Origin: Blastocatellia bacterium
Lineage (GTDB): Bacteria > Acidobacteriota > Blastocatellia > UBA7656
Length of the DNA: 64,000 nucleotides
Assembly (NCBI GenBank): GCA_963765495.1
Contig: CAVXWP010000003.1
Location: 224,001-288,000, forward strand
Direction: 5' to 3'
The notes under the pieces are model-generated. The model saw only the letters and a program-made list of their open reading frames with translations, had not been told where the DNA came from and made no database searches. Below are positions 1 through 64,000 of this stretch, one piece after another; the stretch's first letter is position 1; every line of letters starts with the position of its first letter. A program made the translations under genes and the position numbers.

Positions 1-2
1 AG

Positions 3-623
3 CCGGATTGTCCGCCGCATCATTCGGTCCCGCTTGCGTGGGTTCGCGTCAGACCCGGCTCGCCCATAACCGATGACGACATATCGGTGATGGGCAGACC
101 CACTATGAGACCGCCGGTTCAATCGCTCACGCATATCTGCTCGATCAACTGGCCGCACGGGGGCGTAATACCGCGCCGCCGTCTCGAAGAGATCAAGCGG
201 CTTGAGGTGAGATTTGACCGCAGGCTGAAGAAACCTGAACAGGGTAGTACCAGGCGCGGTCCTACCGGAGTAAACGCGTCAACCTTTGTCGTGCAGTACG
301 GCGCAAAACAGGAAGACCTCGACTTTGTTCCTTACACCACATCGCCCTACGTCGAAAACGATTGCGTAGGCATTTACGCCCTGAACCCGGAGGGGCCGGC
401 CGAGGGCGAGCGGGTCTACTCTTACCTTGAAAATCAGGTCGTCTTTGTAACCTTGAAATGCGACTTCATTCTGGATTGTCACAGCGTTCCGGTAGACGGC
501 AACCATCTGGGCGGATTGCTCCCGACGGGGGATGGAATTCGCGGCGGCACATTCGAGAGCTGGTTCCGCGTGCTGCCCGATTACGATTATGAAAACTACG
601 AGCGCGAGCACGGTCGCTACTAG
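3..623 (+). CDS. eCIS-associated hypothetical protein, C-terminal part (5'-truncated by window edge)
   Basis: The frame of ORF 87..623 is open back to position 3 (PDCPPHHSVPLAWVRV...). It ends in LKCDFILD...VDGNHLGG.LPTGDGIRGGTFESWF, a tail I recall from CIS-locus accessory proteins. Co-directional with the CIS operon. Confidence 0.7.
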   Translation, partial: PDCPPHHSVPLAWVRVRPGSPITDDDISVMGRPTMRPPVQSLTHICSINWPHGGVIPRRRLEEIKRLEVRFDRRLKKPEQGSTRRGPTGVNASTFVVQYGAKQEDLDFVPYTTSPYVENDCVGIYALNPEGPAEGERVYSYLENQVVFVTLKCDFILDCHSVPVDGNHLGGLLPTGDGIRGGTFESWFRVLPDYDYENYEREHGRY

Positions 624-640
624 ACTGGAAGGAGTGAGCT

Positions 641-2185
641 ATGAGCACGATGACTAAAGCGCCGCAAGCGAGCGGCCACGGCTGCACCTGTGGATGTTCC
701 GATTGCGGAGGCGAGTGCTGCGAACTGGAATGTCTGGTGCAGCCGAGGTTCTTCTGCGGCCAGTTACTTACGGATCAAGACCTGAACGCGCTGCTCGAAT
801 GGGTAAAGGGGAAAACGGCGCTGACCAGATACCGCCACGGGTGGGGAATCGTATGCGGGCTTGATGTGAGTTGCAGCGCGGAGCCGGGCAGAGAGGGCTT
901 TGTGTCGGTGACGCCGGGCTATGCGATAGACTGCTGCGGCAACGACATCATCGTCTGCCTCGAAGCTCAAATAGATCTATCGAAATACTGTCTGCCCGAA
1001 GGAGACATCTGCGCCCAGTGGCCCGCTGCGCAGCCGAACCGCGACGACAACTCGACACTCAGCTTCGGCGGGTTTGAAGTTCCGCGAAACGAAGTCCAGG
1101 CGATAGATCTTTTTATCGGCTATGCCGAGACCGTAAGCGACGCGCAAAACGCGCTCGCACGGAGGGCCTGCGATGCGGTCGAAGCCTGCGAATACACGCG
1201 TACGCACGAGGGCTATCGCCTGTACGCGAAGAAGGCCGAGCACTGCGACCAGAGCGTGGAGAAGCGGGCGCTGGATTGGGAAGCGGGGTATCGAAGAGGG
1301 CTGGAAGATTTCTTTAACGCCGTGAGGAGTGATGACCCGACGCGAAGGCTTGAGAGGCTCGGCAGGTGGGCAGACAACCATCAGCTTACAAGCTTCTGTT
1401 TCGCCGAGGATTGGTTGACCGAGCTACTCAAGCAGGGCGAGATCAACACGCGCGCGATCAATGAATTGACCTTCTGGATGGCGCAGGACTGGCGCAATCA
1501 TTATCTGAGATGCGATTGCTTCGAGTGCGGGCCGGAAACCGGCGTGCCGCTCGCCAGGGTCTGGCTCAGACGTGTTAAGAAAGACAACGGTCGAGCCACC
1601 TGCAAAGTGCTGTACATAAATCCCTACCCACCTTACCGTCGCCCCGTTCAGCAGGAATGCTGGCCAGTGCCCTCGGGCAATCTGGGTCTCGCCCGCTTCG
1701 TCTGGCAGTCGGTTGATAACGTATCAACGGAACTGCGCAATATGGGCATAGATGAAATTTCGATGGAGCCGTTTACCTTTGACGGTGATACAAACCTCCG
1801 CGACAAACTCGGAAGCGACCCCCTTTCGGTTCCCGCGCCCGACCGCAGCGACTCGGCTTCGCTGGTAGTTTATTACTGCAACGACATCTGCAATCAGAAG
1901 CGCGTAGTGCGTTTCGACATCGGCTCGCGACCGAAGAGAAATGTAGGGGACGCGGCTGCGCTGTCGGCCGACAATCAAATGCTCGATCTTCAGCGAGTGA
2001 GCGGCATAAAGGCGGGCTACGCGCAGAGGCTGCAAGACAAAGGCATCATGAATATCAGAGACCTTGCCGCCGCCTCTCCTGAGACCGTGCGGGAAGCGTT
2101 GTCTGACCTGCCGGTCTTTCCTCCTCCTGAAAAATTTATCAACGATGCGGCGGATCTGCTCAAGCAACTGGAGGCAGAGAATTAA
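641..2185 (+). CDS. CIS fibre/crown-type accessory protein with Cys-rich N-terminus and C-terminal helix-hairpin-helix (DUF4332-like) domain
   Basis: RBS AAGGAG. N-terminal PRFFCGQLLTDQDL...HGWGIVCGLDV...VTPGYAIDCCGND domain. C-terminal LQRVSGIKAGYAQRLQDKGIMNIRDLAAA HhH signature. Confidence 0.7.
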   Translation: MSTMTKAPQASGHGCTCGCSDCGGECCELECLVQPRFFCGQLLTDQDLNALLEWVKGKTALTRYRHGWGIVCGLDVSCSAEPGREGFVSVTPGYAIDCCGNDIIVCLEAQIDLSKYCLPEGDICAQWPAAQPNRDDNSTLSFGGFEVPRNEVQAIDLFIGYAETVSDAQNALARRACDAVEACEYTRTHEGYRLYAKKAEHCDQSVEKRALDWEAGYRRGLEDFFNAVRSDDPTRRLERLGRWADNHQLTSFCFAEDWLTELLKQGEINTRAINELTFWMAQDWRNHYLRCDCFECGPETGVPLARVWLRRVKKDNGRATCKVLYINPYPPYRRPVQQECWPVPSGNLGLARFVWQSVDNVSTELRNMGIDEISMEPFTFDGDTNLRDKLGSDPLSVPAPDRSDSASLVVYYCNDICNQKRVVRFDIGSRPKRNVGDAAALSADNQMLDLQRVSGIKAGYAQRLQDKGIMNIRDLAAASPETVREALSDLPVFPPPEKFINDAADLLKQLEAEN

Positions 2186-2200
2186 TCTACGGTACGCGAG

Positions 2201-4771
2201 ATGGAACGATTACGAGTCTATTATGTCGAGAAGCAGCGGCTGCGAGCCTCGGACCTCGAATCCGAACAGGAATATCTGGTCGGGCTCGATCAGCGTCACG
2301 CTCTTGAGCAACACAGGCCGGGCATTGTGCGCGGCCTCGAAGTCCGCCCCGACGACGGTGGCGGCTTAGTCGTCGAGCCCGGCATCGCGATTGATTCCGA
2401 GGGCCGCGAACTACTGCTTCACACTCAGGAATCCGTTTCGATAAACGAGGGAGAAGGATGCATAGATGTGTGGCTCATTTACTGCCGCGAGCCGGTGCGG
2501 TTGCCTAAGCCCGGTCGCGCCCCTTGCTCTCAATCTACATACGAGCGATGGCGTGAAATCCCGCGCGTGATAAGCACGCTGGCCGGGAACGAAAGTCAGC
2601 CGCAGGCCCCGGCAGAGAGCGCGGTATTTTTAGGCAGGTTCAGATGCGAAGACCGTCAAGAGATACTTTACGCGGGGCTTCGCGGTGGAATCGTAGCCGA
2701 TGCGGGCGGGCGAGCGATTGCGCAGATCGGCCCGCGCGAGGGCCTGGACCCTTATGGTTTTGTGGTAAATGTCGCCGATCAAACGAGCAATCTGATTCAA
2801 CGAATCGCTATGGATCGGCGCGGCAACACAAATCTTTCCGGCACGGTAGAGATAATCAACTATCCTCTGAATCCCGTGATTGCCGGTGCTAAGGCTACGC
2901 CGATGCTGATAGTCGAATCACGCCGGGCAGAAGAGAATGTAACGCTCAAGCTTGCGGCCGAGAAATCGCAAACGGGCGAAGATGTCATCAAGATGACAAT
3001 CTCATCCGACTCGGGCGGGCACGAGGAATTCGAGATCAATGCCCGGATCGCCGAGTTGAAAACAGGCATAAGCGACATCAACAGGGATTCCAGACTGGTT
3101 AAAGTGATCGCAAGCGCCGAGTTGATGAAACTCATCACTCCCAAGAAGATTCGACCGAGGGACAAGAAAGGCTCGGACAAGGTAATAGTGTCAAGGCTGC
3201 TCGAAGTGCGCGACATTTTCCGACCCGCTATGCCCAACTGGCAGGGAGTGCTGAAGCTCGACAGTTGGCCGGAACGCGGGCCGGTCATGATGACGGATGA
3301 GCGCGGCTGTCACGTCTCTGATGACCCGGCGGGCGTCCCTCAGTTGAACGGCCTCTCCTTAGAGACGGCCTCGCCCCCCCCCAAAGACACGCCTGTGCCG
3401 AGGGTCTATAACGCGCTGGTGGAGTCCGACAACCGCACAATCGAGCAGGTGCGGTTTGATCTGGGCGAGAAGAAGGAATCCGACAGCACCACGCGGTTTT
3501 CACTCGGCGCGCTCGATAATGAGAGTTCCGAATTCGCCGCGTGGATGACCGTGAGCGGCACCTGTCTGGTCAGTCTGCTCGACAGCGATGCCCATAGTCA
3601 GGGGAATCCCGTCGTGACCATAGATGTGAACGGCACCGTAGAGCAATCGCCTATGAAACCCAACCCGGCAGACCCGCTTTATCGCGATCTGCTGGCAGCC
3701 GCGTGGATGGCCGGGCTGCGAAGTTCCATCCTCGCTTCGACTACGATTGGGATTGAAATAAACGGCCTCCCCGCTCTGATGGAAAGCAATAATCCCAATA
3801 AACCGTGGAGCTACAACGTGGTTGTATCTAATGGGGAAAGCAAGGAAATCTCCGTCAATAACCTGTACGAATCCCGCATTGTCGGCGCGGAGATTCAAAC
3901 GCAGCCTAAATCGTCGCCTTTCCCAATTCAGCCAAATAGCTCCGTAACCCGGCAGGTGAATCACACGGATAAGACCCCGGCAGGAGACTTGACTATTCAA
4001 ATCATGGCTACGGGAATCGTAGGTCAGATTCCATGGTGGAAGTCCGGCGAAAAGAAGTCCGTCGTAGTCGAGACCCCGGAAGCCGATCTTTCGGGCTTTC
4101 CCGATAGCGTGCCGCCCTCGACTGATTGGGACTACGGCTTCACGGTCAAAAACCTTGCCGAGCGCGGCCTGACGCTCAGGCAGATAACGCTGACCGAAGA
4201 GGGAGGAGCGCCCGTGGATATTCCGATTGGCGCGCCCGACCTCTCGGCTCACACCGATGCTGTGTTTGGCCCGTTCCCGCACCCCGGGATCACGGATGCA
4301 TTGAATGTCACGTTGTCTGTGAAGTACGAGTGGCAAAAGACGGCCCTGGAAATAAGCCAGGACCCGAGCATAATAGAAGGCGAGATCGGAGCGCAAAGGA
4401 GCATAAGAGTTACAAACCAGCTTCTTCTGAGTCTTCAGGCTCCCGCTTCGATCACACAGGAAACGCCGTGGCAATACTCGCTTGCCTTTATAAATGCGGG
4501 CAACGCACCCTTAATGCTTAAATCGCTCAAGCAAAGGCTGACGGTTGAAGGCGTCGAGCTTGACGACTTTGAAGACATCCCCAATTTCCCCCAAGACCCG
4601 ATAGGCCCCGGTCAGAGCGCCCAGATGACAAACATCGCCGGTATCGAGGCCCCCGCCGATGTTGAAGAAGCCACGCTTGAGATACTGGCAGAATATAGAT
4701 CGAAGGCCAGGATATGGAGCCCGCCCTCTTTCACTCAGGATATATCCGTCACCGAAGATGCCGTCGAATAG
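2201..4771 (+). CDS. CIS fibre/receptor-binding-type protein with three C-terminal Ig-like repeats
   Basis: Same N-terminal domain (RVYYVEKQRLRASDLESEQEY...GIVRGLEV...VEPGIAIDSEGREL). Three ~110-aa beta-rich units each contain W-x-Y-x-x-x-x-x-N. Confidence 0.65.
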   Translation: MERLRVYYVEKQRLRASDLESEQEYLVGLDQRHALEQHRPGIVRGLEVRPDDGGGLVVEPGIAIDSEGRELLLHTQESVSINEGEGCIDVWLIYCREPVRLPKPGRAPCSQSTYERWREIPRVISTLAGNESQPQAPAESAVFLGRFRCEDRQEILYAGLRGGIVADAGGRAIAQIGPREGLDPYGFVVNVADQTSNLIQRIAMDRRGNTNLSGTVEIINYPLNPVIAGAKATPMLIVESRRAEENVTLKLAAEKSQTGEDVIKMTISSDSGGHEEFEINARIAELKTGISDINRDSRLVKVIASAELMKLITPKKIRPRDKKGSDKVIVSRLLEVRDIFRPAMPNWQGVLKLDSWPERGPVMMTDERGCHVSDDPAGVPQLNGLSLETASPPPKDTPVPRVYNALVESDNRTIEQVRFDLGEKKESDSTTRFSLGALDNESSEFAAWMTVSGTCLVSLLDSDAHSQGNPVVTIDVNGTVEQSPMKPNPADPLYRDLLAAAWMAGLRSSILASTTIGIEINGLPALMESNNPNKPWSYNVVVSNGESKEISVNNLYESRIVGAEIQTQPKSSPFPIQPNSSVTRQVNHTDKTPAGDLTIQIMATGIVGQIPWWKSGEKKSVVVETPEADLSGFPDSVPPSTDWDYGFTVKNLAERGLTLRQITLTEEGGAPVDIPIGAPDLSAHTDAVFGPFPHPGITDALNVTLSVKYEWQKTALEISQDPSIIEGEIGAQRSIRVTNQLLLSLQAPASITQETPWQYSLAFINAGNAPLMLKSLKQRLTVEGVELDDFEDIPNFPQDPIGPGQSAQMTNIAGIEAPADVEEATLEILAEYRSKARIWSPPSFTQDISVTEDAVE

Positions 4772-4797
4772 ACCGGGCCAAAAGGAGTTAAACGCTT

Positions 4798-6066
4798 ATG
4801 ACAACCGTCATCGTTCCGAGAGTCCATTTTTTCGAAAAGCAATTCTTGCGCGTAGGCGAGTTCAAAGATGAACAGACATACCACATTGCGGCCCGGCGGC
4901 GGCACAACATAACCGAGCATTTATGGGGAATTGTTCGGGGTCTTGAAATCGCGCAGGACGAAGACCTCGCGCTGATAGTGAGACCCGGCATGGCCATTGA
5001 CGGATACGGAAGAGAATTGCTGCTGGCCGAAAAAAAATCGCTTGACGCGAAAGCCTTCGACACGCTTGGGACCGATCAACTCGACGCCTGGCTTGTCTAT
5101 GACCGGCGCGACGGAGAGACCGCGCCCGAAGGCTACTCGGGGTGCGATTCGGATAGCTCTCGAAATGCCTATCGGTCCGAAGAGACCCCGCTGGTTCTGC
5201 TTGAGCGGCCTATCTCTCGCAGTGTGGATGCGCGGCGGCCTCCCGGCGTGTCGAAGGATGTTTTTGACGCGAATGTGCCTCTGGTGTCGGATGATCCTAA
5301 GGACACCTGGCGGGTCTATCTGGGCCGCATAAAACGGCTCGCGCAGGATCAGTTTCAAATAGACCTTTCCGAACGCACATACGCCGGGCTGGTGGGCGAA
5401 GTCATAGACCACCCGGCAAACGCCGCGCGCATGGAGATCGGCAAAGAGCCGAGCGTGACCGACAGACGCGAGTTTGGAGGGCTGACTTACACTTACACAA
5501 AAAACATAGAGGGCGAGCCGACACAGTCGCGGCGTTTTGCCGTCTTCATCCCGGAAGATGTGGATTCGATAAACGACACAGGAGAAATAGTCCTGTGGCC
5601 GCGCCTTGAAATTCTGCAAGACGGAATCCTTCGCCTGCGCGGCAGCACCGTCATAAACGGCAATCTGCGGATCATCGGCGGCGCGGTGCAGTTTAGCACC
5701 CCTGCCCAGTTCGAGAACGAGCCTGTCACGGCAGACAACACGCCGCTTGCCCCCGCGATCTATCGCATAATCGATGAGGGAAAAGATCAGTTGCGAATAG
5801 ACCTTGGGGCAAACAATACCCTGAACCGCGAATTCGTAATCGGCTTTTCAAACGAGAGCGGCGAATTTACTACCTGCCTGAAACTGGAATTAAAGGAAGA
5901 GGAAGGCGCGCCTAAACCGAGAGTCAAAGTCACGATCAACGGGGACTTGATGTTAAACGGAGACCTGATCGGAACTGATCTCGTTCCGCGCACCTTGAAT
6001 GAAGAGGTCATTAACGCCATCAAGGCGAGCTTTCAGGCCGGGGTCGCCGCGGGCAATAACGCATAG
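4798..6066 (+). CDS. CIS fibre-type protein, paralogue of the N-terminal ~510 aa of 2201..4771
   Basis: RBS AAGGAG. PRVHFFEKQFLRVGEFKDEQTY...WGIVRGLEI...VRPGMAIDGYGREL. Further shared blocks: YAGL.G, Q.R.DLG and NES.EF. Confidence 0.65.
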   Translation: MTTVIVPRVHFFEKQFLRVGEFKDEQTYHIAARRRHNITEHLWGIVRGLEIAQDEDLALIVRPGMAIDGYGRELLLAEKKSLDAKAFDTLGTDQLDAWLVYDRRDGETAPEGYSGCDSDSSRNAYRSEETPLVLLERPISRSVDARRPPGVSKDVFDANVPLVSDDPKDTWRVYLGRIKRLAQDQFQIDLSERTYAGLVGEVIDHPANAARMEIGKEPSVTDRREFGGLTYTYTKNIEGEPTQSRRFAVFIPEDVDSINDTGEIVLWPRLEILQDGILRLRGSTVINGNLRIIGGAVQFSTPAQFENEPVTADNTPLAPAIYRIIDEGKDQLRIDLGANNTLNREFVIGFSNESGEFTTCLKLELKEEEGAPKPRVKVTINGDLMLNGDLIGTDLVPRTLNEEVINAIKASFQAGVAAGNNA

Positions 6067-6086
6067 CAGTGAGGTGTAGATTGTAG

Positions 6087-8139
6087 ATGGAGCCGCGCAT
6101 CAGACATTGGCACTGTCGTTATCGGCTCGTAGGCGAGCGCGAGGAAGCCCGGCTTGCGGTCGAGCGGCTTGAGCGCGCGGTTCGCCCGCGCGTCTCTGAG
6201 GCTTATGCCGAGGCTCTCGCCCGCGTCTTTGAAAATGACCCGGCGGTCTATGTTTTGCGCCGCGTAAATGCTCGCCTCGTGCTCGACCACGCTACACGCG
6301 AAACCGAATCACGGTTGGCCGAAAAATGGGCCGACCGTCTGGGACACGCCGTGGTGAGCAGCATCGCGCGCGGAGGCGAAGATAGCGGCAACCTCGTTCG
6401 ATTCGCCGATGAACCGGATTATGTGGCGCACTTTATCGCAGACCTGCTTGGCGATACGGCGTGGGAGCGATGGTACTACGGCGCGTTTTCGCATCTTCGC
6501 CTGAGCCCAAAAAAGGAAGCGATACTGTCGCTGCTCTTTGAAGGCCGGGAGCAACTCGCGGGCTTATTGCGACGACTCGAAAGCCTCGGATGCCTGAAGC
6601 AGGTCCTCGCCCTGCTTGATCGCCCGTCCGCGCTCGCGCTCTGGTCCGACACGGCAAAAGCGACCGATTCGGCCTCGAATGCGAAAGAGTTCCGCCTTTT
6701 CGTAAGCACCGCGATTCGCCTTCTCGATCTGCTCGGCGTCTGGAAGACCGGCGCGCCTTCCGAGTCCGCAATTCTCGAAGAGTACCTTAAGAGCCATCCC
6801 CTGCCCCCTGGCTGGACGGATCATCGCTCGCTTGCGCAGGCCGTGCTTAACGTAATAAGCCACCTGATCAGCCGTAACTATCTTTCAGGCTTGCACTCGG
6901 AGGTCGCGGCGAAGTTCTCAAATCTGCGCGAGCAAATCTCATCGGAATTCGACTGGCTCGATTTTGAATGGCTTGAGGCCGCGCTGTTTGCGATCCTGAC
7001 CGTATCAGAGCCGGACCCGTCAGAGCCGGCTCTGCCGTTTCGCTCTCCCGGTTCCACTCCCCTGCATCGCCGGATACTCGAACGCATCCGCGACCTGTTA
7101 CGGACGGGCGCGGTCAGGCTTGAAGTGAAAGGCGTGAACGGTATGGATGGCATAGACGGGGCGAGTCTGGAACAAAACGCCCTGCGGCTTTATGCGGGGC
7201 TGGCAATTGCCGATGCCGAGGTCGCCGACCGGGCCGTTGCGCGAGCGATTATCAATCACCTTTTGATGTGCGCGAGCTTTATCGCCGAGGCTTCTGATCC
7301 GCAGGCAATCCTGACCGCGATGAGGACCGGCCAAACCACCCGCTCATATGAAACCCTGGCGGGCGTAGCCGGGGATGCGATCCGCAACGCTTTATGTTAT
7401 GGCCCCCTCGCATCGGAAGCCCTCGAAGAAATCCTCCGTTCGAGCGAGGCTGTGACGGCGCGAACTTACAAAAGCACAGTGCGTACCGAGTGCGCGGGTC
7501 TTTTTCTGGCGGCGCGGGCGATCCTTGATACGCGCATTCCGCAACTTGCCGCGCGCGAAGGGGCGGGACCGCTCTCATCGGTCTTGCTGGCCCTGGGTAT
7601 CGTGTGGATGGGATCGCGTGCGCTCAAGGACGCGATGACCGATCCGGGTCTTGCCTTCTGGTGCGGGCTTGCCCCGCAGGAGTATTCCGCCCGCGAGTTG
7701 TTAGCGGAATTGGATGAGGCGGGTTGCGAGCGACTTCTTGCACAGGTGCGGGAGTTGTTTGAGGCTCGCGCCTCGCTAAGTTCGTCTCTCGCTCGTGGCG
7801 AAGCGCCCTCGCCTCAGTCCTGTCTCGCCCAGATAAAGGCCGAGTTGCCTGATGGTGCGATTGATAAACGATTCGATTGCGCTCGTGGCGATCTACGCCA
7901 TAAGGCTCTGGGCGCAGTGGTTGCCGGGTCTCTCAAGTTCGAGCGTGCTTTACCTGCTCGGTAATATGTTGCGGCGCTCCGGCAATCTGCAAATCAACGA
8001 TCATCGCGTAGATGTCACACTCGCGCCTGGCTCGTTCGACATAGTGATCGAGATGGCTTCCTATACGAAAGAGCTCTCCGAGGTAGCGTGGCTCGGAGGC
8101 CGCAAGGTCACTTTCCGAATAGACCGGAGCTTCAGATGA
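6087..8139 (+). pseudogene. CIS tape-measure-like protein (Afp14/CIS_TMP-like), split by a single frameshift near 7840-7900 (true lesion or sequencing indel)
   Basis: ORF 6087..7964 degenerates after ELPDGA. The overlapping frame 7852..8139 carries the typical CIS-TMP C-terminus (WLPGLSSSSVLYLLGNMLRRSGNL...FDIVIEMA...AWLGGRKVTF), and its TGA overlaps the ATPase ATG (ATGA at 8136-8139). Confidence 0.6.
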
Positions 8140-10397
8140 ACCCTTACAAGCCACCCGAAGTCTTGCTTGATCGCGGCCCCTATAAGAGCAGCGCGCACCA
8201 TCTGGGCGATGAGCTTGCTCGCATAGACATGCTTGTGCGGGCACAGGTGGTGCGCTGGCGCTTGACGCTCGCCGAGACAAAACCGGAACAGATGTGGGGC
8301 ATGATTCACGTGAGTGATGCCGAAATCGAGCAGTATCTCTCCTCGCCCGTGACGCCGCCCAATCATCTGCCGGAAACACTGCTTCAAGCCCTGCGCCCGT
8401 TCTGGGAAGCCGAAGATTTGATCTGTCGACAAATCCGCGAGAATCTGGAAGCCACAGACCCCGAACTCGACTTGCGTGTAAATTCGCTCTGCTCGGGCTT
8501 CGCGTTGAGCGAGCTTGAGAGAGACATAATCTTGATTTGCCTGCTGGCCGAACTCGATTTTCGCTATCGTCGGATCTTCGGTTATCTACAAGACGATGCT
8601 TCGCGGACAAGACCGCCGGTTGATCTGCTGACCCAGATCGCGCGACCCCGGGCCGAATCGTTTGAAGAGGCGCGCGCGGCATTTGAGCCGGGAGGCAAAT
8701 TGCTCTCCAATCGGCTGCTCTTCCTGGGCGGCGAGGGCGATAACCGCGCCGCTAGATTTGCGCGGGTAGATGAGAGAATCGCGTCATACCTGTGTGGGAG
8801 CGACGACCCGGATGCGCGGCTTCTCAACATCGTGTCGAGAGACGAGCCGAATCTGGATTGGGATGAGTTGCTCTTTGATGAGGCGCTCGTATCTCATCTG
8901 CGCAGCGTTGCCGATTACGCCGGAGAGCGCAAGGTCCTTCTGTTTTTTCACGGCCTGCGCGGAAGCGGTCGTGAAAAGGCCGCGCGCGCCATCTGCACTC
9001 AGAATCATTCAGGTCTTCTGCGCGTGGATGCGGAAGCGGCGCTCTGCGATCAGATGCGGTGGGAGATGATCGTCGATCTCGCATACCGCGAAGCTCGGCT
9101 TGGCGGCGATGCGATTCACTGGGTAAATGACAGCCTTCTGCAAGAGGACGAGCAAGCATCTTTTCGCCTGAATTATCTATTGCGCGTTGCGGCTGAATTT
9201 GAGGGGCTGACGATTCTGTCGACGACTTCGCCGGGAGACAATCAATTGCAGTTGCGCGGTTGTCTTCCCCTGCATCTAGATTTTCCTGTCCCACATTTCG
9301 AGGGTCGCCGAAAGATATGGCTGGCCTATCTTCCATCCAAGGATGAGTTGCCCGACAGAGATACTATCGCCGAAACGCTTGCCTCGGCTTTTCAGCTTAA
9401 TGAAGGGCAGGTGCGCGACACGGTCGGCTCGGCCGGTGAACTTGCGCAGCGGCGCGATATCTTCAATCCGAAGATCACGAGCGAGGATCTCTATGACGCC
9501 TGCCGAAAACAGGCGGGCCGGAGGTTGCTCGGGTTTGCGCGGAGGATCGAGCCCTCGCGCAAGCTTTCGCTCGACGACGTGATACTGGCCGAACCGGGCA
9601 AGCGGCAACTCAAGGAACTGCTGAACCGGATACGACTGCGTGGCCGCATCTATTCCGAAATAAAATTCAATCAAAGGCTCGCTCAGGGCAGAGGGCTGCT
9701 TGTTCTATTTGCGGGCGCGTCCGGGACAGGAAAGACCATGTCGGCCGAGTTGCTTGCCAATGAAGAGGGAGTTGATCTTTACAAGGTGGATCTTTCGGCC
9801 GTCGTAAGCAAGTGGGTTGGCGAGACTGAGAAGAATCTCAATCGCGTATTTGCCGAAGCGGAGGATTCAAACGCATTGCTCTTCTTTGACGAATGCGATG
9901 CGCTTTTCGGGCAACGGGGCGAGATCAGAGAGGCTAAAGACAGGTGGGCCAACCTCGAGGTGAATTATCTGTTACAACGCGTAGAGGAGTATTCCGGGGT
10001 AGTAATCCTGGCGACAAATCTGAGGCAAAATCTGGATGATGCTTTCCTGCGCCGCATTCAGGTCATAATAGAGTTTCCTGCCCCCAACGCGGATTTACGC
10101 TTAAAGATATGGGAGCGCAGTCTTCCGTCGTCGCCCGATTCGACAATCACAAAAGACGACCTGCGCAACATAGCAAATCGGTTTGCGATCACCGGCGGCA
10201 ACATCCGCAACATCGTAATCGATGCGGCCTTCCGCGCTCTGGCGGCGCGCCGCTCGACGATCACGCTCCGCGATCTTGTAGATTCGATAGCGCGGGAATA
10301 TCAGAAAATCGGCAAGCCTATCACTCAGGGAGATTTCGGCGAAGAATTCTTCAAATGGGCCGTCGCCGACATCCTCTCTCCTGCCGTGGCGGAGTGA
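8136..10397 (+). CDS. eCIS AAA+ ATPase (Afp15/Pvc15-like) with N-terminal winged-helix domain
   Basis: Walker A GASGTGKT, Walker B LLFFDECD, VDLSAVVSKWVGETEKNL, ATNLRQNLDDAFLRR. Degenerate first AAA module (HGLRGSGREK). N-terminal AELDFRYRRIFGYLQDD. Start placed at the ATGA overlap. Confidence 0.9.
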   Translation: MNPYKPPEVLLDRGPYKSSAHHLGDELARIDMLVRAQVVRWRLTLAETKPEQMWGMIHVSDAEIEQYLSSPVTPPNHLPETLLQALRPFWEAEDLICRQIRENLEATDPELDLRVNSLCSGFALSELERDIILICLLAELDFRYRRIFGYLQDDASRTRPPVDLLTQIARPRAESFEEARAAFEPGGKLLSNRLLFLGGEGDNRAARFARVDERIASYLCGSDDPDARLLNIVSRDEPNLDWDELLFDEALVSHLRSVADYAGERKVLLFFHGLRGSGREKAARAICTQNHSGLLRVDAEAALCDQMRWEMIVDLAYREARLGGDAIHWVNDSLLQEDEQASFRLNYLLRVAAEFEGLTILSTTSPGDNQLQLRGCLPLHLDFPVPHFEGRRKIWLAYLPSKDELPDRDTIAETLASAFQLNEGQVRDTVGSAGELAQRRDIFNPKITSEDLYDACRKQAGRRLLGFARRIEPSRKLSLDDVILAEPGKRQLKELLNRIRLRGRIYSEIKFNQRLAQGRGLLVLFAGASGTGKTMSAELLANEEGVDLYKVDLSAVVSKWVGETEKNLNRVFAEAEDSNALLFFDECDALFGQRGEIREAKDRWANLEVNYLLQRVEEYSGVVILATNLRQNLDDAFLRRIQVIIEFPAPNADLRLKIWERSLPSSPDSTITKDDLRNIANRFAITGGNIRNIVIDAAFRALAARRSTITLRDLVDSIAREYQKIGKPITQGDFGEEFFKWAVADILSPAVAE

Positions 10398-10398
10398 T

Positions 10399-13300
10399 AT
10401 GGTTGCCAACAAAGATCAATCCCTTGACCTGCTCTCGGAGCGTGACCGCAGCACAGGCGTAGCGCGCTCCGGAATGGATTCAGGTGTTGAGGCCGCTCAA
10501 TCGCTATTTGCCCCCACGGCAGAACGCGAGGGACTGATGCCCCCGGCCAACGGGGCTCCATCGGCTTCGCGGGCAGCGAATCTGATGACCGCCTCGGCGG
10601 CCATGCCTGACGTAGTCGCCCGGGCTCAGATGAGCATCGCGCTCCAGCGCAATATCGGCAACGCGCGCATGAATGCGATGTTTCATTCGATTGCAGAGCC
10701 AAAGGCTCCGCCGCCTGCCCCACCGACAATCATTCCACCCGCGCCCGAACCAAACAAACCCGCGCCTTCACCCGTCGCAGCGCAGCCGGTCAGCCCCACC
10801 CGACCCGCGCCCGCACCCGCGCCTGCGCCCGTCGGTCCCGCGCCTGCCGCACAGACGCCGACTCCGTCCCCGGCTCTTCTACCCCCCGTCAACATCGCTC
10901 CTGTTCTGCCGTCGGGCAAATCACAGGAGACAGCCGCGCCAGCCGAAAAGGTCGCAACCGAAAAGGTCGCTACTGAAAAGGTCGCAACAGGGAAGGCCGC
11001 ACCCGGAGCCGTTGCGATTGGACAACCATCCGCGCCTGATTCAGAAGAATCAGCCGGGGCCGCCGCAGGCGCGCCGCCTGCAAAGAAGGACTCGACGGCG
11101 CGTGTTGCGGGGCCGGGCGCAAAGGGTGAAGCGGGCAAAGCAAAGTCTGCTTCCCCCGATGCCGAGGGCGAAGCGGACGCGAAAAAGGGTGGCGGAAAGG
11201 GCGCAGGCGCGGTCAAACTCAAGATGCCCGAACCACCCTCAGACGTTACGCCCGCCACTCGTCAGCGCATACGAAAAGTGCAGACGGCTGCCGGCAGCGC
11301 GGCTACCTCGCACGCAACACTGCCACCTGCCGGGGAGGAAGTCGCTCAGGCACGCGCTGCCGTGACAGAGCCGACAGAAGAGACTCACGCGCACGCGGAA
11401 GAAAATCTGGTAGTCGCGCTGGGGCAGAGACCGAAACCGAGCCCGAAGATTGAGAAGCTCTGCGAGAACATATACAGGGTCATCAAATCCAAGCGCCCGC
11501 CTGATGAAGACTCGCTGGTTGATGCCGATCCGGAAGAGATGGGCAAGGCCGCTGGCGGCCTCATGAAGGGAGATGTGCAGGGCGATGTGAAGAGCGTAGA
11601 TCAAAGTTATGACGCGCTCGACAAGCCGCCCTCAGGAACGCCGCAACAGGTGGGTAAGCCTCTTGAGTCTCCACCCGCCGACGTGTCCACTGCCCCCATC
11701 AATGCCACACAGGCGACGCCCGACAAAGTGCCCGCCAAGAACGTCTCGCTTGACGCCGACGCCGAGGCTACAAAGGCGCGTATGGCCGAGGCGGGAATGG
11801 AGAAGGAACCGGCAAAACTCGCGCAGACCGGGCCAGTCGCCGAAGCCCGCGAGGCGCAGGGCGAGCTTGAGCAGACCGCAAAGGAAGACCCGGCCAAAGT
11901 TCTGGCCTCACAGCAAGCATCGCTGGCCAAGGCCAACTCCGATATGGCGGGCCTCCAGCAGAAGGCCCTTAACGCGCTTTCCACTTCGCGCCACGCCACG
12001 GTGACCGGCACGACCGATCAGCAGAAAAAGATGGTCGGATCAGAAGCGCAGATGCGCACCGATGCGAGCAAACTGGCGCGTGACATCTTCACCAGCGCTC
12101 AGACCCGCGTCAATGACCTTCTGCGACCGCTGCCCCAGACCGCGATGGAGAAATGGGACAAGGGCATCGCCATAGCCAGCCACATGTTCAAAGAACATCT
12201 GAAGCAGGTCGCCGACTGGATTAAAGAAAGGCACTCCGGCGTAGGCGGCACCCTGCTCAGCATAGGCGACTATTTCACCGGCCTGCCCGCCTGGGTTACC
12301 AGACACTATGATCAGGCCGAGCAGAAATTCGGCGATGATGTTTGCAATCTGGCGCGAGAGATCTCTACCGAAGTCAACGGCGTCATCATGGCTTGCGAAG
12401 CCATCATCGCGGACGCGAGGACACAGATTGCCGGTATATTCTCTCGCCTGCCCGACAGCCTTCAAGGGTGGGCCGCCACCGAGCAGGCAAAACTCGGTGC
12501 GCAACTCGACTCGCTCGAAAAGCACGCGCATCAGGTCCGCGACAACTTCGACCGCGATCTTGTCAAACGCGCCTCGCAATCCGTACAGGAAGTCCGCGAG
12601 CAGATAGGCGAGTTGCGGCAAAAAGCCAAAGGGCTGATCGGCAGGGTCGTAGATGCGATTGGCCGTTTCCTCGACGACCCCGTCAAGTTCATCATCGAAG
12701 CCCTGCTCGATCTGCTCAGCATCCCGCGCGCGGCTTTCTGGGCGGTCGTAGCAAAGATAAAGAAGGTCATCGGAGAGATAGCCGATGATCCGATGAAATT
12801 TGCAAACAACCTCATGGACGCGGTGGGCAAGGGGTTCAGCCAGTTCTTCGACAACATTCTCGATCACCTGCTGCACGGCTTTGTGGAGTGGTTGACTGGG
12901 GGGCTCGCCTCGGCGGGCGTCGAGCTTCCAAAGGATTTTTCGCTCAAGAGCGTAATCACCTTCTTCCTGCAATTGATGGGAATCACCTGGCCGCGCATCC
13001 GCAAGCTTCTGGCCAAGCATATCGGAGAGGAAAACGTCGCGCTGCTTGAGAAGGCGTACTCCATAGTCGCCAACCTGATAGCGATGGGGCCTGAGGGCAT
13101 CTTCGAGATGATAAAGGAGAAGCTCAACCCGCAGGAGATTCTGGATCAGATCATCAAGGCGGGCGTGGATTATCTGATAAAGGCTGTGGTCAAGGCCGTG
13201 AGCGCCCGCATAATCCTGCTCTTCAATCCGGTAGGCGCTATCCTTCAGGCGCTCGAAGCGATCTATCGCGTGCTCAAGTGGATATTCACAAACGCGGCGC

Positions 13301-14790
13301 GAATATTCCGGCTGATCGAAACCATTGTAAACGGGATTGCAGACATCCTCGCGGGCAACATAGGCGCTATGGCAAACGCGGTCGAAAAGGCGCTGGCAGG
13401 TCTGATTGCGCCCGTGATCGATTTTCTTGCCGACTACCTCGGATTCGGCGACCTGCCCGACAAGATACGAGACACGATCATGGGATTCCAGGCGTGGATC
13501 GAAGGGATACTCGATCAGGTGATAGGCTGGCTGGTCGAAAAGGGCAAGGCGCTACTGGCCGCCGTCGGGCTGGGCGGAGAAAGCGATGAGGACAAGCAGG
13601 GGGAATCGCCAAGCGCAAAGGTCGGCGAAAGGGTGCCGTTTACAGCAGACGGTGAAGGCCACAACTTGTGGATAGATGTCGAGGGCAATGATGCCATAGT
13701 GATGGTCGGCAGCAACGGCCCCTTGAGCGTAGGAAAGCGCCTCGCGATGTGGTCCAAGAAGACAGATGATCTCCCGAAGTCTGCTCAAGCGGGTGAGGAG
13801 AGTCCGCAGGCTAAGGCAAAGCGGTTAATCGGCGAGGCTGAGCCTCTGGCTTCCGTAACCGACAAGACTGCCGAGGACCTGGTCCGAGCCTCACAGAAAT
13901 CTGCCGGAGACGAGAAGACGTCACCGCCAAACGCCGGAGAGCAAGCCGAACTCTCCAAGGAAGAACATGCACTGGCTGACAAGCTTAGACAGTTATTCGA
14001 GGTTTTCGGTGAAGAGTGGGAACCTCTGGGCGAACGCTTCAAAAAAGAGTTTCAAAAGATGCACGAGCTTGCGTCTGAGTATAGTCTGGGTAAGCTTGAG
14101 GAAGCGGACCCTGCCTTGCGGAAGTCACAGACCTGGCAGCCCGTTAGAGCATGGCTACTTGCCAAGGGGCTGATCTTTACAGAACCGATGACACGGACCA
14201 CAAAATTTGTAAAAGAGGTAACGCAACCTAAAGCCGAGTCCGCCGCCGATTCGGCGATCAAGGATGCCGCCAATAAGTACGGATTTTCAGTAAAGGATGT
14301 GCCGCCTGCCGCGCGTAACAATATCGTGGATAACAGCCGGTCTGAGGTCAACGCCGGCAGCTCGCCATTCGATCTGGCAAAGGGGATTCTCCAGGAATTC
14401 GGCTTCTCTGAGCAAATCAGCCCGGTGCTGACTCTCAAGAACGCTTACTTGAATAGCTCTGCGCTTGCAAACGAACTGGGATTTGGAGAGATACAGTTGC
14501 ACCACTTGATAACAAACCAGATGGTAGCGGCGTTAGCGATTACGCAAGGTCAGATTCCCGGACAACAGCTTCGCGACAATACGAAGTACCAGTACAATTC
14601 AAGTCCGGGAGGCCATATCGGTTATGAACGCTGGCACAGACAATATGACTCGTATATGGTAGGCTTCATAACGCGATTCCCGTCCGGGACCTTGACCGTG
14701 GATAGGCTTATTTTGGAGATTCATAATTATTATCAAACTGATCACGGCGAAAACGTAACAAAGCGGATACCGGGCGTGAACATACTCTAA
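10399..14790 (+). CDS. eCIS cargo / polymorphic toxin: LQR.IGN leader motif, Pro/Ala-rich linker, long helical core, C-terminal His-rich nuclease-like tip
   Basis: ALQRNIGNARM motif typical of eCIS DUF4157-type cargo. Helical core FFLQLMGITWPRIR...LFNPVGAILQALEAIY. Tip QLHHLITNQ...GHIGYERWHRQYD. Lies directly after the ATPase. Confidence 0.75.
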   Translation: MVANKDQSLDLLSERDRSTGVARSGMDSGVEAAQSLFAPTAEREGLMPPANGAPSASRAANLMTASAAMPDVVARAQMSIALQRNIGNARMNAMFHSIAEPKAPPPAPPTIIPPAPEPNKPAPSPVAAQPVSPTRPAPAPAPAPVGPAPAAQTPTPSPALLPPVNIAPVLPSGKSQETAAPAEKVATEKVATEKVATGKAAPGAVAIGQPSAPDSEESAGAAAGAPPAKKDSTARVAGPGAKGEAGKAKSASPDAEGEADAKKGGGKGAGAVKLKMPEPPSDVTPATRQRIRKVQTAAGSAATSHATLPPAGEEVAQARAAVTEPTEETHAHAEENLVVALGQRPKPSPKIEKLCENIYRVIKSKRPPDEDSLVDADPEEMGKAAGGLMKGDVQGDVKSVDQSYDALDKPPSGTPQQVGKPLESPPADVSTAPINATQATPDKVPAKNVSLDADAEATKARMAEAGMEKEPAKLAQTGPVAEAREAQGELEQTAKEDPAKVLASQQASLAKANSDMAGLQQKALNALSTSRHATVTGTTDQQKKMVGSEAQMRTDASKLARDIFTSAQTRVNDLLRPLPQTAMEKWDKGIAIASHMFKEHLKQVADWIKERHSGVGGTLLSIGDYFTGLPAWVTRHYDQAEQKFGDDVCNLAREISTEVNGVIMACEAIIADARTQIAGIFSRLPDSLQGWAATEQAKLGAQLDSLEKHAHQVRDNFDRDLVKRASQSVQEVREQIGELRQKAKGLIGRVVDAIGRFLDDPVKFIIEALLDLLSIPRAAFWAVVAKIKKVIGEIADDPMKFANNLMDAVGKGFSQFFDNILDHLLHGFVEWLTGGLASAGVELPKDFSLKSVITFFLQLMGITWPRIRKLLAKHIGEENVALLEKAYSIVANLIAMGPEGIFEMIKEKLNPQEILDQIIKAGVDYLIKAVVKAVSARIILLFNPVGAILQALEAIYRVLKWIFTNAARIFRLIETIVNGIADILAGNIGAMANAVEKALAGLIAPVIDFLADYLGFGDLPDKIRDTIMGFQAWIEGILDQVIGWLVEKGKALLAAVGLGGESDEDKQGESPSAKVGERVPFTADGEGHNLWIDVEGNDAIVMVGSNGPLSVGKRLAMWSKKTDDLPKSAQAGEESPQAKAKRLIGEAEPLASVTDKTAEDLVRASQKSAGDEKTSPPNAGEQAELSKEEHALADKLRQLFEVFGEEWEPLGERFKKEFQKMHELASEYSLGKLEEADPALRKSQTWQPVRAWLLAKGLIFTEPMTRTTKFVKEVTQPKAESAADSAIKDAANKYGFSVKDVPPAARNNIVDNSRSEVNAGSSPFDLAKGILQEFGFSEQISPVLTLKNAYLNSSALANELGFGEIQLHHLITNQMVAALAITQGQIPGQQLRDNTKYQYNSSPGGHIGYERWHRQYDSYMVGFITRFPSGTLTVDRLILEIHNYYQTDHGENVTKRIPGVNIL
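10945..10989 (+). repeat. 3 x 15-bp tandem repeat GAAAAGGTCGC(A/T)AC(C/T/A) encoding EKVAT
   Basis: Read directly: gaaaaggtcgcaacc gaaaaggtcgctact gaaaaggtcgcaaca. Confidence 0.9.
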
Positions 14791-14805
14791 TGAAAGAAGG
14801 GAGTT

Positions 14806-15405
14806 ATGAAATTCTGGATACTCGAAGAACGAGACCGATTCATTCGGGAAGGTGATGACAGTTGTTACTATAGCATTATTGAACCGTTGAACCTCGCAGA
14901 TTGTCCAATAATCTGCCCCGTGTGCCAGGCCGTTTGCTGTCCACGCTATTGGCTACCGCCTCGAAGAATCGAATTCTCAAAGTCTGGGTGCGGCGATCTG
15001 ATTCTTGGAGTCGCCTTTGAGCTTGTAGTCTCGGAAGATTTTCGCGAGGTATACAAGACAAAGGGGTTGACCGGCATCTCGGATTTCGGTTCTGTGGAAG
15101 TGGCTGAAATCAGCCGCCCCGCCTACCTTGCAGCGCGGCCTAACGTCACATTTGCTCATCTGGATGAGGCAGCATCAGGAGTGATCTGGGAACAGGAGCC
15201 TGTCTGCAATCATTGCCGTCTTGGTGTCATTTCCAGGTTGGACAGCGTTGTTCTTGACGAGAGCACCTGGGATGGCAGCGACCTCTTTATGGCTACTGGC
15301 CTCTATGGCATCAAGCTAGCGACCGATAGATTTGTCGAGGTCGTGAAAGACGCAAATCTCACGAATTTTGTATTCGTTCCCGCATCTGAATATTCAATAC
15401 CATGA
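14806..15405 (+). CDS. Putative cognate immunity protein (double-CxxC, Imm11/DUF1629/SitI-like)
   Basis: 15 bp after the toxin stop. Motifs CPVCQ and CNHCR, WLPP, LVVSEDF...GLTG, TWDGSDLF and TDRFVEVV...LTNF resemble myxobacterial toxin immunity proteins. Confidence 0.65.
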   Translation: MKFWILEERDRFIREGDDSCYYSIIEPLNLADCPIICPVCQAVCCPRYWLPPRRIEFSKSGCGDLILGVAFELVVSEDFREVYKTKGLTGISDFGSVEVAEISRPAYLAARPNVTFAHLDEAASGVIWEQEPVCNHCRLGVISRLDSVVLDESTWDGSDLFMATGLYGIKLATDRFVEVVKDANLTNFVFVPASEYSIP

Positions 15406-15707
15406 AGAGCTATCTATCAGTGACTTTGTGGACCGACGCGGCCCGGACCCGGTATTTTCTGATTCCTGACGACAAAGAGTTTCCGTCGGGTGACTTCACC
15501 CTGCGCACGCTCACTGGTCGAAAGATGAAAATCGAAGAGGGCAGTCTCGCCGAGTTCGAACTGAGCGAAGAGGAGGCAAAAGAATGGCTCCGAGGCGAAT
15601 TCGGCAAGATGCTCGACGGAGCGCGGGCAGCCGTAGACCGATTTGTCAAAAAGCTGAGCGAGGGACCGTCCGACTCCGCCGAAGAACCGAAAACATCAGA
15701 TGACTGA
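15402..15707 (+). CDS. Hypothetical protein, last gene of the CIS operon
   Basis: ATGA overlap with the upstream gene; 101 aa with natural composition; no recognised motif. Confidence 0.65.
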   Translation: MKSYLSVTLWTDAARTRYFLIPDDKEFPSGDFTLRTLTGRKMKIEEGSLAEFELSEEEAKEWLRGEFGKMLDGARAAVDRFVKKLSEGPSDSAEEPKTSDD

Positions 15708-15740
15708 TCTGTCACCGGGCGACTGTCGCGTGATGAGTCT

Positions 15741-17075
15741 CTATTGAGGCAGATCGGTGCTTCGAAGGATTTTATATCTGTTCATTTTTCTGTAAAGCGT
15801 CATCCTCGACCAGTGGAGTTTGTCAGCGGCGCGAGTCTTATTCCAGTTTGTGGCGACAAGCGCGCGTATCATAAGCTCGCGCTCATCGGAACTGGCGCAG
15901 GTTATGTCCGACAGGTGTCGCTTGATATGTTCCGGGAGGTCTATAATATCAACTCTCCTGCCCCGAAGATTGACAAAGGTCGCCTCGACCACGTTCTTGA
16001 GTTCTCGAACGTTTCCCGGCCAGGTATGCGACAGAAGCAGGTCCATCGCTTCGTCTGTGAACCCTTCAACGCGCGTGCCGAATGATCCGTTCATCCGTTT
16101 GACATAATAGGCAAGCAAAATGGGGATATCCTCGATCCGCTCTCTCAGCGAGGGCAGATGCACGCGCACTACGTTGAGGCGATAGTACAGATCACGACGG
16201 AAGCGTTTCTCTTCGACTGCGGTATCGAGATCCTGATTGGTTGCGGCCAGTATTCGAACATTTAACGGCAATGGCTTATTACTGCCCAACCGATAAATTT
16301 CCTTGCCGTCGAGGGCGCGCAACAGCTTGGCCTGAACCGAAGCGCTGATATCGCCTATTTCATCAAAAAAGATGGTCCCGGAATTGGCGAGCGCCAGTTT
16401 GCCGCGATAGGCGAATTGGGCTCCGGTAAAGGCACCCTTTTCGTGCCCGAACAACTCGCTTTCCAGCAACGAATCCGGGATGGCTGTGCTGTTTAAACAG
16501 ACAAAAGGTTTGTTTGAGCGCGGGCTGTTTGCGTGAACCAGTTCGGCTACGAGTTCCTTTCCCGTGCCGGTCTCGCCCGTGATCAGGACGTTGCTTGTCC
16601 ATTTACTCAATCGCTTGATAAGAGAGCGCAGGGCATTAAGAGCCGGGCTGTTTCCGATCAGTCTTTCACCGCCCGCCAGCGCGCAGCCCTCATTGGCTTG
16701 TTTGCATCGTTGATCATCGGTTGATAGCAGTTCAGCAAGAGCGGCCAGAATCTCTTGTTGCGATAGCGAATCTTTCAGATACCGATTTACGCCTGTGTTG
16801 AGGGCCTCGATTGCCAGATCCTCGGAGCTTTCCGCCACTATCAGCATAACGCGCACTCTCTCTTTCAATCGGCGAAGTTTGCGGGCGAATTCAAGCGCAG
16901 GGCAGGCGCTGCCCTGCGGAACACCGATGATAACCGCTTCTGGACGCAGGGACGAGAAGATTTCCAATGCGTCGGTGTAATCGGGGGAGCAAAACAGATC
17001 AAATCCACACTGCGACATCATCTCTGTGATAACCGAGCGGACAGACCCAACGACCAAGATTCTGGAATCCAACAT
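15741..17075 (-). CDS. Sigma54-dependent transcriptional activator (NtrC/Fis family) with degenerate receiver domain
   Basis: GETGTGKE, ESELFGHEKGAFTGA, FFDEIGD, RRDLYYRLNV, WPGNVREL and C-terminal Fis HTH (NKTRAADKLHWSRMTLYRKM). Start moved to the ATG after CAGGAG. Confidence 0.9.
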   Translation of the reverse strand: MLDSRILVVGSVRSVITEMMSQCGFDLFCSPDYTDALEIFSSLRPEAVIIGVPQGSACPALEFARKLRRLKERVRVMLIVAESSEDLAIEALNTGVNRYLKDSLSQQEILAALAELLSTDDQRCKQANEGCALAGGERLIGNSPALNALRSLIKRLSKWTSNVLITGETGTGKELVAELVHANSPRSNKPFVCLNSTAIPDSLLESELFGHEKGAFTGAQFAYRGKLALANSGTIFFDEIGDISASVQAKLLRALDGKEIYRLGSNKPLPLNVRILAATNQDLDTAVEEKRFRRDLYYRLNVVRVHLPSLRERIEDIPILLAYYVKRMNGSFGTRVEGFTDEAMDLLLSHTWPGNVRELKNVVEATFVNLRGRRVDIIDLPEHIKRHLSDITCASSDERELMIRALVATNWNKTRAADKLHWSRMTLYRKMNRYKILRSTDLPQ

Positions 17076-17763
17076 GACATACTTCTCCTGTGCATATTCA
17101 GCGTCGTTTACGCCTGATGGCCTAAATCCAGGCAAATATCATCCCACTTGTTGAAAGTAATTCTTTTGACCTGTTTCATCTCTTTCACAGCCGATCTCAG
17201 GGCGGAATATTTGTGGTGAGGTCTATTTTACGCCGGGGTTACTTGCTTCCTGACACAATGCTGCTTCTGTTATTTCAGGTCTTGTTTTACTTGAGGTGTA
17301 GTCATAATGCCATTCACTTTAGTGGAGTTGGTCTAACACTGTGTGCCAATCAGCATTCAGATGGCCCGCATAATACATGGACGCAAAAGGATAATAAAAC
17401 ATTTCAAAATGATGCCGACTTATTCAGATCTGACGGTTGAAGAGATGATAGCGCTTTCGCAGGTCATAGTGTTATTGCGATTGCATTTAGCCGAAGGGAG
17501 GACCCGAATACATTTCCTTGTGGTTGTCCGAATCGCCCGCAACTACCAATGATGCGCTTCGCACACGGCGGGCGATGACTGTTATCGCGCAAACGAGGGT
17601 CTCGGGCAGAAACAGACCCTGTCTCCCTGATGGCGGACCAGGCAGTTCTTTCTACACGGCATCGAAGTCTATTATTGTGCCATTCACATCAGGTTTCCTG
17701 CCAAAGGTCATAAGTTATTTCTTCAGAAAAAGCGTCGAGACAAATCGCGTCCCGTGTGGCGAT

Positions 17764-19386
17764 TTAGCCGGGAGAATCATTTGTCGTAGAGAAGTCCGAT
17801 TTAATGCTGCGAAACCTGTTTTCGATCATTTGAGAATCGGGTGGATTGCCTTGACGATTAATAATGTCGAGCGCCTGCTGTCCGGTCGAACTCCAGTGCC
17901 TGGCTTCGTGCGGATAGCGTCTTGAGCTATCGTAAGCCTTGTCCGCCTCTGAATAATTACCGAGTAAGACGTGCGCTTCCGCCCTGGTCGCCTCAGACCA
18001 GTAACCGGGTTTCTCCAGACCCTCGCATATCCGTAGAACGTCGTTCGCCAGAGCACTATAGTCGCTTCCTCCAAGCGCAAAGCTCATATAGGCCGTGTTT
18101 ATTCCATTATAAAATTTCTGATCAGTATCGGACCTTGCTGTTGCAGATTCGTAAGCCGTCTTATACAGATCATAAACCTTCCATCCGAGCGAGACAGCGC
18201 TGCGACTCTTAAGCCACTGTCGCTTGAATCGCCCGGCAAGAATCCCCTGGGTTTCAGGATCATTTTGCACTTGAGGATCTAATTGCTTCAATCGAGCCAC
18301 CGCCCCGGCGATGTCGCCTGCGCCGGATAATGCGATTGCCAGTTGCTGGACCGCCTGCGCATCCGAAGCAAAGGGGCGCGATCCGTCATCGGGCATCTGA
18401 AACTCTACATATCGGGTAAGCAAAGCGACCGCCTGCTCGTATCGTTCGTTGTCAAGCAACGCGAGTCCCAGCACCTTATCCACAGGCGGCATGTGTAACT
18501 GGCTGCTCAGGCGCTCCTTTGCCAGATCAACAAGGATATCAACGTCCCCCAATTCTGCTGCTGCCTGCACGCGTTTCATTTCCCTGATCGCTTCATCGCT
18601 TTCCCCGTAAATCAGTCTTCGTTCGGATGCCGTGAGGCTGGGCCGAAGAAGGCGGTTCTTAAGAAGCTGGTAAGGCAAATCTCCGACAATCGCAGGCTTG
18701 ACCACTTCGGTATGATTACCCGGGGCAAGCTCGTGCTCGTCGAATGGAAAGGGATCGAGTGAGCTTTCCTGCGGCACAAACTCGTCTTTCATACCCGCAA
18801 CCAGGGTGAGTCGAAACCGGGCAATTCGGTTCGGGTCGGATCGCTTATCGTCTATCATTTGAGTCCATCCGCTCCGAAGTTTTTGGATAAAAGGCCCGTA
18901 GTCGTCCATATCCGCTATCTGGTTCTTCAGAAAACCGCCCCATCTCGCCTTCTTCAATCCGCCGCTTGGAGTTGCATAAAGAATTATTTCGGTGATACGG
19001 TCCAGGTAATCACGCGCATTATTTGCGATCTCTTCAAGTATAAAGGCTTGAATAACCAGCCCGCCCATACTGTGACCCACAAGAATAATTCTCTTATAGT
19101 CTCTGGCGTAGGTGTTTAGAAGAGTTCGCAGTCCCTTGCCAATAGTCTCTATGTTGGGATCGTTTTCCCAGAAATATTTCGTTATCGCGTATCTCAATTT
19201 AAGCTCGGATGGATAGCCCCAGAAGTAAAAGTCATAATTACCAAGCTTACCGTCGTGCGCTAACAGGGCATCGAAGCCCTTCCATGTGTCAACGGCCCCT
19301 CCGGTAAAGCCGTGGACAAAGATTACCACGGCTTCCTTCTCGGCAGAGTCGTGGTTTGTGACAAGGTGTGGGTTATCTATAGACAT
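17764..19386 (-). CDS. Alpha/beta-hydrolase (PGAP1/DUF676-like) fused to TPR-S / MAP3K TRAF-binding-like helical domain
   Basis: VIFVHGFTG, nucleophile GHSMGG, ATPSGG, DEFVP, NHTEVVKP. C-terminal DPETQGILAGRFKRQW...YNGINTAY...YWSEATRAEAHVLLG. RBS AAGGAG. Confidence 0.8.
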   Translation of the reverse strand: MSIDNPHLVTNHDSAEKEAVVIFVHGFTGGAVDTWKGFDALLAHDGKLGNYDFYFWGYPSELKLRYAITKYFWENDPNIETIGKGLRTLLNTYARDYKRIILVGHSMGGLVIQAFILEEIANNARDYLDRITEIILYATPSGGLKKARWGGFLKNQIADMDDYGPFIQKLRSGWTQMIDDKRSDPNRIARFRLTLVAGMKDEFVPQESSLDPFPFDEHELAPGNHTEVVKPAIVGDLPYQLLKNRLLRPSLTASERRLIYGESDEAIREMKRVQAAAELGDVDILVDLAKERLSSQLHMPPVDKVLGLALLDNERYEQAVALLTRYVEFQMPDDGSRPFASDAQAVQQLAIALSGAGDIAGAVARLKQLDPQVQNDPETQGILAGRFKRQWLKSRSAVSLGWKVYDLYKTAYESATARSDTDQKFYNGINTAYMSFALGGSDYSALANDVLRICEGLEKPGYWSEATRAEAHVLLGNYSEADKAYDSSRRYPHEARHWSSTGQQALDIINRQGNPPDSQMIENRFRSIKSDFSTTNDSPG

Positions 19387-19523
19387 AATATAATTCTCCT
19401 TTCAATCGGCCTGCTGACAGGCGGGCAAAGACGTTGCCTCTCTTATATAAACTCAATTCTCAGCTTCAACCATTTTGCTTTAACCATTTTGCCCGACCAC
19501 AAACACCTGTTGAGCAGGGGATG

Positions 19524-22505
19524 TTACGGTTTCAGCCGTCGCGGCTTTGACCTCTTTCCCAGATATCTGATCTGGTCTTCAATTATTAGTTGCATCCCGT
19601 CATTGATTTTAGCTGCGATTTCGAGGGCTTTTTTATAAGCGGCCAACGCCTCTTGCGTTTTATTCAGGCTGGCCAGAGCGTAGCCGATTGAGTAGTTCGT
19701 CCGCACCTGTTTCTTGAGATTACCCCCCTCCTCGTAAATAGCTAGTGCTGCACGAAGGGATGTCAGAGATTCATTCTTAAGATTCAGATAAAACTCGCTC
19801 TCACCAATATTCAGTAGCAACTCGGCTTGCTTGTCACGATCCCCCAGACCCTCGTGGATCGCAAGCGCTTGTTTGTAATATCCCAGCGCCTTCCGCGAGT
19901 ATTCTGCTTTTATAAGAGGGTTCTCCGGTTTCTCGTTTGGAAATACCCTTCCCAGTTCAAGGTAATATTTCCCAATCGCTTCAAGAGCCTGCGCTTCCTC
20001 TTTGCGTTTGCCCGTATCTCTATAAAGTTTAACTGCATGTTCAAACCGCTCGGTAGCCTTCGCATCGTTTTTCTGCGCTTGATAGCTCTTTCCAATCTGG
20101 ATCAACATCGCTACAAATGCATCCCGCTGTTTCTGAACCTGTGTTTGATCCTGAGCCTGTTGCTCGATCAGAGCTTCAAACAGGGGTATTGTTTGCTCGT
20201 AGTAGATTGTAGGATCGCTCTTAATCTTTTCCCCCGTACAATCGAGAGCCTCAAGACTTTCCTTCTTTGCTTTTGGTTCGCCCTCATTGCTAACTCTCAA
20301 CTCTCTCCCAATTAGATCACCGAGCTTAGATAGAATTGAAACTTGCCCTTCGAGGTTTCCGCTATTTCTGTAATCTCCCTGCGCCTCACAAAAATATTCC
20401 AGCGCTTTCTTGGTGCGCTCTTTAACAGGCTCCTTTTCTCCCTTTATAGGGTCCTTTTCTACTATTGGGTCTTCTCCCCATCCATCGTCATCTGAATCAT
20501 CGGGACCAAAAAGTTGCCGATTATCCTTGCTGAAGTAGACGCCAAGGTCGGCCAATGCGGCAGCCGAGCCGTTAAAAACACGTCGCCCCCGGTAATTGTC
20601 AATCGCTTTTTGGTAGTACTCCAAGCCTGATTTTTGTTGAGAATCTGCATCGCGTATCTCAATATCCTCCTTTGATGTATTTTTTTGATTGAGCAGCATC
20701 CTGCCGAGTTCGGTGTAGGTAAAAGCGACGCCGTCTTCATCGCCAACTCTTTCGTATCCTTTTATCGCTTTAAGAAAAGCTTGTTGCGCTTTTTCTATAT
20801 TGAATTCCTCAAGATATTTTGTGGCTTCGCGGTGCTGCCTGTCCGCCTCCCGTGTTCCGTAAGCATATAAAACAGCCAGGATTGCAAGCACCATAACTAT
20901 TGATAATGCCAGTAAAAATATGCGCAGCCGCTTGAGTTCGCGCTGGCGGGCGGCAGCCTTTTCTTCACGCTCCCTGTGCTCTCGCTCCACATCGTCTTTG
21001 CGCTTCCGTTCGCTTTTATCAAGGAACTCCATAGCGAGTGCGAATTCCGGGTGATACCGCCTCGCCCAGGCTTCATTGGGCTGGCGCTTCTTTCGCCAAT
21101 CCAGGGCGAGTTGTAGCGCCGGATCAACCCAGAGCGAGACCGCATATTTCTGATGACGAAGGGCATCACCGACCAGTCTCAAATACAGTTCTCTGGATTC
21201 GGCTTCGGCATCCACCCAGTTGCGCAGCGTCTCCCACTGGCGGATAAGGCTTTCGTGAGAGATGTCAACGAGCGAATCGCCCTTGAGCGGGTCTTCCGAT
21301 AACGTGAGAAAATCTCGATTATTGCAGCGAAAACGCTCGATAATCTCCAGAATCTTTTCGCGGCTTGCCCCGGTGAGAGCTTGCAGTTCGCTCAGGTGAG
21401 CGGGTCTGCGGACGCGGCGTCCGCTGGCATCGGTTTCGGTCAGGCCCTGAAACATGCGCTCTGTTGTAATCAAATCCTCCTTGCTCATGTCCTTCAATGC
21501 CTTATCGGCATCTTGAGAGAGAGCATCTTTGATCGTGCCAATCGCGTTATAATCGTTGAGGTCTATTGGCCCATTTTTCTCTTCTCGCCATTTTTCCCAT
21601 GTGCGCATCAAGGCGTGCTGCATGACAGGCAATTGATCCGACTCCTCGCCTACATCGTTGAGCACGCGATCCAGAAGACTGGACGCGATCTCTTCTCCAT
21701 ACAACCGGACAGGGCTTTCAATAACCTCTTGACGTTGCTGGCGCGTAAGCCTCGGCACAAGGTACTGACTGCGATTCATAGCTTCCGGCAACCCGTAGAA
21801 GGCATCGCAGTCCCCGAGAAAATCGGAACGCATCGTCATTACGACGTAAACCGGCAAAGCCTTCTGCTCAGTCAGGCCCAGCATGATCGAAACAAAATCG
21901 GCGGCCTCGTCGCGGCGCTTCTCTTTTTCATCGTCTCCAATGTTCGGCGCGTCTTTTCCAGCGTACAAACCGAACCGAAAAATCTCTTCGAATTGGTCAA
22001 TGAGCAAGAGGAAATTGGTATCTGATTGTCCCAGCCGTGGCGTCAAGTATTCAATGACAGCTTTCACGCCGGAAAGCCGTATTGCCTCAGACATCTCCCG
22101 TATGCGTTCATTTGTTGTCACTTCTGAGAAGGCTTGCAGCAGGGCCGCTACCAGATTTTGCAACGGCGAGTCGCCGGGCTTCATTATTGCTATGCCCCAC
22201 TTATCACGCCGCTCAACCAGAAACCCGGCCTTCAGCTTGGGGATCAGTCCTGCCCGAATCAGCGATGACTTACCCGATCCCGAACTCCCAACGACTGCCA
22301 GGAAGCGCGTTCGATGCAGTTGCTGTAACAGCTCGACAACCTGCCCGCGCCGCCCAAAAAATAGAAGCGCTTCCGTGCTCTGGAATGGTCGCAAACCGAC
22401 AAAAGGGTTTGCCGACAATCCAGTAGCATCAGAACGCTGTGCGCTCTCGCTATCGAGCGAAGTTATCTCGCTCGTGGCGTTCAAAGATATGGCCTTCATT
22501 TCCAT
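19524..22505 (-). CDS. nSTAND1-type NTPase with single TM helix and C-terminal TPRs
   Basis: NPFVGLRPF, LFFGR, Walker A GSSGSGKSSLIRAGL, Walker B LLIDQFEEIF, TMRSDF, LPVMQHAL, DISHESLIRQWETLRNWV. TM helix IFLLALSIVMVLAILAVLYAY. TPR-like ALGYYKQALAI repeats. Confidence 0.88.
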   Translation of the reverse strand: MEMKAISLNATSEITSLDSESAQRSDATGLSANPFVGLRPFQSTEALLFFGRRGQVVELLQQLHRTRFLAVVGSSGSGKSSLIRAGLIPKLKAGFLVERRDKWGIAIMKPGDSPLQNLVAALLQAFSEVTTNERIREMSEAIRLSGVKAVIEYLTPRLGQSDTNFLLLIDQFEEIFRFGLYAGKDAPNIGDDEKEKRRDEAADFVSIMLGLTEQKALPVYVVMTMRSDFLGDCDAFYGLPEAMNRSQYLVPRLTRQQRQEVIESPVRLYGEEIASSLLDRVLNDVGEESDQLPVMQHALMRTWEKWREEKNGPIDLNDYNAIGTIKDALSQDADKALKDMSKEDLITTERMFQGLTETDASGRRVRRPAHLSELQALTGASREKILEIIERFRCNNRDFLTLSEDPLKGDSLVDISHESLIRQWETLRNWVDAEAESRELYLRLVGDALRHQKYAVSLWVDPALQLALDWRKKRQPNEAWARRYHPEFALAMEFLDKSERKRKDDVEREHREREEKAAARQRELKRLRIFLLALSIVMVLAILAVLYAYGTREADRQHREATKYLEEFNIEKAQQAFLKAIKGYERVGDEDGVAFTYTELGRMLLNQKNTSKEDIEIRDADSQQKSGLEYYQKAIDNYRGRRVFNGSAAALADLGVYFSKDNRQLFGPDDSDDDGWGEDPIVEKDPIKGEKEPVKERTKKALEYFCEAQGDYRNSGNLEGQVSILSKLGDLIGRELRVSNEGEPKAKKESLEALDCTGEKIKSDPTIYYEQTIPLFEALIEQQAQDQTQVQKQRDAFVAMLIQIGKSYQAQKNDAKATERFEHAVKLYRDTGKRKEEAQALEAIGKYYLELGRVFPNEKPENPLIKAEYSRKALGYYKQALAIHEGLGDRDKQAELLLNIGESEFYLNLKNESLTSLRAALAIYEEGGNLKKQVRTNYSIGYALASLNKTQEALAAYKKALEIAAKINDGMQLIIEDQIRYLGKRSKPRRLKP

Positions 22506-22508
22506 TAG

Positions 22509-24011
22509 CTACCTTCCTACAAATGTATCCAGAAGATTCGCCAATATTTCTGGTTTATCGAAGAGAAATACAGGAACAGAGCCGGGAAAGACTCCCAGAC
22601 TAATCTGTCGAGCCTCTCCCTGACCGTCGATGGGTGCCAGATAAATCCCGCAGAACTTCAAGGAGCATCTGTCAGCTATGGCTATTTGCAGCGCAGATAT
22701 AAGTCGTTCGCGGACCCAATCGCCCGCGACCTGACCAAAAATAATGATCAGTATGCTCACCCGTTTTAGCATTTCTTGAAAAAGCGCGATGTTCTTCTGC
22801 GGGTCATCCTCTTCGGGGCTGATGAAAGGCATCACTTTTCGTTTGAGGAGAAATTTGCCCAGATCGAGGGCATAGAGTTGATCTTTCAGATGAGTGTCCA
22901 CCAAAGCGGCGGAAGGGGGAGTCTCTGTTCTTTTCTTTTCTGCCTGTATGCGGTTGACTTCTGCCAGAATTTCGCGCGCAATCGAGCCGGAAGACTCTCG
23001 AATAAATCTGTAAGTGGATTGATCCCTGTCTCCGTTTTCCAATTGAGCCAGAAAATTCCTTTGGCCTTCATCTTCAATCGTCTGAATATCGAGCGTCTTG
23101 GGTATCCAGATCAATTGCGACCTGGCATGCTGTTTCCCTATTTCAACCTGCTTCTGGTAATAAGTTTTATCCGGCTCGTCTTGCACTTCCGTACCCGATG
23201 CGCCGTCAAGCAGATGGACGGACAAACCCGCCCTGCTGATTTCATCTATAACCACTTTTTCGTGCTGTAGGGCTGGATAAGGCGGAGGCAAATCGGTAAC
23301 GACCTGTAAGCCGTTTTGACGCAATTCCTCAACTACGCGTCTCCTGGTGCCGCGCAAATCCCCTTCTGCATGCGCCAGAAATATCGAAAACGGATTATCT
23401 TCGGGCGTTATCCTATTCGGATCAGGCACAGGCGGCTTCGGTTCAACAATCTTTTTTAGAGCCTCCAAGGTCGCCTGAATCTCGTCAACCAGTTGTCGAA
23501 GCTGGCGCTCAAAAAGCTCGCCGTCCTGATGCGAAGGGAGCCCGACTTGATCCTTTCTCTGAGCATCATGAAATGGCAGCCCGCTAGTTCCAGCCATCTC
23601 GACAGGCCAATCATCAGGTAGAATGTTATAAAGTAGGATGTTGAACAATCGCGAGCGGGCATCGATCTTCAAGCCAAAAGCATCGGCCCGCGCCTTGTTG
23701 TGGAAACTCTTCAGCTCTTTTAGACAATAGCTTTCCGGGTTAAAGTACCCTCTGGAAGTAAGAGCCAGGAAAAGACCCGACTTATTAATGCCTGTTTCAA
23801 TAGCTTCGTCGAAAAAAGTGCTTCCGCCTATCTCCCGTGTATCACGCCAAATCTTGACGACACCTACTCTGCCGAAGCGCTTCGAAAGTTCGATTTCGAG
23901 GTATTCATGAAATAGAGTGATCCAGCCTTTGTCCTTACCCGGAGGCTTTTGATCATCTACGCGGGCATAGCTGATAAATATGTCATACTCGAACGAGGAT
24001 AAATATGCCAT
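22509..24011 (-). CDS. TIR-domain protein (TIR_2) followed by two further TIR/DUF4062-like Rossmannoid domains
   Basis: YDIFISYA...KIWRD...SRGYF..SYCLKEL with conserved Glu. Second unit SIFLAHA...LRQNG...LSVHLLD. Third unit ALVDTHLKD...ILIIIFGQVAGDWVRERL. Ends 3 bp from the STAND gene start. Confidence 0.82.
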   Translation of the reverse strand: MAYLSSFEYDIFISYARVDDQKPPGKDKGWITLFHEYLEIELSKRFGRVGVVKIWRDTREIGGSTFFDEAIETGINKSGLFLALTSRGYFNPESYCLKELKSFHNKARADAFGLKIDARSRLFNILLYNILPDDWPVEMAGTSGLPFHDAQRKDQVGLPSHQDGELFERQLRQLVDEIQATLEALKKIVEPKPPVPDPNRITPEDNPFSIFLAHAEGDLRGTRRRVVEELRQNGLQVVTDLPPPYPALQHEKVVIDEISRAGLSVHLLDGASGTEVQDEPDKTYYQKQVEIGKQHARSQLIWIPKTLDIQTIEDEGQRNFLAQLENGDRDQSTYRFIRESSGSIAREILAEVNRIQAEKKRTETPPSAALVDTHLKDQLYALDLGKFLLKRKVMPFISPEEDDPQKNIALFQEMLKRVSILIIIFGQVAGDWVRERLISALQIAIADRCSLKFCGIYLAPIDGQGEARQISLGVFPGSVPVFLFDKPEILANLLDTFVGR

Positions 24012-24655
24012 AACTTTGCTCCTGAATCTCTACACCACTCCTTCATTATCTAGTGAGTTTTTTCCCAGACTATTTCGGAATCGTGTAATCTATCGCCTCG
24101 GTATCGAATCAGGAATCAGATAGGCTTCCCCGCTTATGAGCGCTGAAAGTAAGTCTATCTTTGAATCACTGAAAGTAATGGTAGCAATCTGGTCAATTCT
24201 GCTTATCTGAGAATTCGAGTGCGCTTTCTGTAGAGATCATTTTACCCTGTTTCGAAGGCTTGCCTGTTTATCAAGCGTGTAGAAGTTTGAGCCAGGAACA
24301 GCCCCGCCTAACATTCTGCCGCCCGATGGACGTTGTCGCTTCCCTGACAACGGTAATAATTGTCTTTCATCTTAATCGAACTCTTGTTTAATCCTAGCAG
24401 GCACTAAAACTCTCAATTAGTTCCAACGGATATTTGTAGTCATACTGCAAACGTCGGAGATTGAGTATAGAAACAGAAAAGGACCACCTGTAAACAGGGT
24501 TCTTTATATCACAAAATCAGAATGTAATCCATTGAAATTGATGCGGTTTCGTGGCGGGTGTGAACCTCGATTAGAGAAGAGGCCGCGAGATCTGAGTTAC
24601 ACCTGTTTTGAGCTTAGAAAAGAATGATCGAAACTCGTTAGAGCCAGGGTTTTCT

Positions 24656-26068
24656 TCAAAAGCTTTCCGAACCCTTCGGGCCTGAAGACTGATCGCGCAA
24701 AACGGCGAGATCACGGATGGCGGCGCATATTTGTGCCGCGACCGTCGCCTCGTCTTCGTCTATGTTGGCAAAGAGTCTGAGCACATCCGGCCAGTCCGGC
24801 CTCCGGTAGAAACGAAACATCGCCTCCGGATCGAAATTGAGATCGTTGTCAATCGGACAGATCAACCCGCGCGAGACAAACTCGTGGAGGTCGGGGGAAC
24901 CATAATCCATGTCCGATACATAACCGCTCGGACGCCCCGCAGTCACTGCCTCGACAAGCACGCTAGAGTTGCCTGCGAGGACGATATCCGACCTCTTTAT
25001 GTCCTGAAATACCGTACCGCCGGGGCTCAGGCGCAATCGGGTCTTGCCGCGCGACGAGACCCATTCCTCGGCCCCTTTCCAGAGGTTCTTCGGATGCAGA
25101 CGCACAAGGATGCGCGATACACGCGAGTCGCCGAGGATACGCTCGACGATCAGGCGCATGCGTTTTTCGTTTACGTCTTTGCAAAGGAATATCCCGACAG
25201 TCAGACGCTCAGGGAGCGGCCCCGCAGGCATCGGCTGATAATGCTGCTTCCTGCCGTGGATGAGAACACGATCTATCCGGCAGCCCCCGTCGAGGTATGT
25301 CTGTCGCGCGGCTTCGCAATGCACCACCGCAAGATCGTAGGAGAGCCGCGCAACGGGCCGCACAGGCATGCCGTGCGTAATGAGAGCGACCGGAACGCCG
25401 CACTTTCGAGCCGCCAGGTTGAAGGCGATGCCGTGCGGATTGCTGTGGTTCGATGTCACCGCAAGGCAGTAGCGCCCGCTATGGAAGATGCCAAGATAAC
25501 GCGAGTAATAGCAGATGAGTTCGACTACGCGGAGAACTTTGAAAAACTCGTAACGATGATGTAACCTGCGCGCGAGCCTGAGAACGCGTTGCCAGTCTGA
25601 ACCGAGGTTGCGGGCAAGCGCAAGAAATGCCGAGGCGTCGGGCCACCCGCGAAATTTCAACTCGCTCCAAAACAGTTCCGGCAGCAGCGGCGGCAGCGTC
25701 TCGACTGCCCGGCGCTCGTTGCCGAGCCGGGCGATCCACACAGCGCCGCCCCGACGATTACCGCCACCTATTTCGAGAAATCTCATCACTCCGTCGAGGA
25801 GAGCGATCACGGCAGGAGCCGAGGTTTCACGCTCTCGTTCGACCCATTCGGCCCCGGCCTGCAAATAGCGGTCTTGCGAAATGATAAAGCGCGCGATCCC
25901 CTCAACTGCCTCGGCCCCGTCGCATTCGAGCAGGCTCCTGATGCCGCGACAAAGCAGCCAGTCGCGCGCGCTGTTCGCAGCCGTGTCGCCTGCTGTTCGC
26001 GTGTGCCCCGCAGGGTTTTTTGAATCGCTTTCTCTATGAGCTTTCTCGTCTCTCATCCGTTCGCACAT
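24656..26068 (-). CDS. Putative GT-B-fold surface-polysaccharide transferase
   Basis: ITHG, LVRLHP and SDIVLAGNSSVLVEAVTAGRP motifs resemble capsule/ulosonic-acid transferases. TAATG overlap with the upstream gene. Confidence 0.5.
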   Translation of the reverse strand: MCERMRDEKAHRESDSKNPAGHTRTAGDTAANSARDWLLCRGIRSLLECDGAEAVEGIARFIISQDRYLQAGAEWVERERETSAPAVIALLDGVMRFLEIGGGNRRGGAVWIARLGNERRAVETLPPLLPELFWSELKFRGWPDASAFLALARNLGSDWQRVLRLARRLHHRYEFFKVLRVVELICYYSRYLGIFHSGRYCLAVTSNHSNPHGIAFNLAARKCGVPVALITHGMPVRPVARLSYDLAVVHCEAARQTYLDGGCRIDRVLIHGRKQHYQPMPAGPLPERLTVGIFLCKDVNEKRMRLIVERILGDSRVSRILVRLHPKNLWKGAEEWVSSRGKTRLRLSPGGTVFQDIKRSDIVLAGNSSVLVEAVTAGRPSGYVSDMDYGSPDLHEFVSRGLICPIDNDLNFDPEAMFRFYRRPDWPDVLRLFANIDEDEATVAAQICAAIRDLAVLRDQSSGPKGSESF

Positions 26069-27009
26069 TACTCCGTTTCTCGAAGTCCCTTGAGGAGATT
26101 GGCAATCGTGGATTCGTGGACTCGCCTCCGGCAGGCGAGATCGCTGTTAGCATTGTGCGGCGCGAGCAAACAATTCTCCATACCTCGGAGCGGGCTGTCG
26201 GCGGGCAGTGGTTCGACCTCAAAAACATCAAGCGCAGCCCCGGCAATCCGACCCTCGTTTAACGCACAGACAAGCGAGGGCTCGTCAACTACGGAACCCC
26301 GCGCAGTGTTGATTAGGTAAGCCGAAGACCGCATCCTGTTCAGTTCGTCAGTGCCTATCAGATGATAGGAGGTGGGGTTGAGATCACAGTGCAGCGAGAC
26401 GAAATCGGACTCTTCAAGCAATACGGTTAGCGGCACGATACGAAGGTCGGTTTCTGCCAAAAACGACGCGGGCACCGGCACTGGATCGGTGCCGAGCACT
26501 CTCATCCCAAACGCCCGCGCGCGGCGCACCACAGCCTTGCCTATGTGTCCGACCCCTACAACACCGAGCGTGCGCTGTTTGAGCGAGAAGGCGTCGGGCT
26601 TTATCCATAAACCATTGCGGACATCCCTGTCCATCGACGGAAGCCTGCGTGCAAAGCAGAGGACATAGCCGAGCACGGTGTCGGCTACAGGATCGGTAAA
26701 GGCATTGGGCGTGTTGAATACCCGTATGCCAAGCTCTTCGGCCGCGCGGACATCAATGGAGTCAATCCCTGTGCCCCATTTCGAGATCACTTTGAGGTGG
26801 GATGCCGCGCGCAGGACGCGCTTTGAAAACTGGTCGTCGCCGCAGATCGCGCCGTCGAGCGCCCCGACTACGGCCAGGAGTTCCTCCTCGCTCATCCGTT
26901 CGCGCACCTGCGCACGGATGATCTCTACGCCTGTGGCCTCAAGAAGAGGGCGGAACTCTTCGAGGTCAGAAAGCAGATACGGCGCGCTGACGAGGACCCG
27001 CCATTTCAT
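26068..27009 (-). CDS. D-isomer-specific 2-hydroxyacid dehydrogenase (phosphoglycerate dehydrogenase family)
   Basis: GTGIDSID, GVVGVGHIG, SDFVSLHC, LINTARG, GAALDVFEVEPL, LAPHNA. Confidence 0.92.
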   Translation of the reverse strand: MKWRVLVSAPYLLSDLEEFRPLLEATGVEIIRAQVRERMSEEELLAVVGALDGAICGDDQFSKRVLRAASHLKVISKWGTGIDSIDVRAAEELGIRVFNTPNAFTDPVADTVLGYVLCFARRLPSMDRDVRNGLWIKPDAFSLKQRTLGVVGVGHIGKAVVRRARAFGMRVLGTDPVPVPASFLAETDLRIVPLTVLLEESDFVSLHCDLNPTSYHLIGTDELNRMRSSAYLINTARGSVVDEPSLVCALNEGRIAGAALDVFEVEPLPADSPLRGMENCLLAPHNANSDLACRRRVHESTIANLLKGLRETE

Positions 27010-27773
27010 AAGCGCGCCTCCCGGTACTTTAGCAGGAGCGGGTCGTCCTTCATCAGGGATTCGACCAGGCGCAGGTCGTCCGGAGTATCCACAGCATGAG
27101 TGTCGGTCTCGGTCTCTACAAGCCGCACGCGAAAGCCGTGCTCTACGACGCGGAGCATGTCTACTGACTCTGCCCGTTCGAGAGGCGTCTGCGGGAGACG
27201 CGCAAACTCGCGAAGGAAGTCACGCCGGAAGGGAATCACGCACACCTGCTTGAATACCGGCGGGCATTCGGCGCTTGCGAAGTCAATCGCAGGAATGGGG
27301 GACCGCGAGAAGTAGAGGGCGTCCCCCCGGAGATTCATCACGACCTTGATAGTATTGCGGTCGGTATACTCCTGGTGATTAACGATCCGTCGCGCCAGAT
27401 TCACACACTCTACGGACGGGTCGCGCAACATGGGGCTCACCCCGGCTTCGATCATGTCAGGGGTAATCATAGGTTCATCTCCCTGGATCATCACTACGAC
27501 ATCAGCCTCAAGGCGCTCGGCAGCCTCGGCGGCACGGTCGCTTGCACGTTCGTGCAAATCCGATGTCATGATGACTTTGCCGCCGAACCCTTCGACGAGC
27601 GTTCGGATTTCCTCATCGCACGTAGCGACATAAACCGCGTCGAGTCGGTCAAACATCGCGGCGCGGTAAACGACGTGTTCGATCATTGGTCGCCCGGCAA
27701 TGCGGGCTAGGGGTTTGCCCGGAAAACGAGACGACCTCATCCGCGCCGGGATCACAGCGACTATTCTGGTCAT
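27006..27773 (-). CDS. kdsB: 3-deoxy-manno-octulosonate cytidylyltransferase-like protein
   Basis: VIPARMRSSRFPGKPLA, IQGDEP, ALYFSRSPIP, LERAESVDMLR, AVDTPDDL. Confidence 0.8.
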   Translation of the reverse strand: MTRIVAVIPARMRSSRFPGKPLARIAGRPMIEHVVYRAAMFDRLDAVYVATCDEEIRTLVEGFGGKVIMTSDLHERASDRAAEAAERLEADVVVMIQGDEPMITPDMIEAGVSPMLRDPSVECVNLARRIVNHQEYTDRNTIKVVMNLRGDALYFSRSPIPAIDFASAECPPVFKQVCVIPFRRDFLREFARLPQTPLERAESVDMLRVVEHGFRVRLVETETDTHAVDTPDDLRLVESLMKDDPLLLKYREARL

Positions 27774-27814
27774 GTCCCTCCTCATCTTCCCGAATCGGTG
27801 AAGAGCAAGAAAAC

Positions 27815-27884
27815 TTAGACAGGATTCAAGAAGATTAAAAAAGAATCTTGTTTAATCCAATCTAATCCTGTTAATCCCGTCTAA
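27815..27884. repeat. Intergenic palindromic element built from (A)CAGGATT / AATCCTG(T) units
   Basis: ttagacaggatt (27815-27826) is the inverted complement of aatcccgtctaa (27873-27884) with one mismatch; internal degenerate copies. Confidence 0.75.
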
Positions 27885-27935
27885 AAAATTCAACCCTTCA
27901 CATACACTTTCATCTGTACCAGTCTCTTGCGGTAT

Positions 27936-27954
27936 GATTTAGAGTCACTAAATC
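27936..27954. promoter_or_regulatory. Possible operator palindrome GATTTAG-N5-CTAAATC overlapping a -10-like TATGAT upstream of the DinB gene
   Basis: Perfect 7-bp inverted repeat 12 bp upstream of the ATG at 27967. Confidence 0.35.
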
Positions 27955-27966
27955 GAGGTTGAAATC

Positions 27967-28503
27967 ATGAAGAAGACAGAGATCAATCCAATCCCGCCGA
28001 ATTTTGAAAAGTATATCAATCTTGTCGCCGATGTTGAGTTGGAGCAAGCTTTTGATGAAAGTCTCCGGCAGTTGGATGAAATTGATCGGAGCCTGCTTAA
28101 CAGCTTGCAAGACAAAACCTGCGCGCCCGACAAGTGGACAATCAAAGAGACGCTGCTGCATCTGGCCGACTCCGACAGAATTATGTCTTATCAAGCCCTG
28201 ATGCTGGCGCGGCGGGACGACACTGTTTTGCCGGGTTATAATCAGGTACTGCACGTGCAAACGGGCAAGGCCGAAAGCCGGGCGATTGATGACTTGATCG
28301 AGGAGATAAGAGTCGCTCGTAAGGCTACGAAATCTATGTTCAGCGCATTTGACGACGAGATGCTTCTCAGCAAAGCGATCAGATGGAAGTATGAAATTTC
28401 GGCTCTGGCTATGGGCTTCACTATTATCGGTCATCAGATCCATCATCTGAAGATCATCGAGGATGAGTACTATCCGCTGCTTGGAAACGGCAAAAATTTA
28501 TGA
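27967..28503 (+). CDS. DinB family protein
   Basis: APDKWTIKETLLHLADSDRI, LPGYNQ, IIGHQIHHLKII. Confidence 0.85.
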   Translation: MKKTEINPIPPNFEKYINLVADVELEQAFDESLRQLDEIDRSLLNSLQDKTCAPDKWTIKETLLHLADSDRIMSYQALMLARRDDTVLPGYNQVLHVQTGKAESRAIDDLIEEIRVARKATKSMFSAFDDEMLLSKAIRWKYEISALAMGFTIIGHQIHHLKIIEDEYYPLLGNGKNL

Positions 28504-29162
28504 GCAAAGTTCTGCAACCCACGAATAAAACGAAACTCCGCCGACTTCCCAAACGAGGACATTACGAGCGGGAAATCATTTATGAGATTCTCGACGAAGC
28601 TTTTATCTGCCACGTCGGGTTCATCGTCAACGAGCAGCCGTTTGTCATTCCGACAGGGTTTGCCCGCAACGGCGACCGCCTGCTGATTCACGGCTCGGCG
28701 GCAAGCCGGATGATGCGTTCGCTGGCAGCGGAAATCGACGTATGTGTTACCGTCACCTTGATAGACGGAATCGTGCTGGCGCGTTCGGCCTTTCATCATT
28801 CGATGAATTACCGTTCGGTCGTAATCTTTGGCAAGGCGAAAATCATCGCCGATCCAGCGGAAAAAATAGAAGCCTTGAAAGCCCTGACCGAACATATCGT
28901 TCCACACCGCTGGGAGGATGTGCGCCCGCCGAGCGCGCAAGAACTCAAGATGACAACCGTTTTATCGCTGGCGTTGGACGAAGCCTCGGCAAAAATCCGC
29001 ACGGGCGATCCGGTTGACGACGAAGAGGATTATGCGTTGAATGTCTGGGCCGGAGTGTTGCCGATAGGATTGAGAGTCGGAGAACCGACTCCCGACGCCA
29101 GACAAAAAGAAGGAATTTCGATCCCTTCTTATATTTCCGCTTACAAACGAAACCGAGACTGA
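28500..29162 (+). CDS. Pyridoxamine 5'-phosphate oxidase-like flavin-binding protein
   Basis: ILDEAFICHVGF, PFVIPT, IHGSAASR, LARSAFHHSMNYRSVVIFG, ASAKIRTG, WAGVLP. Confidence 0.9.
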   Translation: MSKVLQPTNKTKLRRLPKRGHYEREIIYEILDEAFICHVGFIVNEQPFVIPTGFARNGDRLLIHGSAASRMMRSLAAEIDVCVTVTLIDGIVLARSAFHHSMNYRSVVIFGKAKIIADPAEKIEALKALTEHIVPHRWEDVRPPSAQELKMTTVLSLALDEASAKIRTGDPVDDEEDYALNVWAGVLPIGLRVGEPTPDARQKEGISIPSYISAYKRNRD

Positions 29163-29349
29163 ATCTATAAGCATTTCCAAAAGACTGGCAGATCAATTTA
29201 TACTCGCGGAGGTGTGACGCATCCACCGTTTGCCTGATAAAGAGATTTTTTTACTCCGACTCGGAGAATATCGCGGGCATTGAGTGGCGTCAGAAGAAGA
29301 CTTCTTCGTATATTTACCATTGGCGCATCTTAGGCAATGTGGAGGGAAA

Positions 29350-29820
29350 ATGAAAACCACACTACTTTGTTTAATCCTGAGCTTTGCTTTGTCCGGCTCC
29401 GTGTCGGCTCAAGATAAGCTTTCCTATATGCCGAATCCGACATTGACTCCCGGCGACGCTCTCGATCTTACTAAGGTCGATTTATGTGGGCCCAAAAAAG
29501 CAAACCTCGAAGATCGGATCGGAATCACGGTGAAGAGTCAGGTCTTCGACAGATACGACATGAGCCCCTACGCGGTCGGGTTAAATGTGGATCACCTGAT
29601 ACCGATAGGTCTGGGAGGGTCGAATTCTTTAAAGAACCTGTGGCCCCAGCCGCTCGCGGGTGAATGGAGCTACAACAGGAAAAACCAGCTTGAGCGCAAG
29701 CTGCATAAGATGGTTTGCAGCGGAGAGATTGAACTCAGGACGGCCCGGCAAGAGATAGCCGCCGACTGGGTGAGCGCCTATAAAAAGTATATGGGCGAGT
29801 CCGGGCAGACGCGGCGATGA
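29350..29820 (+). CDS. Secreted HNH-motif protein
   Basis: RBS GGAGG, signal peptide MKTTLLCLILSFALSGSVSA, PNPTLTPG, VDHLIPIGLGGSNSLKNLWPQ, KNQLERKLHKMVC. Confidence 0.78.
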   Translation: MKTTLLCLILSFALSGSVSAQDKLSYMPNPTLTPGDALDLTKVDLCGPKKANLEDRIGITVKSQVFDRYDMSPYAVGLNVDHLIPIGLGGSNSLKNLWPQPLAGEWSYNRKNQLERKLHKMVCSGEIELRTARQEIAADWVSAYKKYMGESGQTRR

Positions 29821-29846
29821 CCGACATCTATTTTCAGGTAGGGAAA

Positions 29847-32351
29847 ATGAATAAAAGATTCATTGTTTTTTTTGTGCTCCTCGCAGTGTTAAATCAGCCC
29901 GCGCTTCGGATCAGCAAGGCGCAAACGCAAAAAGATCAACAAGAGCTGACCATCAACGAGATGGAATACCTGGCTATGCCGGGTCTCAACGTGATGCTTG
30001 CGCACGACTTTTACCCCGAAAGCCATCAAGGCGGAGTGGGGATAATCCAAAACGGGCTGCGCGTAGCTACAAACGGCGACCTGCGGCTCGAACCCACGCC
30101 GGGGCAATGGCAGCCGGTCCCAAAAGTCGGGAAGAGGATGGTTGATCGCTCGAAGCAGGAGATCAGTGTGCGAATGTCGTATCCCGACCCGGAGAAGAAT
30201 CGAAAAGGGTTTAATCCCATTCTCTATCCCGATCTCAGTTTTAGCTATGTGGTCAAAATCAAGCCCGAGGGCCACTCTTTCAAGATCATAGTTGATCTCG
30301 ACCAGCCGCTGCCCGATGAGTGGATCGGAAGAGTAGGTTTCAATATAGAACTCTTTCCGGGAATCTTATTCGGAAAGTCTTATTACATGGATCAGCAGTC
30401 CGGTATTTTCCCCAGACAGGCCGATGGACCCGGCTACCGTGATCAGGATGGCCAGTACCAGATCACCTCGCTTGCCGCCGGGAAAAGGCTCGTCGTAGCG
30501 CCGGAGACCGAGCGCCAGACCATGAAGATTGAAAGCCTGAGCGGAGGCGAGTTGCAACTGATTGACGGTCGCGCCAGACACACAAATGGCTGGTTTGTCG
30601 TCAGGTCTCTGGTGCAAAAAGGCGCTGCCGCAAACGCCATCGAATGGCTGGTCTCCCCTCACGCAATCCCCGGGTGGAAATACCAGCCCGTCGTACAGGT
30701 CTCGCAGGTTGGCTATCATCCGAAACAGCAGAAGGTAGCTGTAATCGAAACCGACACGGCTGATGATAGAAGGCCACAGGTTTCGTTGTTACGGGTTTCG
30801 GAAAACGGCGGCTTTGAAAATGTTCTGGAGGCTGCGCCGAAAGAGTGGGGCAAGTTCTTAAGATATCGCTACTATCAATTCGATTTTACGAGCGTGGAAA
30901 ATCCCGGCATCTATATCGTCAGGTATGGCGACTATCAAACGGAGCCTTTTCAGATCAGCCCAGACGTTTACAAGCGTCACGTCTGGCAGCCCACGCTCGA
31001 ATACTTCCTGCCCGTGCAGATGTGTCATATGCGTGTCAATGACCGATACCGCGTCTGGCACGGAGCATGTCACATGGACGATGCGTTGATGGCTCCCATC
31101 AACTACAACCACTTTGACGGCTATCTGCAAGGCCCTTCTACTTTGACAAAATATCGGAGCGGCGCTCATGTTCCCGGGCTAAACGCGGGCGGCTGGCACG
31201 ACGCGGGAGACTTTGACCTGCGCGTCGAGTCTCAGTCTGAAACGATTCACGGGCTTTCGCTCGCTTACGAAGCATTCAACGTCAATTACGATAACACTAC
31301 GATAGATCAGCAAAACCGCGTTGTAGAGATTCAGCAACCCGATGGCAAACCCGACATCCTTCAGCAAATCGAGCACGGCGCTTTATCTATCGTCGGCGGA
31401 TACAAAGCGCTGGGAAGACTTTATCGCGGCATTATCGAGCCTACGAATCGGCAGTATGTTCATCTGGGAGACGCCTCTACGATCACAGACAATCAAGTCT
31501 TCGATCAAAAACTGGTAAAGGGCAAAGTCCCGCCGGTCGGACTGCCGGGCTCTGCCGATGACAGGCTGGTCTTTACGGAAGAGAATCCCGGCAGAGAGTT
31601 GCAGATAGCGGCGGGGCTTGCGGCGGCTTCGAGAGTGTTAAAGAAGTTCAATCCAGCACTCGCCGCAGAATGCTTACAGATTGCCGGGCAATTATGGGGT
31701 CGAACAAAAGAGAGAAACCCGCTTCAGCGCGTCGAGGCCGCAGTAGAGTTATTGATCGCAACTAAAGAGAAAAAATATTCCGATTTCCTTGTAGAACAGA
31801 CGGAAGCGATCAGCAAGAACATAGAGCGGACCGGCTGGGTGGTCGGGCGATCGTTGCCTTTTGTAAAGAACCAGAAGTACAGCGCCTCTCTCACAGAAGC
31901 AGTGAAGGCATATCGCTCAAGGGTTGACGAGCAGGGAAAGAAGACTCCCTATGGGGTTCCTTATGAGCCGAATATCTGGGGGGCCGGTTGGGGCATCCAG
32001 AGGTTTGGCGTAGAACAGTATTTTCTGCACGCCGCTTTCCCGGACATCTTTCCTGCCGATTACATGCTCAATGCGATGAACTTCGTGCTGGGCTGTCATC
32101 CCGGCTCCAACACCTCCTCTTTCGCTTCCGGTGTGGGATCGAAGTCGCTCACCGTGGCCTACGGATTTAACCGCGCCGACTGGTCATACATCCCTGGCGG
32201 CGTGGGCTCCGGCACGGCGTTGATCAGACCGGATTTCCCCGAGCTGTTGGAGTGGCCGTTCCTCTGGCAGCAGACCGAATATGTGTTGGGCGGCGGGACG
32301 ACCGATTATTTATTCCTGATCCTGGCCGCCGACCATATGATGAGTGAGTGA
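29847..32351 (+). CDS. Glycoside hydrolase family 9 (Ig-like N-domain + catalytic domain), secreted
   Basis: Signal peptide; VSQVGYHPKQQKVAVI; GGWHDAGDFD; NFVLGCHP...SFASGVG. Confidence 0.85.
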   Translation: MNKRFIVFFVLLAVLNQPALRISKAQTQKDQQELTINEMEYLAMPGLNVMLAHDFYPESHQGGVGIIQNGLRVATNGDLRLEPTPGQWQPVPKVGKRMVDRSKQEISVRMSYPDPEKNRKGFNPILYPDLSFSYVVKIKPEGHSFKIIVDLDQPLPDEWIGRVGFNIELFPGILFGKSYYMDQQSGIFPRQADGPGYRDQDGQYQITSLAAGKRLVVAPETERQTMKIESLSGGELQLIDGRARHTNGWFVVRSLVQKGAAANAIEWLVSPHAIPGWKYQPVVQVSQVGYHPKQQKVAVIETDTADDRRPQVSLLRVSENGGFENVLEAAPKEWGKFLRYRYYQFDFTSVENPGIYIVRYGDYQTEPFQISPDVYKRHVWQPTLEYFLPVQMCHMRVNDRYRVWHGACHMDDALMAPINYNHFDGYLQGPSTLTKYRSGAHVPGLNAGGWHDAGDFDLRVESQSETIHGLSLAYEAFNVNYDNTTIDQQNRVVEIQQPDGKPDILQQIEHGALSIVGGYKALGRLYRGIIEPTNRQYVHLGDASTITDNQVFDQKLVKGKVPPVGLPGSADDRLVFTEENPGRELQIAAGLAAASRVLKKFNPALAAECLQIAGQLWGRTKERNPLQRVEAAVELLIATKEKKYSDFLVEQTEAISKNIERTGWVVGRSLPFVKNQKYSASLTEAVKAYRSRVDEQGKKTPYGVPYEPNIWGAGWGIQRFGVEQYFLHAAFPDIFPADYMLNAMNFVLGCHPGSNTSSFASGVGSKSLTVAYGFNRADWSYIPGGVGSGTALIRPDFPELLEWPFLWQQTEYVLGGGTTDYLFLILAADHMMSE

Positions 32352-32387
32352 TTAAAACAGGGTGCAGGCACAAAGAGGTGGACGCTC

Positions 32388-33497
32388 ATGAACCGCAGGA
32401 GTTTTATAACGAATCTGGCGATCCTTTGCGCAGCCGGAAAGGCCGGCGCAAGAGAATTCCTGGATGAGAAAAACGACATCAATGCCAGGCGAATCCCCCG
32501 CTGGCGCGGGTTCAATTTCCCGAATCTGATCGGGCCGCCGGGAAGCCCCTTTCAGGAATTCGACTTTGCCACTATGGCAGAATGGAAGTTCGACTTTGCG
32601 CGCATCCCACTCTCTTATTGGGTGTGGGGCAGCCGCGATGACTGGTCGGTTATCAGGGAGGAGCCCTTGAAAGAGGTAGACCGGGCAATCGAACTGGGTC
32701 GCCAGTACGGGATTCATGTCAATTTGAATTTCCACCGCATTCCCGGCTATTGCATAAATCAACGTGACCTCGAACCGGCAGACCTTTTTTCTGGAACGCC
32801 GGATGAACGCGAGAAGGCGCTTGAGGCGGCCGTCTTCCACTGGAAAGCATTTGCACGCCGCTACAAAGGTATGCCCAACCGGCGATTGAGCTTTGACCTC
32901 CTCAACGAGCCGCCTAAGATGAGCACGCCCGATCCCGAACTTGAACAGCGATACGTGACAATCGTAAAGGCCCTTGTGAAAGGGATACGCGAAATTGACC
33001 CGGACCGGCTTATCGTTGTTGATGGTCTCGACATCGGTCAGAAGCCCGTGATGGGAGTCGTGGACCTGGGCCTTGTGCAAAGCACGCGAGGATATTTGCC
33101 CAAGGCGGTCAGCCACTACACCGCCAACTGGGTGCCTAAGAATGAATTCGAATCTTTCAAGCCGCCTACGTGGCCGCTCACGGATGATCGAGGGCAGGTC
33201 TGGAATCGCGCGCGGCTCAAGCGGGAGTTTATCGGAAAATATCGCCCGCTGATGAAAAAAGGTGTGCAGGTGCATGTTGGCGAGTGGGGCTGCTACAACA
33301 AGACTCCGCACGCGGCGGCGCTCGGATGGATGCAGGATTGCCTGTCGGTTTGGAAAGAGGCGGGCTGGGGATTTGCCCTCTGGAATTTGAGGGGTTCCTT
33401 TGGCGTGCTCGATAGCGACCGGGGCGACGTTCAATACGAGAACTTTAAGGGACACAAGCTCGACCGACGGATGCTCGAACTGCTCAGAAAATACTGA
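32388..33497 (+). CDS. Glycoside hydrolase family 5 (cellulase-like) with Tat-type signal
   Basis: MNRRSFI twin-Arg, WRGFN, FDFARIP, FDLLNEP (acid/base), VHVGEWG (nucleophile), WGFALWN. Confidence 0.9.
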   Translation: MNRRSFITNLAILCAAGKAGAREFLDEKNDINARRIPRWRGFNFPNLIGPPGSPFQEFDFATMAEWKFDFARIPLSYWVWGSRDDWSVIREEPLKEVDRAIELGRQYGIHVNLNFHRIPGYCINQRDLEPADLFSGTPDEREKALEAAVFHWKAFARRYKGMPNRRLSFDLLNEPPKMSTPDPELEQRYVTIVKALVKGIREIDPDRLIVVDGLDIGQKPVMGVVDLGLVQSTRGYLPKAVSHYTANWVPKNEFESFKPPTWPLTDDRGQVWNRARLKREFIGKYRPLMKKGVQVHVGEWGCYNKTPHAAALGWMQDCLSVWKEAGWGFALWNLRGSFGVLDSDRGDVQYENFKGHKLDRRMLELLRKY

Positions 33498-33537
33498 GCC
33501 CGCGCGCATCGCTCGAACGGCTACGGCAAGGAGGCTT

Positions 33538-34917
33538 ATGAACAATAACAGGGCATCGGCGCGGACGTGGGTAATAGTTCTTTTGACGCTCGTGATTGGC
33601 GCGAAGACTGTAGCGCAAGAGCGCCCACAAACCGGCCCTATCAACGTTGTCGGGCCGAGCAAGGCTTCCTACCTCGAGTTTGCCGATGAAGCAGAAATGA
33701 TGCTCGACAGGGATGTTCTTGATGTGTGGTTTCCGCGATGCGTAGATAACGAGAACGGCGGATTTTTTTCCAACTTCACGCGAGACTGGCAGCGCGCCCC
33801 AGACAAAGAAAAATTTTCGGTCTTTCAGGGACGCATGACGTGGATCGCGTCTCAGATCGTGATGCGCCGACCGGATTTGAAAGATAAGTTTCTGCCGGTG
33901 GCTCGTCACGGGCTGGAGTATCTGAGCAATGTGATGTGGGACAAGCAATACGGAGGATTCTTCTGGGGGCTTGATGACAGGGGCCGCGTCACACAGAGTT
34001 TCACCGACGGCAAGCATCTTTATGGAATGAGCTTTTGCCTGTACGGTGCGGCGGCAGAATATCAGGCGACGAAGGACCGAGGGGCGCTTGAGCTTGCAAA
34101 ACAATCCTTCCGCTGGATTGACGCGCACGCGCACGACCGGATAAACGGCGGGTATTTTGAATGGCTTACGCGCGCGGGCAAGGTGGTTCAACCCGGCGCA
34201 GAATCGGGAAAAGTGGAGGGCGTGCCGGTCGCCGCTTTCCCGCTCGGCTACAAGTCGATGAATACGCATATTCATCTTCTCGAAGCCTTCACCGAGCTTT
34301 ATAAAGTGTGGAAGGATGAGACGCTCAGACGACGGCTTGAGGAGTTGCTCTCGATTGCGCGCGATAAAATCTGCGTCGAGCCGGGTGCGATGAATCTCTA
34401 CTTCACCATTGGGTGGCAACCGATTCCAGATCACGATTCTTATGGTCACGATGTAGAGACGGCTTACCTCATGCTTGAAGCGGCAGACGAGTTGGGTCAC
34501 ACTCACGACCGGAAGACCGAGCGCATGGCGAAGATGCTCGTAGATCATGCTCTGGCCTACGGATGGGATGAGACATACGGCGGGTTCTATCGCGAGGGCA
34601 CGACACTTGGGAAGCCCGAAGACATGCGGAAAGAGTGGTGGGTGCAGATGGAGGGGCTGAACGCGTTATTGTTGATGCACGAGCGATACGGTCGGCAATC
34701 AGATGGGTACTTCAAAGCCTTCCAAAAACAGTGGCAGTTTATAAGCAAACATCAGGTTGATGCCGACTTTCGCGGCATATACGACACAATCGAGCGCGAC
34801 GGCACTCCGACCGATCACGTTAAAGCGCGGATGTGGAAGGCCGCATATCACGATGGACGGGCGCTGCTCAGTGTCACCGAGCGTCTGCGAAGGCTGGCGA
34901 AAACCGTGGCCGGATAA
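33538..34917 (+). CDS. AGE-family epimerase (cellobiose 2-epimerase-like) with signal peptide
   Basis: RBS AAGGAGG; DNENGGF, QGRMTW, KSMNTHIHLLEAFTELY, SYGHDVETAYL, WWVQMEG, WKAAYHDGRA. Confidence 0.88.
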   Translation: MNNNRASARTWVIVLLTLVIGAKTVAQERPQTGPINVVGPSKASYLEFADEAEMMLDRDVLDVWFPRCVDNENGGFFSNFTRDWQRAPDKEKFSVFQGRMTWIASQIVMRRPDLKDKFLPVARHGLEYLSNVMWDKQYGGFFWGLDDRGRVTQSFTDGKHLYGMSFCLYGAAAEYQATKDRGALELAKQSFRWIDAHAHDRINGGYFEWLTRAGKVVQPGAESGKVEGVPVAAFPLGYKSMNTHIHLLEAFTELYKVWKDETLRRRLEELLSIARDKICVEPGAMNLYFTIGWQPIPDHDSYGHDVETAYLMLEAADELGHTHDRKTERMAKMLVDHALAYGWDETYGGFYREGTTLGKPEDMRKEWWVQMEGLNALLLMHERYGRQSDGYFKAFQKQWQFISKHQVDADFRGIYDTIERDGTPTDHVKARMWKAAYHDGRALLSVTERLRRLAKTVAG

Positions 34918-34947
34918 ACGATGACCGGGAAGACAAAGGCGCTTGAG

Positions 34948-35061
34948 TGGAATTGCCCCGGTTTCGTGGACAGGCGAACGATTTCCAGAAAGGAGTCCAC
35001 GATGCCGAAAACAGATAAACCTTATCCAGAAGAATTTCGACAAACCATGATTGACCTCGCC
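34948..35061 (+). mobile_element. IS3-family left-end remnant (IRL, RBS and first ~20 codons of orfA)
   Basis: TGGAATTGCCCCGGTTTCGTGGACA resembles an IS3-family IRL. GTGGAC...GTCCAC hairpin covers AGGAG. MPKTDKPYPEEFRQTMIDLA matches the orfA start pattern Y-x-x-E-F-R/K. Confidence 0.7.
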
Positions 35062-36705
35062 CCTTTCTTATGCCGCTGTTTCTTATGCCACCCTTTCTTG
35101 TGCCGCCCTTTCTTGTGTTGCCCTTTCTTGTGTCGCGTGCTGGCCCTATGGTGTTTGCTTGCGACAGGCTCGCGTGCGGTCATAGCTCAGACTCCGCGTT
35201 TGGGCGAAAGCGCGCACCCGCGCAGGGTGATCGCTGCCGATTACGCTAAGGTGAAGGGTAGGCACAATACTTTTTTTCGAGAAGTTGTGGGCGCGGGCCG
35301 TGCAGCCGAAGGGTTGCGCGCCGACTGGCAGAGGGACCTCGCTGTCGCGCATCGCGAATGCGGATTCAAATATGTTCGTTTCCACGGGCTGTTGCAGGAT
35401 GAGATGGGCGTTTACAGCGAAGACAGACAGGGCAGACCGGTCTACAACTTTCAATACGTTGACGCGCTCTATGACGCTATCCTGAATACCGGCATGAAGC
35501 CCTTTGTCGAATTCGGGTTCATGCCCGAGGCGCTTGCGAGCGGCGATAAAACCATCTTCTGGTGGAAAGGCAATATTACTCCTCCAAAAGATTACGACAG
35601 GTGGGAACAACTGATTCAAGCCCTCGTCAAACACTGGACCGCGCGCTACGGCGCAAGCGAAGTCAGGCAATGGTATTTCGAAGTCTGGAACGAACCTAAC
35701 CTCGATCTGTTCTGGTCGGGCGATCAGGCGGAGTACTTCAAGCTCTACAGGGTGACGGCGCGAGCCATAAAGAGCGTGTCGCCGGATTATCGTGTAGGCG
35801 GACCCGCGACTGCCGGGCACGGCTGGATAGCGGAGATGATAAATTTTGCCGCGCAGAATCGGGTGCCGATAGATTTTATCTCGACTCATGATTACGGAGT
35901 GCGGGGCACGGGTCTTGATGAAAACGGGGTTCAGCAGTTATCTCTCGACACCGCGCCGTCCGCAATTATTGGAGGGGTGCGCGAGTCTCGCGCTCAAATC
36001 AAGGCTTCGGGGTTGCCTGAATTGCCGCTCCATTATACCGAATGGAGCGCGTCTTATTCGCCTCGCGACCCGGTGCACGATTCTTATATTTCCGCCGCCT
36101 ATATACTTTCAAAACTCAAAGGGACGGAAGGCTTCGCCGATTCGATGTCTTACTGGACATTCACGGATATATTCGAAGAGAGCGGCGCGGTTCCATCTCC
36201 ATTTCACGGCGGGTTCGGGCTGATAAATTTTCAGGGGCTTCGCAAACCTGCGTTCTATGCGTATCAGTTTTTGAACAGGCTTGGCGACACGGAGCTTGTC
36301 TCAAGCGACGGCGATAGCTGGGTATGTCGCAACGAAAGCGGCGTGCAGGTCCTGTTCTGGAATTTTACCCCGCCCCGTACTACCGAAAGCGATCAGGTGT
36401 TTTTCAAGCGCGATCTTCCTGCGAAGGATTTCGGAAAGGCGCGTGTCTCAATCGCGGGGCTTGGGCCGGGCGCTTACAAGATCACGATTTATAAGGTTGG
36501 CTATCAGATCAATGATGTCTATGCCGATTATTTGAAGATGGGTTCGCCTGAAACTCTGAAGCGCGAGCAGGTTCGCGAACTGGCGGAAAACAACGACGGT
36601 CGCGCGGTTTCAACGGCGCGTGTTCGGCTTCGCGCAAGACAGACTTTTACGCGAGATATTGCGTTGCGCGAAAATGATGTGTATCTGCTCACGCTGGAAA
36701 AATAG
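35002..36705 (+). CDS. Glycoside hydrolase family 39 (beta-xylosidase-like)
   Basis: GFKYVRFHGL, YNFQYVD, KPFVEFGFMP, WYFEVWNEPN, DFISTHDY, YTEW, SYWTFTDIFEE, FHGGFGL. Best RBS (AAGGAG) precedes ATG 35002. Confidence 0.9.
   Translation: MPKTDKPYPEEFRQTMIDLAPFLCRCFLCHPFLCRPFLCCPFLCRVLALWCLLATGSRAVIAQTPRLGESAHPRRVIAADYAKVKGRHNTFFREVVGAGRAAEGLRADWQRDLAVAHRECGFKYVRFHGLLQDEMGVYSEDRQGRPVYNFQYVDALYDAILNTGMKPFVEFGFMPEALASGDKTIFWWKGNITPPKDYDRWEQLIQALVKHWTARYGASEVRQWYFEVWNEPNLDLFWSGDQAEYFKLYRVTARAIKSVSPDYRVGGPATAGHGWIAEMINFAAQNRVPIDFISTHDYGVRGTGLDENGVQQLSLDTAPSAIIGGVRESRAQIKASGLPELPLHYTEWSASYSPRDPVHDSYISAAYILSKLKGTEGFADSMSYWTFTDIFEESGAVPSPFHGGFGLINFQGLRKPAFYAYQFLNRLGDTELVSSDGDSWVCRNESGVQVLFWNFTPPRTTESDQVFFKRDLPAKDFGKARVSIAGLGPGAYKITIYKVGYQINDVYADYLKMGSPETLKREQVRELAENNDGRAVSTARVRLRARQTFTRDIALRENDVYLLTLEK
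35062..35136 (+). repeat. 5 x 15-bp degenerate tandem repeat CCTTTCTT(A/G)TG(C/T)CGC encoding PFLCR-like units
   Basis: cctttcttatgccgc tgtttcttatgccac cctttcttgtgccgc cctttcttgtgttgc cctttcttgtgtcgc. Confidence 0.9.
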
Positions 36706-36768
36706 ATCATGCTTCCCAAAAGCGCGATTCGTCGTTGGCAGATGAGAGTGCCGAAGAATCGGATTTTT

Positions 36769-36835
36769 TTGACAGGATTTACAAGATTCACAAGATTGCC
36801 GAATAAGATAGGGGAAATACTGTTGATCCTGTCTG
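36769..36835. repeat. Intergenic palindromic element, same ACAGGATT family as 27815..27884
   Basis: gacaggattt acaagattc acaagatt ... aatactgttgatcctgtc. Confidence 0.7.
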
Positions 36836-36874
36836 AGTCTTTTTATACATCACAAGCTCTTCCAGGAGGAAAAC

Positions 36875-39544
36875 ATGAAAAGTTATCGGTGGGCCGTTTT
36901 ATCGGGGTTGCTTTTTCTGGTCTGCTCATTGCCCGGCTTGCCCCGCACAAGCGGCCAATCAACGGTGCCGCCTTATAAAGACCCAAAGCTTCCAATCGAA
37001 AAGCGCGTTGACGATCTGGTCTCGCGGATGACGCTGGAAGAGAAAGTCTCGCAGATGATGAACAGCGCCGATGATGTCAAGCGGCTTGGAATACCGGAGT
37101 ACGACTGGTGGAACGAAGCCTTGCACGGCGTAGCGCGAGCCGGGTACGCCACCGTTTTTCCGCAGGCCATAGGGTTGGCCGCAACCTGGGACGAGGCGTT
37201 TATCCATCAGGTAGCCGATTGTATTTCGACCGAGGCCCGCGCCAAGCATCACGAATTTGTGCGAAAAGGCGAGCGCGGGCGGTACAAGGGACTGACCTTC
37301 TGGAGCCCGAACATAAACATATTTCGCGATCCCAGATGGGGGCGCGGGCAGGAGACTTACGGCGAAGACCCTTACCTGACATCGAGACTGGGAGTCGCTT
37401 TCGTCAAGGGATTGCAGGGCGATGACCCGCGTTACTGGAAGGTCATCGCTACGCCAAAACATTATGCCGTTCACAGCGGGCCTGAGCCCGAGCGCCACGG
37501 CTTCGATGCCGAAGCCTCGGAACGCGATTTGAGAGAGACATATCTTCCGGCGTTTCGCGCTACGATAGTCGAAGGCCACGCGGCTTCCGTCATGTGCGCT
37601 TACAACAGGACGGACGGCAAGCCCTGTTGCGCAAACGATGCTTTGCTATCGGATATTTTACGCAAAGAGTGGGGTTTTAACGGTTATGTAGTCTCGGACT
37701 GCGGCGCGATTGCCGATATTTACAACGGCCATCATTTTGCCAAATCGGAGATGGAAGCCTCCGCGATGTCGGTCAAGGCGGGAACCGATCTGTCCTGCGG
37801 CGGCGAATACAAATCTCTTATCAAGGCGGTCAAAAGCGGCCTGATAAGCGAAGCCGAGATTGACACATCGCTCAAGCGACTGATGACCGCGAGATTCCGC
37901 CTTGGCATGTTCGACCCGCCGGAGATGGTTGCTTACGCTCGCATACCGTTTTCAGAAAATGACTCTGCGGCTCACCGTGAGCTTGCGCTTGAGGCCGCGC
38001 GCAAATCGATCGTGCTCTTGAAGAATGAGAACAACACACTGCCCCTGAAGAAAGAGATTAAGACTATAGCCGTCATCGGGCCGAACGCCGACGAGTCGGA
38101 AGTGTTGCTTGGCAACTACAGCGGCCAGCCCTCGAAATCCGTCACCGCGCTTGAGGGCATCAAAAACAGGGTCTCACCCGCGACAAAAGTTCTATACACG
38201 CTTGGCGCTACTTTGACGGGAGAGGCCGCTTCTCCCGTTCCTGCTTCGACTCTTGCGCTTGACTCGAAAGGATTGGCGGCAGGGTTCAGGGGCGAATATT
38301 TCAACAACAAAGATTTGCAGGGCCAGCCCGCTATGGTGAGGACCGACGCGCAGGTGAATTTCGACTGGGGGCGGGGAAGGCCCGCGCCGCAAATGGCGGA
38401 TGATAATTTTTCCGTTCGCTGGACGGGCAAATTCATCCCGCCCGAATCGGGCGTGTACGAACTGGGCGCGACCGCTGATGACGGCGTGCGTCTTTATCTG
38501 GACGGCAAGCTCTTGATTGACGCCTGGGCAAACAAACAGACCGCAACCGTGATGAAGGAAGTAAAGCTTGAGGCGAATCATGCTTACGATGTGCGGATGG
38601 AATATTTCGACGACACCCGCGCCGCGATAGCGAAATTCGTATGGTCGTTCCCGCATTTTGCCGAAAAGACCATCGAGCAGGCCGTAAGTGCTGCCCGGCA
38701 GTCCGACGCCGTAGTCCTCGTCCTCGGTATTTCGCCCGCGCTCGAAGGCGAAGAGATGAAGGTCAATGTCGAGGGCTTTCGCGGCGGCGACAGAACTTCT
38801 CTCTCTTTGCCAAAGGCTCAAGAGGATTTGCTGAAAGCGGTTCAGGCGGCAGGTAAGCCCGTCATAGTGGTGCTGATGAACGGCAGCGCCCTGGCCGTCA
38901 ACTGGGCCGATGAGAATGTAGCCGCGATAGTCGAGGCATGGTATCCGGGCGAAGAAGGCGGCACGGCGCTGGCCGATGTCTTATTTGGCGATTACAATCC
39001 GGGCGGCAGGCTGCCCGTCACGTTTTACAAATCCGTAGAACAGCTTCCGCCCTTTGAAGATTACCGAATGCAGGGGCGCACATACCGCTACTTCAAAGGC
39101 GAGCCGCTTTATCCTTTCGGATTCGGTTTGAGCTACACGAAATTCAAATATGACAATCTGAAACTGAGCGCGAAAAAAATCGAAGCGGGCGACCATGTGC
39201 GCATCAGCGTAGATGTTCAAAATACAGGCGAGAGGGCGGGCGATGAGGTGGTTCAGTTGTATGTAACCGACCTTGCATCCTCCTTTCCCCTGCCGATAAG
39301 ATCACTTGCGGGAATCCGGCGAGTCTTTCTGAAGCCCGGGGAAAAACGAACCGTCTCGTTTGATCTCGCCCCGGAGCAAATGTCGGTCATCGACGATAAG
39401 GGCAGGCGCGTAGTCGAGCCGGGCGATTTTTCAATCAGCGCAGGAGGCAAGCAGCCCGGCTCGACGGGCCGCCTCGATGCCAAAACGACCGGAGTAATTA
39501 CAGGGCGATTTGCTGTTACGGGGAGAGTCACAGAGGTTCGTTGA
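36875..39544 (+). CDS. Glycoside hydrolase family 3 with PA14 insert and Fn3-like domain
   Basis: WNEALHG, FPQAIG, RDPRWGRGQETYGEDP, KHY, GYVVSDC, DDNFSVRWTG/ADDGVRLYLDG (PA14), PFGFGLSYT, GDEVVQLY. RBS AGGAGG. Confidence 0.95.
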   Translation: MKSYRWAVLSGLLFLVCSLPGLPRTSGQSTVPPYKDPKLPIEKRVDDLVSRMTLEEKVSQMMNSADDVKRLGIPEYDWWNEALHGVARAGYATVFPQAIGLAATWDEAFIHQVADCISTEARAKHHEFVRKGERGRYKGLTFWSPNINIFRDPRWGRGQETYGEDPYLTSRLGVAFVKGLQGDDPRYWKVIATPKHYAVHSGPEPERHGFDAEASERDLRETYLPAFRATIVEGHAASVMCAYNRTDGKPCCANDALLSDILRKEWGFNGYVVSDCGAIADIYNGHHFAKSEMEASAMSVKAGTDLSCGGEYKSLIKAVKSGLISEAEIDTSLKRLMTARFRLGMFDPPEMVAYARIPFSENDSAAHRELALEAARKSIVLLKNENNTLPLKKEIKTIAVIGPNADESEVLLGNYSGQPSKSVTALEGIKNRVSPATKVLYTLGATLTGEAASPVPASTLALDSKGLAAGFRGEYFNNKDLQGQPAMVRTDAQVNFDWGRGRPAPQMADDNFSVRWTGKFIPPESGVYELGATADDGVRLYLDGKLLIDAWANKQTATVMKEVKLEANHAYDVRMEYFDDTRAAIAKFVWSFPHFAEKTIEQAVSAARQSDAVVLVLGISPALEGEEMKVNVEGFRGGDRTSLSLPKAQEDLLKAVQAAGKPVIVVLMNGSALAVNWADENVAAIVEAWYPGEEGGTALADVLFGDYNPGGRLPVTFYKSVEQLPPFEDYRMQGRTYRYFKGEPLYPFGFGLSYTKFKYDNLKLSAKKIEAGDHVRISVDVQNTGERAGDEVVQLYVTDLASSFPLPIRSLAGIRRVFLKPGEKRTVSFDLAPEQMSVIDDKGRRVVEPGDFSISAGGKQPGSTGRLDAKTTGVITGRFAVTGRVTEVR

Positions 39545-39550
39545 TAAAGA

Positions 39551-39653
39551 GTGACGTGTGAGGAGTGATGCGTGAATCGTGATTTAGCCAGGCTTGCAAG
39601 TTGTCTTAAACCTGCGACCTGGCAGAAAATCACGAATCACGCATCACGCATCA
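39551..39653. repeat. Heptamer-based palindrome (GTGATGC/GTGAATC ... AATCACG/CATCACG) between convergent genes; possible bidirectional terminator
   Basis: gtgatgcgtgaatcgtgattt pairs with aaatcacgaatcacgcatcac. Confidence 0.7.
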
Positions 39654-41609
39654 ATCAGGCATGCAGGGGCCGGGGTCGCCAAAGATCATCGAATTGAACG
39701 ACTGAGTCACTGCGGCATTCATCAGCGAATTACTTATCAACATGCCGTCGCTGATCAACATGCCGTCGCTTAACAGCATGCCATCGCTTAACAGCATACC
39801 GTTACTTATCAACATGCCGTTGCTTATCAGCATGCCGCTTGCCATAAACGGGTAGCCGTCGCTGATCAACATGCCGTTGCTTATCAGGACGCTGTCGCCT
39901 ACAAAAACTCCGTTCGTCAGCATGGTAGAGTCGCTTATCAACATACCATCGCTTATCAACATGCCGTCGCTTAACAGCATGCCAGTGCCGTAAACCGTCT
40001 GGTACTTGGTCATCAGTTCGGGCCCGGCAACATAGTTGTAATTCAACACCAATCCCTGACTCCAGTGGAACGTCTCTCCGGCTATGGTCGTCTCAGGCGC
40101 AGGGGGATTGTTTGTAGTCAGCATCGGGGAGCCGAGCGGAGTGTTGTTGTTCAAATTGGATTTTACAAGCTTGGCGATTCGTACTGCGCCTTCTATGTTG
40201 ATCTGGCCTGCGCCCTGCTCGAACATATTGTATCCCGCAAGCGGCTGCGCCGTGTACATCAGGATCGCTTTGACCAGATTCGGTGTCAGCCTCGGATTTG
40301 CCTGCAACATCAGGGCGACCGTCCCGGCCACTATGGGTGTGGACATAGAGGTTCCACTGAGCCGCATCATGTCGCGCGTATCGCCCAGTTGATTTGAGGC
40401 TCTCAATTCCGGGTGATGTGTGACAAGGTAGTTATCCTTTGACATCGAAGCTACGAGTATGTTCCCGGGAGCGACCAGATCGGGCTTTATCAGATTGTCA
40501 TAGTGACGGACTCCGTTTCCATCCGTGTAGAAGCTGCGTGTCGGGCCGCGCGAACTGTAAGTCGTCACACCGTCATCACTGCGCCGGTCGGTTCCAAAGG
40601 TATTTGTCGCTCCGACCGTCAGCGCCGACGGCTCGTTGCCGGGCGAGTGCACCAGCCCGTAGATTTTCTGTCCGTTGCTGTCTTTGCCGTTGTTTCCCGC
40701 TGCGGCTACAACGACCACTCCCGCATCAACCAGCCGTCTGACGGCGAGGCAGAGCGGGTCGTTCAGGTAAGAGTCGAGGGCCGGACAGCCAAAGCTCATA
40801 TTGACTACCCGGATGTTATAGGCGGAGCGATTCGACATCACCCAGTTGAGCGCGCTGAGCACGCTTGAGACCGAGCCACGCCCTTCGGAATCGAGCACGC
40901 GGAGGTTTATGATCTTCGCGTTTGGCGCTATCCCGGTGTAGGAAGACCCCGCCTGATTACCGCCCGCGGCCAGCCCGGCTACGTGCGTGCCGTGTCCGTA
41001 TGGATCGCTCGTGGTTATACCCTGACCCGTGAAATCCACTTTGGCTGCGATGCGATTTCCGAGGAGCGTTGCGCGGAATGTGTCGTGCTGGCTGTATATG
41101 CCGGAATCGAGTACGGCGATGCCGATGCCGCTTCCGTCAATTCCGATAAGACCGGGGATGAGGCGCGTTGAGGAAGCGCCTGTCGTCGTCTCGACGTGAC
41201 CGAGCATCGTTACTTCCCGATCAAGCGAGATGTAGGAGACATCTTTAGACGCGGCCAGTTTCTCAACCGCGCTCACTGGTAGCTCTACTACGCGGGCGTT
41301 CAGATTCTGGAAATCACCCTTTGTGTCTACGCCGCCGTCGCTCAACAGACCGTTGAGTTTATTGTGTGGTCTGCCCTTGAGTTGCAGTATCACTCTTACA
41401 CGATTCTCGTTCTCATTGCCCTTTGAGATGTTATTTAGACCGCTGTCCCGAACGCGTTTCTGTAGTTCAGGGGATATTTTGACATCATTGATTAATCTTA
41501 CTCGAACACTTTGTGCGCTGCTGCTGCCGCTAAAAAACTGGACGACCGCGAGACAGGTCAGGAGCATAAGAGATATTGTCTGTTTCGCCAGTAGGGATCG
41601 GTTTCTCAT
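39651..41609 (-). CDS. Secreted S8 subtilase with C-terminal hexapeptide repeats
   Basis: Signal peptide and prodomain; triad IAVLDSG, HGTHVAG, SGTSMSTP; oxyanion AAGN. Confidence 0.93.
   Translation of the reverse strand: MRNRSLLAKQTISLMLLTCLAVVQFFSGSSSAQSVRVRLINDVKISPELQKRVRDSGLNNISKGNENENRVRVILQLKGRPHNKLNGLLSDGGVDTKGDFQNLNARVVELPVSAVEKLAASKDVSYISLDREVTMLGHVETTTGASSTRLIPGLIGIDGSGIGIAVLDSGIYSQHDTFRATLLGNRIAAKVDFTGQGITTSDPYGHGTHVAGLAAGGNQAGSSYTGIAPNAKIINLRVLDSEGRGSVSSVLSALNWVMSNRSAYNIRVVNMSFGCPALDSYLNDPLCLAVRRLVDAGVVVVAAAGNNGKDSNGQKIYGLVHSPGNEPSALTVGATNTFGTDRRSDDGVTTYSSRGPTRSFYTDGNGVRHYDNLIKPDLVAPGNILVASMSKDNYLVTHHPELRASNQLGDTRDMMRLSGTSMSTPIVAGTVALMLQANPRLTPNLVKAILMYTAQPLAGYNMFEQGAGQINIEGAVRIAKLVKSNLNNNTPLGSPMLTTNNPPAPETTIAGETFHWSQGLVLNYNYVAGPELMTKYQTVYGTGMLLSDGMLISDGMLISDSTMLTNGVFVGDSVLISNGMLISDGYPFMASGMLISNGMLISNGMLLSDGMLLSDGMLISDGMLISNSLMNAAVTQSFNSMIFGDPGPCMPD
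39729..39983 (-). repeat. 18-bp coding repeat: 10 x GML(I/L)S(D/N) plus 3 degenerate hexamers
   Basis: Read from the translation of the subtilase C-terminus. Confidence 0.92.
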
Positions 41610-41696
41610 GGTTTAATCGAATCTCCCCCGATTGCTTGTTTGATGGCTTTCCATAACCCTTTTTCTCATCAGGACCGTGATGCGGCATTTGAAACC

Positions 41697-41711
41697 GCAA
41701 GTGGCATTCCA
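41697..41711 (-). promoter_or_regulatory. Putative sigma54 -24/-12 promoter of the subtilase gene
   Basis: Minus strand TGGAATGCCACTTGC: GG-N10-GC with TTGC, about 90 bp upstream of the ATG. Confidence 0.55.
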
Positions 41712-41850
41712 CCCCATCCTTACCGGGAGAACGCGGTTTTTTGGCCAGATTGGGGCTTTTTGATTAAGCGGACAAAGTGAGAAATGATTGAATTGCTCGA
41801 ATTGAGAAACATTTCAATCACTTTGACCGATGATTGCCTGCCTGTGTTTT

Positions 41851-41890
41851 TGAGATCTCGAATCTCAAATCTCGGATTTCAAATCTCAGA
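41851..41890. repeat. Short heptamer repeat (AATCTC(A/G)) patch; sister copy at about 54325-54355
   Basis: tgagatctcgaatctcaaatctcggatttcaaatctcaga. Confidence 0.6.
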
Positions 41891-41900
41891 GAGGTGTGTC

Positions 41901-44564
41901 TTATCGTTTGCCGTCGAGGCTGGCCCATTCACCGGATTGGATAAAACTCGCCCAGTAGAATGGATGATTTCTTTCGGGGTCTTTCAGCATCTTTAACTGC
42001 ACCTGTCTGAGGGCATCGCTTCGACCTGCGCCGGCTTTGAGCCGTGTGTAATACTCCATCATCAACTCGCTCGTCCCCGTATCGCTGACCGGCCACAGGC
42101 TCATCATCTGGCTTTCGCTCCCCGCAAGCACCAGCGCCCGCCTTAGTCCATAAACCCCTTCGCCGGTGCTGACTTCTCCCACGCCGGTGTCGCAGGCCGA
42201 TAACACGATCAGCTTCGTTCCCCACAAATCGAGCCCGGATGCTTCAAGCGCCGTGAGCATCCCGTCATCTGTTGTGGCGTGAGCGGCGTTTGCCCCCGCA
42301 AGAAACAGCCCTGATCTCAAAAGCGGGTTTGTAATCCGCATCGCGGCTTCGGGTTGCGCAGCAGATTCTGTTGCGCTGTTCTTGCGCCGCACAACGATTC
42401 GCAGCCCGCCCTGCCCCGACTCAATCGGCCCGCCGGTCTCTTCATCCTTGAGAAAAAAGCCATGTGTAGCTATGTGCAGCAGCCGGGGGCCGGAAAGCGG
42501 CTTGAGCATGGACTCGCTCGCCTCGGCTCCCGTCATCGGTTCTACTCCAAGAATCTCTTTTAACCGGGCAGCCTCCTGCGCGCTGGCCCTGAGCCGTTTG
42601 AGCGGTTCAAAGCTCATCTCCGCAAGACGCGGCCCCGTCGCTTCGCCGGGTTTCGCGCCGTAATTAAAATCGGGGTCGGCAATCACTACGGCAGGTTCTC
42701 TTGGTTGAATCCCGGTTTGCAGTCTGAGCAGGTCGCGACCGCTCGCCAGATAAGAGATTGAGTATCGCTCGACCAGATACCGATTTTGCTCGTCGACGAG
42801 AGCGGCAAAAGGAACGAGATTCAGCGCGCCGTCGGGCGAGATCAACAGGCGGAAGGTATCGCCCGCGAGCCTTCGAACGGGTTGCATCACAAGCTGGTCG
42901 AGCGCCCTGGCCTGTGGCTTGACCTGGCGCTCGATGTCGCTCAAGGGCTGATTTTCACGGCGGCGAAAGGTGGCTCGAAACCCGGCGACGGCGTTGTCAA
43001 TCTTTTCCGCCGGTCCGAGGTCTGCCCACTTCGGCTCACCCTGACGACTCAGAAGGTAAACGGCGTATCGTCGCGCTTCCCATTCGCCGGTCTTTGCGTT
43101 GAATGGATAATACGAAACGAACTCTACAAGAACTGCGCCCGCAGGAATCGCAGCCTGAACAGATTCGAGAGTCACGGCGTGAGACTGGGCGCGAAACTCC
43201 GCGCTTCGAGCGCTTACCTGCGCCTCAAAATTGTCCACCTGAATTTCGAGCCGCGCGACATCAGCCTTATACTCGTCGGGAGAAATCTCTCCCAGCCCGC
43301 CAAGCACGAGCGCGGCCAGTCGCGAGCGAGCGAGCATCAACTGATCGAGCAGCGATTGATCGGAGGGAGTGAGGCGGCGGCGCAGAGTGCCGAAGCTGTC
43401 CGTCATGGAATCGAGCGTACGGCCTTTGCGTCGAAGCACGGTTGTGAGGGCCAGACGCAATGCCAGAGGATCGGCGGGGGCGGACCGGGTTTGCAGCGAA
43501 ATTGTAGCGTCGGTCTGCCCTGAGAGCGTGGCAAGGTAGAGAAGTTTCTGGCGCTCGGACCCTGTGGCGAGGTTCAGGTTGATGTTTCGCTCGATAATAT
43601 TATTTGAGCGAGTGGAAAAAGTGACGGCCTGTGCTATTTCGCCTCTTGCCTCATAAAGCGCGGCGAGATTGTCGAGCGAACTGGCTACGTCTGGATGATT
43701 CGGGCCAAGCGCCTTCACGCGAATGTCGAGAGCCTGTCTGAGAAGCGGCTCCGCCTTCTGATAGTCTCTCGCCAGGTAATAGATTCCCGCGAGATTGTTT
43801 AGCGTCTCGGCTACATCGGGATGATTCGGGCCAAGCGCCTTCACGCGAATGTCGAGAGCCTGTCTGAGAAGCGGCTCTGCTTTCTGGTAATCTCCCAATG
43901 CTCGATACGACTCGGCCAGATTGTTGAGCGCCTGTCCGTAGGCGGGGTCATCCGCGCCCGATGTCCTTTCGTAAATCAGCAGGGCGCGTTCATACATCGG
44001 CACGGCCTTTCGATATTGCTTCATTTCATAATAGACCGCGGCCAGATTGTTGAGCGCCTGCGCAAAATTGTGATGCTCGGTGCCAAGCGATTTCTCGTAG
44101 ATCGCCAGCGCCTGTCGAAATAGCGGCTCTGCTTTTTGATAGTCCCCTCTTTTATAGTAAAGACCCGCCAGATTGTTGAGCGATGTGGCTACATCGGGAT
44201 GATTCGCGCCGAGCGATTTTATCCTGATGGCCAGCGCGCGCTCGAAAAGCGGCTCTACTTTTTGATAATCCCCTTTTTGATAGTAGAGACCCGCCAGATT
44301 GTTGAGCGATTGACCGACGCGCGGATCATCCGGCCCGAGCGCCTTTACACGCAGCGCCAGCGCGCGTTCGGCAAGTGGGATGGCTTCATCAAACCTGCCT
44401 TCCCGGTATAACCGGACCACCTCTGCGTTTAGCCTGTCAGCCTCATCCAGGATACTGGTCTGCGCGGGCGACGCGGCCTTGATCCCCGTCGCAAACAGCA
44501 TAGCTATTAGCAGCAAAGCTGAAATCGAACCACGCCCGGCTCGCGTGTTTAAGAAAGAGTTCAA
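41901..44564 (-). CDS. TPR (42-aa kinesin-light-chain type) + CHAT caspase-like protease with predicted signal peptide
   Basis: Repeats LNNLA.LY...GDYQKAEPL..QAL.I..KALG..HPDVA. CHAT motifs ISPDGALNLVPFAAL, LHIATHGFF (His), LSACDTG (Cys), SLWPVSD, HPFYWASFI. TTG start after GAGAGG. Confidence 0.9.
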   Translation of the reverse strand: MNSFLNTRAGRGSISALLLIAMLFATGIKAASPAQTSILDEADRLNAEVVRLYREGRFDEAIPLAERALALRVKALGPDDPRVGQSLNNLAGLYYQKGDYQKVEPLFERALAIRIKSLGANHPDVATSLNNLAGLYYKRGDYQKAEPLFRQALAIYEKSLGTEHHNFAQALNNLAAVYYEMKQYRKAVPMYERALLIYERTSGADDPAYGQALNNLAESYRALGDYQKAEPLLRQALDIRVKALGPNHPDVAETLNNLAGIYYLARDYQKAEPLLRQALDIRVKALGPNHPDVASSLDNLAALYEARGEIAQAVTFSTRSNNIIERNINLNLATGSERQKLLYLATLSGQTDATISLQTRSAPADPLALRLALTTVLRRKGRTLDSMTDSFGTLRRRLTPSDQSLLDQLMLARSRLAALVLGGLGEISPDEYKADVARLEIQVDNFEAQVSARSAEFRAQSHAVTLESVQAAIPAGAVLVEFVSYYPFNAKTGEWEARRYAVYLLSRQGEPKWADLGPAEKIDNAVAGFRATFRRRENQPLSDIERQVKPQARALDQLVMQPVRRLAGDTFRLLISPDGALNLVPFAALVDEQNRYLVERYSISYLASGRDLLRLQTGIQPREPAVVIADPDFNYGAKPGEATGPRLAEMSFEPLKRLRASAQEAARLKEILGVEPMTGAEASESMLKPLSGPRLLHIATHGFFLKDEETGGPIESGQGGLRIVVRRKNSATESAAQPEAAMRITNPLLRSGLFLAGANAAHATTDDGMLTALEASGLDLWGTKLIVLSACDTGVGEVSTGEGVYGLRRALVLAGSESQMMSLWPVSDTGTSELMMEYYTRLKAGAGRSDALRQVQLKMLKDPERNHPFYWASFIQSGEWASLDGKR

Positions 44565-44566
44565 AT

Positions 44567-46342
44567 CTACCTCTCGATATGTTTCAGGTTTAGAAGATAA
44601 ACCAGCGTGTCGCCCGCGCCTTGAATGCTTATGCGCTCGTTTGCCTGATCCTGACTGACCTGTAGTTTTTTCTCTCTGTTATGATCGAGCAATCCGCGCA
44701 CAAACGCCGATGTGGCCGCATCCTTTATCTCTCCGGCATCCTCTTTGTTTGCCCATCTGCGAACCGCGTCTTCAAGTTCCGCCACGGGCTCGACGGAGAA
44801 TATTATCCAGACCTTTTCGGTTCCCGCTTTTGCATCAAAGACATTTTCCGATGTTGCCACCTGATCATTTGCCCTGACGCTTGATGACAGATTATTGCCC
44901 GCGGGCGAGGGAAACAGAATGTTGTACTGGGGTTGATTGCCACTGGCGGCGGCGGCTTCGTTCAGCAGATAGAGATGGCCGTTATCGGTGCTCTCTACAA
45001 AGAAGCGGATGCCGTCGCCTTCTCGAAAGTATGTCTCTCCACTGATGCCTCCGGTCAGTTTGATCGGTTTTCCGACCGGCCTGTTATCGCGGTAGGATTG
45101 CAACTCGCCCCAGTAGCTTATAGTGTGACTGCGCACCGGGGTGTCGCTTGAGGCTCGCGCAGGCGCGTCACCTTCCGAGCCTTCCAAACCTTTTGAGCCC
45201 CCCGATAAATAAAGCCAGCCGACGAGAGCCAGGATCGCTATCACTATAAGAGCGCCCGACGCGGCAAGAATTTTTGCGACAGGTGTTTTTCTAGTAGCTG
45301 ATTTGGCCGTGAGTTGCGGCGGGCTCTCCTCGCGAACCTCTTCCTGAAAATCCGGCTGTGTAAGAGCCCTTGCCAGTTCATTTCCGAATTGGTCGGCTCT
45401 CTGATAACGGTCAGCCGGATTGAAAGAGAGCGCCTTCAATATAATTTCCTGCGCCGGGGAGGGGAGGCTCGCACGCAAATCCTGGGGTCTGACCCGCACG
45501 CCCGCGCGTTGCATCTCCAGCAGCTTCAACATCGCCGCCATCGGATGCTGGATGTCGGGATTAAATGGCACGCGGCCCGTGACCATCTCGTAGGCGATGA
45601 CACCGAGCGCGTAAATATCGGTCGTCGACGAGGGCTTGCCTTGAAGCTGCTCCGGGGCCATATAATTTACGCTTCCGGCGAGGACCGTGGCTCGGGTCTT
45701 TTCGTCAAACGATTCTCTCACGGTCGAGATTCCAAAATCTATTACCTTGACGTGTTCTTTCTCAACACCCTCTGACGACTCTTTGTAGAGCATTATATTT
45801 TCGGGCTTTAGATCGCGGTGATATACGCCTTTGTCGTGAGCCGCGCTTATGGCCGCTCCAAGTTCCCGCACTACCCGCGCTATTCGCTCGAAATCTCCTA
45901 TCCCTTTTTCCGGCGCTATCTGAGAGTGCAGGTCATAGCCTTCGACAAATTCCATAGCGAGATACGGTCTTTTATCCGGCATCTCGCCCGACGCGACCAG
46001 TCGCACGACACCCGGATGATCTATCCTTGAAAGCGCCTTTACCTCGTCGCTAAAGTGCTGCTCGATCCATGCGCGAGTCTGAGCGTCGGGCTGATCGAGC
46101 AGAGCCTTGATGACGACACGCCTCTGCGAGTCTGCAAGATCAAGCGCCAGATAAGTGACGCCAAATCCGCCCCGGCCAAGCTCTCTTTCGATTGCGAAGC
46201 GGTTGTCGATCAAACTTGCGTCCGAGATGAAATCGCCCGAGCTTAAGGTTTTGCTCAATGTCGTGGGGGGGTCTTTTTCTGATGAAAGCTCAACCGAACC
46301 AGCCTGTCTCGTGCGATCATTTCTGTTGTCGTCTGAGGCCAT
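44567..46342 (-). CDS. Hanks-type Ser/Thr protein kinase, TM helix, extracytoplasmic DUF4384-like domain
   Basis: LGRGGFG, VVIK, HRDLKPEN, DFG, YMAPE, DIYALG; TM ILAASGALIVIAILALVGWLYL; FREGDGIRF...GHLYLLNE...ILFPS. Confidence 0.9.
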   Translation of the reverse strand: MASDDNRNDRTRQAGSVELSSEKDPPTTLSKTLSSGDFISDASLIDNRFAIERELGRGGFGVTYLALDLADSQRRVVIKALLDQPDAQTRAWIEQHFSDEVKALSRIDHPGVVRLVASGEMPDKRPYLAMEFVEGYDLHSQIAPEKGIGDFERIARVVRELGAAISAAHDKGVYHRDLKPENIMLYKESSEGVEKEHVKVIDFGISTVRESFDEKTRATVLAGSVNYMAPEQLQGKPSSTTDIYALGVIAYEMVTGRVPFNPDIQHPMAAMLKLLEMQRAGVRVRPQDLRASLPSPAQEIILKALSFNPADRYQRADQFGNELARALTQPDFQEEVREESPPQLTAKSATRKTPVAKILAASGALIVIAILALVGWLYLSGGSKGLEGSEGDAPARASSDTPVRSHTISYWGELQSYRDNRPVGKPIKLTGGISGETYFREGDGIRFFVESTDNGHLYLLNEAAAASGNQPQYNILFPSPAGNNLSSSVRANDQVATSENVFDAKAGTEKVWIIFSVEPVAELEDAVRRWANKEDAGEIKDAATSAFVRGLLDHNREKKLQVSQDQANERISIQGAGDTLVYLLNLKHIER

Positions 46343-46369
46343 CCTGCCTTTGCTCCTGCGGGGTCTGTC

Positions 46370-47347
46370 TTATTTGCGAATGCGAACCGGGATTGTAAAT
46401 ACAAGCGGCTCGCCCGGTTTGCGACCTACGTGATAAACGGTTTGCGGCTCGGGGTCGGAGTCGCTCAAAAGCGCGCCGCCTGACGCCCCGGCTTTTTTCT
46501 CGGCGCTTGTTATAGCCGCGCCCGCTCCGCCGATCTTCTCAAATTTCCACACGCGGCCTCCCCACTTGCTTTCCCACTCTTTAAGTTGTCGCGGGTCAAT
46601 ACGCCTGTAATCCTCGTCGTCGGCAAGCGGCGGCAATTCAGCTAGAGGCTCGGTCGAGAGCAGCACCGTGAACACCTCGGCCGTCTTTTCGGGACCCTCG
46701 GAGCTGAGACGGGTGATCTCAAAATAATCCGTTTCGTTCGGGATGTAGATCAGTTTGCCCGGAACGCCTTTCGCGCTCCGGCCCGTATCCTGTCTTGCGG
46801 GAAAGACCAGATAAGGATCGCTCATGGTCCCATCCGCGTATTGTTCGCGGTTGAGCAGATAGATATAGGATTCAAAGGGAACCTCTACGGTTAACCTCAG
46901 TATGTCCCCGTCTGAAAACCGCGTCTCTGATTGAGCGCGAACGGGCGTCATTTGCGCCGTTGATTCGACGGCAGCCCCTTTTTTGCGTTTCACGATTCTG
47001 GTTTGCTCGACCGCCTCGGGGTTGTCGTCTTTGCGAGCCTCGCGCAGTTGCCAGAATGTGACCCCGACATCCACGCCTTCGACAACGGGGTTGTCGTCTC
47101 TGGCTACCGGGGCGTAATCGCCGACCTCCACAGGTTTCGAGCGATTGGGCCGGTTTGATTGGGACTGGTTTGATCGGGGCCGTTTCGCCGTGACTTTTTT
47201 CTGTAGCTTCTGAGCGTATTCGCGCGGCTTCAGCCCTCGCGTATCATCGTCGGTCGTCTGCGCCAGAGCCGTGATTGAATTTGCGGCGAGCGCAAGAAAA
47301 GCCATTATAAGCAATCGCGCAAATAGATCATTTCTGATCAATGCCAT
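46370..47347 (-). CDS. Secreted DUF4384-like protein
   Basis: Signal peptide; FSDGDILRLTVE...YIYLLNREQYADG...PYLVFP...AEVFTVLLSTEPL. RBS AGGAG. Confidence 0.72.
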   Translation of the reverse strand: MALIRNDLFARLLIMAFLALAANSITALAQTTDDDTRGLKPREYAQKLQKKVTAKRPRSNQSQSNRPNRSKPVEVGDYAPVARDDNPVVEGVDVGVTFWQLREARKDDNPEAVEQTRIVKRKKGAAVESTAQMTPVRAQSETRFSDGDILRLTVEVPFESYIYLLNREQYADGTMSDPYLVFPARQDTGRSAKGVPGKLIYIPNETDYFEITRLSSEGPEKTAEVFTVLLSTEPLAELPPLADDEDYRRIDPRQLKEWESKWGGRVWKFEKIGGAGAAITSAEKKAGASGGALLSDSDPEPQTVYHVGRKPGEPLVFTIPVRIRK

Positions 47348-47425
47348 TAGTATTTCTCCTGAAGGACAATGCTCTTGTCCCCCATAATATACACAATTGA
47401 TCGGAATAATCCCCAGTAGCTGAAG

Positions 47426-47455
47426 AAAAAATAGGCCGCGTTATCGGCGGCCTAT
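47426..47455 (-). terminator. Rho-independent terminator of the tricorn pair
   Basis: Stem ATAGGCCGC / GCGGCCTAT with a 7-nt loop, followed by a T-run on the minus strand, ~20 bp after the stop at 47478. Confidence 0.75.
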
Positions 47456-47477
47456 CATTATTTTCCTGATCTACATT

Positions 47478-50400
47478 TTACGGCTTGCTGTTTCCGTTGT
47501 GATAATTCGGATAAGCGGGCCGCTTTGGCGTCTTCGGCGGATTCTTTTTGAGCGCCTCCATCACCACCTCGACAGCCTTTTCAAGCTGCGGGTCGTGCCC
47601 TTCGCGCCACGCCTTCGGGTCCATCTCCACTTCGATGTCGGGGTCTACGCCGTGATTTTCGATCTCCCATTTGCCTTCCGGCGAATAGAAGGCGAAATGC
47701 GGCGCGGTCACTGAACCTCCGTCGATCAGTTGCGGATAGCCACCTATGCCGACAAGACCGCCCCATGTGCGTTTGCCGATGAGCGGGCCGATACCTGCGC
47801 GACGGAACATCCAGGGCATGTAATCGCCGCCCGAACCGGCGTACTGATTGACGAGCATCGCCTTCGGGCCGGGCATGGTGCCAAACGGCTGACGGAAATC
47901 ATCGCCGTCGCGCACGGCCCAGTAACTCATCAAGGGCTTGCGCAGGTAATCAATGATGTAATCTGCCGCGTGGCCGCCTCCGTTGAATCGTTCGTCGATT
48001 ACCGCGCCCTGTTTGTCGAGTTGCGAAAAGTAATAGCGATTGAAATTCGTATACCCGCCCTGCGCGGTGTTGGGCAGATGCACATAAGCGAGTTTCCCGC
48101 CGCTCATCTGATCCACCTTGCGGCGATTCGATTCGATCCACGCAAGGTAGCGAAGCCCGCCTTCGTTGTCGACCGGAACTACGGTCACCTCACGCGAGTT
48201 CGAGCCGTCCGCGTTCGGGCCTACGCGGATGACGACCTGTTTGTTTGCCGTCGCTTCAAAGAACTGATAGACGTTTTCGGCCGAGGTGATGTCGCGTCCG
48301 TTTACGGCGAGCAGGTACTCGCCTTCCTGTACGTTTACGCCCGGCTGCGTGAGAGGTGCGCGCAATTCCGGGTTCCAGTTTTCGCCGTCATAAATATGGG
48401 CGAAGCGATAGCGCCCGTTCTCTATACGGAAATCCGCGCCGAGCAATCCGCCCTTTACTCGCTCAGGGTCGGGCACGTCGCCGCCGGAAACGTACAGGTG
48501 GCCGATGGTCAATTCGCCGAGCATCTCTTGAAACAGGTAATTCAAATCGGCGCGATGCGCGAGCGAATTCAAGTAAGGCTCGTACTTCTTCGATGTCGCT
48601 TGCAGGTCCAGACCGTGATAATGCGGATCGTAAAAGAAGTCGCGTTCGATGCGCCAGGTCTCGCGGTACATCTGATCCCATTCGGCGCGCGGGTCAACAT
48701 AGACTTCCATCTCGTCGGTGTTTATTTTGCCCTCGCCCGGCTTGAGCGGTTGCGAGGTCGCGGCTATGAACCAGTTCGGCCCCTGACGAAATAACATCTT
48801 CTCGCCGTTTGCTGAAATATCGAAGCTGCTGATGCCTTCGACTACTTTATCAAGCTTGCGTTTTTCAAGATCAAACTTGTGCAGCACCGCGCCGTTCACG
48901 CCCGGAGCGGGCGGAAGCAGTTCGGCCAGAAAAATCGTTCCGGGCTTGCCCGCAGTCAGCGCGACAAAGTTGCGCGCCGGTATCGGGAGCGCCAGTATCC
49001 GCTGGTTTATGCGATCAAAATCAATCACGACCTTTGGCGGTTCTTTTTTGTCGCCCGGCTTGGCCTGACCGGAAGCCGCATCTGCTTTCTTTTCACCCTC
49101 CTGATCGCTCTTTTCGCCCTCCTGGCTTTCGGCCTTTATGGTGTCGGAGGGTTTTTCTTCCGTCACTTTTTCTTCATCGCTTTCGGGCGCGATTGGCGAG
49201 GGCAAATCCTTTTTGAGCACGCAAACATAGACGCTGCGCGTCGGGTGATGCGGATAGCTGGTCATATCGAACCCGAATACGGCGGGGCCGATGTCTGTGC
49301 TCGCGGTGAAGTAAATATATTTGCCGCTCTTGTCGAAGACGGGAGAGGTAGCATCGCTCAACCCGTCGGTCACCTGCTGGGTCTTACCGCTTTCGAGCGA
49401 GTAGATAAAGACGGCCCTGTACCAGCTCTGAACGGGTTTTGAGTAAACGATCCATCGGCTGTCGGGCGACCAGTTCTGGCTGTAGGACGCGCCTCGCGGC
49501 GAGTTGTCTACCTTGACCGGGGTGCCCTTGTCGATGTCGATGTACCAGAGGTTGAGTCGCTTGTCTGTGTAAGCGATTTTCTTGCTGTCGGGCGACCACG
49601 TGGGGCCGTAGAAAAACGAAGGCGGGTTGCCGAGACTGAGCTTCTTGACTTCGCCCATGCCTGTCTGCGAGCGCAGATGCAGAGCGTATTCGCCCGATTC
49701 ATCTGAAAAATAAGCGATCCATTTGCCGTCGGGCGACCACGCGGGGTCGCGTTCGGCCACGCCGGTCGTGTTTGTCAGATCGCGGGCATTACCCTTTTCG
49801 GCCGGGACGGTCAGAATCTCGCCCCGCGCTTCAAAGACTGCGCGCGCGCCCGTAGGAGAGATCGTCGCGTTTGTGATCTGCTTTGCCACCTTTTCGTGTT
49901 TCGGGCGCACCGACAGCATGTCGCCGTTGATCGTGATGTTGACCTTTCTGGTCTTGCCCGAATTCAGGTCGTATAAATTCACCGAGCCAAACTGCTCATA
50001 GACTATGGCGTCCGGCCCCGCCGATGCCGATTTGATGTCGAGGCCGTTGTTTTCGATAAGCTCGGTGACTTTCTTTGTCGCCGTGTCGTAGGCAAACAGC
50101 GTTATCTGATTGTCGCGGTCCGAGAGAAAGTAAACGCGGTTTCCTATCCACATGGGATTGAAGTCGTTCGAATCTTCGCGCGGCAGTTTCTCTACGCTCG
50201 AATCGGAGAGATTCGCAATCCATACGGGCGCAGCCATCCCCCCGCGATAGTGTTTCCACGCATTGAAGGCGCGGGGCAACGGCACATAAGCCAGATGGGT
50301 TCCATCTGCCGAGTACGAACCTTCATAAGCCATGGGCAGAGGCACGGCGGTCGGAAATACGCCGTCAATCGGCATGGTATAGAGTTGAGCCGTGCGGCCT

Positions 50401-50798
50401 GTTTCCGTGTCGCGGTTGGATGTGAAAAGCACCTGCTTGCCGTCGGGCGTCCATCCTCTCAGGGAATCAGTTGCCGGATGATATGTAAGCCGTCGCGGCA
50501 CGCCTCCCGTGGCGGCGACTACGTAGACATCTACGTTGCCGTCGTATTCGCCCGTGAAGGCGATCCAGTTGCCGTCGGGCGAAAAGAGAGGATAGGTCTC
50601 GTTGCCGGTGCCCGCGGTCAGGCGCACAGCTTCCCCGCCTTCGCGGCTGACGATCCACAAATCGCCCGCGTAGGAGAAGGCTATCTGAGTCTTGCTCAGA
50701 GTAGGGTTGCGCATCAACAGCGGTTTGTTTGTCTGTCCAAAGCCGACACAGGCCAGGGCCAATAAGAGAGCCAGGGTCATTATCGTTTTTTTCATCAA
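47478..50798 (-). CDS. Tricorn protease (S41; beta-propellers + PDZ), copy 2
   Basis: IAFSYAGDLW, RRLTYHP, WKHYRGG, IDERFNGGG, AGSGGD, GKRTWGG, ENHGVDPDI, DPQLEKAV. Confidence 0.95.
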   Translation of the reverse strand: MMKKTIMTLALLLALACVGFGQTNKPLLMRNPTLSKTQIAFSYAGDLWIVSREGGEAVRLTAGTGNETYPLFSPDGNWIAFTGEYDGNVDVYVVAATGGVPRRLTYHPATDSLRGWTPDGKQVLFTSNRDTETGRTAQLYTMPIDGVFPTAVPLPMAYEGSYSADGTHLAYVPLPRAFNAWKHYRGGMAAPVWIANLSDSSVEKLPREDSNDFNPMWIGNRVYFLSDRDNQITLFAYDTATKKVTELIENNGLDIKSASAGPDAIVYEQFGSVNLYDLNSGKTRKVNITINGDMLSVRPKHEKVAKQITNATISPTGARAVFEARGEILTVPAEKGNARDLTNTTGVAERDPAWSPDGKWIAYFSDESGEYALHLRSQTGMGEVKKLSLGNPPSFFYGPTWSPDSKKIAYTDKRLNLWYIDIDKGTPVKVDNSPRGASYSQNWSPDSRWIVYSKPVQSWYRAVFIYSLESGKTQQVTDGLSDATSPVFDKSGKYIYFTASTDIGPAVFGFDMTSYPHHPTRSVYVCVLKKDLPSPIAPESDEEKVTEEKPSDTIKAESQEGEKSDQEGEKKADAASGQAKPGDKKEPPKVVIDFDRINQRILALPIPARNFVALTAGKPGTIFLAELLPPAPGVNGAVLHKFDLEKRKLDKVVEGISSFDISANGEKMLFRQGPNWFIAATSQPLKPGEGKINTDEMEVYVDPRAEWDQMYRETWRIERDFFYDPHYHGLDLQATSKKYEPYLNSLAHRADLNYLFQEMLGELTIGHLYVSGGDVPDPERVKGGLLGADFRIENGRYRFAHIYDGENWNPELRAPLTQPGVNVQEGEYLLAVNGRDITSAENVYQFFEATANKQVVIRVGPNADGSNSREVTVVPVDNEGGLRYLAWIESNRRKVDQMSGGKLAYVHLPNTAQGGYTNFNRYYFSQLDKQGAVIDERFNGGGHAADYIIDYLRKPLMSYWAVRDGDDFRQPFGTMPGPKAMLVNQYAGSGGDYMPWMFRRAGIGPLIGKRTWGGLVGIGGYPQLIDGGSVTAPHFAFYSPEGKWEIENHGVDPDIEVEMDPKAWREGHDPQLEKAVEVVMEALKKNPPKTPKRPAYPNYHNGNSKP

Positions 50799-50843
50799 TA
50801 TTTCTCCTGCAAACAGACCGCCGGGCGATCTGCGAGTTCGGTT

Positions 50844-53800
50844 TTACTGATTAGCTCCGCGCCCCGTGTGATAGTTCGGATAAGCGGGCCTCTTATGTTC
50901 AGGGCGGGGATTCTTCTTCAAATCCTCCAACAACACTTCGACAGCCTTTTCAAGCTGCGGATCACGGCCCGAACGCCACGCCGCCGGATCATATTCGACT
51001 TCGATGTCGGGCGCAACGCCGTGATTTTCGACTTCCCAGTCGCCGTTCAATCCATAGATGGCCGCGTCCGGCGCAGTCACAATGCCGCCGTCCATCAACT
51101 GAGGCATGGGAAAGGCCGCGACCAGTCCGCCCCACGTCCGCTTGCCGATGAGCTGGCCTATCTGCATCTTGCGGAAGTACCACGGCAGGGCATCGCCACC
51201 CGACCCGGCAAGCTCGTTTACAAGCATCGCCTTCGGGCCGTATATCGCGCCGAGCGGGGTGGGTATGTCTCTGCCGTCGCGGAAGGCGATAAAGTTCAAA
51301 AGCGGGCGGCTCAGATATTCGACTATATAATCGGCCAGCGCCCCGCCCGAATTGAATCGCTCGTCAATGACCGCGCCTTCCTTTTGAGACTGCGCGAAGA
51401 AATAGCGATTGAAGCTGTCATAACCGCTGCCCCCTGTATTTGGCACATAAACGTATGCCAGCCGTCCGCCGCTCATCTGATCCACCTTGCGGCGATTCGA
51501 CTCGACCCAGTCGAGGTTGCGAAGCGCCGTCTCGCTTGCCATCGGCACGACGGTCACCTCACGCGAGTTCGAGCCGTCCGCGTTTGGGCCTACGCGGATG
51601 ACGGTCTGCTTGTTTGCCTTCGCTTCAAAGAAAGCGTAGACATTATCGGTCGAGCGCACGTCGCGCCCGTTTACCGCAAGCAGGTATTCGCCCGCTTTTA
51701 CGGTTACGCCGGGCTGCGTGAGCGGGGCGCGAAGCTGGGGATTCCAGCTTTCGCCGTTGTAAATCTTCGCGAAGCGATAGCGCCCGTTCTCTATGGTGTA
51801 ATCGCAGCCGAGCAATCCGCCGGGTACGAAATCCGGGTGCGGCTCATCGCCTCCTATGATAAACATGTGACCGATGGTCAACTGATTCAGCATCTCGCGG
51901 AAGAGATAACTGAGGTCGCTGCGATGAGCCACGCCTGCCAGATAGGGCTCGTATTGCTTCTTAAACGCTTCGAGGTTCAACCCGTGCAGACCCGGATCAT
52001 AAAAGAAATCGCGCTCGCCGCGCCATACTTCGTTGTACATCTGACGCCATTCGGCCTGCGGGTCAACATAGACTTCCATCTCTGCGACCTTCAGCATGCC
52101 CTCGCCCGGTTTCGGGGGTTGCCCGGTCGGTGCGATCATCCAGTTCGGCCCCATACCGACCAGCATCTTCTCGCCGTTGTGCGAGATGTCGAACGCGCTG
52201 ATTTTATCGAATACCTTTTCAAGCTTTCGTTTTTCGAGATCGAATTTATAAAGCGTGAAACCGGGCGGGCCGGGAGGAGCCGTGGGCAGAACCGGGGCCG
52301 GTTCCAACAGAAATATCGTGCCCGCTTTTCCAGCGACAAGCCCTGTAAAGTTGCGCGCCGGAACGGGCAGAGCCACTATGCGCTGGCTGATGCCTTCAAG
52401 ATCAATGCGCACTGGGTCGGGCTCTTTCGCGCCCGCTTCTTTCGCGCCCGCCTTACCGGCTGCCGGATTTGAAGGCGCGGCATCAAGCTTCTTCTCTCCC
52501 GCGCCTTTCTCTTCCTGAATCTTCTCTTCATCGCTTTCGGGCGCGACAGGCGAAGCCAGATCATCGGGCAGCACTATCGCGTAAACGCTGCGTGTTGATT
52601 GATGCGGGAAGGTGGACATCTCGGCAAAGCTGAAGGCCGGGCCGAGATTTGTGCTCGCGGTGAAATAGATATATTTGCCGCTCTTATCGAAGGCTGCGAA
52701 TCGCGCATCGCTCATCCCGTCGGTCAGTTGATGAAACTTGCCCGTTTCAAGCGAATAGACAAAGACCGCCCGCAGATGATTATCGACCTGCCTTGTGTAT
52801 CCTATCCACCGGCTGTCGGGCGACCAGAACGGCTGCATCACGCCGTTATTCAAGCCGTCGGGATTCTTGTCAATTTTTACGGGTGCGCCTTTTTCAAGCT
52901 CGATGTACCAGAGGTTCAGCTTCTTATCGAAATACGCGATCTTTTTACTATCGGGCGACCACGTAGGCGAGAAATAAAATGAAGGGGTTCCGAGGTTGAT
53001 CTTTCGGACATCGCCCATTCCCGATTGATCGCGCAGGTGCAGAGCGTATTCGCCCGACTCGTCTGAAAAATAGGCGATCCATTTTCCATCAGGCGACCAG
53101 GCCGGGTCGCGCTCCATCACGCCCGTGGTTTTTGTCAGGTTGCGGGGGTCGCCTTTCTCGGCAGGCACGCTAATGATTTCGCCCCGCGCCTCAAATACGG
53201 CCCGCGCACCCGTAGGCGAAAGACCCGCGTTCCTTATCTGCGAGCCGACCTTTTCATAATGCGGGCGCAGCGCAACCAGATCGCCAGCCACGCGAATCTC
53301 CATCTTTTGCGACTTGTTTGTCTTAAGATCGAAGAGGTAAATCGCTCCAAACTGTTCGTAGACGATAACGCCCGGTCCCGCCGATGCCGATTTGATGTCG
53401 AGCCCGCTGTTTTGAATCAGTTGAGTCACTTTCCTGTTCGACAGGTCATAGCAATACAGACTGACAGGACCGTCGCGGTCCGAGAGAAAATATATACGGT
53501 CTTCGATCCACATCGGGTGGGAATCGTTCGAGTTTTCGCGCGGGAGCTTTTCTATGCTCGAATCCTTGAGGCTGGCTATCCATATCGGAGATGTCTGTCC
53601 GCCGCGATAACGCTTCCAATCCGGTTGCCATTGCGACAACGGCTGATAAGCTATGCGCGCCCCGTCGGGCGAATAGACTCCTTCTTGCGCCATCGGCAGG
53701 GGCAGTTCTTCGGGGAATCCGCCATCCACAGAGACCGTAAAGAGGCGATTGTAAAAGGAGGTGCTCTTGCGCGTCGAACGAAATAGTACGCGCTTGCCGT

Positions 53801-54152
53801 CGGGCGTCCATCCGACCGCCTCATCAGCCCCCGGATGATATGTAAGACGTCGCGGCACGCCACCCACGGCGGCGACCACGTAAACATCTACGTTGCCGTC
53901 GTACTGGCCCGTGAAGGCGATCCATTTACCATCGGGGGAAAAGCTGGGATCGGTTTCGATGCCTACGCCTGTGGTCAATTGCGTTGCATCGCGACCGTCA
54001 CGACTGACTATCCACAAATCACCGGCATACGAAAAGACTATGTGAGTCCGACTCACCGCCGGCTCTTGCAGCAGCAGGGGTCTGTCGCCTTGCGCAAGCG
54101 CACTCGTGCTTGCCAAAAACAACAGCGAGAACAAAAAGAAGACTCGCCTCAT
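50844..54152 (-). CDS. Tricorn protease (S41), copy 1
   Basis: Same motif set: IVFSYAGDLW, WKRYRGG, IDERFNSGG, AGSGGD, GKRTWGG, ENHGVAPDI. Confidence 0.95.
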   Translation of the reverse strand: MRRVFFLFSLLFLASTSALAQGDRPLLLQEPAVSRTHIVFSYAGDLWIVSRDGRDATQLTTGVGIETDPSFSPDGKWIAFTGQYDGNVDVYVVAAVGGVPRRLTYHPGADEAVGWTPDGKRVLFRSTRKSTSFYNRLFTVSVDGGFPEELPLPMAQEGVYSPDGARIAYQPLSQWQPDWKRYRGGQTSPIWIASLKDSSIEKLPRENSNDSHPMWIEDRIYFLSDRDGPVSLYCYDLSNRKVTQLIQNSGLDIKSASAGPGVIVYEQFGAIYLFDLKTNKSQKMEIRVAGDLVALRPHYEKVGSQIRNAGLSPTGARAVFEARGEIISVPAEKGDPRNLTKTTGVMERDPAWSPDGKWIAYFSDESGEYALHLRDQSGMGDVRKINLGTPSFYFSPTWSPDSKKIAYFDKKLNLWYIELEKGAPVKIDKNPDGLNNGVMQPFWSPDSRWIGYTRQVDNHLRAVFVYSLETGKFHQLTDGMSDARFAAFDKSGKYIYFTASTNLGPAFSFAEMSTFPHQSTRSVYAIVLPDDLASPVAPESDEEKIQEEKGAGEKKLDAAPSNPAAGKAGAKEAGAKEPDPVRIDLEGISQRIVALPVPARNFTGLVAGKAGTIFLLEPAPVLPTAPPGPPGFTLYKFDLEKRKLEKVFDKISAFDISHNGEKMLVGMGPNWMIAPTGQPPKPGEGMLKVAEMEVYVDPQAEWRQMYNEVWRGERDFFYDPGLHGLNLEAFKKQYEPYLAGVAHRSDLSYLFREMLNQLTIGHMFIIGGDEPHPDFVPGGLLGCDYTIENGRYRFAKIYNGESWNPQLRAPLTQPGVTVKAGEYLLAVNGRDVRSTDNVYAFFEAKANKQTVIRVGPNADGSNSREVTVVPMASETALRNLDWVESNRRKVDQMSGGRLAYVYVPNTGGSGYDSFNRYFFAQSQKEGAVIDERFNSGGALADYIVEYLSRPLLNFIAFRDGRDIPTPLGAIYGPKAMLVNELAGSGGDALPWYFRKMQIGQLIGKRTWGGLVAAFPMPQLMDGGIVTAPDAAIYGLNGDWEVENHGVAPDIEVEYDPAAWRSGRDPQLEKAVEVLLEDLKKNPRPEHKRPAYPNYHTGRGANQ

Positions 54153-54246
54153 TACGATAAGCTCCTTTTCAAGGCTTTATGTAAATCACGGAAGACCTGT
54201 AAGGATATTCAACGTACAGGCTTTTGAGCAAGTTCAATCGGAAGAA

Positions 54247-54410
54247 GGGGACCGAGGGCCGAGGGCCGGGGGTCGGTGATTAGGTACCCAGTTAATCAAG
54301 TTGATTGATCTTGTGCCGACTCGTATTTGAAATCTCAAATCTCAGATTTCAGATTAACAGAAGATATCAATGCTCGATCACCGGCCCCCGGCCCCTGGCC
54401 CCTGGCCCCC
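54247..54410. repeat. Nested palindromic element: GGGGCCG/A heptamer arms enclosing an AATCTCA heptamer patch
   Basis: ggggaccgagggccgagggccgggggtcggtgat ... atcaccggcccccggcccctggcccctggcccc. Confidence 0.75.
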
Positions 54411-54579
54411 ATGTTGTAAATAGACTTTCCATTGCCGGTACTTTATTTCCATTTTTCTTGGGAAATTTGTAGCCATATAATTTTCACGTTTCCCATGTCG
54501 GGTGAGAATATCGCGGAAATTTCCTCAGAAAGCCATTTATTAACTCGTTGCTTAATAGAAAGATTTCGGGATAGGGTAA

Positions 54580-54595
54580 TGGCATACGGCGTGCA
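54580..54595 (+). promoter_or_regulatory. Putative sigma54 -24/-12 promoter of the YVTN surface protein gene
   Basis: TGGCATACGGCGTGCA: GG-N10-GC, preceded by an AT-rich tract. Confidence 0.5.
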
Positions 54596-54835
54596 GTAAT
54601 AACCAAACTACGTTGTATTGATACTTCTTTAATTAATGCTATAGAGGCCGACCGGGTGTGAGTGCTATCTAAATTAAGTTCCGGTCAGAGCTTCTAAATC
54701 GAGGGCTGTCGAGCAAGAGGTCAGAGGGTAACACGGTATCTCAGTACAAATCGCCTGGGATTTCGAGGACAGGACAGGCTCGTTGAACAAATCAGAGGAG
54801 GCCGGGAGTGCCCCGCCCCGGCAGAGGTGAGATTA

Positions 54836-57040
54836 ATGAAAAAATTTGGCGTCCCCGTGCGCGTTTTCGCGCTCGTGTTGCTGCTTGCGCTCGTAATGTT
54901 TTTGTCCTTCTTTCCCTCGCGCTCTAAATCGGTTGCTATCGCCCAGAGTGTTACACCGACGGGCGTGGTCACAGAGCTTGCGATTGATGACGGCGAATCG
55001 CTTTGCGTCGCCGGTCCCTCTCTTAAAGGCATACCGGGTTTCGGCTGGGTCAACAAGCTGACCCCTACAACTTATCCTGCTACGTTGCGGGCCATCACGA
55101 TAGGTTTCAACCGCCAGCAATCAGGGGCCGACACCGATGAGCTTTATCGCATAGTCGCCTACAGAGACCCTGAAAGCGATGGTCCGTCCCCCGGTCAGGA
55201 ACCGGATATCTCTTTTATCGCCCGCGCTCACGGGATGGAGATTTTTACTACTTTTACCCTGCTTACACCGCTCAAGATTGATAGCGGCAGCTTTGTCGTA
55301 GGCGCGATTGACGTGTTTGGAGAGGCTGATTTCCCCGCCTTTTTCGATATTCCCGGCAAATCCAATCCGCCGGGCAGCGATTCGTTTCTCACTTTTTCTC
55401 AGGGACATGATTGGACGCCCCTCTCCGAAGCATTTGCCGGTAACGACCCCGACACCTGCCACGCGCCCGGTAGCTGGCTGATACGCGCTACCGTTGAAAC
55501 GGACCCGGTTGATTCCGTAGGCGAGCAGGCGGTAATAAAAGACCCGCTTGCCAAAGAGCCGTGGGCGGCAGCCGTCACCAACTTCAACGTCATAGAAGGG
55601 GCCGACACGGGGCCACGGACTGATGTTGTTGTTACCAATTACGTTTCCGACAACCTGACGATCATAAATACGTCCGACAATTCATTCGAGAATCTTTCTG
55701 TAGGTGACGGGCCGGGGGGCACGCCTGACGGACCCTTCGGAGTCGTGAGCAGTAGCGCAGGCAATAAGGTCTATGTTACGTTGTTCGGGTCCAATACCAT
55801 CCCCTCAAAAGAATTCCCGCCCGATTTTTCTTCCCTCGAACCGGGTCGCGTGCTTGTGCTTTTCAGAGACGCGGACGGCGGATTCAGGCGTTCGGTTGTT
55901 TCATTTGTGGGCGACGGGCCGGGATTTCCTGCGCTCTCGTTAAATGATTTGAAGCTCTATGTCCCGTGCGCCGGGGCGGATACGGTTGATGTGATAGACA
56001 CGGTGACCAATGTCAGAATCAACTCGATTACGGTCGGGCACAACCCTACAAGCTGCACGCTTTCAATCGACGGATCAAAACTCTATGTAACGAATTTCGG
56101 CGACGGGACTGTCACTGTCATCAACACCGCGACCGAGCAGAAGATAAAGGATATACCCGCGCCCGCCGTGGCCTTGCCGCAGGTCGAATCGCCGCCTTCG
56201 GGCGCAAACCCGTGGCAGGGGGCTATCTCAGGGTCGAACGGAAATCTTTACGTGACCTATTGGGGCACGACCGGCGACCAGACACCAAACGGCGCGATTG
56301 CTGAAATAGACACCTGCACAGATCAACTCAAACGCGTTATCGTCGAATCGGCGGCTACGGGTACGCCTGCCGGAAGCCCGGGAGCTACCGGCATCTCTGC
56401 GCCTACCGCGCCGCTCACACGTGATGCGGACACGGGCGCAACTTTAGAGGCAGGCGGGGGCGGGGGCGGCCCTTTCGGCATAGTGAATTGCCGGACGAGC
56501 AAACTGGACCTTAATCCGAATCTGTTTTTCACAAATGACGCATCAGGCTCTATCGGCTTGATCGATACGCGCACCGATCAGGCAATAACCGTTCTGACCT
56601 CGGAAATCAGCATGTGCCCGAAGCCCCGCTCGCTCGCCTGTAGAAAATCGGGCAGCGACAGTCTGCTATATATGCCGTGCGGCCAGCCGGAAAATTCCGT
56701 GCTCGTGGTCCGTGTCCCCGACATCAGTTCGTTTGTCGAGGTGCCGGGTCATCCCGTAATCGAATCGGTCAAGATAAAGAGCAATAAGCTGAAGATCAAA
56801 GGCATGAACTTTGTCAATAAGGCAAAGGTCGAAATCTTCTTGCCCGGCATCTGTCTGGCATTCACCAAAGAGGCCAAAGTCAAAAACGGCGGGACGATAA
56901 TCGTTCAGAAAGGGCCTGTCGGCGACGGTCGGACCGTCAAGGCCGCGCTTACCGGCGTCCCGACCCTGGTTATACGAGTGACCAATCCGAACGGCGAGAC
57001 CCAGATTTACACCCAGGTGTTGTTTAATACATTTCCCTAG
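54836..57040 (+). CDS. Secreted YncE/YVTN beta-propeller protein with C-terminal Lys-rich IPT-like domain
   Basis: Signal peptide; VVTNY, KVYVTL, KLYVTNFGDGTVTVINT, ITVGHNP; tail PVIESVKIKSNKLKIKGMNF...IRVTNPNG. Confidence 0.75.
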   Translation: MKKFGVPVRVFALVLLLALVMFLSFFPSRSKSVAIAQSVTPTGVVTELAIDDGESLCVAGPSLKGIPGFGWVNKLTPTTYPATLRAITIGFNRQQSGADTDELYRIVAYRDPESDGPSPGQEPDISFIARAHGMEIFTTFTLLTPLKIDSGSFVVGAIDVFGEADFPAFFDIPGKSNPPGSDSFLTFSQGHDWTPLSEAFAGNDPDTCHAPGSWLIRATVETDPVDSVGEQAVIKDPLAKEPWAAAVTNFNVIEGADTGPRTDVVVTNYVSDNLTIINTSDNSFENLSVGDGPGGTPDGPFGVVSSSAGNKVYVTLFGSNTIPSKEFPPDFSSLEPGRVLVLFRDADGGFRRSVVSFVGDGPGFPALSLNDLKLYVPCAGADTVDVIDTVTNVRINSITVGHNPTSCTLSIDGSKLYVTNFGDGTVTVINTATEQKIKDIPAPAVALPQVESPPSGANPWQGAISGSNGNLYVTYWGTTGDQTPNGAIAEIDTCTDQLKRVIVESAATGTPAGSPGATGISAPTAPLTRDADTGATLEAGGGGGGPFGIVNCRTSKLDLNPNLFFTNDASGSIGLIDTRTDQAITVLTSEISMCPKPRSLACRKSGSDSLLYMPCGQPENSVLVVRVPDISSFVEVPGHPVIESVKIKSNKLKIKGMNFVNKAKVEIFLPGICLAFTKEAKVKNGGTIIVQKGPVGDGRTVKAALTGVPTLVIRVTNPNGETQIYTQVLFNTFP

Positions 57041-57046
57041 TCTTTC

Positions 57047-57068
57047 AACCCCCGCAAACGCGGGGGCT
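57047..57068 (+). terminator. GC hairpin after the YVTN gene (possible terminator)
   Basis: CCCCCGC-AAAC-GCGGGGG; U-tract weak. Confidence 0.4.
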
Positions 57069-57150
57069 GAGTTGATTTGTTCGCCCTGACCCTTGCCCCA
57101 ATAATAAAAAAAAGGCCCATTGATTCTGTTGACAATTCGGCAGAATCAAT

Positions 57151-57195
57151 GGGTCAATGTATTGGGGGTCAATGTATTGGGGGTCAATGTATTGG
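57151..57195 (+). repeat. 3 x 15-bp perfect tandem repeat GGGTCAATGTATTGG
   Basis: Read directly; the last base overlaps the likely GTG start of the pseudouridine synthase. Confidence 0.95.
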
Positions 57196-58166
57196 TGAGT
57201 CAAAGTTTTTATTTCACGATCGGCGAAGAGAACGCGGGACTGAGGCTTGATGAATTCCTCTGGTCGCGTTTTGGCGGGCTCAGTCGCATGCGAATCGCCG
57301 GACTGATAACCGGGAACGCCTGCCGGGTCAATGACGGCGAGACGCAGGCCGGTTATCGCGTGGCGATTGGCGACCGGGTAGAGTTTACTCTTGATGAAGA
57401 GTTGCCAACCGCTATGAATCCCGAATCTCTCCCACTTGAAATCGTCTATGAAGACAGCTTTGTGGTCGTAGTCATCAAGCCTTCCGGCATGGTAGTCCAT
57501 CCGACAAAGACTGTCAGGCGGGGAACGCTTGCCAACGCGCTGGCCTACTATCTGAACAGAGATTTTTATGACTCCAAAGAGGGGCATACGGAGATGAGTC
57601 CTCCGGCTCACGGCGAGACGCATTCGCTTGTGAGGCCGGGCATAATTCACAGGCTCGACCGCGCAACATCGGGGCTTATGGTAGTGGCTAAAACGAATCG
57701 GGCTTTGAGCATTCTGTCACGCCATTTTCATAAGCGACTGGTAGAGAAAAGATACCTCGGCCTGATCCGGGGAAATTTCCCCGAAGAGCAGGGCAATATC
57801 TGCGCGCCCATCGGACGCGACCCCGACAGGCGGCCTCAATGGTGGGTGACGGAAAGCGGAAAACCGGCCGAAACCCGCTACCGTGTTCTGGAACGTTTTG
57901 AGCGGGCGGCGCTTGTCGAAATGGAACCCGTCACAGGCCGCACAAATCAGTTGCGAATACATTGCGCTTACATGGGCCATCCGATATTCGGGGAAGATTT
58001 GTATGCGAACGGGTGGGAAGATGAGTCGCTTTCCCCTCCTGCGCGATTGTGTCTACACGCCTCGCGGCTGGCTTTTCATCATCCGGCGTCGGGCGAGTGG
58101 CTGGAGTTCGATTCAATGTTGCCCGATGCTATCGCAGCCTTTATTGATGAGATACGCATCACGTGA
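57195..58166 (+). CDS. rluD: RluA-family pseudouridine synthase with S4 domain (RluD-like)
   Basis: LRLDEFL (S4), IVYED, KPSGMVVHP, RPGIIHRLDRATSGL (catalytic Asp), GRTNQLRIH, LHASRLAFHHP. Start uncertain. Confidence 0.85.
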   Translation: MSQSFYFTIGEENAGLRLDEFLWSRFGGLSRMRIAGLITGNACRVNDGETQAGYRVAIGDRVEFTLDEELPTAMNPESLPLEIVYEDSFVVVVIKPSGMVVHPTKTVRRGTLANALAYYLNRDFYDSKEGHTEMSPPAHGETHSLVRPGIIHRLDRATSGLMVVAKTNRALSILSRHFHKRLVEKRYLGLIRGNFPEEQGNICAPIGRDPDRRPQWWVTESGKPAETRYRVLERFERAALVEMEPVTGRTNQLRIHCAYMGHPIFGEDLYANGWEDESLSPPARLCLHASRLAFHHPASGEWLEFDSMLPDAIAAFIDEIRIT

Positions 58167-58254
58167 TGCGTGATGCGTGACTGTTGGGTAGATGGCTGTT
58201 AACAAGAAAGTGCTTACCTCATAAATCACGGATCACGGATCACGGATCACGTGA
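58156..58254. repeat. Heptamer palindrome (GTGATGC)n ... (GATCACG)n overlapping two convergent stop codons
   Basis: acgtgatgcgtgatgcgtga ... aatcacggatcacggatcacggatcacgt; same family as 39551..39653. Confidence 0.75.
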
Positions 58255-61200
58255 ACGTACCATTCTCTTGATCACATCCTGAAGCTCGTTTGGCTTGAAC
58301 GGTTTCGAGATGGCCGCGTCAATTATTTTACTGCCTTGCGCGCGTTCTAAGGCTTTATCGGCACCATAGCCGCTCATCAAGACTATCCTGGATTCTGGTT
58401 TGATGGCTTTTATTCCTTCGGCGGTGGCGATGCCGTCAACCTTCGGCATCGCGAGATCGGTAAAGACTATATCGAATTCGTGGTTTGCGACCAGGGCGAA
58501 CGCTTCCTGGGCGCTGGCCGCTTCGATTACGTGGTGTCCTTGCTCGGTCAACATGGCCGCAAGCACTTTTCTGACAAATTTTTCATCATCTATTACAAGC
58601 ACTTTGGCCGGGTTCGCGCCAGAGACGGCGTCTGTGACGGGAGCGGGCGTTTCAATTTGATCGGCCCGTGGAAGCCGTATGGTAAAGGTCGTCCCCTGTC
58701 GCAGATGGCTCTCGATATCTATGCGGCCCCTGTGGCGCTCGATTATGCGATAGCTTTCGCTGAGTCCCATTCCAAGCCCGGAAGCGCCTTTGGTTGTAAA
58801 GAACGGTTCGAAGATGCGCCGCTTGATCTCTTCGGTCATACCGATTCCCGTATCCTGAAAACTTATCAGCACATCCCGATCTATCACTGTAGCGGTGATC
58901 TTCAGTTGTCCACCGATAGGCATGGCGTCAAGCGCATTGAAGATCACGTTGACGAAGACCTCTCGTAATTCCGAAGGCTCGCCCCTGACCAGAGAAGCTT
59001 CGTCGGCCTGCCAGTCGAGGCTCACGTCCAGCTTGATTCCCAGCGCCTCGGCGTCGTCGCGCCATCGCGGGCGGGTTATGTCTATGGCATCGCGCACTAT
59101 GTCTGAAATTCTGAACCTGATGAAATCGTCTGCGCGTGCGCGGCTGCGCGAAAAGTTCTGAATGCGCTCGACCATGCGGGCCGCGTCCTTGGCCGACTGC
59201 TCGACTATGCGGAGGTACTTTTCTATATTGGGGTCCTTGACCTTTGGCAGGGCCAGTTGCGTGTACCCGATGACGGCTGCCAGCGCGTTATTGAAATTGT
59301 GGGCCACACCCGAAGCGAGTTGCCCGAGCGCGCGGAGCTTATCGGCCTGCTGTTTCTGCTCGTGCTCGCGTTGCTGTTCGGTGACATCGCGCACAAGCAT
59401 TATGGCTCCCGAGAGTTGATCCTGATCGTTGAAAAACGGCGACACCGTAAGCGACAACAGCACCTTTGCGCCGTCCGGCCTCTCATACCAGAGACGGGAA
59501 GAGGTGAGTTGTTTGCTTCTGATGGCCATCTGGATGGGCAAATCTTCCACGGCGACCGGGCGGTCGTCGTGATCGCTGAAGCGGTTTCTTGGAAGGGCAA
59601 AATCTTTATCCGCCTGCATCTGTTCCAGCGTGAAACCGAATATACGTTGCGCGTGCCGGTTGGCACGCACAACCATGCCCTTTTCGTCGTTGACCAGGAG
59701 CCCCTCGGCCATCTGCTCGATGGTCGCGTTCAAGCTGGCGCGCTCTCGTTCGGCCTCTTCGCGCGCCCTGTACAGAGCGGTCAGGTCGCGCATCACCTGC
59801 ACAATCGCTATGGTACGTCCGCTGTTATCTACTACCGGGTCAACGCTGACAAAGACGGGGTACTTGCTGAAAAGGCCCGCAGGCACTTCTATCGTACCTT
59901 GCTCTTTATTCTCGCGCATTCTGCAACTGGGGCATATCAGGCGTTCTTCGGGGTTCTTGTGCGACAGAACCCCTACAGGAACGCCTATGGAATTTTCGGG
60001 AGTTATGCCGAACATGGTATAGAATGCGCGATTGCCTCGCACGAGACAATCGTTTTCGTCTATGAGCATAACGGAGTCGTTCATTGCATCGAAAGTAGTC
60101 TGCCACTGGCTGTGGGCCGCTTCGGCCTCAGCGCGCGCCGCCTGTTCGCGTTGCAGCAATTCAAGGTGCATGCGGTTCAAATGTTCGGCTTCATTTCGCG
60201 CCGCCCGTTCGCCTTCAAGCAGCCGGACGCGCTCCTGTTCGGCTTGCAATCGCTCCGTGATGTCGCGGGCTATTCCCTGTATGCCGATTGGCCGCCCGTC
60301 TTTATGTATCAGCCTGATGTTCACCTCAAGCGCCAGCCTGTGCCCGTCGCTGGTGAATATATCTATGACATAGACCGGCACCGATTCTCCGGCCAGGCAT
60401 TGGCGGATGGACTTGCGGGCCATTTCCAGGTGCTCGGGCACAACAACATTACTGATGTTCAGCCTGCGAGCCTCGGTTTGAGAGTAGCCTGTCAATAGTT
60501 CGGCTGTTCGGTTGATCGAAATGAAATTCCCCTCAAGGTCGTGGGTGTAAATGATGTCGTTGGCATTCTCGAAAAGATCACGGTATCGCTGTTCGTTCTC
60601 TTTTAGCGACTTCTCGGCGTTCATACGTTCGAGTTCGGCGGCGGCGCGAACGGCGAATATCTGGAGCAGGGAGCGGGCGAGTTCGATATTGGCAAGCGGT
60701 TTGGTGTGCATGAGCACAAGCAACCCCAGTGATCTGTTTGCCGAACTCCAGAGCGGAGCCCCGAGATAGCTCTCAATATTCCACTCCGCAAGTATGCGGT
60801 CGAGAGGGAATTGTTGCTGAACCCCTTGAGCATAACAACAGAGTTGTTTGCTTACGACATTCTCGCAGGGAGTATGGGCCAGTTCATACTCGAAGCCGTC
60901 AACTATCTCGCCGTGAGCGCATACGATGGTAGACCTGATGCGGTCGGTCGCATCCGTAGCAATTTCTCCGATAAAAGCGAAATCCACTTCCAGCGTATTT
61001 GCCAGGCATATAAGCATCGAACGGAAGAACGCCTCTCCGGTCGTGGCCGAAACCCCTTCGGCCACGATGCGCAACGCCTCTTCCAAGCTTTTACGTTCCG
61101 TAATATCGTTTGCCGTTGCAAGCAGGCATTTCTCACCGTCAAAATCTATGATTTCAAAAGAGAGAAGCCCCGTGCGCCGCTCTCCTGACTTCACCCGGAA

Positions 61201-61893
61201 AGAGATCTCCACATCACGGACCCGGCCATGCTCTTTTAGCGTTTTAAGCACTACCGCCCGGTCTTTCAGGTCTTCCCAGAACCCGGTCTCAAATGCTGTG
61301 CGCCCTATTACCTCCTCGCGCGTGTAGCCGGTCGCATGCAGGAAGCCTTCATTCACTTCGATGTAGCGGCCTTCTTCGATTGAACTGATTGTCATCGGGA
61401 CGGGGCTGGCATCGAAAACCTTAAAGAATCGCACTTCTGATTTGCTCAGGAATTGTTCGGCGTGCTTGGGCTCGGTGATGTTGTTAAAGATCACGACAGC
61501 GCCAAATATCTCCCCATCGGGTCCGGGCAGCGGGCCGCAATTTATCAGGTGATGTCTCAGCGTGTTGTCGGATGTGATGAATCTGTACTGGCGGTCGCGG
61601 ATGGTTTCGCCGCGAAGCGCGATTGTCAGAGGCGAAGGAATCGGCTCTTTGTCGGAATCTGCCGGAATCCAGTATTGTTCGCATTCCGCCAGGGTCAACC
61701 CTTCCGAAGCCAGGCCGAGAAGCTCAGCGCCGGCTCGATTTACCAGAATCGGAGGTTTGCCGGACGCGCAGACGATCAATACGCCTTCGGGCATTTGATC
61801 AAGAAAGACCTTTAACTGCGCCCGATTTGCTTCGTTTGCGAACCAGGACGAATCGATGTGTGTGAAGCTTTCAGGGTCTATCCTGCCAATCAT
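58240..61893 (-). CDS. Cytoplasmic hybrid sensor histidine kinase (about 5 PAS + GAF + HisKA/HATPase + REC)
   Basis: PAS ends DITERK/DITERL/DVTEQ; GAF ESYLGAPL; H-box GVAHNFNNAL; DTGIGM, FEPFFTTK, GMGL; REC VIDDE, FTDLAMP, SKPF. Start after AAGGAAG. Confidence 0.93.
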   Translation of the reverse strand: MIGRIDPESFTHIDSSWFANEANRAQLKVFLDQMPEGVLIVCASGKPPILVNRAGAELLGLASEGLTLAECEQYWIPADSDKEPIPSPLTIALRGETIRDRQYRFITSDNTLRHHLINCGPLPGPDGEIFGAVVIFNNITEPKHAEQFLSKSEVRFFKVFDASPVPMTISSIEEGRYIEVNEGFLHATGYTREEVIGRTAFETGFWEDLKDRAVVLKTLKEHGRVRDVEISFRVKSGERRTGLLSFEIIDFDGEKCLLATANDITERKSLEEALRIVAEGVSATTGEAFFRSMLICLANTLEVDFAFIGEIATDATDRIRSTIVCAHGEIVDGFEYELAHTPCENVVSKQLCCYAQGVQQQFPLDRILAEWNIESYLGAPLWSSANRSLGLLVLMHTKPLANIELARSLLQIFAVRAAAELERMNAEKSLKENEQRYRDLFENANDIIYTHDLEGNFISINRTAELLTGYSQTEARRLNISNVVVPEHLEMARKSIRQCLAGESVPVYVIDIFTSDGHRLALEVNIRLIHKDGRPIGIQGIARDITERLQAEQERVRLLEGERAARNEAEHLNRMHLELLQREQAARAEAEAAHSQWQTTFDAMNDSVMLIDENDCLVRGNRAFYTMFGITPENSIGVPVGVLSHKNPEERLICPSCRMRENKEQGTIEVPAGLFSKYPVFVSVDPVVDNSGRTIAIVQVMRDLTALYRAREEAERERASLNATIEQMAEGLLVNDEKGMVVRANRHAQRIFGFTLEQMQADKDFALPRNRFSDHDDRPVAVEDLPIQMAIRSKQLTSSRLWYERPDGAKVLLSLTVSPFFNDQDQLSGAIMLVRDVTEQQREHEQKQQADKLRALGQLASGVAHNFNNALAAVIGYTQLALPKVKDPNIEKYLRIVEQSAKDAARMVERIQNFSRSRARADDFIRFRISDIVRDAIDITRPRWRDDAEALGIKLDVSLDWQADEASLVRGEPSELREVFVNVIFNALDAMPIGGQLKITATVIDRDVLISFQDTGIGMTEEIKRRIFEPFFTTKGASGLGMGLSESYRIIERHRGRIDIESHLRQGTTFTIRLPRADQIETPAPVTDAVSGANPAKVLVIDDEKFVRKVLAAMLTEQGHHVIEAASAQEAFALVANHEFDIVFTDLAMPKVDGIATAEGIKAIKPESRIVLMSGYGADKALERAQGSKIIDAAISKPFKPNELQDVIKRMVRSRDP

Positions 61894-62178
61894 AGAGTGC
61901 TTCCTTATAAACCCGGTGAGCGAGAGCCTATGAGATAGGGTGCATTGTAACATCCACATCGAAAGAATAGAAGAGATACGTTTTCATCACGCGTCACCAA
62001 CGCATGTAAGAAATGCCGAATGAAAAAGGAGTCAGGCTTGATATCGGGCTAACTCGCAAGAACCTGTTCTCGCTCTCGCAACCTTCCCTTGCATACTTAT
62101 TGATAACCCCCGCTCTTTGCAGGAGCATCGGCGCGGCTCTTTTTCTACTTCAATTTATCAGGTTTATAGTATTTGAGT

Positions 62179-62322
62179 CAGCAATTCTCGGTTTAGAAAT
62201 TCTGTCTTAACAAGAAGTGAACCACGAAATACACGAAGCACACGAAATAGAAGAATTATTCGTGTATTTAGTCTGTTTCGTGGTATATCCCGGTGCGATT
62301 TCCTCTAAACCGAGAATTGCTG
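62179..62322. mobile_element. 144-bp MITE with perfect 19-bp terminal inverted repeats and 9-bp target duplication
   Basis: CAGCAATTCTCGGTTTAGA (62179-62197) / TCTAAACCGAGAATTGCTG (62304-62322); flanks TATTTGAGT and TATTTGAAT (8/9 identical). Confidence 0.82.
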
Positions 62323-62546
62323 TATTTGAATGGACTCACAGAGTTAACCCTGTTTTTTTAGTGGTAAAACTTACGTATTTTCGCCTCTCTTTCTTGACAT
62401 GGATTTCTTAATCCTGCACGATTTGAGAGAGCTTCGCATCATTGGCAGGCGCACCTCCATTCTTTTTACTTTGATGTGAAGTTCGAGTGAGAGCGTGATT
62501 AAGGAGCGCTTCAGCAACGACTCCGAGAAGGCAGTAAATCTTTTAG

Positions 62547-63695
62547 ATGATTTCTCGGATGACGATCAGACTCTGGCGGATTCAGCTTGTTGAGGCGTGC
62601 TCTCGTATTCTTGAGACAATCCGAGAATCAACTGTGCAAGAACAAGAAGGATTGATTTCCATTTTACCGTCTCCAGAGACTCTCACGGAGAGTACCGCGC
62701 GGGAACTTTTCCTGGCGATCAGAGGCAGTGTGAGGCCGGAACTTCTTCGAGAACTACAAGCCCTGTACCGGACTGAATTGAGGTCAGACGAAGTGCTGGC
62801 AGAAATCCATGCGCTGGAGACCAGGTTGCAGACGGTCGACAGGTATGTCGTCGGCCTGCTGCCCCGGCTCGGAGAGACGACCTTCGGGCTCGGATGGGAA
62901 ACGCGGCAGCTTGATTTTCGCAACAAGGAGGTGGATGGCGTAGAGCGGGCAACAGCGATTGCGCCGCTCCTCTTTTCATCTGAGAATCTCGACTGCGTAC
63001 ACGGCCCTTATACTATAATGCCGCTGATCATGCTGGCGGAGTCGATTCTTCACAATGGAGAGGTGATTACAGAGGTCGCGAGCATTTCCTGGGTCAAGCC
63101 CATTCGCAACGAGCTTTGCCTGACAGTGTTTGATCCGAGTGCTTATTCCCAGACGCCACCCGATTGCTCTGTGAAAGGGCACTTCGTCACCTCGATGAAT
63201 CGGACATTGGAGTTTTGGGGCGAGGAACTGGATCAGTCTCCGGTGCTGGCTCAAGCCGGTTACAATGTGTTATCGCAAAAGCTTCATGCCGGTCAACAAC
63301 TGCAAATCGGCGCGGATCAGGAAGGTGTCGAACTGACATTTAACGCCGCAGGATTGGCTGAATGCGTGCGCGTGGCGGCCGGCTCACAGGCAATGGCTGC
63401 CGCGATTTTGTTAGACCTCGTGCCGATTGTAATTCTCAACTGGAAGCGCGGCACTCCGATGCTTGACTGCGGCTACAAACGGGTCCCCGTTCCGAGGAGC
63501 ATCGGCGCGGCGCTCAAGCCGGAAACCAGGCTTGAGATAAGATACTGCAAGGAGAGAAGCCACCGATCAAAAAACTCCGGCTTGTGGGTCGCGTGGTACG
63601 AATTCAGATACTTTCCCTATCAGACGACTTACTCGCAAATGGCGATGGCCGAAGCCACGACGGTCGAAGAGATGCTGATGAAACTTCATTCGTAG
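62547..63695 (+). CDS. Hypothetical protein (5' end uncertain, possibly frameshifted)
   Basis: 382-codon ORF with natural composition; followed 13 bp later by a gene with a GAGGAG RBS. Confidence 0.65.
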   Translation: MISRMTIRLWRIQLVEACSRILETIRESTVQEQEGLISILPSPETLTESTARELFLAIRGSVRPELLRELQALYRTELRSDEVLAEIHALETRLQTVDRYVVGLLPRLGETTFGLGWETRQLDFRNKEVDGVERATAIAPLLFSSENLDCVHGPYTIMPLIMLAESILHNGEVITEVASISWVKPIRNELCLTVFDPSAYSQTPPDCSVKGHFVTSMNRTLEFWGEELDQSPVLAQAGYNVLSQKLHAGQQLQIGADQEGVELTFNAAGLAECVRVAAGSQAMAAAILLDLVPIVILNWKRGTPMLDCGYKRVPVPRSIGAALKPETRLEIRYCKERSHRSKNSGLWVAWYEFRYFPYQTTYSQMAMAEATTVEEMLMKLHS

Positions 63696-63708
63696 AGGAG
63701 AAGCCTGC

Positions 63709-63999
63709 ATGCCTGAATTCATTCAACCCTTTGGCCCCTTCATCATGCTTGATCGCGTTTCTGAATCGCTTCTGGAGACCGTAAACAGAATCGGGGATGT
63801 GGTGCTGGCCGATGAAGAGAAGAGCAAAAAGTGGGACTGGTCGCGCCGCCTGGCGGGCAATGTGCGCAGGCAGGTTTTGGTGCCCTTTGCCAACCAGCAG
63901 GAACAAGACCGGGTGTTGGATGAACTGAAAGCCAAGTGCACACAGTACTACAACTTTCTAAGAGAAAAGGGAGCTATTCTTGATACAAAGGATGTCAGG
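63709..63999 (+). CDS. Putative 2OG-Fe(II) oxygenase, N-terminal part (3'-truncated; absent from the ORF track)
   Basis: RBS GAGGAG; open frame MPEFIQPFGPFIMLDRVSESLLETVNRIGD...KWDWSRRLAGNVRRQV runs to the window end. The PFGP and DWS..LAGNV pattern is recalled from phage-like 2OG-Fe(II) oxygenases. Confidence 0.5.
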   Translation, partial: MPEFIQPFGPFIMLDRVSESLLETVNRIGDVVLADEEKSKKWDWSRRLAGNVRRQVLVPFANQQEQDRVLDELKAKCTQYYNFLREKGAILDTKDVR

Positions 64000-64000
64000 C

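What the first reader, a model, noticed from the sequence alone, without database searches (positions are those of the whole stretch)
17764..24011. Candidate undescribed conflict/defence system: triple-TIR + membrane nSTAND1-TPR + lipase-TPR-S effector
Seen: three co-oriented genes in a visibly AT-richer block bounded by ~600-bp non-coding gaps; TIR and STAND genes are 3 bp apart. Established: bacterial TIR domains cleave NAD+ or make signal nucleotides (Thoeris); STAND NTPases with TPRs act as pattern sensors (Avs); TPR-S/TRAF-binding-like domains are proposed nucleotide sensors; alpha/beta-hydrolases serve as membrane-damaging effectors. Inference: a sensor (STAND-TPR), signal generator (TIR) and signal-gated lipase effector, i.e. 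a split NLR/Thoeris-like circuit that I do not recognise as a named system.
Basis: partly seen in the sequence, partly recalled or inferred. Interest (0 to 1): 0.8.

Follow-up and report, generated by a model that had tools for sequence, protein, structure and literature searches.

The report
TIR–membrane STAND pair with sensor-lipase
Two of the three genes form a widespread, tightly coupled pair (an NAD-cleaving-type TIR enzyme and a membrane-anchored NLR-like switch whose sensor probably faces outward), and the third, a lipase-like enzyme with a domain linked to TIR signalling, is an optional add-on, not a fixed part.

Summary
The three genes and their domains are real. The claimed "three-gene system" is not a conserved unit.

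**Core pair.** The TIR gene and the nSTAND1 gene form a conserved pair.
- The nSTAND1 gene lies directly downstream in 76 of 76 testable homologous loci.
- Their coding regions overlap in 56 of 70 cleanly called pairs.
- Four fused single-protein forms exist.
- 66 of 68 STAND partners carry one membrane helix after the NTPase, followed by swappable domains (WD40, TPR, peptidoglycan peptidase, pYEATS).

**Hydrolase–TPR-S gene.** It moves independently.
- No locus of the other 80 has it as a stand-alone gene; five carry the hydrolase-like domain inside a caspase fusion.
- Its 76%-identical homologue lies on a different contig from that genome's TIR gene.

**Class-level link.** TPR-S proteins as a class recur beside the pair.
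- They occur in 16 of 80 loci, with at least 10 gains or losses on the TIR tree and several different enzyme heads.
- The same genome holds a TIR gene next to an NTPase–TPR-S–patatin fusion.

**Reading.** A split, membrane NLR-like receptor with a TIR output, here probably feeding a signal-gated lipase. It is a new variant of computationally described kinds. Earlier scan notes describe what reads as the same module on other DNA.

The parts
22509..24011 (-). Gene 1: 500-aa three-domain TIR protein (P0001)
   Evidence: ORF and translation. It belongs to a conserved ~500-aa family: 218 clusters, and 1603 representatives at E<=1e-30.
23442..24011 (-). Domain 1 (residues 1-190): TIR domain with the catalytic-type Glu99 (YCLKEL)
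   Evidence: Pfam TIR_2, E 4.5e-9. The family profile matches solved TIR domains, with the WCxxEL-type motif aligned: Cat1 at E 4.9e-6, then L6, RPP1 and ROQ1. Glu99 is invariant. NCBIfam FxsC_Nterm gives E 5.4e-7, below the cut-off.
22926..23399 (-). Domain 2 (residues 205-362): beta-alpha-beta domain, weakly DUF4062/TIR-like
   Evidence: DUF4062 at E 1.3e-3 and 3.8e-4, below the cut-off. Only 2 of 26 family members hit DUF4062 and 2 of 26 hit TIR_2. Secondary-structure order comes from the AlphaFold model. Invariant residues are PPP242-244, H250 and Q288; E290 is nearly invariant. The fold identity was not tested structurally.
22512..22922 (-). Domain 3 (residues 364-500): beta-alpha-beta domain with no conserved Glu at the TIR catalytic position
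   Evidence: AlphaFold secondary structure. Invariant residues are H374, D377, D402, P404, W432 and R436. No Pfam or PDB sequence match. hhalign against domain 1 is not significant.
19524..22505 (-). Gene 2: 993-aa membrane-anchored nSTAND1 NTPase (P0002)
   Evidence: ORF. Its start is 3 nt after the TIR stop, and a GGAAGG motif lies inside the end of the TIR gene.
21150..22406 (-). nSTAND1 NTPase module (residues 34-452) with Walker A GSGK79S and Walker B D170-E174
   Evidence: Pfam PF20703, E 2.5e-91. The Walker residues are invariant in 26 sequences.
20865..20921 (-). Single transmembrane helix (residues 529-547)
   Evidence: Kyte-Doolittle mean 2.99. The equivalent helix is present in 66 of 68 complete STAND partners, and Lys/Arg is richer on the N-terminal side.
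19527..20858 (-). C-terminal TPR-rich region (residues 550-993), predicted to lie outside the cytoplasm
   Evidence: TPR_12, E 2e-18, and other TPR families. The topology is inferred from the positive-inside pattern. The equivalent region varies among relatives.
19387..19523 (.). 137-nt spacer between STAND and hydrolase genes, with a tandem 14-nt repeat at 19463-19490 and an AGGAG-type ribosome site
   Evidence: Sequence. Repeat family D19. No terminator-like or promoter-like site on the minus strand in this spacer.
17764..19386 (-). Gene 3: 540-aa alpha/beta-hydrolase + TPR-S protein (P0003)
   Evidence: ORF. The architecture is conserved in 189 clusters.
18577..19341 (-). Alpha/beta-hydrolase domain (residues 16-270) with Ser106-Asp201-His225
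   Evidence: Pfam Abhydrolase_6, DUF900, PGAP1, DUF676 and LCAT. PADLOC LmuA hydrolase model, E 1.8e-8. The triad and the HG oxyanion motif are invariant in 18 homologues.
17905..18510 (-). TPR-S sensor-type domain (residues 293-494)
   Evidence: Pfam PF20308, E 2.9e-16. Local profile, E 4e-59. Signature residues E378, K388, Y408, Y426, N430, W463 and E470 are shared with 12-15 of 15 TPR-S domains from other effector types.
17736..17754 (-). Terminator-like hairpin just after the hydrolase stop codon
   Evidence: Consensus scan only; site counts in the region are not above shuffles.

Best explanation
The locus holds a two-gene core plus an optional output gene.

**Core.** The core is a split NLR-like receptor.
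- The nSTAND1 NTPase sits in the inner membrane. Its ATPase faces the cytoplasm and its TPR array probably faces the periplasm.
- The three-domain TIR protein, translated from the overlapping upstream gene, is its detached N-terminal output.

**Inferred sequence of events.**
1. An envelope-side or invader cue is bound by the outer repeats.
2. The NTPase switches and multimerises.
3. The TIR domain (Glu99) is brought together and cleaves NAD+.
4. Its ADP-ribose-derived product binds the TPR-S domain of the neighbouring alpha/beta-hydrolase.
5. That releases a Ser106-Asp201-His225 esterase or lipase, which damages the cell's own membrane or lipids and aborts the infection.

**Shown here:**
- the gene pairing;
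- the fused forms;
- the conserved membrane helix;
- the intact catalytic motifs;
- the repeated association of TPR-S proteins with the pair.

**Inferred:**
- the membrane topology;
- what is sensed;
- whether the TIR makes a signal or only depletes NAD+;
- the coupling to this particular hydrolase;
- the hydrolase's substrate.
For: **Pair.**
- The nSTAND1 gene is directly downstream of the TIR gene in 76 of 80 loci. The other 4 loci end at the contig edge.
- In 70 cleanly called pairs, the coding regions overlap in 56: 46 by 4 nt, 6 by 1 nt, 4 by more.
- 4 of 4 paralogous pairs in the same class have the same order.
- 4 fused TIR-nSTAND1-TPR/WD40 proteins of 1332-1773 aa exist.

**Receptor-like build.**
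- One TM helix is present in 66 of 68 STAND partners, with Lys/Arg richer on the NTPase side.
- C-terminal domains among 67 partners: WD40 in 26, TPR in 4, pYEATS in 3, M15/VanY peptidoglycan peptidase in 2, Lcl_C in 2, one (L077) with only the tail of nSTAND1 itself, and none recognised in 29.

**Catalytic competence.** Glu99, Lys79, D170-E174 and Ser106/Asp201/His225 are invariant.

**Link to TPR-S.**
- TPR-S proteins lie within 10 kb in 16 of 80 loci, and within 1 kb in 11. Heads include caspase + hydrolase-like domain, CHAT, patatin, TIR, or none.
- SLATT is present in 9 of 80 loci; either TPR-S or SLATT in 19 of 80.
- The label needs at least 10 changes on the TIR tree.
- Density of hit ORFs is about 14 per Mb in the loci, against about 1 per Mb in G000 with the same profile.
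- In five genomes chosen because adjacency had been seen, the TPR-S matches beside the pair, or on its contig, numbered 1 of 1, 2 of 2, 2 of 3, 1 of 3 and 4 of 5.
- Paralogous pairs in G043 and G047 face a RyR-TPR-S-cyclase gene.
- In G000 itself, a TIR gene overlaps a gene for ParA-like P-loop + nSTAND1 C-part + TPR-S + patatin in one protein.

**Literature (passages read).**
- The type VIII Thoeris effector carries a TPR domain and responds to canonical cADPR; SLATT effectors do too.
- TIR + NTPase systems with receptor-like type-II membrane forms are predicted in bioRxiv 10.64898/2026.10.19.760177.

**Local layout.** No terminator-like site lies between STAND and hydrolase, and one lies just after the hydrolase. 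All three genes share a low-GC block.
Against: **The hydrolase-TPR-S family is not tied to the pair.**
- No locus of the other 80 has it as a stand-alone gene.
- The nearest usable TIR relatives lack any TPR-S neighbour.
- Its 76%-identical homologue in G452 has no TIR or STAND gene in the roughly 5 kb and 12 kb of flank read, although that genome has a TIR orthologue on another contig.
- G126 and G071 carry intact homologues but only a weak generic TIR match (G126) or none (G071) with the family profile.
- In G022, G126 and G452 its constant neighbour is a stand-alone TPR-S protein. That partner is missing in the window.

**Most pair loci have no such effector.** 61 of 80 have no TPR-S or SLATT gene within 10 kb. 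The TIR may therefore be the terminal NAD+-depleting effector, as the preprint's own model proposes.

**Other weaknesses.**
- The 137-nt spacer with a tandem repeat allows separate regulation of the hydrolase.
- Topology rests on a hydropathy and charge count only.
- That ThsI's TPR is the Pfam TPR-S family was not tested here.
- PADLOC gave no system-level match, so there is no experimental anchor.
- Kin are not independent, so the enrichment figures are rough.
Confidence: 0.55

Rival explanations
1. There are two separate systems side by side. The TIR-nSTAND1 pair is complete on its own, with the TIR as the killing enzyme that drains NAD+. The hydrolase-TPR-S gene is an independent single-gene (or elsewhere two-gene) conflict module that landed in the same low-GC insertion spot.
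For: - 61 of 80 pair loci have neither TPR-S nor SLATT within 10 kb.
- Close hydrolase homologues live without a TIR or STAND gene in the flanks read, and instead with a stand-alone TPR-S gene.
- G452 holds both modules on different contigs.
- The published model for TIR + NTPase systems ends in NAD+ destruction.
- The spacer with a repeat upstream of the hydrolase start allows its own regulation.
Against: - TPR-S genes are about 15-fold denser around the pair than in G000 at large.
- In several genomes they are the only, or nearly the only, TPR-S genes.
- Association was gained or lost at least 10 times.
- An NTPase-TPR-S-patatin fusion lies beside a TIR gene in the same genome.
- No other defence-type genes were seen in the flanks that would mark a general defence island. 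The neighbours are a sigma-54 activator, LPS genes and sugar genes.
Confidence: 0.3
2. This is not anti-phage immunity but an envelope-surveillance or kin-level cell-death circuit. The outward-facing STAND senses cell-wall or community cues and triggers TIR-dependent death or dormancy, as proposed for 'apoptosis-like' systems of multicellular bacteria. The hydrolase remodels lipids during this response.
For: - Partner sensor domains include peptidoglycan peptidase (M15/VanY) and other likely extracytoplasmic modules.
- The helix with positive-inside charge pattern is conserved.
- The preprint reports TIR-NTPase systems enriched in multicellular bacteria and proposes sensing of peptidoglycan breach.
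- The window is chromosomal, with no phage or plasmid genes beside the block.
Against: - Distribution is patchy: the TIR family is present in 15 of 61 relatives, with full-length high-scoring orthologues in only four of them plus one split copy.
- The genomic context changes from locus to locus.
- Effector heads are swappable.
- The block is low in GC.
- These are the usual marks of mobile defence genes. Breach sensing and defence are also not exclusive.
Confidence: 0.1

Closest known systems
[quoted passage not shown]
   Same: - An upstream gene for an active TIR, often followed by extra inactive TIR-like domains.
- A downstream NTPase gene with variable sensor domains, including pYEATS.
- A type-II single-pass membrane subtype with outside sensors.
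- nSTAND1 named as one of the grafted STAND modules.
- P0001 domain 1 weakly matches the FxsC TIR model.
- The paralogous G000 C10 locus fits this family directly, with its ParA-like P-loop.
   Different: - P0002 has no ParA domain. Its own nSTAND1 P-loop starts at residue 34.
- The preprint mentions loss of ParA only as direct TIR-STAND fusions, not as a separate-gene pair.
- Its text never mentions TPR-S or patatin: 0 occurrences.
- Its supplements could not be seen.
nSTAND1-centred counter-invader systems (Kaur, Iyer, Burroughs, Aravind 2021, eLife, PMC8195603; passages read)
   Same: - The central NTPase family is PF20703.
- The logic of effector + NTPase + variable sensor is shared.
- TIR, caspase and alpha/beta-hydrolase are listed among effector types.
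   Different: - Those systems are described with adaptor (Death-like/EAD) domains that link effectors to the NTPase. None was found here.
- The membrane helix and the three-domain TIR partner are not described in the passages I read.
Thoeris types VIII and VII (ThsB TIR + ThsI 'CMP hydrolase + TPR', or SLATT ThsH; signal canonical cADPR; bioRxiv 10.64898/2025.12.03.692087, section 5 and passages read)
   Same: - A TIR gene next to an effector that joins an enzyme head to a TPR-type sensing domain.
- SLATT genes also recur next to the pair.
- The paper lists phospholipases and hydrolases among 29 putative effector types.
   Different: - Thoeris TIRs are described as sensing the phage themselves. 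Here a dedicated STAND NTPase is always present.
- The authors discarded TIRs found in Avs (STAND) proteins.
- The effector head here is an alpha/beta-hydrolase.
- The effector is present in only a minority of loci.
- The ThsB model matches only at E 1.6e-3.
- Table S1, which may list this configuration, is a supplement I could not open.
Avs/AVAST and other bacterial NLR-like STAND defence proteins
   Same: - A STAND NTPase with a repeat sensor and an effector such as TIR.
- Activation by multimerisation is the established model for the class (recalled).
   Different: - Those are single cytoplasmic polypeptides that bind phage proteins.
- This one is split into two genes, is membrane-anchored, and probably senses outside the cytoplasm.
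- No Avs model of PADLOC matched.

Membership tests
nSTAND1 NTPase (Pfam PF20703) | Match to the family model above its curated cut-off | tested here: met
   E 2.5e-91, 307.6 bits against a cut-off of 27.1, covering model positions 1-372 of 379.
nSTAND1 NTPase (Pfam PF20703) | Intact Walker A and Walker B motifs | tested here: met
   G73-S81 with K79, and D170-E174, are invariant in 26 aligned partners.
TIR domain (NAD+-cleaving type) | TIR fold match plus the conserved catalytic Glu in the (W/Y)CxxEL motif | tested here: met
   TIR_2, E 4.5e-9. The family profile aligns YCLKEL with WCWDEL of Cat1 and WCLMEL of L6. E99 is invariant. Enzyme activity was not tested.
'Triple TIR' architecture | Domains 2 and 3 share the TIR fold | tested here: inconclusive
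   The model shows three beta-alpha-beta domains. hhalign E-values are 0.33-0.5. DUF4062 and TIR_2 each hit 2 of 26 members, below the cut-off. The whole-model Foldseek run was dominated by multi-domain Rossmann-like hits, with one TIR hit, 7s2z_B. Per-domain structure searches could not be run.
Thoeris | A TIR (ThsB) gene conserved next to one signal-activated effector gene as the core operon | tested here: not met
   The constant partner of this TIR is a STAND NTPase (76 of 76). A TPR-S or SLATT effector is within 10 kb in only 19 of 80 loci. The stand-alone hydrolase-TPR-S gene is found beside the pair only in the window.
Thoeris | The TIR makes an ADPR-derived signal that activates the effector | not testable with these tools
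   This needs LC-MS of infected or induced lysates and an effector activation assay.
TIR-ParA systems (bioRxiv 10.64898/2026.10.19.760177) | A ParA/MinD-type NTPase encoded downstream of the TIR gene | tested here: not met
   P0002 shows no ParA, CbiA or AAA_31 match. The paralogous C10 locus of the same genome does: AAA_31 at E 1.4e-9.
TIR-ParA systems (bioRxiv 10.64898/2026.10.19.760177) | An FxsC-type active TIR (TIR-FC) with an added inactive TIR domain | tested here: inconclusive
   FxsC_Nterm, E 5.4e-7, 29.7 bits against a cut-off of 130. No model for FxsC-C was at hand.
Avs/AVAST | A single polypeptide with effector, STAND and sensor, matching Avs models | tested here: not met
   The build is split over two genes with a membrane helix. 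No Avs model matched in PADLOC at E<=0.1.
TPR-S (Pfam PF20308) | Match above the curated cut-off and retention of signature residues | tested here: met
   60.4 bits against a cut-off of 27.6. E378, K388, Y408, Y426, N430, W463 and E470 are shared with 12-15 of 15 diverse TPR-S domains.
Alpha/beta-hydrolase (serine esterase/lipase type) | Nucleophile elbow GxSxG with Ser-Asp-His triad | tested here: met
   GHS106MGG, D201 and H225 are invariant in 18 homologues. The lipid substrate is inferred only from weak matches to PGAP1, LCAT and DUF676.

The most novel reading that the evidence does not exclude
The pair is an outside-in bacterial immune receptor. It would be an NLR-type switch that reads the periplasm or cell envelope through swappable outer domains. 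It would then drive a cytoplasmic TIR to make a nucleotide signal. That signal would be read by interchangeable TPR-S or SLATT effectors: lipase here, and caspase, CHAT, patatin or cyclase elsewhere. This would be a three-tier cascade joining NLR-type sensing to Thoeris-type signalling, with the sensor, the signal maker and the executioner on three separate proteins.
Probability: 0.3. Interest if true: 0.8.

Novelty: new variant of a known kind. Interest (0 to 1): 0.55.

Why it matters
Characterised bacterial NLR-like defence proteins, as I recall them, sense phage proteins inside the cell and carry their own effector. Known Thoeris TIRs are thought to sense infection by themselves.

A large family may fill the gap between the two. 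It has 1603 representatives at E<=1e-30. In it a membrane STAND with an apparently outward-facing sensor is always paired with a separate TIR enzyme, and repeatedly with TIR-signal-type effectors. That would make 'who senses, who signals, who kills' separable by simple genetics.

It would also give the TPR-S domain and the alpha/beta-hydrolase effector class a testable trigger. None of this is shown experimentally. If the hydrolase proves to be a mere neighbour, what remains is an ordinary, though uncharacterised, member of computationally described TIR-STAND systems.

Tried and rejected
1. **PADLOC scan of the three proteins.** It gave only weak single-domain hits: PDC-S66 at 7e-6, ThsB at 1.6e-3 and the LmuA hydrolase at 1.8e-8. 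No named system fits.
2. **hhalign between the three domains of P0001.** Nothing significant.
3. **Foldseek of the whole 500-aa model against the PDB.** It was dominated by multi-domain Rossmann-type enzymes at TM 0.13-0.2. It is uninformative apart from the RUN1 TIR hit.
4. **A second fold of domains 2-3 alone.** The job failed and was not counted.
5. **Profile of domains 2-3 against PDB sequences.** Nothing below E 0.47.
6. **Metagenome scan with the hydrolase alignment.** The GHSMGG-type pattern pulled in generic hydrolases. Only 1 of 80 loci (L106) covered both halves, so the reverse test at scale failed.
7. **Complex prediction for TIR + STAND.** It was unavailable. Binding was therefore not examined.
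8. **Protein Atlas.** It was unavailable.
9. **Flanking repeats that might mark a mobile element.** Only short two-copy matches, taken as chance.
10. **Promoter and terminator scan.** Site counts were not above shuffles, so it was used only descriptively.
11. **A small upstream gene as a fourth component.** Upstream genes fall into several unrelated families, and none has a match in the window.
12. **The J Bacteriol 2020 paper that introduced the TIR-linked TPR.** It is not held. I know it only through the citing passage.
13. **Literature search for a named system.** The terms 'TPR-S', 'nSTAND1', 'STAND NTPase', 'effector-associated domain' and 'type IV Thoeris' found no experimental study of this pair.

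Full report
**What is there.**
The window carries three minus-strand ORFs at 22509-24011, 19524-22505 and 17764-19386.
- Pfam assigns TIR_2 (E 4.5e-9) and a sub-threshold DUF4062 to the first ORF.
- It assigns nSTAND1 (E 2.5e-91) plus TPR repeats to the second.
- It assigns alpha/beta-hydrolase families plus TPR-S (E 2.9e-16) to the third.
- The TIR stop and the STAND start are 3 nt apart, and a GGAAGG motif lies inside the end of the TIR gene.
- A 137-nt spacer with a tandem 14-nt repeat precedes the hydrolase gene.
- A terminator-like hairpin follows the hydrolase gene, and none lies between STAND and hydrolase.
- The block is flanked by gaps of 628 and 644 nt.
- The block has 49.2% GC against a genome mean of 53.8%, in the lowest 5.9% of 3595 windows of 7.5 kb.
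- Neighbours are a sigma-54 activator on one side and an unknown 470-aa protein, a 2-hydroxyacid dehydrogenase and a cytidylyltransferase on the other.
- No tRNA gene lies in the window.

**The TIR protein.**
- It belongs to a conserved ~500-aa family: 218 clusters at 40-64% identity.
- A profile search of every representative found 9761 proteins at E<=1e-3, 4616 at 1e-10 and 1603 at 1e-30.
- The family profile matches solved TIR domains (Cat1 at E 4.9e-6, then L6, RPP1 and ROQ1). YCLKEL aligns with their WCxxEL motif, and Glu99 is invariant.
- The AlphaFold model (pLDDT 83.7) has three successive beta-alpha-beta domains.
- Domain 2 has a nearly invariant Glu290 in a YPQKQxEL stretch.
- Domain 3 has Trp432 and Arg436 invariant but no conserved Glu at the corresponding place.
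- Domains 2 and 3 could not be shown to be TIR-like by sequence.
- The per-domain structure search could not be run.
- 'Triple TIR' therefore stays a reasonable but unproven label. The October 2026 preprint states that the domain following FxsC-type TIRs is an inactive TIR.

**The pair is the unit.**
I scanned one genome per species with the family alignment. That gave 80 loci.
- A close nSTAND1 homologue (46-81% identity in the NTPase module) lies directly downstream in 76 of them.
- The other four loci stop at the contig end within about 110 nt of the TIR gene.
- In 70 cleanly called pairs the coding regions overlap in 56: 46 by 4 nt, 6 by 1 nt and 4 by more.
- A paralogous clade in the window's own class shows the same order in 4 of 4 loci.
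- Four proteins of 1332-1773 aa fuse the whole TIR protein to nSTAND1 and TPR or WD40 repeats.
- Walker A and Walker B motifs are invariant.
- The family is patchy among relatives. It is present in 15 of 61, with full-length high-scoring orthologues in only four of them plus one split copy.
- It sits in a different genomic context in almost every locus.

**A membrane receptor build.**
- One strongly hydrophobic helix follows the NTPase module in 66 of 68 complete STAND partners.
- The 15 residues before the helix usually hold 4-9 Lys/Arg, and the 15 after it usually hold 1-4.
- By the positive-inside rule this puts the NTPase in the cytoplasm and the C-terminal part outside. This is an inference from composition, not a test.
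- The C-terminal part is swappable across 67 partners:
  - WD40 propellers in 26;
  - TPR in 4, plus the window;
  - pYEATS in 3;
  - M15/VanY peptidoglycan peptidase in 2;
  - Lcl_C in 2;
  - one (L077) where my cut still held the end of nSTAND1;
  - nothing recognisable in 29.

**The hydrolase-TPR-S gene is not a fixed third member.**
- Its architecture is a family of its own, with 189 clusters.
- Ser106, Asp201 and His225 are invariant in 18 homologues.
- It is rare among relatives:
  - 4 of 53 family genomes at E<=1e-20, counting G000;
  - 4 of 401 phylum genomes at E<=1e-10, counting G000.
- No locus of the other 80 TIR loci has it as a stand-alone gene. Five Flavobacteriaceae loci have a related hydrolase-like domain inside a convergent caspase-hydrolase-TPR-S protein. 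In three of four of those that I aligned, the nucleophile Ser is Gly.
- The window's closest usable relatives on the TIR tree, L022 and L028, have no TPR-S neighbour. L046, the closest by identity, was left off the tree and has asparagine synthase downstream.
- Going the other way, by genome:
  - G452: the 76%-identical homologue has no TIR or STAND gene in the roughly 5 kb and 12 kb of flank read. That genome's TIR orthologue lies on another contig.
  - G022: the copy is broken by stop codons. No TIR or STAND gene lies within 9 kb, and no TIR-family gene was found in the 72%-complete assembly.
  - G126 and G071: both have intact copies. The family profile found only a weak generic TIR match in G126 and none in G071.
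  - G029: it has the hydrolase on a 3.1-kb contig and two TIR paralogues elsewhere.
- In G022, G126 and G452 the constant neighbour of the hydrolase gene is a stand-alone MAP3K_TRAF_bd/TPR-S gene.

**Yet TPR-S proteins as a class keep turning up beside the pair.**
- A local profile found TPR-S within 10 kb in 16 of 80 loci, and within 1 kb in 11.
- Pfam names what the profile found:
  - stand-alone TPR-S genes just upstream and co-directional (L034, L037, L041, and two in L056);
  - CHAT proteins just upstream in L068, L072 and L082, with TPR-S detected in the last two;
  - TIR-TPR-S proteins (L068, L082);
  - caspase-TPR-S proteins (L049, L052, L057, L078, L084);
  - two TPR-S proteins in L087;
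  - patatin followed by a TPR-S gene in L092.
- SLATT genes occur in 9 of 80 loci. Either kind occurs in 19 of 80.
- On a tree of 80 TIR proteins, the 17 labelled rows need at least 10 gains or losses. L046 was left out because its gene is split in two frames. The shuffled mean is 15.8, and none of 500 shuffles was as low.
- The association is therefore partly inherited but was made or lost many times.
- With the same profile and threshold, G000 has 7 hit ORFs in 7.3 Mb, against about 19 in the 1.31 Mb of loci.
- I then looked at five genomes chosen because adjacency had been seen there, which is a biased sample. The TPR-S matches lying beside the pair, or on its contig, numbered 1 of 1, 2 of 2, 2 of 3, 1 of 3 and 4 of 5.
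- Two paralogous pairs (G043, G047) face a RyR-TPR-S-cyclase gene and a ThsB-like TIR gene.
- G000 itself has a second locus (C10). There a TIR gene overlaps by 1 nt a 1464-aa gene that joins four parts in one protein: a ParA-like P-loop, the C-terminal part of nSTAND1, TPR-S and patatin.
- Of the three strong TPR-S genes of G000, two are thus tied to TIR + NTPase genes. The third pairs with a patatin gene and has no TIR gene nearby.

**What is known.**
- nSTAND1 was named in PMC8195603 as the central NTPase of predicted counter-invader systems with TIR, caspase and hydrolase effectors (passages).
- bioRxiv 10.64898/2026.10.19.760177 (sections 25-26 read) describes 'TIR-ParA apoptosis systems':
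  - an active FxsC-type TIR encoded upstream, often with an inactive TIR added;
  - a ParA NTPase, often grafted onto AP-ATPase, nSTAND1 or NACHT;
  - ligand-binding subtypes, including pYEATS;
  - receptor-like type-II membrane subtypes with peptidoglycan-related outside sensors.
  - Its model ends in NAD+ destruction, and its text has no mention of TPR-S or patatin.
- bioRxiv 10.64898/2025.12.03.692087 (section 5 and passages) validates Thoeris types V-XI.
[quoted passage not shown] Type VII uses SLATT.
  - The paper lists phospholipases and hydrolases among 29 putative effector types.
  - It removed TIRs that lie in Avs proteins.
- I did not test whether that TPR is Pfam TPR-S.
- PADLOC 2.0 gives no system match.
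- Earlier notes of this scan describe what reads as the same module on other DNA:
  - e1-2168244: a membrane STAND with a TIR partner;
  - e1-3002885: the same pair with a TPR-S-cyclase third gene;
  - e1-3922196: a fused form.
  - One further note says a lipase-CHAT-TPR-S build beside TIR genes is already in published tables (e1-1521180). These are leads that I partly re-tested here.

**Verdict.**
- The best reading is a split, membrane-anchored NLR-like receptor (TIR + nSTAND1). In this genome it has picked up an independently mobile TPR-S-gated hydrolase as a probable downstream effector.
- I put the pair as a functional unit at about 0.9.
- I put the coupling of this hydrolase to it at about 0.5.
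- The kinds are described by computation and none is tested at the bench. The particular combination is unnamed: no ParA, a separate three-domain TIR, an outward-facing sensor and a TPR-S lipase.
- I class it as a new variant of a known kind, of moderate interest.

Noticed in passing
G000:C10:141190-146939 (locus L100 5190-10939): This is a second TIR system in the same genome. A 451-aa TIR protein overlaps by 1 nt a 1464-aa protein that joins a ParA-like P-loop, the C-terminal part of nSTAND1, TPR-S and patatin. It fits the published TIR-ParA type but has a built-in TPR-S-lipase.
   Followed up: partly
window 641-15707 (+): A co-directional run of large ORFs without Pfam matches: 514, 856, 422, 625, 1463, 199 and 101 aa. 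They surround a winged-helix + AAA ATPase gene at 8088-10397. This is an unexplained operon.
   Followed up: no
window 41901-47347 (-): A TPR + CHAT (caspase-like) protein of 887 aa lies beside a Ser/Thr kinase and a 325-aa ORF. Two tandem tricorn-like proteases follow at 47478-54152. This looks like another conflict-type module.
   Followed up: no
window 19463-19490: A tandem 14-nt direct repeat, GCTT(C/T)AACCATTTT, lies in the spacer upstream of the hydrolase gene. It may be a regulator binding site.
   Followed up: no
L018 (G022), L103 (G126), L195 (G452): Homologues of the hydrolase-TPR-S gene are each followed by a stand-alone MAP3K_TRAF_bd/TPR-S gene. In G022 a TPR-S-patatin gene follows as well. 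This recurrent TPR-S pair lacks any adjacent TIR gene.
   Followed up: partly
L101 (G000:C2:470863-473473): A stand-alone TPR-S/MAP3K_TRAF_bd gene is convergent with a patatin gene, next to a type II/IV secretion ATPase. The arrangement is syntenic with G022.
   Followed up: partly
L075, L076, L087, L092, L093, L095, L096, L097 (upstream of the TIR gene): Most of these Chitinophagaceae-type loci share an unknown 450-900-aa gene 50-85 nt upstream of the TIR gene, on the same strand. The gaps are -4, 288 and 657 nt in three loci. None of the four I scanned had a Pfam match. It may be a further conserved component in that lineage.
   Followed up: partly
L186 (G043) 10730-15022 and L187 (G047) 4043-8265: RyR-TPR-S-cyclase proteins (744 and 791 aa) and ThsB-like TIR proteins (629 and 617 aa) lie divergent from a paralogous TIR-nSTAND1 pair. 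A DUF4190 membrane gene sits between them.
   Followed up: partly
L046 10001-11501: The closest relative of the window's TIR gene (68-70% identity) is split over two reading frames. This is either a frameshift or an assembly error.
   Followed up: no
L049, L078, L084 (caspase-hydrolase-TPR-S proteins): The hydrolase-like domain has Gly in place of the nucleophile Ser, while Asp and His are kept. In these fusions the caspase is probably the working effector.
   Followed up: no
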